Virus record (IMG/VR): IMGVR_UViG_2541047860_000004
DNA length: 16,714 bases
Source of the DNA: a virus
Taxonomy: Duplodnaviria > Heunggongvirae > Uroviricota > Caudoviricetes
Direction: 5' to 3' (one strand)
Below, in pieces: positions 1-16,714 of this stretch. Each line of letters starts with the position of its first letter. Positions within the stretch are counted from its first letter, which is position 1. Both the position numbers and the translations under genes were made by a program. Below the pieces are notes generated by a model. It was given only the letters and a program-made list of their open reading frames with translations. It ran no database searches and was not told the origin of the DNA.

Positions 1-201
1 GGCTGGCCGCTGTATGAATCCCGCCTGAAGGGAAAGCTGCACGTAATCAGCAAGCGATATACGCAGCGAATTGAGCGGCATAACCTGAATCTGAGGCAGC
101 ACCTGGCACGGCTGGGACGGAAGTCGCTGTCGTTCTCAAAATCGGTGGAGCTGCATGACAAAGTCATCGGGCATTATCTGAACATAAAACACTATCAATA
201 A
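1..201 (+). CDS. insB: IS1 transposase InsB, C-terminal 66 codons (5' end outside window)
   Basis: Frame 1 translates to ...[66 protein letters not shown] with TAA at 199-201. Not in the ORF track because it has no start inside the window. Confidence 0.85.
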
Positions 202-216
202 GTTGGAGTCATTACC
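1..216 (+). mobile_element. IS1 insertion sequence, right-hand 216 bp (element continues upstream of the window)
   Basis: Bases 1-216 match, base for base, the IS1 end as I remember it, finishing with the terminal inverted repeat ...CACTATCAATAAGTTGGAGTCATTACC at 190-216. Identity is from memory, not a search. Confidence 0.9.
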
Positions 217-965
217 CTCGTCACCTTCCTCAATTGCGCTTCCGCGTATGCTTCTTCCTGCCAGCACTTTGTTACCAGTTTACCAATGACGTCCGCATAC
301 CCCTTATACCACTGATAATCGGTCAGGTCTGGTACCAGCTTCTGGACATGACGTCGTGCCAGCGTGGTCGGTAAACGACTAAACCGGTTTCCATTACAAC
401 GCCCACAAATCTTATATACCGGTACGCCATGAAACCGGGTTCTTTTTTCATCCAGAACAATCCCTTTACCCTTACACCCTCTGCACGCTGTGCTGGCTTC
501 GCCCTTACCATGGCAATGCTGACATAGTTCCTTCACCCATTCTTCCTTGATTACAGATTCCCCGCGTCTGTAGTGTTTCACCACTTCGCGCAATACATTA
601 TAAAATCCCGTACCTGAACAATGCTCACAGCGAGCCTTACTTGCCGCAGACCTGGAGTAATCAGCAAAGGCAAAACTCACGAGGTAAGGAATAATCTGTA
701 ACCGGATTTCTTCACTCAATTTGTTCAATGTCGGGTTATCCAGTGCCATCGCGTAATTTAGCAGGCCTTCAATCGCAAACTGAGGGTCCTGAACACCAAC
801 TTTTGCCAGAAATAAGGCCAACCCAAGTGGTGCTTTCGACTGCACCATCCCCTGCGCTGCCATTACATCCGTAATTGTTAAACAACCGGTGCCTGTCGCT
901 GGAGCGTCATCGCTCAATTTTGGAGATTTTGGGGAGTAATATTTTGGTAAGGCTTCAAGGTTCAT
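195..965 (-). CDS. quuQ: Phage antitermination protein Q-like (late-gene regulator), C-terminus chimeric with IS1
   Basis: Track ORF 195..995 begins with TTG; the first ATG is at 965 ([10 protein letters not shown]...) with GGAG 7 nt upstream, just after the ydfU stop at 979. Several CxxC/CxxH pairs ([30 protein letters not shown]) fit a zinc-binding Q-type antiterminator. Position next to ydfU matches the Qin order. The last 6 codons and stop (195-216) lie inside the IS1 terminal repeat. Confidence 0.75.
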
Positions 966-978
966 GCTCGTTCTCCAC

Positions 979-2028
979 TTACGCCAGTACGCCAATTGCC
1001 AGCGCGCGATCGATAAAACGAAATATCAGCTCCAGTTGGGAGCCATACTTATCTTCAAATGCCACTGTATCCGTATGCAGCTCGTTGTGATGCTTTCTGC
1101 ACAAAGGCAACACAAAGAGATCATGTGCTTTTGTTCCCATTCCGCCCTGCCCGTGACCAATCAGATGATGCGGATCGTCGGCTGGCATACCGCAGCAAGC
1201 ACACGGCTGTGTCTTAACCCAACGTGTGTATTTCTCCTTAACCCAGCGGCGACGTTTAGGCAGCTTCATGAAAGATTCCGGAGACTCTGGATCAACGGTG
1301 ATGCTTACCACCGTCTTTTCCTGTGGTGATTTTTGTTGCTGGTGGGCGTAAGGCAACGGTGCAAGATTTTTTGTGCGTTGTTTCAATATGCTGGTGGCGG
1401 TCTGCTCTCCCGGTACGATGTCGCTTTCGCGGTACACCGAGCAGATTTTTTCCGCTGGTAATCCCAGCGAACGACGCGATACAGCCTCAGGTAGTGCATC
1501 CACCACCTGATTGCAGACCGCCCACCAGGATAATTCAGCCAAAGATAATTCCCGCTCCTGCGTACCGCTTATTGCGTGACGGATGACGTCAATCACCCAT
1601 GCTGTCAGATTTTGTTGAGCAAGCAGCTCCAGTGATTCCGATGTCTGGTCACGCAGTTGGTTGTCGCAGTGCCAGCACAACACCATTGCGCCGGTACCAT
1701 AACGGTGAATGACTGTTTCAGTGTGATGGTAATCGCCATTAGGCCACTGGCAGGATGTAACATGACGTAATAGCCAGTCGGACAATGCGCCAACGCCGCC
1801 AGCAGCACGAATCACCCGTTCGTTACTAAAAAACGGCAGCAATGTTTTGTCTTCCGCCAGCGGCTGGCGAACGGCAGGAACGACTCCGGATGGCAGATTA
1901 CGCATGCTTTTTGGTTCCGGTTCCACCAGCACTCGAGGATTATGAAATATCTGTATGGATTCACGGCCCGGCTTAAGGACCACCAGCCCAAGCTCAGGCA
2001 CCAGAACAGGTCTAAGTAATACCCGCAC
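979..2028 (-). CDS. ydfU: YdfU-like prophage protein with C-terminal Cys/His (HNH-like) motif
   Basis: Track ORF 979..2067 begins with GTG. An in-frame GTG at 2026-2028 has GGAGG 4 nt upstream and sits 1 nt after the stop of the upstream 92-aa ORF, giving 349 aa. C-terminus carries CACCG...HHLIGHG...CRKHHNELH. Exact start is uncertain (first ATG is at 1905). Confidence 0.7.
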   Translation of the reverse strand: MRVLLRPVLVPELGLVVLKPGRESIQIFHNPRVLVEPEPKSMRNLPSGVVPAVRQPLAEDKTLLPFFSNERVIRAAGGVGALSDWLLRHVTSCQWPNGDYHHTETVIHRYGTGAMVLCWHCDNQLRDQTSESLELLAQQNLTAWVIDVIRHAISGTQERELSLAELSWWAVCNQVVDALPEAVSRRSLGLPAEKICSVYRESDIVPGEQTATSILKQRTKNLAPLPYAHQQQKSPQEKTVVSITVDPESPESFMKLPKRRRWVKEKYTRWVKTQPCACCGMPADDPHHLIGHGQGGMGTKAHDLFVLPLCRKHHNELHTDTVAFEDKYGSQLELIFRFIDRALAIGVLA

Positions 2029-2029
2029 G

Positions 2030-2308
2030 TTACCTCCAGATCCGTTGCTGGAAAGTGCGGGACGCACGTGGTGGGCGTTCGGAATAAGGCAGCCTGACAG
2101 AGATTATCCAGTGCCGATAGTCGAGACTGAGAGCTTTCTTAACCTCGAACCCGCGCCTGCGGTAAGAATGAATCAGCCATTCGGCCTGTTCTGCAGTGCA
2201 TGGAGGGTGCTGGAACCATTCAGACTTGAATGCGTGAGAATACCGCCCGTGCGTGCAGGCAAGAACGGGCGAATTATCAGAATTGTAATATTTTGCGTTG
2301 CGTGCCAT
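2030..2308 (-). CDS. Hypothetical prophage protein (92 aa)
   Basis: ATG at 2308 with GGAG about 7 nt upstream; stop at 2030-2032 immediately before the ydfU GTG start, suggesting translational coupling. No family recognised. Confidence 0.4.
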   Translation of the reverse strand: MARNAKYYNSDNSPVLACTHGRYSHAFKSEWFQHPPCTAEQAEWLIHSYRRRGFEVKKALSLDYRHWIISVRLPYSERPPRASRTFQQRIWR

Positions 2309-2374
2309 CGGTTTTCTCCGGTGGCACGGTGTTACTCAGCGGGAGTTCAGCCCCGCGCAAGATTGTAGATGAGT

Positions 2375-2626
2375 TTATTCTTCTGAAAAAGCAGAAAAGC
2401 CAGCTTTTATTCCGATCTCTTTCAATGCCTGTAATGAAGTGACAAACTCACCTTCGCGCAAGATAAATCCGTCCGTGACCCGAGCATCCACAAAATTAAT
2501 TAACGCAGCCCCATTCTTTCGCAAACACATAATGCGGTAATGACTAACAAGATTTCCATTTTCAACGCACACAGCATAGAGGCCATCTTCACAAAAAATT
2601 TTACGCAGTTCTTCGATGTTCATCAT
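2375..2626 (-). CDS. rem: Rem-like small prophage protein (83 aa)
   Basis: ATG-ATG start at 2626 with GGAAGG upstream; lies between ydfU and hokD as in the Qin prophage. Function unknown. Confidence 0.6.
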   Translation of the reverse strand: MMNIEELRKIFCEDGLYAVCVENGNLVSHYRIMCLRKNGAALINFVDARVTDGFILREGEFVTSLQALKEIGIKAGFSAFSEE

Positions 2627-2740
2627 CAGAATCCTTCCGGATAATTAGCTCTCCCCTTTAAGGGACCATCCCTCTTATCCCTGCGCGCTACTTAAGTATT
2701 TTTGATTCTATTCCGGCACCGTCCAGAACTTCAAACGCGT

Positions 2741-2773
2741 TGAAAATAAAAACAAAAACCCGCCGAAGCGGGT
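2741..2773 (-). terminator. Rho-independent terminator downstream of hokD
   Basis: On the minus strand, stem ACCCGC / loop TTCG / stem GCGGGT followed by a TTTTTGTTTTTATTTT run, about 70 nt after the hokD stop. Confidence 0.55.
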
Positions 2774-2842
2774 TAAGTGCGGGTGCGTTGAGGATGCCTG
2801 CCACATCAGAGGTGGCGAGGGATTTCTCCCCCGCCGGGTCTC

Positions 2843-2998
2843 TTACTCCTCAGGTTCGTAAGCTGTGAAGACAGCGACCTCCGTCTGGCCGGTTCGGATT
2901 CGTACCTCGCAGAGGTCTTTCCTCGTTACCAGTGCCGTCACTATGACGGTTAAACAGATGACGATCAGGGCGATTAACATCGCCTTTTGCTGCTTCAT
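2843..2998 (-). CDS. hokD: Hok-family membrane toxin HokD (RelF), 51 aa
   Basis: Hand translation of the minus strand gives MKQQKAMLIALIVICLTVIVTALVTRKDLCEVRIRTGQTEVAVFTAYEPEE, then TAA. Below the ORF-track length cutoff. Third gene of the relBEF operon. Confidence 0.9.
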   Translation of the reverse strand: MKQQKAMLIALIVICLTVIVTALVTRKDLCEVRIRTGQTEVAVFTAYEPEE

Positions 2999-3069
2999 AG
3001 CCTGCTTCTCCTGTCAACGCAAAGCAGAAGTGTCACCTTCGGTGCGAAACAGAGATGTCATGCTTTGGT

Positions 3070-3357
3070 TCAGAGAATGCGTTTGACCGCCTCGCTATAT
3101 ACTTCCGAGCGTTCTCTTTTCCCAACAGAAATCACGAAAACGACAACTTTCTCGTCTATAACCTGGTATACAAGGCGATAGCCTGAAGACCGGAGCTTAA
3201 TCTTGTAACAATCAGGCATACCACGGAGCTTGTTTGCTTCAATCCGGGGTGACTCAAGTACTTCAACCAGCTTCTTTTTCAACTGTTCACGTACCGTCGA
3301 GCCCAGCTTTCGCCATTCCTTTAGTGCCCGCTCGTCAAAATCCAGAAAATGCGCCAT
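3070..3357 (-). CDS. relE: RelE mRNA interferase toxin (95 aa)
   Basis: Translation MAHFLDFDERALKEWRKLGSTVREQLKKKLVEVLESPRIEANKLRGMPDCYKIKLRSSGYRLVYQVIDEKVVVFVISVGKRERSEVYSEAVKRIL recognised as E. coli RelE; start overlaps the relB stop by 1 nt (TGATG). Confidence 0.95.
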   Translation of the reverse strand: MAHFLDFDERALKEWRKLGSTVREQLKKKLVEVLESPRIEANKLRGMPDCYKIKLRSSGYRLVYQVIDEKVVVFVISVGKRERSEVYSEAVKRIL

Positions 3358-3596
3358 CAGAGTTCATCCAGCGTCACACGTACTGGCTTAGGATTACGAA
3401 GCCGTTCTTTCACTATCTCCACAAGTTCAGCATCTTCATCACTCAGGAGTGTCTGTTTGAACGGCAAGCGTTCATTGTCAGCGATATACTCGAGCATGAG
3501 ACGAAGCGCTTCAGAAGGAGTTACACCCATTTTTTCAAGCGCGGCGTAAGAACGCGCTTTAAGTTCATCGTCAATACGCAGGTTAATGCTACCCAT
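3357..3596 (-). CDS. relB: RelB antitoxin (79 aa)
   Basis: Translation MGSINLRIDDELKARSYAALEKMGVTPSEALRLMLEYIADNERLPFKQTLLSDEDAELVEIVKERLRNPKPVRVTLDEL recognised as RelB; sits directly upstream of relE. Confidence 0.95.
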   Translation of the reverse strand: MGSINLRIDDELKARSYAALEKMGVTPSEALRLMLEYIADNERLPFKQTLLSDEDAELVEIVKERLRNPKPVRVTLDEL

Positions 3597-3608
3597 GTCT
3601 TACACCTC

Positions 3609-3633
3609 TTGTAATTACAAATGTCATTACAAG
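3609..3633 (-). promoter_or_regulatory. relO-type operator repeats upstream of relB
   Basis: Perfect 12-bp palindrome TTGTAATTACAA at 3609-3620, then ATGTCATTACAAG at 3621-3633, just upstream of the relB start at 3596. Matches the hexad-repeat operator known for RelB/RelE autoregulation. Confidence 0.6.
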
Positions 3634-3926
3634 TATCGCACTACAACATGCTTAGGGCAAGTCACGAAGGAAGTCAGAAAGTAGTCGTAAGAACGGTGAT
3701 CACTGTCCGCTTTGTGCCAGGAGCAGCCATTGCTAAGTCCATCCTGTATTGTGCAGGTCAGCTCGTTTTTAAAAAGTCCGGCCATCATCTTACTGGTACA
3801 GACACCATATACTTTGTGACGGTCAGGCTACATATGCACAACTCAACTTATTCATCTATTTTTTGCTTTAGCATGTCAGTGTTGCTTTCTCGTCGGCGGG
3901 TGAGCGGTGACCTGACCTGTCGATAA
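3621..3926 (+). CDS. ydfV: YdfV-like hypothetical protein (101 aa)
   Basis: ATG ORF divergent from relB, in the position of ydfV in Qin. The start overlaps the relO operator and no family is recognisable, so it may not be a real gene. Confidence 0.3.
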   Translation: MSLQVSHYNMLRASHEGSQKVVVRTVITVRFVPGAAIAKSILYCAGQLVFKKSGHHLTGTDTIYFVTVRLHMHNSTYSSIFCFSMSVLLSRRRVSGDLTCR

Positions 3927-4078
3927 AGGAACGTAACACGTTTTATGCAACACCCGCATGCGGCAGAAAATTATTGCCGAACGTTTACCCCTGTCAACAA
4001 GCTTTACTTTCTGAGGCGCGCCAGCCCGCGAGGAAAACAATCTGAACATCAAACAATTAATGACACAAGAAATACGAT

Positions 4079-4105
4079 TAAAGATTTTTTTGTGCATGCC
4101 GATAG
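4079..4105 (+). promoter_or_regulatory. Sigma-28 (FliA) class promoter of flxA
   Basis: TAAAGATT at 4079-4086, 11-nt spacer, GCCGATAG at 4098-4105, against the consensus TAAAGTTT-N11-GCCGATAA. Lies about 24 nt upstream of the flxA start; AGGAG ribosome-binding site at 4118-4122. Confidence 0.8.
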
Positions 4106-4128
4106 TGCTTTTTTAAAAGGAGAAATCT

Positions 4129-4461
4129 ATGTCTGTCACAATTCAGGGAAATACCTCAACCGTTATTTCAAACAACTCCGCCCCGGAAGGAACATCAGAA
4201 ATAGCCAAAATCACAAGACAAATTCAGGTGCTGACTGAAAAGCTTGGGAAAATCTCATCGGAAGAGGGGATGACGACACAGCAGAAAAAAGAAATGGCTG
4301 CATTGGTACAGAAGCAAATTGAAAGCCTCTGGGCTCAACTGGAGCAGTTGTTAAGGCAGCAGGCAGAGAAAAAGAATGAAGACGCGACAGTTCAGCCTGA
4401 TAAAAAAGAAGAGAAAAAAGACGATACAAATACCGCTGGCACCATTGATATTTACGTCTAA
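4129..4461 (+). CDS. flxA: FlxA, FliA-regulated protein (110 aa)
   Basis: ATG ORF with AGGAG upstream; hydrophilic coiled-coil-like protein with lysine/glutamate-rich tail; recognised as flxA of Qin, preceded by the sigma-28 promoter. Confidence 0.9.
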   Translation: MSVTIQGNTSTVISNNSAPEGTSEIAKITRQIQVLTEKLGKISSEEGMTTQQKKEMAALVQKQIESLWAQLEQLLRQQAEKKNEDATVQPDKKEEKKDDTNTAGTIDIYV

Positions 4462-4475
4462 GTGACAGCCGTATT

Positions 4476-4498
4476 GTGGCCCTCATCGGGCCACTTTT
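4476..4498 (+). terminator. Rho-independent terminator after flxA
   Basis: Stem GTGGCCC (4476-4482), loop TCATC, stem GGGCCAC (4488-4494), then TTTT (4495-4498); 15 nt after the flxA stop. Confidence 0.6.
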
Positions 4499-4859
4499 CG
4501 CCATCAGCCTTTTCTTTAAAGACATATTATCTTTGTATCATTTCTGATAGTTAACATTACAAGATATAAGTAATGGACGCACTCCCAATTAGTCTATTTA
4601 AATCGCCACGAGTTTAACTGACAACCCATGATCAATTATGAATTGCAACTATTTCTGTAGTCACTTTTGTGGGGACAGTCCACAAAACTGCCAACTTCCG
4701 CTTCTTGCTCTTAGCGGACATTAGCATAGGCTATTTACCATAACGCCTCATTACGCGCACCGCCCAGACTGACTCAGCGCGTTTCTGGCATATCCCCGGT
4801 AAAACAAGTAACAAACCACCCGAAAATGAACACCAGAAACGCGACTTAAGAATCTACCC

Positions 4860-6330
4860 TATGAATGGATATGCACTCAACCGAATCGATCTTGGTTTCA
4901 ATCTTTTTTATCGGGATCAGGCTTCTTTTTAGGTAACTTCGGGGGCTTAACTTGCTGATGACTTTGCGTTCGGCGCGTAAGCCAGGGATGGTCAGCTTTA
5001 GGTTTAACATAGTATTTTGAGCGTAAATCAATACGGGCATTATCCACTCGTTCATGGACACTCTTTTCATCATCCAGTGGTATAGGCTCCGGGCCATCAA
5101 CATACTTTTCCCAGCCCAGCGCTTTCCCGTCATACAGAACGTTAATTTCACCGTCAAAGTTCTCGCATACAGTAACAACCGAATGCCTAAGTCGATATCC
5201 CCGGCCCTCACTGCGTACCTGAAACGCACTGCTTTTGTACTGGAAAGTGAGATTTTTAGACAGAACGCGCTTCGCCTGTAGGCTGAAGATATAACCCAGT
5301 TCCTCTTCAGAATGGTGCACATCAAGATGAGCATTATCAGTAGTACGAGGCGACGTAGCGAACCGGTTGTTATAGGCTTCAATAAAGGTCGGCAACCATG
5401 CATTTGCTGTTTCAATATCACTGATATTCTGAAGCCGCATTTCTTTGACCAGCCTGTCCTGTAGTGTCTGATTGGCGCGCTCTACCCGCCCTTTTGCCTG
5501 CGGGCTGTTGGCATGGATTGGCTCGATGCCCAGTGTCTTTATCGCACGAGTGAACTGGGTCAGCTCACCTTCCCGCTCTGGGTTATTTACCCTGAATATA
5601 CTGTGTCTATCAGAGTAGAGAGCGAGCGGTACGCCATGATCATTAAGGTAACCCCGGAGGGTTTCCATGTAAGCCCGGGTTGTTTCAGCAGGCACAAAAC
5701 GCAACGCCATCAACGCACTGGTGGCATCATCAATGAAAACGATCAGTGTACATCTGGGGCCTCGATTTTCAAACCAGTCATGAGGTGAGCCATCAATCTG
5801 GATCAGTTCACCGTAAGATGGTCGTCGCATGCGGCGTTGATATATACGGGCAATTTTACGACGGCGTTCACGCCATAACCCCTCTTCTATCATCCACTTT
5901 CTGAGAGTTTCAACGGATAAAGATAAACCGTGTATCTCGCGCAATTTTTCGCACGCAAACGTAGGTCCAAAATCAGCGTAACGGCCTTTGAGGAGTGAAA
6001 TTACTGTTGCTCTGAATTCAGTAGAAAAGGAATTATTAGGACGCTTTCCACGTCGGTGGGAAACCAGACCAGAAGGCCCTTCATTTCTATACCGTTGCAC
6101 CAGACGTTTAACCTGCCGAATAGAAATGCCAATGCGTGCCGCAGCTTGTTCCTGAATAATCTGAAGTCGATGGAGTTCCTTATGACTCATCGTAACAGTC
6201 TCTTTGATCATGAAAAATCCCCCAGAGAATTGTCTGGGGACATTTTAGAATGGTTCAAAGGGGACATTACAGCTTGGTGTTAACAATAGCCTGCTTCTCC
6301 GTGCCTTTCGGCACGTAAGAGGCTAACCTA
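4860..6330 (-). mobile_element. Insertion element carrying the rve-type transposase (boundaries approximate)
   Basis: Transposase ORF flanked by non-coding sequence; the K-12 Qin arrangement as I recall it has no such gene between flxA and dicC. I could not identify terminal inverted repeats or target-site duplications by eye. Confidence 0.4.
4898..6211 (-). CDS. DDE transposase, rve (integrase-core) type with N-terminal helix-turn-helix (437 aa)
   Basis: ATG at 6211 (alternative ATG at 6190). N-terminal HTH-like segment (GISIRQVKRLVQRY), then DDE-like residues (IQIDGS..., LYSDRHSIF, and the E-x6-R signature in PQAKGRVERANQTL) and a basic C-terminal tail. Single long ORF suggests an IS481/ISNCY-like element; family not resolved. 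Confidence 0.8.
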   Translation of the reverse strand: MIKETVTMSHKELHRLQIIQEQAAARIGISIRQVKRLVQRYRNEGPSGLVSHRRGKRPNNSFSTEFRATVISLLKGRYADFGPTFACEKLREIHGLSLSVETLRKWMIEEGLWRERRRKIARIYQRRMRRPSYGELIQIDGSPHDWFENRGPRCTLIVFIDDATSALMALRFVPAETTRAYMETLRGYLNDHGVPLALYSDRHSIFRVNNPEREGELTQFTRAIKTLGIEPIHANSPQAKGRVERANQTLQDRLVKEMRLQNISDIETANAWLPTFIEAYNNRFATSPRTTDNAHLDVHHSEEELGYIFSLQAKRVLSKNLTFQYKSSAFQVRSEGRGYRLRHSVVTVCENFDGEINVLYDGKALGWEKYVDGPEPIPLDDEKSVHERVDNARIDLRSKYYVKPKADHPWLTRRTQSHQQVKPPKLPKKKPDPDKKD

Positions 6331-6545
6331 CATGTGTCTAGCATGAAATTGGCCTCAGATTAATGTTAAGCGTCTTGCAGGACGCGTAATGTTAACTGGG
6401 GCTTTTCTCTATCTGCCGTTGGTGTCCATGCCCGAGGCAGATAGCCTCAAGCACCCGCAGTCATTCTACTTAACTAAGATTTCCCCGCAAACCGTTTTTG
6501 TCCAGCACAGTAAATATCCAACTAAACCAATGGAGTTCGCTGTAT

Positions 6546-6725
6546 TTACCGCCAGTATTCAATGCACATGACCGCCATGAACACCCCTAAAAAAAGGGCA
6601 TTTATATATCCAAATATTAATATCAAAACATCAACTTTTTCCATATACCTTGCTGTGAAGATGATGGGCATACATGATGCGAACAACCAGAACGCAACAA
6701 ACAAAAACTGCAATGCGTTTTTCAT
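6546..6725 (-). CDS. Candidate small hydrophobic protein (59 aa, two predicted transmembrane segments)
   Basis: ATG at 6725 preceded by a perfect AGGAGG (6730-6735, 4-nt spacing). Product MKNALQFLFVAFWLFASCMPIIFTARYMEKVDVLILIFGYINALFLGVFMAVMCIEYWR is strongly hydrophobic. AT-rich region; no homolog recognised. Confidence 0.25.
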   Translation of the reverse strand: MKNALQFLFVAFWLFASCMPIIFTARYMEKVDVLILIFGYINALFLGVFMAVMCIEYWR

Positions 6726-6979
6726 TATTCCTCCTACAATCAATGTGCAATTACATTTAAACACACCTCAATTTGGCCGGACATATAAATATCTAAACCA
6801 GAAAAAATCACTTACATAGCGTTACAAACTCTTTAGTCTAAAGGTTCATCGTAAAACATTCCCCATACTTATCAGTCCGTTCCGCGCCAGGTAGCTCATT
6901 GCCTTATCTGGCAACCTGTAATCAGGTTTCCGCTTTTTCAGTTGGCTGGTCGTTTAACCGACATAGTTAATCCATTAAT

Positions 6980-7267
6980 CTAGTTGCCGGATGTTGGTGG
7001 ATTTTCGCGTTTTAGTTGTTCATAAAAGTGCACAGCTTTAACCAGTTCTTCTGATGTAACTGGGACTGGTGAGGCAGTGAATAAGGCCTGAATTTGATAG
7101 TTCGGCCTGTCGTTACAATCCTCTTTTTTCGGTACATATTTCCAGTCACCAGACCACTACTTCCCCTGAAAGTCCGTAACGCCTTTTTTCACGTAGCGAT
7201 ATCGCCATGCCACTGGTTTTGCTTGCCCCGCCGTTTCATGCCCTTCCTGATAATTAATCTCGCTCAT
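6980..7267 (-). pseudogene. Decayed ORF interrupted by an in-frame amber codon
   Basis: Minus strand reads MSEINYQEGHETAGQAKPVAWRYRYVKKGVTDFQGK, TAG at 7157-7159, then 58 more sense codons (WSGDWKYVPKKEDCNDRPNYQ...ENPPTSGN) to TAG at 6980-6982. Upstream short ORFs (7270-7620) are frame-shifted relative to it. Confidence 0.3.
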
Positions 7268-7878
7268 TCATCGCCCCACTCATCACAATATGCTTCGACC
7301 GGAGTTTTTCCCGCTTCATAGTCATCACGCTAGGATTCGACATCAGCAGCACTTCCACCGCGTAACTCACCATAGTCCATTAATAGTTCATCCCGCTCTT
7401 CAAAACTGATGTTATATTTAGCTGAACAAAAATCAGCCACTTTGTTCTTCCTCATCGTCTTTTATTTCGTGGTATGAGTAATTGCAGTAGTTAAAGAAAA
7501 TTTCTTATGCTCCGTCATGAATTTCCTCAGGTGTTGCGTCATCGTCCACTTCGAATACATCCTCAAAATCTCCACCAGCTATTCCCGTTTCAATAATAAT
7601 TTTGAACTTTCGCATTTCACTACCGCCCTTTCGGGCGGCCTCCTGATGTTCTGAGGGTGCAGAAATCCATCCGGTTAAGGATTAAATTTTATTTACAGAA
7701 CTGAATTTAATTATTCAGATATACGTATCTGTAGCCTTACGAATCTACTCACTGGATGCCTCTTTCATAAAAATAATCCAGTGGGTTTTATCGTTTTTTC
7801 CCCTGTTCGTTGACAGATAACAGGTTTTCTGTCTGTCAGTGCCAGAATCTGGCTTACCGGTATTTGCGTTTCATTCCA

Positions 7879-8235
7879 TTAAAAAATCAGAACGCCGTGC
7901 GGCCTCAACACCCGAAAGGCTTCTTTAAATCTCTGTCGCGAATCATCACGCCAGGCATCTTTATTCAGCCGTCCATATTTCTTTCCCATCCAGGCGTTAT
8001 CACCAACACTCTCAAGATGCGGAGGGTCTAATACAACCATCGAAAAAGATGCGTCTGCAAATGATAATGCACGAAAATCTGCGATAATGTCAGGGCTGAT
8101 AATCAAGCGTCTCCCATTGCGTAATGTGTATCCTTCTTTTCTGATATCGCTGAATATCGCCCGTTCGTCAGACTTATCGAACCAGAACATGCGGCTGCCA
8201 CAGCACATATCAAGAATGGTTGCCGGTGCACTCAC
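7879..8235 (-). CDS. Class I SAM-dependent methyltransferase-like protein, probably truncated (118 aa)
   Basis: Rossmann-fold methyltransferase motifs in order: motif I ILDMCCGS, post-I FADASFSMVVLD, motif III-like LRPHGVLIF. The ORF stops right after motif III, so the C-terminal part of the fold is missing. Start is GTG overlapping the upstream stop (GTGA). Confidence 0.45.
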   Translation of the reverse strand: MSAPATILDMCCGSRMFWFDKSDERAIFSDIRKEGYTLRNGRRLIISPDIIADFRALSFADASFSMVVLDPPHLESVGDNAWMGKKYGRLNKDAWRDDSRQRFKEAFRVLRPHGVLIF

Positions 8236-8654
8236 TGCGCCACGTCCTGAAAATTACCCTGATAGAAAGCCAGTATGCGCTGCATAACTTCGCTCTTCCG
8301 GCACTCGCGACAGATTATGTTTAGGCGACTGTCGTAGCGACGTATTTCTCCGTCAGGTGATGACCAGATAAGGTCCGGATCAACCACAGCAGGTTTCTTC
8401 ACCTTTGCCCTCGAGAGTTTTTTGCGGGCGTTTTGCCAGTCCTTACGCGCCTGTTCAGAGGGGAATAACCCGTAGCCGGAGTTGTATACATCGCCACTGG
8501 CTACCAGCTCTCTGGCAAGAACGCTCATCAGATATCTAGTCGCACCTGTTTTAGCTTCCAGTTGCCGTAACGTCTCACGGCCGCTCTGGCGCACGAGTTC
8601 CACCACCTGCCATTTAATTTTTTCCCGCTCTTCTTGTGTAAAAACTTTTGCCAC
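8232..8654 (-). CDS. Hypothetical protein (140 aa) upstream of the methyltransferase-like ORF
   Basis: GTG start at 8654 with AAGGGGG 4 nt upstream; stop overlaps the next ORF start. Basic, with a CRECRK motif; no family recognised. Could be the N-terminal part of a frame-shifted larger gene. Confidence 0.4.
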   Translation of the reverse strand: MAKVFTQEEREKIKWQVVELVRQSGRETLRQLEAKTGATRYLMSVLARELVASGDVYNSGYGLFPSEQARKDWQNARKKLSRAKVKKPAVVDPDLIWSSPDGEIRRYDSRLNIICRECRKSEVMQRILAFYQGNFQDVAQ

Positions 8655-8694
8655 AAGTCCCCCTTAAAATTACCTCATGACCTGAAATCAACAC

Positions 8695-9660
8695 TTATCC
8701 TCTGAAACCAGGCGGAATTTCTGTATCCGGTTCAGAAATATGATTAACACAACGCTGTACAGGTGAACGTCCCAGGCGGATGACCAGTTCGTCCCATTTT
8801 TCGCGGAGCTTTGACGGGCTCATGATGTTTTTTACCCAGAATGGATCTCGCTGAACCCGACCAAACATTTCGCAAATTTGTCTGTGGCTTCTGCCATCCA
8901 GCATCCGCATTGTGCGCACGTCATTGGCCCAGGCAGTCCAGTTAGGCTCTTTTGGTCGCATGATCTCGCCATCATCACTGGCTGCCTGTTCGTAGAGACC
9001 CACGATCCGCCCCCAGATCCACTGCGCACACGCCAAATCCTCCCTGCTACCCCACTGGCGTTTTTTCGCACTAAACACAACCGCGTCGGAGTTCCGGGTT
9101 AAAAAATCCTGTTCAGTCGTCTGCGGGTCCGGTTGCGAAGCTTCCGGACGAAAAGTGTTTTTATTCTCTGTAGTAATCTCTGTTGTATTCTCTGTAAGAT
9201 CATCAGGCCATTTTGACCCGATGACATTGGGTCGTTTTGAACCAATGGAGCGTTTCATTTTGACCTCTTCCATCGTGTCATTTTGACCTGATGGAGCGGC
9301 GCATTTTGAACCGATGGATTCGCTCAATTTGCCACCATCTAAAAGCTCGCTCCCATAGTTGATCGTGTAGAAATTGGTCATATCGCGCTTTGATTTATTG
9401 AGCTTTTCACAACGCAAAAGCCCCAGCGTTTTCAGACTTGCAAACGCGCGCTTTAACGTTGACTCTGACCAGAATGGGAACTGTTCCAGCCATTGTTCCG
9501 TTGTGTTATAAATCCAGCGAACACCATCACATTCCATGCCGGAGTTGGTATCTCTCAACCAGTAGTGCAGTTGTTGCAAAACAATGGCTTCGTTTAAGCC
9601 AATTTTCATTGCCAGCTGCGTGTTTATAACCAGTGGGCGTTCAGCAAAAAGAAGGCTCAT
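8695..9660 (-). CDS. Lambda O-like replication initiator protein
   Basis: Track ORF 8695..9714 begins with TTG; first ATG at 9660. Sits in the O position after the cro/cII-like genes. The coding sequence contains five regularly spaced iterons that encode repeated SIGSK peptide motifs, as in lambda O where ori lies inside the gene. Confidence 0.65.
   Translation of the reverse strand: MSLLFAERPLVINTQLAMKIGLNEAIVLQQLHYWLRDTNSGMECDGVRWIYNTTEQWLEQFPFWSESTLKRAFASLKTLGLLRCEKLNKSKRDMTNFYTINYGSELLDGGKLSESIGSKCAAPSGQNDTMEEVKMKRSIGSKRPNVIGSKWPDDLTENTTEITTENKNTFRPEASQPDPQTTEQDFLTRNSDAVVFSAKKRQWGSREDLACAQWIWGRIVGLYEQAASDDGEIMRPKEPNWTAWANDVRTMRMLDGRSHRQICEMFGRVQRDPFWVKNIMSPSKLREKWDELVIRLGRSPVQRCVNHISEPDTEIPPGFRG
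9209..9317. repeat. Iteron array (putative prophage origin) inside the O-like gene
   Basis: Five copies of CATTTTGA(A)CC(N)ATGG with the TTTTGA core starting at 9211, 9235, 9258, 9281 and 9304 (spacing 24, 23, 23, 23 bp). Flanked at 9150-9205 by an AT-rich stretch with repeated TTCTCTGTA. Confidence 0.65.
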
Positions 9661-10162
9661 AATTCCATCCAGCTTTTTGTTGGTATTGCTGTCGATACGC
9701 AAGTTTGAAAGCAATTGCTTTTTCTATAAGTTCGTCAGTTTCACGATCCACTACGGCAGGATCAGCAAAAAGCAGTCCGGACTCCACCACATCGCCATAT
9801 TCTTTGTTTAACCCGGCGATCATGCACGTGATGCTTTTTCCGTCAGTAATTTCACGATACAACCTGAAATCATTAATCCGGATAGCCTCCATAATTGCAG
9901 GCACTAGCGCCGTGAACTTTTCACGCTTATCCCTGGTGTCGATAGCCTTCCAGCGTTCAAATATCTTCACTCGATTAACGCCAAGCGCTCGCTGATCAAT
10001 CGCGCCACCTTCATATGTGACACGCTGAACATCGATGTTCGGGCGCTCTTTCAAAGCCCAGAATGCTTCAGTGATTAATATCGTCGCCTGCTCCTGTGTC
10101 ATTCCTGGTCGACATATCCAGGCATCCAGAGCCTCACGAGCCTGTTCAGGAGTGATTTTCAT
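9641..10162 (-). CDS. Hypothetical regulatory protein in the cII position (173 aa)
   Basis: ATG at 10162, overlapping the dicC stop by 17 nt; the 3' end overlaps the O-like start. No family recognised with confidence. Confidence 0.5.
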   Translation of the reverse strand: MKITPEQAREALDAWICRPGMTQEQATILITEAFWALKERPNIDVQRVTYEGGAIDQRALGVNRVKIFERWKAIDTRDKREKFTALVPAIMEAIRINDFRLYREITDGKSITCMIAGLNKEYGDVVESGLLFADPAVVDRETDELIEKAIAFKLAYRQQYQQKAGWNYEPSFC

Positions 10163-10376
10163 TGTTCAACCGCCCCGCCCGCTTCGTCTTACGATATTCA
10201 TCATAAACTTTGGGATCATACTGAAGCTCCCCGCCAGATGCCTCCTGTAGACGCATCGCGCGACCTTCGGGAACTAAATCCCCTTTCCAGCTATAAAGCG
10301 AAGCCAAACGAATACCTGCTGCTTGTGCAAGTTTTGTTTTTGAACCGAAATACAAAAGAGCGTCAGTTTTAAGCAT
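10146..10376 (-). CDS. dicC: DicC, Cro-like repressor (76 aa)
   Basis: ATG at 10376 with AAGGTG upstream; product MLKTDALLYFGSKTKLAQAAGIRLASLYSWKGDLVPEGRAMRLQEASG... has a helix-turn-helix and is divergent from dicA, as in the Qin immunity region. Confidence 0.85.
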   Translation of the reverse strand: MLKTDALLYFGSKTKLAQAAGIRLASLYSWKGDLVPEGRAMRLQEASGGELQYDPKVYDEYRKTKRAGRLNNENHS

Positions 10377-10390
10377 TTAAAACACCTTTA

Positions 10391-10455
10391 TTGTTAGTCA
10401 TAACTAACAAGATAGATGTTAACAAAAACATAGTCAATACGATTTAGCATTAGCT
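10391..10455. promoter_or_regulatory. Candidate DicA/DicC operator sites in the dicC-dicA intergenic region
   Basis: Palindrome TTGTTAGT-CATA-ACTAACAA at 10391-10410 and TTAGCTAACTA at 10445-10455 overlapping the dicA start; related TGTTAG(T/C)(C/T)AT motifs recur at 10902-10917 and 10939-10948. Confidence 0.4.
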
Positions 10456-10459
10456 AACT

Positions 10460-10867
10460 ATGGAAACAAAAAATTTAACTATCGGCGAACGCATCAGGTA
10501 TCGTCGGAAAAACCTCAAACACACCCAAAGGTCTCTTGCTAAAGCCCTGAAAATCTCCCATGTGTCTGTATCACAATGGGAACGGGGTGATAGTGAACCT
10601 ACAGGGAAGAACCTTTTTGCCCTCAGCAAAGTATTGCAATGCTCACCAACATGGATTCTATTTGGCGATGAAGACAAGCAACCAACACCACCTGTTGAGA
10701 AGCCAGTTGCCTTATCCCCCAAAGAACTAGAGCTCCTTGAGCTGTTTAATGCACTGCCAGAATCAGAACAGGATACCCAGCTCGCCGAAATGCGAGCTCG
10801 AGTAAAAAACTTCAATAAACTCTTTGAAGAATTACTAAAAGCCCGTCAGCGGACAAATAAAAGATAA
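10460..10867 (+). CDS. dicA: DicA, cI-like helix-turn-helix repressor (135 aa)
   Basis: Product METKNLTIGERIRYRRKNLKHTQRSLAKALKISHVSVSQWERGDSEP... is an XRE-type HTH repressor recognised as DicA; divergent from dicC and upstream of the dicB operon. Confidence 0.9.
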   Translation: METKNLTIGERIRYRRKNLKHTQRSLAKALKISHVSVSQWERGDSEPTGKNLFALSKVLQCSPTWILFGDEDKQPTPPVEKPVALSPKELELLELFNALPESEQDTQLAEMRARVKNFNKLFEELLKARQRTNKR

Positions 10868-10927
10868 CATCATCAATGAGTTATCTTTTACCACATCAAT
10901 TATGTTAGCTATAGCATACAAAATCAC

Positions 10928-10956
10928 TTGACCGATATGTTAGTCATGGCTAATCT
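10928..10956 (+). promoter_or_regulatory. Candidate sigma-70 promoter of the ydfABC-dicF-dicB operon
   Basis: TTGACC at 10928-10933, 17-nt spacer, TAATCT at 10951-10956. The spacer contains the operator-like motif TGTTAGTCAT. About 80 nt upstream of ydfA. Confidence 0.4.
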
Positions 10957-11033
10957 TGTTTGCATCAACACACCGCACGGTGTTCTCAGCAAACAGTTCC
11001 GCTACCCCAGCGTTAAGGGGAAATGAGGTCAGC

Positions 11034-11189
11034 ATGGATACTATCGATCTTGGCAACAACGAATCTCTGGTGTACGGCGTGTTTCCAAACCAGGACGGCA
11101 CGTTCACCGCAATGACGTATACCAAAAGCAAAACGTTTAAAACCGAAAATGGTGCCCGTCGCTGGCTGGAAAGAAACTCAGGTGAGTGA
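11034..11189 (+). CDS. ydfA: YdfA (51 aa), first gene of the dicB operon
   Basis: Internal ATG at 11034 of track ORF 10956..11189, with GAGG upstream; product MDTIDLGNNESLVYGVFPNQDGTFTAMTYTKSKTFKTENGARRWLERNSGE. Confidence 0.8.
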   Translation: MDTIDLGNNESLVYGVFPNQDGTFTAMTYTKSKTFKTENGARRWLERNSGE

Positions 11190-11190
11190 T

Positions 11191-11319
11191 ATGGATTTCG
11201 ACACAATCATGGAAAAGGCTTACGAAGAATACTTCGAAGGCCTTGCCGAAGGCGAAGAAGCTCTCAGCTTCAGTGAGTTTAAACAGGCGCTTTCCAGTTC
11301 GGCAAAATCTAACGGCTGA
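11191..11319 (+). CDS. ydfB: YdfB (42 aa)
   Basis: ATG 1 nt after the ydfA stop; hand translation MDFDTIMEKAYEEYFEGLAEGEEALSFSEFKQALSSSAKSNG, then TGA. Below the ORF-track cutoff. Confidence 0.7.
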   Translation: MDFDTIMEKAYEEYFEGLAEGEEALSFSEFKQALSSSAKSNG

Positions 11320-11348
11320 TAAGCGAAACAGCACCGCGAGGAATCAGT

Positions 11349-11567
11349 ATGCAGAAACGAGAACCCGTCATCATCGCGCCAGACTATACCGATGATGAAC
11401 TTTATGAGTGGATGCGCCAGAAAATTAATGCAGCGCAGGATCTGAAATGGGCTAATGAAGCCAGGGCTAAGCAGGCTGAAAATCTGTCCGCTCTGGAGCA
11501 GGATATCACCAATCTGGAAAAAGCAGCGGCATTAAGCATTGCCAGAATGATTACATACCCGCGTTAG
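11349..11567 (+). CDS. ydfC: YdfC (72 aa)
   Basis: ATG ORF MQKREPVIIAPDYTDDELYEWMRQKINAAQDLKWANEARAKQAENLSALEQDITNLEKAAALSIARMITYPR in operon order after ydfB. Confidence 0.8.
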   Translation: MQKREPVIIAPDYTDDELYEWMRQKINAAQDLKWANEARAKQAENLSALEQDITNLEKAAALSIARMITYPR

Positions 11568-11907
11568 TAGCTAATCAACAAAGCTAAGGTTAGTAATTAA
11601 GGAGTTCTCCACGGGTGAGGTGGAGTGCGTGCGCCGGACACGGGTGCGCATCCGGAACTGACAGTTTACTGAAAGGATATTTCCCTGAAAAGTCAGACCA
11701 TAACGCGAAAGCGCACGGCGAGGTAGCTGGTTCATAGATAGCCTGTCGTTAAATTTTCGTCGACCGTGCGCTTCCGGTTGTGGCAACCCGCGAAATGGCG
11801 CGGCGGTAAGTATGGCGGGGTTATTCCTTCCCCGTTGAGGACACCGGGTTGTCAGGTTGACCATACGCTTAAGTGACAACCCCGCTGCAACGCCCTCTGT
11901 TATCAAT

Positions 11908-11965
11908 TTTCTGGTGACGTTTGGCGGTATCAGTTTTACTCCGTGACTGCTCTGCCGCCCTTTTT
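11908..11965 (+). ncRNA. dicF: DicF small regulatory RNA (about 53 nt plus U-tail)
   Basis: TTTCTGGTGACGTTTGGCGGTATCAGTTTTACTCCGTGACTGCTCTGCCGCCC followed by TTTTT, recognised as DicF; lies between ydfC and dicB with a GGCGG...CCGCC terminal hairpin. Confidence 0.85.
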
Positions 11966-12134
11966 AAAGTGAATTTTGTGATGTGGTGAATGCGGCTGAG
12001 CGCACGCGGAACAGTTAAAACCAAAAACAGTGTTATGGGTGGATTCTCTGTATCCGGCGTTAATTGTTAACTGGTTAACGTCACCTGGAGGCACCAGGCA
12101 CTGCATCACAAAATTCATTGTTGAGGACGCGATA

Positions 12135-12323
12135 ATGAAAACGTTATTACCAAACGTTAATACGTCTGAAGGTTGTTTTGAAATTGGTGTCACTATCAGT
12201 AACCCAGTATTTACTGAAGATGCCATTAACAAGAGAAAACAAGAACGGGAGCTATTAAATAAAATATGCATTGTTTCAATGCTGGCTCGTTTACGTCTGA
12301 TGCCAAAAGGATGTGCACAATGA
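12135..12323 (+). CDS. dicB: DicB cell-division inhibitor (62 aa)
   Basis: Internal ATG at 12135 with GAGGA upstream inside track ORF 12030..12323; product MKTLLPNVNTSEGCFEIGVTISNPVFTEDAINKRKQERELLNKICIVSMLARLRLMPKGCAQ. Fits the known in-phase internal translation start of dicB. Confidence 0.9.
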   Translation: MKTLLPNVNTSEGCFEIGVTISNPVFTEDAINKRKQERELLNKICIVSMLARLRLMPKGCAQ

Positions 12324-12511
12324 ATTCAGCATTTGTGCTTGTTCTGACAGTTTTTCTTGTTTCCGGAGAGCCAGTTGATATTGCAGTCAGTGTTCACAGG
12401 ACAATGCAGGAGTGTATGACTGCAGCAACCGAACAGAAAATTCCCGGTAACTGTTACCCGGTCGATAAAGTTATTCACCAGGATAATATCGAAATCCCGG
12501 CAGGTCTTTAA
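12320..12511 (+). CDS. ydfD: YdfD small membrane protein (63 aa)
   Basis: ATG at 12320 overlaps the dicB stop (ATGA); product MNSAFVLVLTVFLVSGEPVDIAVSVHRTMQECMTAATEQKIPGNCYPVDKVIHQDNIEIPAGL has an N-terminal hydrophobic segment. Confidence 0.8.
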   Translation: MNSAFVLVLTVFLVSGEPVDIAVSVHRTMQECMTAATEQKIPGNCYPVDKVIHQDNIEIPAGL

Positions 12512-12603
12512 AACAGTTCCGTAATAAATATCCGGTTTCATTCTTATATGCCAGCAATGGCAGGGATTTGTTCATCCTTAAATCTGTCATGAGGTTAAAA
12601 CAA

Positions 12604-15075
12604 ATGAGTAAAGTCTTTATTTGCGCCGCTATTCCTGACGAACTGGCAACAAGGGAAGAAGGCGCTGTGGCTGTAGCCACAGCCATTGAAGCTGGCGACG
12701 AACGCCGTGCTCGAGCAAAATTTCACTGGCAATTCCTGGAACATTATCCGGCTGCTCAGGACTGCGCTTATAAATTTATTGTCTGCGAGGATAAACCTGG
12801 CATACCCCGCCCTGCCCTCGATTCATGGGATGCTGAATATATGCAGGAAAACCGCTGGGATGAGGAGTCTGCTTCTTTTGTCCCGGTTGAGACTGAATCC
12901 GATCCGATGAACGTCACTTTTGACAAGCTGGCCCCTGAAGTACAGAACGCTGTCATGGTTAAGTTCGACACATGTGAAAACATCACCGTTGATATGGTTA
13001 TTAGCGCACAGGAATTGTTGCAGGAAGACATGGCAACATTCGACGGACATATCGTTGAAGCGTTGATGAAAATGCCAGAAGTTAACGCCATGTATCCGGA
13101 GCTTAAGTTGCACGCCATTGGGTGGGTTAAGCATAAATGTATTCCTGGTGCTAAATGGCCCGAAATTCAGGCAGAGATGCGCATCTGGAAAAAACGTCGC
13201 GAAGGTGAACGCAAGGAAACCGGAAAATACACGTCTGTTGTTGATCTCGCCCGCGCCAGAGCCAATCAACAGTACACTGAAAATTCAACAGGAAAAATCA
13301 GCCCGGTCATTGCTGCCATTCATCGCGAATACAAGCAGACATGGAAAACACTGGATGACGAACTGGCCTACGCTCTCTGGCCTAGTGATGTGGATGCCGG
13401 AAACATTGACGGCAGCATCCATCGCTGGGCAAAAAAAGAAGTTATCGACAACGACCGCGAAGACTGGAAGCGTATCTCGGCATCAATGCGCAAACAGCCT
13501 GATGCCCTTCGCTACGACCGCCAAACTATTTTTGGCCTTGTCCGTGAGCGTCCGATCGACATTCACAAAGATCCCGTAGCACTGAACAAATATATCTGCG
13601 AATACCTGACGACAAAGGGCGTGTTTGAGAATGAAGAAACAGACCTGGGCACTGTTGATGTTCTCCAGTCATCAGAAACACAAACTGATGCAGTGGAAAC
13701 TGAGGTATCTGATATCCCAAAAAATGAAACCGCGCCGGAAGCTGAACCATCTGTAGAGCGTGAGGGGCCGTTCTATTTCCTCTTCGCAGATAAGGACGGA
13801 GAAAAATACGGTCGCGCAAACAAACTCTCTGGTCTGGATAAGGCACTGGCTGCTGGCGCCACTGAAATCACAAAAGAAGAATATTTTGCCCGAAAAAATG
13901 GCACATACACGGGCTTACCGCAAAATGTAGATACCGCTGAAGATTCAGAACAACCAGAGCCGATAAAAGTTACCGCTGACGAAGTAAACAAAATTATGCA
14001 GGCAGCCAATATCAGCCAGCCTGACGCCGATAAGTTGCTTGCTGCATCACGTGGTGAATTTGTTGAAGGGATTAGTGACCCGAATGATCCGAAATGGGTT
14101 AAGGGGCTCCAGACCCGCGATTCTGTGAACCAGAACCAGCATGAATCGGAACGGAACTACCAAAAAGCGGAACAAAACAGTCCAAATGCGTTACAAAACG
14201 AGCCAGAAACGAAACAGCCTGAACCAGTAGCGCAACAGGAAGTGGAAAAAGTCTGCACCGCCTGCGGTCAGACCGGCGGCGGCAACTGCCCTGATTGTGG
14301 CGCGGTGATGGGCGACGCAACATACCAAGAAACATTCGATGAAGAGTATCAGGTTGAAGTTCAGGAAGATGATCCGGAGGAAATGGAAGGCGCTGAACAT
14401 CCACACAAGGAGAACACTGGCGGCAATCAGCATCACAATAGCGATAATGAAACTGGCGAGACGGCAGATCACCCAATTAAGGTGAACGGTCATCACGAAA
14501 TCACATCCACCAGCAGGACGTGTGACCATCTAATGATCGACCTTGAAACCATGGGAAAAAATCCTGATGCCCCGATCATCTCAATAGGTGCAATATTTTT
14601 CGATCCGCAAACCGGAGATATGGGACCGGAATTTAGTAAGACTATCGATCTGGAAACTGCTGGCGGAGTCATTGATCGGGACACCATTAAATGGTGGCTT
14701 AAGCAATCACGCGAAGCGCAATCGGCCATTATGACCGATGAAATCCCGTTAGATGATGCACTGTTACAATTGCGGGAATTTATCGACGAAAACTCCGGTG
14801 AATTTTTTGTTCAGGTTTGGGGAAATGGAGCCAACTTCGACAACACGATTTTGCGCCGTTCATACGAACGGCAGGGGATCCCCTGCCCGTGGCGTTACTA
14901 CAACGATCGCGATGTACGCACAATCGTTGAGCTGGGGAAAGCCATAGACTTCGATGCCAGAACGGCTATTCCATTCGAAGGTGAGCGCCATAATGCACTT
15001 GATGACGCCCGTTACCAGGCAAAATACGTTTCAGTTATCTGGCAAAAACTGATCCCGAGTCAGGCTGATTCTTAA
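12604..15075 (+). CDS. YdfE-like large prophage protein (823 aa) with C-terminal DEDDh-type 3'-5' exonuclease domain
   Basis: Track ORF begins with TTG at 12568; the ATG at 12604 has GAGG 8 nt upstream. Unknown N-terminal domain of about 350 aa, acidic low-complexity linker, zinc ribbon CTACGQTGGGNCPDCG (about 14254-14301), then an exonuclease domain with motifs IDLET, WGNGANFD and HNALDDA (about 14521-15072). Confidence 0.8.
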   Translation: MSKVFICAAIPDELATREEGAVAVATAIEAGDERRARAKFHWQFLEHYPAAQDCAYKFIVCEDKPGIPRPALDSWDAEYMQENRWDEESASFVPVETESDPMNVTFDKLAPEVQNAVMVKFDTCENITVDMVISAQELLQEDMATFDGHIVEALMKMPEVNAMYPELKLHAIGWVKHKCIPGAKWPEIQAEMRIWKKRREGERKETGKYTSVVDLARARANQQYTENSTGKISPVIAAIHREYKQTWKTLDDELAYALWPSDVDAGNIDGSIHRWAKKEVIDNDREDWKRISASMRKQPDALRYDRQTIFGLVRERPIDIHKDPVALNKYICEYLTTKGVFENEETDLGTVDVLQSSETQTDAVETEVSDIPKNETAPEAEPSVEREGPFYFLFADKDGEKYGRANKLSGLDKALAAGATEITKEEYFARKNGTYTGLPQNVDTAEDSEQPEPIKVTADEVNKIMQAANISQPDADKLLAASRGEFVEGISDPNDPKWVKGLQTRDSVNQNQHESERNYQKAEQNSPNALQNEPETKQPEPVAQQEVEKVCTACGQTGGGNCPDCGAVMGDATYQETFDEEYQVEVQEDDPEEMEGAEHPHKENTGGNQHHNSDNETGETADHPIKVNGHHEITSTSRTCDHLMIDLETMGKNPDAPIISIGAIFFDPQTGDMGPEFSKTIDLETAGGVIDRDTIKWWLKQSREAQSAIMTDEIPLDDALLQLREFIDENSGEFFVQVWGNGANFDNTILRRSYERQGIPCPWRYYNDRDVRTIVELGKAIDFDARTAIPFEGERHNALDDARYQAKYVSVIWQKLIPSQADS

Positions 15076-15086
15076 TGTTCAACTGT

Positions 15087-15118
15087 CGCCGGTTGTGACT
15101 GGTATTCTGCAACCGGCG
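15087..15118 (+). other. Stem-loop between the YdfE-like gene and xis
   Basis: Perfect 9-bp inverted repeat CGCCGGTTG (15087-15095) and CAACCGGCG (15110-15118) with a 14-nt loop; no T-run follows, so not a canonical terminator. Confidence 0.3.
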
Positions 15119-15147
15119 CTCGTCTGATGTAAGAGATAAAGAAATCG

Positions 15148-15399
15148 ATGAGCGAAGTAATCATGATTGTCTCTCCCGGCAAATGGGTATCCGAAGAGCA
15201 GTTAATTGCGCTGAAAGGAATAAAAAAAGGTACGTTAAAAAAGGCCCGGGAAAAATCGTTTATGGAAGGAAGGGAATATAAGCATGTCGCTCATGACGGT
15301 ATGCCATGGGATAACAGTCCATGCTTTTACAACCTGGAAGAAATTGATCGCTGGATTGAGCGCCAGGCATCAGCAAGACCAAGACGTCATCTTACTTGA
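15148..15399 (+). CDS. Excisionase-like protein (83 aa)
   Basis: Small basic ORF immediately upstream of the integrase gene on the same strand. Ribosome-binding site is weak and the start is uncertain (alternative ATG at 15163). Confidence 0.65.
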   Translation: MSEVIMIVSPGKWVSEEQLIALKGIKKGTLKKAREKSFMEGREYKHVAHDGMPWDNSPCFYNLEEIDRWIERQASARPRRHLT

Positions 15400-15433
15400 C
15401 TAAAAGCCACACTAACTAATGAGAGAAGTTGAA

Positions 15434-16714
15434 ATGAAATATCCGACAGGCGTGGAAAACCATGGAGGGAAATTACGTATCTGGTTTGTTTATAAAGGCG
15501 TAAGAGTCAGGGAAAACCTGGGGGTTCCTGACACAGCAAAAAACAGGCGCGTTGCAGGTGAGCTACGCGCCTCTGTTTGTTACGCAATAAAAACTGGTGT
15601 TTTCGACTATGCAAAACAGTTTCCCTCCTCACGCAATCTGGAAAAATTTGGTGAGACTCGACAAGATTTAACCATAAAAGAACTGGCTGAAAAATTTCTG
15701 GCACTGAAAGAAACTGAAGTCGCAAAAACATCACTCAACACATACCGTGCCGTCATCAAAAATATCCTGAGCATAATCGGTGAAAAAAATCTTGCCTCAT
15801 CGATTAATAAAGAAAAATTACTGGAGGTTCGTAAAGAGCTACTGACTGGATACCAGATCCCCAAAAGTAACTATATTGTTACACAACCAGGGAGATCGGC
15901 TGTAACTGTAAATAATTACATGACAAATCTTAACGCCGTGTTCCAGTTTGGTGTTGATAACGGTTACTTGGCAGATAACCCGTTTAAGGGGATCTCGCCA
16001 TTAAAGGAATCAAGAACCATTCCGGATCCTCTTTCGCGGGAGGAATTCATCCGTCTTATCGATGCGTGCAGAAATCAGCAAGCCAAAAATTTATGGTGTG
16101 TTTCTGTTTATACTGGCGTTCGCCCTGGTGAGCTGTGTGCACTTGGATGGGAGGACATAGATCTGAAAAATGGAACAATGATGATCAGGAGAAATTTAGC
16201 AAAAGACCGTTTCACGGTACCAAAAACACAGGCGGGAACCAATCGGGTCATTCATCTTATTAAGCCAGCAATCGACGCTCTCCGGAGTCAGATGACATTA
16301 ACGAGACTGAGCAAAGAGCATATCATTGATGTTCACCTCAGAGAGTATGGCAGAACAGAAAAACAAAAATGCACCTTTGTTTTTCAACCTGAAGTGTCAG
16401 CGAGAGTAAAAAATTATGGTGACCATTTTACCGTTGACTCAATAAGGCAGATGTGGGACGCAGCGATAAAACGTGCCGGACTCCGCCATCGAAAATCATA
16501 TCAGTCGAGACATACTTATGCCTGCTGGTCGCTGACAGCTGGTGCTAATCCGGCATTTATAGCAAACCAGATGGGCCATGCAGATGCGCAAATGGTATTT
16601 CAGGTATACGGAAAATGGATGTCTGAAAACAATAATGCACAGGTAGCTTTGTTAAATACACAGTTAAGCGAGTTTGCCCCAACCATGCCCCATAACGAAG
16701 CAATGAAAAATTAA
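15434..16714 (+). CDS. Phage integrase, tyrosine recombinase family (426 aa)
   Basis: Track ORF begins at ATG 15419; the ATG at 15434 has a better purine-rich upstream region. Catalytic residues in the expected order: R in GVRPGEL, H-x-x-R in SRHTYA, and MGHAD...VYGKW with the presumed catalytic Tyr. The stop codon is the last triplet of the window. Confidence 0.9.
   Translation: MKYPTGVENHGGKLRIWFVYKGVRVRENLGVPDTAKNRRVAGELRASVCYAIKTGVFDYAKQFPSSRNLEKFGETRQDLTIKELAEKFLALKETEVAKTSLNTYRAVIKNILSIIGEKNLASSINKEKLLEVRKELLTGYQIPKSNYIVTQPGRSAVTVNNYMTNLNAVFQFGVDNGYLADNPFKGISPLKESRTIPDPLSREEFIRLIDACRNQQAKNLWCVSVYTGVRPGELCALGWEDIDLKNGTMMIRRNLAKDRFTVPKTQAGTNRVIHLIKPAIDALRSQMTLTRLSKEHIIDVHLREYGRTEKQKCTFVFQPEVSARVKNYGDHFTVDSIRQMWDAAIKRAGLRHRKSYQSRHTYACWSLTAGANPAFIANQMGHADAQMVFQVYGKWMSENNNAQVALLNTQLSEFAPTMPHNEAMKN

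Follow-up and report, generated by a model that had tools for sequence, protein, structure and literature searches.

In a Q-dependent cassette, the Q gene comes first, and after it lie promoter, sigma-dependent pause element (SDPE), terminator and late genes. Q is a trans-acting protein that binds DNA and RNA polymerase (RNAP); it acts at the QBE/SDPE of PR', where it loads onto polymerase that has paused (PMC9388147). This order, with the Q gene directly upstream of promoter, pause element, terminator and late genes, is seen in the Qin prophage of Escherichia coli K-12, in phage PhiR42_1 (PV340562.1, 48.7 kb) and in Shigella phage SfV. In K-12 Qin, the Q gene, quuQ (ydfT), has ydfU, rem, hokD, relBE and flxA as its upstream neighbors and a PR'-like region, cspF, cspB and a lysis cassette downstream. 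The genes for replication, integration and morphogenesis are gone from K-12 Qin. A literature search on quuQ and Qin found no functional data for QuuQ, and a search on PhiR42_1 found nothing.

We examined a 16,714-nucleotide stretch of a caudoviral record (IMGVR_UViG_2541047860_000004; hereafter, the window), which begins inside an IS1 element next to quuQ. The sequence was followed past IS1 on scaffold KE701069.1 of assembly GCA_000459435.1 (hereafter, L003), a scaffold that matches the window without a difference over 10,965 bp (100% identity) and has an N-gap exactly at the window start. On this basis, the window very probably derives from that assembly or a clone of it. The prophage shares the upstream and downstream neighbors of quuQ with K-12 Qin, but in K-12 there is no IS1 at quuQ and the protein ends at Arg250. 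Also unlike K-12 Qin, it has int, xis and exo on one side and terminase and portal genes on the other, where the available sequence ends. Its gene order is that of the complete PhiR42_1 genome, to which it is 99.4-99.8% identical over the 25.8 kb examined, and SfV carries the same module of Q, PR' and terminator at about 91% identity. Both phages lack IS1 and encode a 250-aa Q. The Q/PR'/6S RNA/tR' switch of lambda is alike in having a Q of the same family (PF03589) with the same end (..VTR) and a terminator followed by lysis genes. The sequence from -35 to -10, where the QBE of lambda sits, differs, and the predicted leader is about 70 nt compared to 194 nt in lambda. In addition, the morons cspF, cspB and ynfU precede the holin gene here, and IS1 and a six-residue tail on Q are present.

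The IS1 junction at the end of quuQ

The first 216 bases of the window are identical (216/216, 100%) to bases 553-768 of a complete 768-bp IS1 that served as the reference, the copy at 2449-3216 of another E. coli genome (L002). K-12 MG1655 and some 2,300 further E. coli genomes with the locus match the window from exactly 217 onward. The IS1 end therefore lies at 216, where the first-pass annotation had placed it, with the outer end of the terminal repeat (..GGAGTCATTACC) at that position. Translation of window 1-198 matches positions 66-131 of 131 of Pfam DDE_Tnp_IS1 (E 1.2e-34), which corresponds to the C-terminal 66 residues of the IS1 transposase. This 3' end of insB' and the extended Q reading frame are convergent and overlap by 7 nt. 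The features of the junction are collected in Table 1.

Table 1. Features at the quuQ-IS1 junction, in window coordinates
Feature	Position	Strand or sequence	Remarks
IS1, right-hand 216 bp	1..216	+	window starts inside IS1, at assembly gap
insB' (IS1 transposase ORF), 3' end	1..201	+	66 codons, then TAA at 199-201
IS1 right terminal inverted repeat	194..216	GGTAATGACTCCAACTTATTGAT on minus strand	exact match at end of reference IS1
Q ORF as read in the window	965..195	-	ATG at 965; TGA at 197..195
IS1-encoded Q tail, V-M-T-P-T-Y	215..198	-	stop TGA at 197..195
Junction codon, Arg250	216..218	-	AGG here, AGA native; third base (216) from IS1; synonymous
9-bp IS1 target-site duplication, Q-side copy	217..225	CTCGTCACC on +, GGTGACGAG on -	second copy in L003
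quuQ/ydfT native CDS, complete, Q-lambda-family late-gene antiterminator	216..965	-	250 codons

The other IS1 end and a 9-bp target duplication, which the first-pass annotation had named as things to look for upstream of the window, were both found in L003. Positions 11256-11467 of this scaffold are the first 212 bp of the 768-bp IS1 at 100% identity, and Zn_ribbon_InsA was recorded across the gap from the window-side end. The sequence GGTGACGAG flanks IS1 on both sides (L003 10742-10750 and 11468-11476), while in K-12 and PhiR42_1 it is present as a single copy and the two IS1 flanks are exactly contiguous. PhiR42_1 thus provides the IS1-free counterpart: window 217-16714 matches its positions 1065-17561 (99.8%), L003 11468-20771 matches 17553-26855 (99.4%), and the two matches overlap by exactly 9 bp, 17553-17561. 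Beyond the far IS1 end, L003 reads GGTGACGAG, then ATAA, which completes the native AGA-TAA, and then the native downstream sequence, so the native TAA stop now lies past the element. In L003, the only scaffold with both IS1 ends, the interior of the element is the N-gap. Measured from end to end, IS1 in L003 spans 717 bp, which is compatible with one 768-bp IS1. A single 768-bp IS1 between the ends is thus deduced from the two ends, the duplication and the gap size, not from read-through sequence.

Instead of a simple insertion, the junction could stem from faulty assembly or from a deletion or inversion mediated by IS1, or it could be part of a composite element. The N-gap inside IS1 would allow for this, as would the fact that most other contigs encoding the extended Q end inside IS1, and IS1-flanked deletions are known at the locus in other strains (L015-L017). 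However, independent assemblies from NCBI, ENA and Logan share the junction (19 contigs in all), the two ends are bordered by a perfect 9-bp direct repeat, the flanks join exactly in K-12 and PhiR42_1, and the size of the gap suits one IS1. We consider an artefact or rearrangement the most improbable of the readings discussed here. IS1 went in where the Q gene, at 47-50% GC, meets a tract of 35-39% GC. IS1 prefers AT-rich DNA, and the position agrees with this preference. Compared to classical IS1 insertions (768 bp, imperfect terminal inverted repeats of about 23 bp, 9-bp duplication, AT-rich preference), the terminal repeats, the duplication and the location at an AT-rich edge are alike; the sole peculiarity is a frame that yields a short in-frame tail instead of a truncation. 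By these sequence features, the insertion is an ordinary IS1 event.

The extended reading frame ends in ...K V T R / V M T P T Y TGA, compared to ...KVTR-TAA in K-12; at the codon level, AGA-TAA of K-12 is replaced by AGG-GTA-ATG-ACT-CCA-ACT-TAT-TGA, and the product has 256 aa. K-12 QuuQ/YdfT and the window Q are identical at 250 of 250 residues. It had been claimed from the first reading of the sequence that IS1 supplies the last six codons of Q and its stop and that the C-terminus may be altered. The C-terminus is indeed altered, by a six-residue extension, and VMTPTY and TGA do lie in the repeat; the six codons are extra, however, and replace none of the native ones. The annotation had also suggested aligning homologs to find missing C-terminal residues, and the alignment found none missing, with the native end at Arg250. 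A truncation of Q was ruled out, as every native residue is present and six are added.

QuuQ matched Pfam PF03589 (Antiterm) with 181 bits (cut-off 26.7; E 3.9e-54) and the lambda Q structures 7UBM (E 4.5e-36) and 4MO1 (E 3.9e-24), and its alignment with 7UBM spans the first to the last residue. PF03589 is the Q-lambda family according to the paper describing the lambda Q structures (PMC9388147). Lambda Q likewise ends in ...AVTR. A Q82-type identity was also considered and was dropped because of the family assignment and the end-to-end alignment with lambda Q. QuuQ and its 250-252-aa relatives have in common a 43-residue insertion relative to lambda Q. It yields four CXXCXGXG motifs (a DnaJ-like two-zinc module, PF00684, E 1.4e-8; QuuQ residues about 121-158, window about 492-605, minus strand), compared to the single zinc-ribbon "arm" of lambda Q. 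The lambda arm touches DNA, sigma region 4 and the RNAP zinc-binding domain; since the module differs, by analogy the QuuQ subfamily may engage these three partners differently.

The late-gene cassette beyond IS1

The first-pass annotation stated that IS1 separates Q from the late promoter, the qut site and the lysis genes, and it proposed a search for the late promoter beyond IS1. The separation is real: promoter, pause site and lysis genes were all found past the other IS1 end, together with the terminator, holin, lysozyme, Rz, terminase and portal. The Q-dependent cassette is unchanged and begins 44 bp past that end, counted from the IS1 end to the -35 hexamer. The late promoter is TTGCAT-17-TAAAAT, compared to TTGACT-17-TAAATT for PR' of lambda, with an equal 17-bp spacer. 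The pause element AACGATGGG lies six bases past the -10 and is identical to the sigma-dependent pause element of lambda, where the 6S transcript starts; in the alignment of the prophage late promoter region with PR' of lambda, TCAACGATGGG is identical. The start site of the late transcript was placed by homology with lambda and is, hence, predicted. On this numbering, the -10-like pause element occupies transcript positions +1 to +6 (AACGAT, then GGG), identical to lambda and in the same register after the -10 hexamer, and native sequence is kept to about -80 of the predicted start, counting the duplicated nine bases.

An intrinsic terminator follows about 40-70 nt downstream, with the hairpin AAAACCCGCU-GAUG-AGCGGGUUUU and a U-rich tail. 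The 79-nt predicted transcript folds at -30.4 kcal/mol (z -4.67), a consensus terminator scan matched the same spot as the hairpin, and a rho-independent terminator is annotated at the corresponding position of SfV. The 158 bp following IS1 are identical to PhiR42_1 and near to those of the temperate phage SfV. Past the terminator, the gene order in L003 is ynfS, cspF, cspB, ynfU, holin, ydfR, lysozyme, Rz, cspI, Nu1, gpA, gpW and portal. L003 stops within the portal gene; for lysis, terminase and gpW, the product lengths equal those in PhiR42_1. A conserved block, ATGATT...GATGGC.ACAT, is shared with lambda in the sequence from the Q stop to the -35 (L003 11481-11511; lambda L012 711-752), although QuuQ and lambda Q are only about 40% identical; the block is on the promoter side of IS1.

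IS1 and the duplication put the late cassette 777 bp further from the Q gene. The first-pass annotation concluded that separating Q from the late promoter, qut and lysis genes in this way would uncouple antitermination and make the prophage defective. IS1 does sit between the Q gene and PR', and lambda Q has some preference for acting in cis, both of which speak for such an effect. However, the cassette of PR', SDPE and terminator is intact along with its late genes and native upstream sequence, Q and its target are on the same DNA molecule, and Q loads as a protein at the QBE/SDPE with no need for read-through from its own gene. Since Q loads as a protein at PR', the added distance should not uncouple antitermination, and the late-gene switch is, by analogy with lambda, probably not broken by separation as such. 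Q action is independent of transcription running from the Q gene into the late operon. Uncoupling by distance is thus very improbable in our estimate, though not quite as remote as an artefact at the junction. Most homologs end at the position where the native protein ends, and the late promoter and lysis genes are intact past IS1; these are the two findings that the first-pass annotation itself had named as refuting its claim, and together they contradict the uncoupling reading. With the late cassette intact and Q having lost no residues, a defect of the prophage through separation by IS1 finds no support either.

An outward hybrid promoter, built jointly from the left end of IS1 and target DNA, was sought by a consensus scan and not found. 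By eye, TTGGCA-16/17-GATAAA at the IS1 left end and target DNA is a weak promoter candidate, and any transcript from such a promoter would also end at tR'.

These data can be put together as follows. In a Qin-type lambdoid prophage, one copy of IS1 would have entered quuQ at its final codon. The insertion made a 9-bp target duplication and kept the 250 native residues, with Arg250 changed from AGA to AGG. Translation now runs six codons (VMTPTY) into the right terminal repeat of IS1 and stops at TGA. Expression of Q from the early operon would be unaffected, as the context upstream of the insertion is unchanged, and the diffusible Q would bind its site at PR' and load onto the paused RNA polymerase despite IS1. 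A phenotype, if any, would stem from the six added residues, whose place in the protein is immediately after the counterparts of L202 and T206 in lambda Q.

Occurrence of the allele and other features of the prophage

An exact look-up of the 256-aa product returned the 19 contigs mentioned above, while the native 250-aa protein was found on at least 1,000 contigs. The exact junction was not present as one piece in any of 5,426 complete E. coli genomes, in which the top matches were IS1 at other nearby sites. A scan of species-representative genomes for the Q-side junction gave 0 matches, and so did a scan of JGI metagenomes for the junction on the other side; L003 is therefore the sole scaffold behind what is said of the far side. 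Two assemblies with the same Q-IS1 junction (L007 and L008) are without window 4866-8250 and 9179-16545, which is most of the early region, and a third (L009) is without window 7423-9882, the replication region. Since the extra deletions, in early, replication and integration regions, differ among the carriers, the junction would predate further decay in the lineage. Judged from these assemblies, the allele is rare and inherited within a lineage where the prophage goes on decaying, and the extra deletions are compatible with a prophage that is no longer under selection.

A 1.3-kb AT-rich interval downstream of quuQ has independently received IS1 several times in other complete E. coli genomes (at about 2995-3800 in coordinates of K-12, L001; 2449-3216 in L002; 949-1716 in L013, L014, L015, L016 and L017), as found by a search that detects only copies in the query orientation. 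Three of these are simple insertions with 9-bp duplications, at the cspF 5' end (GGAATTGTC), in cspB (GGAGAAATA) and just past ynfS (AGCAGACTC). In three further strains (L015-L017), IS1-flanked deletions remove the lysis cassette.

Other elements were seen in the window away from the junction. An intact ISNCY-family transposase ORF of 437 aa (4898-6211, minus strand) lies inside the prophage, with the replication region on one side and flxA on the other. PhiR42_1 has this element too, its record giving two shorter CDS there, and in L010 it is split; its presence in PhiR42_1 makes it a shared passenger and not strain-specific. Adjoining this ORF is a full-length match to the Rfam sok antitoxin RNA (104 bits; 6285-6456, minus strand), far from the annotated hokD at about 2843-2998, which suggests a second hok/sok-type locus or a remnant of one. 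DicF sRNA was also matched at full length (76.7 bits; 11909-11960, plus strand), in a dicB-type early region as in K-12 Qin.

The C-terminal tail of Q and its consequences

Loading of lambda Q involves a refolding of its residues 195-207. Within this segment, L202 and T206 touch first the RNAP flap-tip helix and then the Q torus, and proteins substituted there lose antitermination with DNA binding unaffected (PMC9388147). In the C-terminal block, residue n of lambda Q is QuuQ n+43, and L202 and T206 are thus QuuQ L245 and T249. The position of the end was compared in two sets of homologs. The close set consisted of 115 full-length cluster representatives from many enterobacterial genera at 63-100% identity, and about 112 of them end exactly at ..VT[R]. 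The others include one with a one-residue extension and one that is truncated, and the IS1 fusion alone has a long tail. The distant set was drawn from 50%-identity clusters, with 80 representatives whose alignment reaches the C-terminus. Of these, 55 stop at the corresponding residue, 15 run on for one to three residues, 7 (about 9%) have natural tails of 5-8 residues, and the other 3 are one to three residues short or are fragments. The tails are similar in two of these seven clusters, NDNLTDIA and VSDLINIA. Neither K-12 QuuQ nor any other homolog examined carries VMTPTY. By this comparison, short C-terminal tails are tolerated in some natural Q subfamilies.

The six-residue tail is the only plausible lesion at this locus. 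The evidence on its effect is mixed, and a substantial loss of Q function through it is possible but, in our view, unlikely. VMTPTY might disable Q by sterically disturbing the C-terminal helix, in which case the late genes would be off and the prophage "grounded." The need for L202/T206 (QuuQ L245/T249) in antitermination and the refolding of the C-terminal 12 residues would make the region sensitive, and the proline within the tail could interfere, given an end position that is conserved in lambda Q, nearly all close homologs and most distant clusters. The further prophage decay in L007, L008 and L009 would also be in keeping with a grounded prophage. On the other hand, distant Q proteins carry natural tails of similar length in 7 of 80 clusters and one to three added residues in 15 more, conservation of the stop codon among close relatives is expected from descent alone, and prophage decay is common with or without such a lesion. 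We therefore regard disablement of Q by the tail as doubtful. A stronger version is less likely still: VMTPTY could make a natural separation-of-function allele in which RNAP engagement is blocked and the late genes stay silent, in a prophage that otherwise matches the complete phage PhiR42_1, and the repeated IS1 insertions and deletions at the locus could then reflect selection to disarm lysis.

The reading we favor, at a probability of about 0.62, is a simple IS1 insertion that extends Q, with a late-gene switch that is not uncoupled by separation and an effect that is most likely neutral or mildly impairing. The gene is best annotated as quuQ/ydfT extended by six residues from IS1; labels such as truncated or disrupted Q are unsuitable, and the IS1 insertion alone is no ground for calling the prophage defective. 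Beyond annotation, the IS1-Q allele matters little. If the tail of this allele does inactivate Q, however, it would offer a convenient natural means to probe the C-terminal contact that cryo-EM structures of lambda Q show, and it would add a further case of IS-mediated prophage domestication.

Follow-up and report, generated by a model that had tools for sequence, protein, structure and literature searches.

A repeat array inside the replication gene of a lambdoid prophage is very probably the vegetative replication origin of the element, situated where its own initiator gene encodes the interdomain linker; we put the probability of this reading at about 85%. The array lies in a window of 16,714 nucleotides (the whole stretch of DNA that was analyzed), which is 100% identical to the reverse complement of bases 1065-17778 of PV340562.1 (Escherichia phage PhiR42_1, host ECOR13). 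A preliminary description of this DNA had likened the region to the origin of phage lambda, and the likeness is supported: every element of the lambda architecture is present, in lambda's order and at almost lambda's position.

The initiator gene and its protein

The element is a Qin/Rac-like lambdoid prophage. Its gene content includes an integrase, an excisionase, an exoVIII-like gene, ydfA/B/C-type genes and a DicA-like repressor. On the minus strand, a Cro(DicC)-like gene is followed by a YdaT/cII-like gene, the O-like initiator gene, a DUF977 gene ('LygF', Ren-like in PHROG) and a short methyltransferase ORF (118 aa), past which lie an IS, hok/sok, relBE and Q. The initiator gene sits in a pR-like Cro / cII-like / O operon, and the position of the pR-like promoter ahead of the Cro-like gene suggests that transcription passes through the O gene and the origin. 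No lambda-P-type partner, DnaC or DnaB gene follows the O gene, the next genes being those for the DUF977 protein and the short methyltransferase. The gene was first described as starting at a TTG codon at 9714; this was not borne out, and the start is the ATG at 9660.

A search of PHROG placed the initiator in phrog_391 ('replication initiation O-like', E 1e-91), and the only labels matched were 'O-like' and 'DnaD-like helicase loader'. No Pfam or NCBIfam family was assigned to the protein, the sole sub-threshold match being that of its last 20 residues to DnaT. The protein is a mosaic of an N-terminal winged-helix domain (aa 1-110), an origin-encoded linker (the repeat-encoded residues from aa ~113 to ~166), a lambda-O-like C-terminal domain (aa ~170-300) and a DnaT-like tail.

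The N-terminal domain is predicted to carry a DnaD-NTD/RepA_N-like winged-helix fold, since its fold matches were to the DnaD N-terminal domain and the iteron-binding winged helix of RepA_N. The sequence itself did not match the Pfam RepA_N or DnaD families, and a Pfam search with aa 1-114 at E values up to 10 returned only noise. At its N-terminus, the initiator of Staphylococcus phage StauST398-3 is 46% identical to residues 1-127 of the present protein, and lambda O has no counterpart to these residues.

Comparison by BLASTP with lambda O aligned aa 147-294 of the initiator with O residues 135-270 (34% identity, E 1e-26), and no other part of the protein, so that no N-terminal origin-binding domain homologous to that of lambda O was found. 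Judged by sequence, the likeness to O thus lies only in the C-terminal domain. The earlier designation of the protein as O-like therefore holds for its C-terminal domain, but not for its N-terminal domain, in which no sequence relation to lambda O is detectable, nor for the operon, which lacks a P gene. A different combination is seen in the initiator of Klebsiella phage Kp4884-3, which has the N-terminal domain and the linker in common with the present protein (61% identity over aa 1-223); homology fades from about aa 180, and the C-terminus looks different by eye.

Table 1. Coordinates of the initiator gene, the repeats and neighboring features in the window
Feature	Position	Strand	Remarks
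IS transposase	4898-6211		
O-like replication initiator gene	8695..9660	-	321 aa, stop codon included in the coordinates; 100% identical to PV340562.1 CDS 'DNA replication protein O'
C-terminal tail	8698..8760	-	VQRCVNHISEPDTEIPPGFRG; resembles E. coli DnaT C-terminus
Lambda-O-like C-terminal domain coding region (aa 170-294)	8779..9153	-	tblastn vs lambda O, 36% identity, E 2e-16
Three tandem 12-mers, presumed DNA-unwinding element	9162..9197	-	gene strand TTACAGAGAATA CAACAGAGATTA CTACAGAGAATA
Iteron 5	9201..9223	-	CATCGGGTCAAAATGGCCTGATG; adjoins AT-rich block
Iteron 4	9225..9247	-	CATTGGTTCAAAACGACCCAATG
Iteron 3	9248..9270	-	GAAGAGGTCAAAATGAAACGCTC; core intact, arms poor
Iteron 2	9271..9293	-	CATCAGGTCAAAATGACACGATG; best conserved copy in 10 enterobacterial homologs (0.96)
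Iteron 1	9294..9316	-	CATCGGTTCAAAATGCGCCGCTC
Degenerate iteron 0	9317..9339	-	gene strand GATGGTGGCAAATTGAGCGAATC; in register, 23 bp from iteron 1; relatives read GTCAAAGTGAC there
N-terminal domain coding region (aa 1-110), presumed iteron-binding winged helix	9331..9660	-	
YdaT/cII-like gene	9641-10162	-	
pR-like promoter	10409..10437	-	TTGACT-17-TATCTT; precedes the Cro(DicC)-like, cII/YdaT-like and O genes
DicF RNA	11909-11960		

Iterons and 12-mers in the linker-coding region

The five copies reported at first, spaced 23-24 bp apart within the coding sequence, were confirmed with a repeat finder and TRF. The 23-nt units are separated by 24, 23, 23 and 23 bp from position 9201 upward, and together they occupy 9201-9316, which corresponds to gene nt 345-460 and aa 115-153, in the linker between the N- and C-terminal domains. 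The gene-strand consensus, CATCGGkTCAAAATGrCnCGATG, is a 23-bp partial palindrome with 10-bp arms around a 3-bp center, and 8 of 10 arm positions are complementary in three of the copies. The repeats were thus correctly placed in the preliminary description, but the unit given there, which ended in (A)CC-ATGG, was too short. Nor do all copies end in ATGG, since the copy at 9248-9270 lacks this end and the copy at 9225-9247 reads CGTTTTGA.

The self-match of 9201-9339 at a lag of 23 is 0.56, a value that was reached in 0 of 5000 shuffles (mean shuffle maximum 0.35, sd 0.02), and this is the most periodic 139-nt stretch of the whole 16.7-kb window. With up to 1 mismatch allowed, the core GGTCAAAATG occurs four times in the array and once elsewhere in the window. 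Outside the array, the only iteron-like site of the window is the one at 14727, probably a chance match. The exoVIII-like gene contains another periodic stretch (lag 21, about 14096-14240), which was set aside because it consists of just two weakly matching copies. Between 8600 and 9800, no DnaA box or IHF consensus was found, except for one reverse DnaA-box-like match at 8635.

The AT-rich repeat block that had been noted directly beside the iterons is also present, as three 12-nt units starting at 9162 (TATTCTCTGTAG), 9174 (TAATCTCTGTTG) and 9186 (TATTCTCTGTAA), which were detected by the repeat finder and TRF. The least stable 41-bp window of the O gene starts at 9158, on the 12-mers, with a dG of -45.6 compared with a gene mean of -56.5 (sd 3.6), 3 sd below the mean. 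The local GC content is 0.37.

Because the repeats are translated, they could be a by-product of a low-complexity peptide linker (SIGSK..., TENTTEITTEN), with selection acting on the protein and the DNA being functionless. The 12-mers are in frame and encode TEN/TTEI/TTEN, three of the iterons encode (S/V)IGSK, linkers tolerate repeats, and the 12-mers vary between two and five copies among homologs. The iterons, however, do not keep to one frame. In gene order they start at codon positions 2, 1, 0, 2 and 2, and they are translated to SIGSK, SGQND, EEVKMK, SIGSK and VIGSK. SIGSK-like peptides, which had been attributed to the repeats in general, are accordingly encoded by three of the five copies, and the other two give unrelated peptides owing to the frame shift by the 23-bp period. 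Conservation of a 23-bp repeat read in all three frames indicates that the array is constrained as DNA and not as peptide.

The codon usage and conservation of homologous genes bear on the same question. Among 10 enterobacterial homologs, conservation was 0.84-0.96 in the iterons (0.80-0.94 at third codon positions) and 0.95 in the 12-mer block (0.98 at third positions), compared with 0.70 at third positions of the N-terminal domain and 0.70 just after the 12-mer block. For the 12-mers, blocks were defined at the peptide level by a Glu recurring every fourth residue (TExT blocks). In these blocks the Glu codon was GAG in 115 cases and GAA in 17, versus 351 and 479 elsewhere in the same genes, the GAA codons being those of unrelated DYEKLKEL-type stretches. 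The codon before Glu was ACA at 88 of 132 periodic positions. The pattern holds even in AT-rich Firmicutes, and it is seen in AT-rich Staphylococcus as well as in GC-rich Thermomicrobiales. The plasmid pSK41, furthermore, can replicate without the linker peptide that its origin encodes (PMC5703833). The reading frames and the codon usage rule out a repeat that exists at the peptide level alone, and we give scarcely any credence to an explanation of the repeats as protein sequence.

Conservation was then followed over 80 loci encoding the N-terminal domain, which were retrieved from species-dereplicated genomes with an alignment as the query, and which include Enterobacterales, Pseudomonas, Acinetobacter, Hydrogenimonas, Bacillus, Staphylococcus, lactobacilli, clostridia, Thermomicrobiales and others. 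The enterobacterial loci are in many cases related through descent or transfer, so that their counts do not represent independent events. A scan of viral contigs with the N-terminal domain recovered only 100%-identical E. coli copies.

The repeats are conserved in homologous initiator genes, a point on which the preliminary description had made its reading depend. The best self-match lag within gene nt 280-600 was 22-24 or 45-47 in 58 of 75 loci; downstream of this region such lags came out best in 6 of 76, and upstream of it in 12 of 78. A family-refined position weight matrix (PWM), with the core rGGkCAAAwTGmmCy, found 8.6 sites per kb in the linker versus 0.41 per kb in controls, and 148 of 164 consecutive pairs of sites were spaced 22-24 bp apart. 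A clear 23-bp array was not seen at this place in about a quarter of the homologs, mostly of the Bacillus/Neobacillus group.

Nearly every iteron-bearing homolog has 12-mers next to the array. By a strict rule, 12-mers of the family-wide motif wACAGAGAnTAC, which has fixed codons, follow the iterons in 55 of 75 loci. The tandem units number two to five per homolog (four in one near-identical relative, five in Edwardsiella) and are 12 bp, occasionally 11 bp, apart. From Enterobacterales to Firmicutes the 12-mers are unchanged in sequence, so that they are probably recognized specifically, and not just as AT-rich DNA. They would then belong to the origin by virtue of their sequence, and the simplest reading is that of an unwinding element recognized by the initiator.

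The iterons, which are conserved across phyla, accompany the N-terminal rather than the C-terminal domain. Four phages that share the N-terminal domain, mEp460_4F5 (78% nucleotide identity), Klebsiella Kp4884-3, Hafnia yong2 (N-domain 49% identical) and Staphylococcus StauST398-3 (N-domain 46%), have three to six GGnCAAAwTG repeats at a spacing of 22-24 bp right after this domain. The phages vB_EcoM-689R6 and vB_EcoS-716R3, which share only the C-terminal domain, have GTCAAAATCTGAC repeats at 15 bp instead and lack 12-mer units, and lambda has its own iterons; in all three the iterons are unrelated to those of the window. Nucleotide homology between the window and the Klebsiella phages extends as far as 9162, where the 12-mer block ends, and the homology of 689R6 and 716R3 to the window begins right after their own AT-rich stretch. 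These breakpoints, together with the distribution of the iterons, indicate that the N-terminal domain, iterons and 12-mers are inherited as one unit, and that the C-terminal domain is swapped.

The same N-terminal domain, iterons and 12-mers are found in a circular 16.4-kb plasmid record from Bacillus weihaiensis, for which the PLSDB gene table, which is incomplete, lists no other annotated replication gene. This plasmid gives a faint indication that the unit functions autonomously.

The linkage between iterons and 12-mers also bears on the proposal that the iterons serve control, whether as a transcription roadblock through which the O gene regulates itself, in handcuffing or copy control, or in the exclusion of related phages, with unwinding and priming taking place elsewhere. 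Plasmid iterons also act in copy control, and cloned lambda origins reportedly inhibit homologous phages. The 12-mer block, moreover, ranks ninth among the non-overlapping 41-bp windows of the whole window, several intergenic stretches being less stable. Set against this are the consistent joining of the array to conserved, low-stability 12-mers, the movement of the pair with the N-terminal domain as a module, and the proven origin function of the same layout in lambda and pSK41 (PMC7466680, PMC5703833). Because the array is paired with the 12-mer block throughout, and because no other iteron cluster is present in the window, an exclusively regulatory role is disfavored and appears improbable.

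Helicase loading and the DnaT-like tail

A possible sequence of events at the origin can be drawn by analogy with lambda (PMC7466680) and pSK41 (PMC5703833). Dimers of the N-terminal winged helix would bind to the 23-bp iterons, five or six in number and partly palindromic, each of which offers the half-sites GGkCA and TGmCC around an A-tract. The spacing of ~2.2 helical turns would let the bound DNA wrap into an O-some-like nucleoprotein complex. Strain, together with transcription from the pR-like promoter, may then open the three adjacent 12-mers (ACAGAGAnTAC), which are probably recognized specifically, for example as single strands by the initiator. The C-terminal part of the initiator would bring in the host helicase. 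Since no phage loader is encoded, helicase loading would most likely take place via host DnaB-DnaC, possibly through the DnaT-like tail.

The tail is identical at 15 of 21 residues to the DnaT chains 2ru8, 6aep and 9zbt. None of 10 sampled proteobacterial homologs that end in ..IP.GF(R/K)G (the window counted) has a loader as the next gene; the genes that follow these initiators encode a small wHTH, DUF977 or PerC-like protein, or a methylase or ParB-like protein. Among tail-less proteobacterial homologs, a helicase loader is next in 7 of 10 sampled, one of the lambda-P family and six IstB/DnaC-like AAA+ proteins. The association of tail and loader has a hypergeometric p of about 0.003, for loci that are not independent. 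Firmicute members of the family lack the tail, which fits the distribution of DnaT, a protein that is not known outside some gamma-proteobacteria.

These comparisons suggest that the tail may connect the origin complex to the host DnaT-dependent loading route. A 2026 paper on the structure of the preprimosome does not settle by what means DnaB-DnaC is recruited by DnaT, and the extreme C-terminal end of DnaT is not among its topics (PMC13377028). A literature search on the DnaT-tail motif and on the PhiR42_1/ECOR13 prophages found nothing relevant.

The lack of a loader could also be read as a sign of decay. The array would then be an origin by descent that is now non-functional, in a decaying Qin-like relic that is without its former helicase loader and no longer replicates on its own. 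The Qin prophage of K-12 is defective, and in the present window no P, DnaC or DnaB gene follows O, the adjacent methyltransferase ORF is short, and an IS transposase lies nearby. The record, however, was deposited as a complete phage genome of 48.7 kb from ECOR13, with an intact initiator ORF and well-preserved iterons. The same lack of a loader is seen in the deposited genome records of mEp460_4F5, vB_EcoM-689R6, vB_EcoS-716R3 and Klebsiella Kp4884-3, and the absence of a loader goes with the presence of the DnaT-like tail, which points to design rather than decay. The segment is, in addition, present in 1,996 of 5,426 complete E. coli genomes (about a third), with at least 95% identity in about 1,700. 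With the ORF intact, the loader-less design recurrent and the segment widespread in E. coli, we consider it very unlikely that the origin has decayed.

Relation to known origins and implications

The interpretation of the array as an active origin within the initiator gene places it close to ori-lambda, with which the 6-iteron origins of the Stx phages 933W and P27 are grouped. The published layout of lambdoid origins matches the order of N-terminal domain, iterons, AT-rich block and C-terminal domain seen here (PMC7466680). The annotated lambda record places four iterons at gene nt 349-433, spaced 20, 24 and 23 apart, so that the iterons start at gene nt 345 here and at 349 in lambda, and spacing in the two systems falls within 20-24 bp. 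In both, the iterons are partly palindromic with an A-tract at the center (ATCCCTCAAAACGAGGGA in lambda, CATCGGGTCAAAATGGCCTGATG here), the AT-rich block is purine-rich on the gene strand and follows the iterons in the direction of transcription, the initiator gene lies in the pR operon after cII, and the C-terminal domains are homologous. The two differ in the N-terminal DNA-binding domain, which is not detectably related in sequence, and in the AT-rich part, which consists here of tandem, sequence-conserved 12-mers, whereas the lambda stretch is only loosely alike (AAAGATTAT, CAGAGAATT). A P gene after O is found in lambda and not here, and the DnaT-like tail is an extra feature of the present initiator.

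The RepA_N plasmids (pSK41 and pTZ2162 Rep) resemble the present system in having origin repeats in the central, linker-coding part of the gene, and an exchangeable, host-specific C-terminal domain. Rep of pSK41 binds four Rep boxes, located centrally within rep, through its N-terminal 120 residues, and contacts host proteins through its C-terminal domain (PMC5703833). The differences are the lack of a Pfam RepA_N match here, the phage rather than plasmid context, and the sequence of the repeats.

In Bacillus phage SPP1, in which oriL lies inside gene 38, and in Staphylococcus phage 80alpha, a replisome organizer (G38P and ORF20, respectively) binds or is proposed to bind repeats in its own gene, as proposed here. 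For 80alpha, the origin was placed in ORF20 on the ground that the deletion cannot be complemented in trans, and ORF20 was reported to be 26% identical to G38P (PMC5499656). The N-terminal domain in these phages belongs to another family, and dedicated loader and helicase genes come next.

Initiator-binding repeats also flank short tandem AT-rich unwinding repeats in oriC and in theta plasmids (RK2, F, pSC101). Those origins are intergenic, unlike the present one, in which the 12-mer is unrelated to the oriC 13-mer GATCTnTTnTTTT and no DnaA box lies near the array.

Iterons and an AT-rich block inside an initiator gene are thus textbook knowledge for lambdoid phages, SPP1 and RepA_N plasmids. 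For the present N-terminal domain family, no published description of an origin was found in the searchable literature, and in most of the RefSeq rows sampled, the gene that carries the segment is labeled 'hypothetical protein'. The parts that a specialist might not expect, on the strength of sequence comparison, are the cross-phylum 12-mer and the link between tail and loader.

It is possible, and we propose it only tentatively, that the array is one case of an undescribed module that crosses phyla, with hosts including E. coli, Staphylococcus and Thermomicrobiales. Such a module would consist of a DnaD/RepA_N-like winged helix, rGGkCAAAwTGmmC iterons at 23 bp, and a sequence-specific unwinding element of tandem ACAGAGAnTAC 12-mers recognized by the initiator, perhaps as single strands. 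Its loader-less versions in Enterobacterales would have a C-terminal mimic of the host DnaT tail in place of a phage helicase loader, and the mimic would draw the loading route that leads from PriA/PriB/DnaT to DnaB-DnaC to a sequence-specific origin.

With this finding, one of the commonest prophage replication modules of E. coli gains an origin and an initiator that can be tested. The finding also provides a rule for locating the origin in an initiator family of phages and plasmids from many phyla, namely a 23-bp GGnCAAAwTG array and ACAGAGAnTAC 12-mers directly after the N-terminal domain. An unwinding element of fixed sequence across phyla could matter more than the assignment of the origin itself. 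The link between the DnaT-like tail and the absence of a phage loader could likewise outweigh it, and bears on what DnaT contacts in the recruitment of DnaB-DnaC (PMC13377028).

Conservation of the AT-rich 12-mers

The tandem 12-mer located 3' of the iterons, wACAGAGAnTAC, has a constant nucleotide sequence from the Enterobacterales to Staphylococcus, lactobacilli, clostridia and Thermomicrobiales. Across L089-L168, the loci encoding homologues of the N-terminal winged-helix domain (N-domain) in species-dereplicated genomes, its copy number ranges from 2 to 5 where it occurs, and its codons are fixed as ACA-GAG.

The same N-domain is found in a Bacillus weihaiensis record annotated as a plasmid (NZ_CP016021.1, L169), which contains three GGACAAWTTG-type repeats spaced about 23 bp apart and the 12-mers CCAGAGAAT, ACAGAGAAT and ACAAAGATT. 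This record may represent an excised integrative element, because it also encodes a tyrosine recombinase and an FtsK-like protein.

Features of the phage window and of related loci
Feature	Location	Strand	Basis or context
DicF sRNA	window 11909-11960	+	Rfam, 76.7 bits
sok antitoxin RNA	window 6285-6456	-	Rfam, 104 bits
IS transposase pair	window 4846-6211	-	between replication genes and flxA/relBE block
Methyltransferase ORF, 118 aa	window 7879-8235	-	partial Methyltransf_11/25 matches; adjoins DUF977 gene
DnaT-like C-terminal tail, VQRCVNHISEPDTEIPPGFRG	window 8698-8760	-	identity to E. coli DnaT C-terminus
Tandem 12-mers	gene nt ~365-560 in L089-L168; window 9162-9197		loci of N-domain homologues
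Initiator with same N-domain	L169 (NZ_CP016021.1) 1798-2628	-	16.4-kb circular Bacillus weihaiensis 'plasmid'

Initiator tail and helicase loader

Of the 21 residues that end the initiator, 15 are identical to those at the C-terminus of the primosomal protein DnaT of E. coli, which probably explains why RAST labels its relatives 'Primosomal protein I'. Tail and loader were compared using the proteobacterial homologues (L089-L126) and window 8232-8654. No helicase loader lay directly after initiators with the DnaT-like ..IP.GF(R/K)G tail (0/10 sampled, window included); for tail-less initiators, a lambda-P or IstB/DnaC-like gene came next in 7 of the 10 sampled. The tail was absent from Firmicute members of the initiator family.

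Prophage type and distribution in E. coli

DicF and sok, together with relBE, flxA and ydfA/B/C/U/V-type genes, identify the element as related to Qin, the defective prophage of K-12, but intact. The methyltransferase ORF may be truncated, given its short length and partial domain matches. A weak 21-nt periodicity was also observed within the exoVIII-like gene (window 14096-14240, + strand); it comes from two repeat copies, 71% identical, where the gene encodes a Q/E/N-rich segment, and probably has no significance.

The origin segment (window 9100-9400) is present in 1,996 of the 5,426 complete E. coli genomes, with nearly all copies being chromosomal, and the gene carrying it is usually annotated as 'hypothetical protein'.

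What the first reader, a model, noticed from the sequence alone, without database searches (positions are those of the whole stretch)
12604..15075. Intact 823-aa YdfE-like protein with a DEDDh 3'-5' exonuclease domain in the recombination-gene position
This protein sits where lambda carries exo/bet, between the dicB operon and xis-int. It has no adjacent annealase (Bet, RecT, Erf or Sak-like) gene. Its nuclease domain carries DnaQ-like motifs (IDLET, WGNGANFD, HNALDDA), not the lambda-exo-type fold expected of a 5'-3' recombination exonuclease. The roughly 350-residue N-terminal domain and the acidic linker with a CxxC...CxxC zinc ribbon are of unknown function. In K-12, as I recall, the corresponding gene is a pseudogene, so an intact copy is a good handle on what this protein does.
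Basis: partly seen in the sequence, partly recalled or inferred. Interest (0 to 1): 0.6.

Follow-up and report, generated by a model that had tools for sequence, protein, structure and literature searches.

The report
RecE-like scaffold carrying 3'-5' exonuclease
This is the intact form of the E. coli prophage gene ydfE: a very common but unstudied phage protein that joins the non-catalytic body of the RecE recombination protein to a DnaQ/DexA-type 3'-5' exonuclease, with no annealing-protein partner.

Summary
An 823-aa ORF (12604-15075, +) lies between dicB-ydfD and xis-int of a Qin-type lambdoid prophage. Its C-terminus is a DEDDh exonuclease (Pfam Rv2179c-like, 2.4e-67) with all five catalytic residues. 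K-12 ydfE is the same gene, cut by IS2 after codon 256.

The match stops where RecE's 5'-3' nuclease begins, so this is a RecE-family scaffold with a swapped head. In sister proteins the same scaffold carries a RecE-type nuclease (RecT follows), a Rad52-type annealase (Sipho_Gp157 follows) or an unknown domain. The DEDDh form is followed directly by xis. A complete phage with a 99.7%-identical copy has no recognisable annealase. A 56%-identical standalone nuclease sits inside phage epsilon34's Erf-SSB-nuclease-Abc2 module.

Best reading (about 0.5): a lytic-phase 3'-5' DNA exonuclease, tethered by a recombination scaffold, that trims DNA ends. Main rival: an EcD/DexA-like nuclease that excludes phages with modified DNA.

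The gene is in about 65% of complete E. coli genomes and is annotated "exonuclease". Pfam has YdfE_N, and a 2025 paper noted DnaQ-type nucleases near int. It is a new variant of a known kind, of moderate interest.

The parts
12604..15075 (+). Whole CDS: intact YdfE-type exonuclease, 823 aa
   Evidence: PHROG 2082 full length; RefSeq WP_000048342.1 'exonuclease' at the same place in strain cq9
12591..12594 (+). Shine-Dalgarno GAGG, 9 nt before the ATG. No sigma-70-like + strand promoter lies in the 92-nt gap after ydfD, so the gene reads as part of the dicB (early-left) operon.
12604..12903 (+). YdfE_N part 1: alpha/beta domain (aa 1-100)
12916..13218 (+). YdfE_N part 2: helical domain (aa 105-205), followed by a disordered basic stretch (aa 203-243)
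   Evidence: dN/dS 0.08 over aa 1-245
13336..13632 (+). RecE-like helical domain (aa 245-343), shared with Rac RecE and with all scaffold variants
   Evidence: dN/dS 0.15
13759..13914 (+). Small conserved 'GPFY...GRANK...EIT.EEY.ARKNG' alpha/beta unit (aa 386-437). It is present in the other YdfE_N-headed variants read (PD-(D/E)XK type P0128, several annealase-type proteins, unknown-head P0126). It has no counterpart in the alignment to K-12 RecE.
   Evidence: AF2 pLDDT about 80; dN/dS 0.05; sequences; RecE alignment
14017..14484 (+). Low-complexity acidic region highly similar to RecE aa 452-592, ending exactly at the RecE nuclease-domain boundary (aa 472-627)
   Evidence: dN/dS 0.35-0.67 and low pLDDT, so mostly disordered
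14254..14298 (+). CxxC-x7-CxxC zinc-ribbon motif (C551, C554, C562, C565), conserved in RecE
14527..15042 (+). DEDDh 3'-5' exonuclease domain (aa 642-813). Catalytic residues are D646, E648, D746, H796 and D801.
   Evidence: Pfam 2.4e-67; aligns to T4 DexA (PDB 8KEL) D7/E9/D119; H796/D801 are inferred to match DexA H186/D191 from the H-x4-D motif, because the printed alignment ends at DexA 162; motifs invariant in 7 divergent homologues; 56% identical to epsilon34 gp34
11909..12511 (+). Upstream operon members: DicF sRNA (11909-11960), dicB (12135-12323), ydfD (12320-12511)
15148..16714 (+). Downstream genes: excisionase (15148-15399) and integrase (15419-16714). No gene lies between the exonuclease and xis.

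Best explanation
The protein is a member of the RecE family by its scaffold but not by its catalytic head. It is a lytic-phase DNA-end-processing enzyme. It is made from the DicA-repressed early-left (dicB) operon when the prophage is induced or the phage infects. Its C-terminal DEDDh domain removes nucleotides 3'-to-5' from free 3'-OH ends by two-metal catalysis (D646, E648, D746, D801, with H796 as general base). The N-terminal 640 residues act as the same targeting or assembly platform that in sister phages carries a RecE 5'-3' nuclease or a Rad52-type annealase. These residues comprise the YdfE_N alpha/beta and helical domains, the RecE-like helical domain, the small GPFY unit, and an acidic disordered linker with a zinc ribbon. 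The platform brings the nuclease to recombination or replication intermediates of phage DNA. Because these phages have no annealase and no RecBCD inhibitor but do carry Chi sites, the enzyme most likely serves host-dependent (RecBCD/RecA) recombination. It could do this by trimming 3' tails or flaps, or by blunting ends so that RecBCD can load. It would not drive a Red/RecET-type single-strand-annealing reaction. Shown here: the domain identities, the catalytic residues, the mosaic architecture, the partner pattern, the operon position, purifying selection, and the absence of an annealase. Inferred: the DNA substrate, the polarity, the expression timing, the scaffold's role, and the link to RecBCD.
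For: The DEDDh domain and its catalytic residues are established. The only solved relative found by sequence is T4 DexA, a DNA exonuclease that takes part in intron-homing break repair. The RecE-like middle ends at RecE's nuclease boundary. The scaffold combines with several heads. A RecE-type N-terminus plus DEDDh occurs in phage 640R1 and in P0124. YdfE_N plus PD-(D/E)XK is immediately followed by RecT. YdfE_N plus a Rad52-like annealase is followed by Sipho_Gp157; 42 of 55 homologues of that head hit PF04098, best E 2e-6. The DEDDh form is followed directly by xis in every record checked. No annealase is recognisable in the complete phage HannyBb. Epsilon34 gp34 is 56% identical to this domain and lies between SSB and Abc2, next to Erf. 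PMC12315714 accepts that gene as a Rec-module member. Chi sites are present: 6 in the window and 7 in HannyBb, against about 0.3 and 0.7 expected per strand. That fits the 'no Rec module, Chi-rich, RecBCD-aided' class of PMC12315714. There is purifying selection on every folded module.
Against: No experiment exists on this protein. 3'-5' exonucleases usually inhibit recombination, as PMC12315714 itself remarks. The same paper declines to count DnaQ-type genes near int as Rec-module genes, because they often coexist with a separate canonical module. The Chi count is not above the E. coli genome average (my knowledge: about 1 per 4.6 kb; 3 in 11 kb of the adjacent host DNA). The scaffold has no informative structural relative, so its 'platform' role rests on fusion patterns alone. 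The nearest characterised E. coli homologue, EcD, was reported as an anti-T4 defence nuclease.
Confidence: 0.5

Rival explanations
1. It is an exclusion or defence nuclease of the EcD/'HREX' type. The DexA-like domain would selectively degrade hydroxymethylcytosine-containing (T-even) or otherwise modified DNA of competing phages, protecting the lysogen or the induced cell.
For: Kang et al. 2025 (PMC12153337) report that an E. coli DexA homologue, EcD, digests the T4 genome but not unmodified dsDNA and protects cells from T4. They say Escherichia holds 38% of the bacterial DexA homologues, and most of those are probably this prophage gene family. EcD starts at the codon equivalent to Met644. 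From my own knowledge, the dicB operon already has a phage-exclusion activity through DicB.
Against: EcD is a different, free-standing paralogue; its 3' end matches none of the loci examined. The DexA W152 position, which the paper says is needed for 5hmC DNA, is Tyr766 here and is W, R or S in close relatives. DexA D90, which is lost in EcD, is retained here as D718. The gene sits in a repressor-controlled lytic operon with no promoter of its own detected. This reading explains neither the RecE scaffold nor the epsilon34 Rec-module homologue.
Confidence: 0.22
2. It is a 3'-5' exoribonuclease like the Pfam family's namesake, M. tuberculosis Rv2179c. It would act on RNA, for example by processing or turning over early-operon transcripts, sRNAs or host RNAs.
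For: The best Pfam family is named for an RNase. PGAP labels some copies '3'-5' exoribonuclease domain-containing protein'. The gene lies in an operon that produces a processed sRNA, DicF.
Against: The only solved relative detectable by sequence is the DNase DexA. The characterised E. coli homologue EcD is a DNase. All fusion partners and neighbours of the scaffold and of the domain are DNA-recombination proteins.
Confidence: 0.1
3. It scavenges host DNA for nucleotides during lytic growth, as in T4 DexA's other role.
For: Homology to DexA. The paper describes host-DNA scavenging by DexA.
Against: From my own knowledge, temperate lambdoid phages are not known to degrade the host chromosome. 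An exonuclease needs ends, and no endonuclease partner is present in the operon. This reading does not explain the scaffold.
Confidence: 0.05
4. It is a decaying, functionless remnant carried along in cryptic prophages.
For: The K-12 copy is a pseudogene. Split or frameshifted copies exist. The prophage in the window carries an IS element and pseudogenes.
Against: The gene is intact in isolated phages (PhiR42_1, HannyBb, Tritos, mEp460, Evi). dN/dS is 0.05-0.15 on the folded modules. The catalytic motifs are invariant. Thousands of genomes hold intact copies.
Confidence: 0.03

Closest known systems
Rac prophage RecE (exonuclease VIII, K-12 b1350)
   Same: Same position in the early-left operon, upstream of xis-int. 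The non-catalytic middle region is homologous, including the zinc ribbon and acidic linker (aa 262-627 against RecE 278-592, 2e-61). The size is similar, about 820-870 aa. Some relatives (640R1, P0124) also share RecE's N-terminus.
   Different: RecE's C-terminal PD-(D/E)XK 5'-3' nuclease is absent and is replaced by a DEDDh 3'-5' domain. The first 245 aa here are the YdfE_N type. No recT follows. The NCBIfam ExoVIII model scores 282 bits against a cutoff of 1269. The database name 'exodeoxyribonuclease VIII' for these proteins is therefore a misnomer.
Salmonella phage epsilon34 gp34 and other about 190-aa standalone lambdoid DnaQ-type nucleases (PY54 gp51, ST64B-type, PhiR47_1, 118970_sal3)
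   Same: 53-59% identical to aa 641-823, with the same catalytic motifs. They are encoded in the early-left operon. Epsilon34 gp34 lies within an Erf-SSB-nuclease-Abc2 module.
   Different: They are free-standing single-domain proteins. Here the domain is fused to a 640-aa RecE-type scaffold, and the phage lacks Erf, SSB and Abc2.
Phage T4 DexA (exonuclease A; PDB 8KEL/8KEN)
   Same: The only solved structure detectable by sequence (E 5.5e-8 for the domain). It has the DEDDh fold, and DexA D7/E9/D119 align. It is a 3'-5' DNA exonuclease with a role in break repair during intron homing.
   Different: Identity is low. DexA has extra loops, is a 227-aa standalone protein of a virulent phage, and switches between dimer and tetramer. 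W152 is Tyr here.
E. coli EcD / 'HREX' defence nuclease (GenBank HAK9828821.1; Kang et al., NAR 2025)
   Same: An E. coli DexA-like DEDDh protein that starts at the equivalent of Met644 (MIDTET against MIDLET).
   Different: It is a distinct sequence that I could not retrieve. It is standalone. Its reported function is defence against T4. The diagnostic residues differ or cannot be aligned.
M. tuberculosis Rv2179c (namesake of Pfam PF16473)
   Same: Same Pfam family.
   Different: It is a chromosomal bacterial 3'-5' exoribonuclease with no scaffold and no phage context. It was not detected in the PDB sequence search at E<=1, so it is a distant relative.

Membership tests
DEDDh (DnaQ-like) exonucleases, Pfam PF16473 Rv2179c-like | Pfam score above the gathering threshold | tested here: met
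   226.5 bits against 27, aa 642-813, profile positions 2-177 of 177
DEDDh (DnaQ-like) exonucleases, Pfam PF16473 Rv2179c-like | Exo I D-x-E, Exo II D, Exo III H-x4-D | tested here: met
   D646/E648 and D746 align to DexA D7/E9 and D119. H796/D801 form the H-x4-D motif; their match to DexA H186/D191 is inferred from the motif and spacing, not from a printed alignment. All motifs are invariant in 7 homologues.
DEDDh (DnaQ-like) exonucleases, Pfam PF16473 Rv2179c-like | 3'-5' exonuclease activity and substrate (DNA or RNA) | not testable with these tools
   This needs a nuclease assay of wild type against D646A/E648A.
RecE / exodeoxyribonuclease VIII (NCBIfam NF007259 equivalog) | Whole-protein score above the curated cutoff | tested here: not met
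   281.6 bits against 1269; only model positions 271-600 of 877 match
RecE / exodeoxyribonuclease VIII (NCBIfam NF007259 equivalog) | C-terminal PD-(D/E)XK 5'-3' nuclease domain (RecE 564/606-866; Pfam DUF3799) | tested here: not met
   No alignment beyond RecE residue 592. No DUF3799 hit here, whereas the siblings P0128 and L016 do have one.
RecE / exodeoxyribonuclease VIII (NCBIfam NF007259 equivalog) | Adjacent RecT-type annealase gene | tested here: not met
   xis follows after 72 nt. No annealase is found in the window or in the whole phage HannyBb.
RecE / exodeoxyribonuclease VIII (NCBIfam NF007259 equivalog) | Homologous non-catalytic middle region with zinc ribbon | tested here: met
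YdfE_N (Pfam PF27430) scaffold family | Match to the family | tested here: met
   PF27430.1 and PF27432.1 are precomputed on P0002, which is 100% identical over the queried aa 1-350. The name YdfE_N was seen. The local Pfam copy lacks the model, so this is indirect.
Two-component phage recombinases (lambda Red, RecET; exonuclease plus annealase) | 5'-3' dsDNA exonuclease paired with a single-strand annealing protein | tested here: not met
   The nuclease fold is of the opposite-polarity class, and there is no annealase.
HREX / EcD-type 5hmC-specific defence exonuclease (PMC12153337) | DexA-like catalytic core | tested here: met
HREX / EcD-type 5hmC-specific defence exonuclease (PMC12153337) | Trp at DexA W152 and an acidic residue at D169 (5hmC recognition) | tested here: inconclusive
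   W152 aligns to Tyr766, and this position is W, R or S in close relatives. The alignment stops before D169; an invariant D784 lies nearby.
HREX / EcD-type 5hmC-specific defence exonuclease (PMC12153337) | Loss of the tetramer-forming residues (DexA S87/D90; Ala in EcD) | tested here: inconclusive
   P715 and D718 align here, so the Asp is retained. The alignment in this loop is weak.
HREX / EcD-type 5hmC-specific defence exonuclease (PMC12153337) | Selective digestion of 5hmC DNA and protection from T4 | not testable with these tools
   This needs an experiment.

The most novel reading that the evidence does not exclude
The RecE-type scaffold (YdfE_N or RecE_N, RecE-like helical domain, GPFY unit, acidic zinc-ribbon linker) is a general adaptor. 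It plugs interchangeable DNA-processing heads into one host or phage hub: a 5'-3' nuclease, a 3'-5' nuclease, a Rad52-type annealase, and a fourth unknown domain. The DEDDh-headed version would define an annealase-independent phage recombination strategy that prepares DNA ends for the host RecBCD-Chi-RecA pathway. That would explain how the large 'no Rec module, Chi-rich' class of lambdoid phages manages recombination-dependent growth. It would also give the long-unexplained N-terminal 600 residues of RecE a function.
Probability: 0.2. Interest if true: 0.7.

Novelty: new variant of a known kind. Interest (0 to 1): 0.45.

Why it matters
RecE is a workhorse of recombineering, yet two thirds of the protein has no known function. 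This gene shows that those two thirds form an independently evolving scaffold that phages combine with nucleases of either polarity or with an annealase. That makes the scaffold's role testable through head swaps and partner pull-downs.

The DEDDh form is one of the commonest prophage genes in E. coli, with several copies in many pathogenic strains. Its function is unknown, and it is widely mislabelled 'exodeoxyribonuclease VIII'. Working out whether it aids host-dependent phage recombination or excludes rival phages bears on two things: how Stx-type and other lambdoid prophages replicate and recombine, and the recent EcD/HREX defence claim.

Tried and rejected
1. First AF2 run on aa 1-640 with a shallow alignment failed (pLDDT 40.6). 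A second run on aa 1-350 with a more diverse alignment worked (pLDDT 78).
3. I tried to retrieve EcD. The 23-mer from its reverse primer is absent from the viral contigs, its primers do not match my loci at the 3' end, and a sensitive blastn over the E. coli genomes did not single it out. Its exact relation to this domain stays unquantified.
4. A PDB sequence-profile search with the Rad52-like head gave nothing. The assignment rests on 42 of 55 members hitting Pfam PF04098, on one cluster with a precomputed PF04098 label, and on one UniRef name.
5. The third large homology search, with a profile of divergent N-termini, was swamped by E. coli fragments.
6. Literature searches for ydfE, Rv2179c-like and 'dicB operon' found no functional study. 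One search was wasted because 'RecE' matched 'receptor'.
7. I considered and rejected a hidden annealase among the small or unannotated early genes. They are DUF1391, DicB, YdfD, QueH-like or proteins of unknown function, and none resembles RecT, Erf, Rad52 or Sak.
8. I considered an own promoter or terminator around the gene. Only weak consensus matches were found, fewer than in shuffled sequence.
Full report
**Observation.** The window carries an ORF with ATG at 12604 and a stop ending at 15075 on the + strand. It is 823 aa long and is preceded by a GAGG Shine-Dalgarno. From 217 to 16714 the window is 99.84% identical to a Qin-type lambdoid prophage of E. coli strain cq9. The gene order is ydfT(Q)-ydfU-rem-hokD-relEB-ydfV-flxA ... 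dicC | dicA-ydfA-ydfB-ydfC-DicF-dicB-ydfD-ORF-xis-int. Rfam confirms DicF at 11909-11960. The K-12 ydfE pseudogene equals aa 1-256 at 100% identity and is then cut by IS2E.

**C-terminal domain.** Residues 642-813 match Pfam PF16473 (Rv2179c-like 3'-5' exoribonuclease domain) at 2.4e-67 over the whole profile.
- The only solved structure reachable by sequence is phage T4 DexA (8KEL/8KEN; E 5.5e-8 with the domain alone).
- In that alignment D646, E648 and D746 fall on DexA D7, E9 and D119. H796 and D801 form the H-x4-D motif; I infer that they match DexA H186 and D191, because the printed alignment ends at DexA residue 162.
- The three Exo motifs are invariant in seven homologues down to 53% identity.
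- This is a DEDDh nuclease, not a lambda-Exo/RecE PD-(D/E)XK fold.

The NCBIfam ExoVIII equivalog model matches aa 246-623 at its positions 271-600 of 877, with 282 bits against a cutoff of 1269. BLASTP to K-12 RecE aligns aa 262-627 with RecE 278-592 at 2e-61. By my reading of that alignment, identity is about 80% over aa 472-627, which includes the CxxC-x7-CxxC ribbon and the acidic tracts. The alignment stops where the RecE nuclease domain begins. This explains why many records call the protein 'exodeoxyribonuclease VIII'. The name was transferred through the non-catalytic part and is wrong for the catalytic domain. According to a 2023 review, the RecE N-terminal region has no known function, although full-length RecE improves linear-linear recombination (PMC11611040).

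**A modular scaffold with interchangeable heads.**
- Phage vB_EcoS-640R1 encodes an 813-aa protein. Its first 615 aa are RecE-like (58.6% identity to RecE 50-591) and its C-terminus is this DEDDh domain. P0124 has the same layout.
- A search of 1.84 billion cluster representatives with aa 1-350 found only 171 relatives. Their architectures fall into four classes.
  - Class 1 is DEDDh, as here (PHROG 2082).
  - Class 2 is a RecE-type PD-(D/E)XK nuclease (DUF3799; P0128 and L016).
  - Class 3 has a C-terminal 290 aa that PHROG 7838 labels 'exonuclease' but which is a Rad52/Sak-type annealase. A single sequence hits Rad52_Rad22 at E=0.034, exactly at the KKSLTDA..KAL..LGF motif. Of 55 diverse homologues, 42 hit PF04098 individually, best E 2e-6, and no competing family comes close. 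Free-standing 243-aa versions occur in Pseudomonas; one cluster has a precomputed PF04098 label and one has the UniRef name 'Rad52/22 family'.
  - Class 4 is a head with no Pfam match (P0126, P0216).
- The neighbours follow the head.
  - The PD-(D/E)XK form is followed immediately by a RecT gene (PF03837, 9e-30).
  - The annealase form is followed by Sipho_Gp157.
  - The DEDDh form is followed by xis in the window and in HannyBb, Evi and 640R1.
- The complete 45-kb genome of the isolated phage HannyBb holds a 99.7%-identical gene and encodes no recognisable annealase or RecBCD inhibitor.

**The nuclease also occurs free-standing.** About 190-aa versions, 53-59% identical, are found in PhiR47_1, Salmonella phage 118970_sal3 and Yersinia PY54 (gp51). 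[quoted passage not shown] In Salmonella phage epsilon34, gp34 is 56% identical (1e-71). It lies between the SSB and Abc2 genes, next to Erf. Zheng, Casjens, Davidson, Amundsen and Smith (Genome Res 2025, PMC12315714) accept that arrangement as a genuine Rec-module nuclease.

The same paper makes three other points:
- 'Sporadic' DnaQ-type genes near int are not counted as Rec-module genes.
- 3'-5' exonucleases usually inhibit recombination.
- 'RecE-2' proteins without a nuclease domain exist with unknown role. These may correspond to the annealase-headed or unknown-headed classes found here, but I could not check this because the supplements are not held.

**Structure and selection.** With a more diverse alignment, AlphaFold2 gives a usable model of aa 1-350 (pLDDT 78). 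It shows:
- an alpha/beta domain at aa 1-100;
- a helical domain at aa 105-205;
- a disordered basic stretch at aa 203-243;
- the RecE-like helical domain at aa 245-343.

Against the phage Evi orthologue, dN/dS by region is as follows:

| Region (aa) | Module | dN/dS |
|---|---|---|
| 1-245 | YdfE_N | 0.08 |
| 246-345 | RecE-like domain | 0.15 |
| 346-385 | acidic linker | 0.75 |
| 386-437 | GPFY unit | 0.05 |
| 438-545 | low-complexity region | 0.35 |
| 546-640 | zinc ribbon and acidic linker | 0.67 |
| 641-823 | DEDDh | 0.15 |

dS ranges from 0.16 to 1.13 between segments. The folded modules are therefore functional and the gene is a recombinational mosaic.

**Distribution and prior knowledge.** A copy covering at least 80% of the gene is in 3537 of 5426 complete E. 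coli genomes, with a median of 2 and up to 10 places per genome. The DEDDh domain is in 4113 genomes and in 695 phage records. PGAP names the protein 'exonuclease' or '3'-5' exonuclease'. PHROG 2082 covers it end to end. Pfam now has YdfE_N (PF27430) and PF27432 on it. No paper in the library studies it directly. Kang et al. (NAR 2025, PMC12153337) characterised an E. coli DexA homologue, EcD, as a 5hmC-DNA-specific exonuclease that protects against T4. EcD starts at the equivalent of Met644 but is a different sequence that I could not retrieve. The DexA residue W152, which they find necessary for 5hmC DNA, is Tyr766 here and varies (W, R or S) among close relatives.

**Mechanism.** I commit, at about 0.5, to a lytic-phase DNA-end-processing role. 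The DEDDh head trims 3' ends, and the RecE-type scaffold delivers it to recombination or replication intermediates. Two independent associations support this. First, the scaffold is otherwise fused to a RecE nuclease (with RecT following) or to a Rad52-type annealase. Second, a close homologue of the head sits inside a P22-type Rec module.

These phages lack an annealase and a RecBCD inhibitor but contain Chi sites: 6 in the window and 7 in HannyBb. The enzyme may therefore assist host RecBCD/RecA recombination, for example by blunting 3'-tailed ends so that RecBCD can load. That last step is inference, and the Chi density does not exceed the host average.

The main rival, at about 0.22, is an EcD-like exclusion nuclease. 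An RNase role, host-DNA scavenging and decay into a remnant are less likely, for the reasons given in the rival explanations above.

**Verdict.** I add that the protein is a RecE-family scaffold with a head swap. The gene is common and is annotated generically, and its class was noticed in 2025 genomics papers. It is therefore not categorically new. It is a new variant of a known kind with an open function and a clear experimental path. Interest is 0.45.

Noticed in passing
window 1338, 1390 (top strand) and 1923, 1980 (bottom strand), within or at ydfU (979-2067, - strand); also L008 35321-35963: Four of the window's six Chi octamers cluster in the about 1-kb ydfU (DUF968) gene, in both orientations. 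The same cluster is in phage HannyBb's homologue. About 0.03 would be expected by chance in 1 kb.
   Followed up: partly
window 979-2067 (-), YdfU: The DUF968 protein gives weak hits to HNHc_6 (6.8e-6) and to the P1 Ref-like 'RecA-dependent nuclease' family (4e-3). It is annotated as an HNH endonuclease in HannyBb. It may be a RecA-linked nuclease in a phage that lacks its own recombinase.
   Followed up: no
P0129, P0131, P0155 and others; L017:5001-7367; L012/L013:6682-8467: PHROG 7838 and 2489 'exonuclease' proteins are really a YdfE_N/RecE-like scaffold fused to a Rad52/Sak-type annealase, followed by a Sipho_Gp157 gene. They are likely candidates for the 'RecE-2 proteins lacking a nuclease domain' of Zheng et al. 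2025. In Yersinia enterocolitica the gene is split into 119-aa and 488-aa ORFs.
   Followed up: partly
P0126 (aa 437-697) and P0216; PHROG 26058: A fourth C-terminal head of about 200 aa occurs on the same scaffold. It has no Pfam match, and its function is unknown.
   Followed up: no
window 4898-6211 (-) and 6285-6456 (-): An ISNCY-family transposase ORF lies beside a full-length sok antitoxin RNA (Rfam, 104 bits). Together they interrupt the prophage between flxA/ydfW and the replication genes. RefSeq marks several neighbouring genes as pseudogenes.
   Followed up: no
L006 (Stx2a phage JNE160313) 16-2085: A RecE-N plus DEDDh gene is split into 390-aa and 298-aa ORFs, and the DEDDh part is truncated before the H-x4-D motif. 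This looks like an inactivated copy in an Stx2a-converting phage.
   Followed up: no
window 14507 (bottom strand), aa 635 of the gene: A Chi octamer (CCACCAGC on the + strand) lies inside the gene, just upstream of the DEDDh domain boundary, close to the junction where the head swap occurred.
   Followed up: no
one search hit list: There are hundreds of 'exonuclease, partial' database entries from draft E. coli genomes. These are contig breaks, because several co-resident prophages carry paralogous copies of this gene. The gene is a recurrent assembly breakpoint.
   Followed up: no
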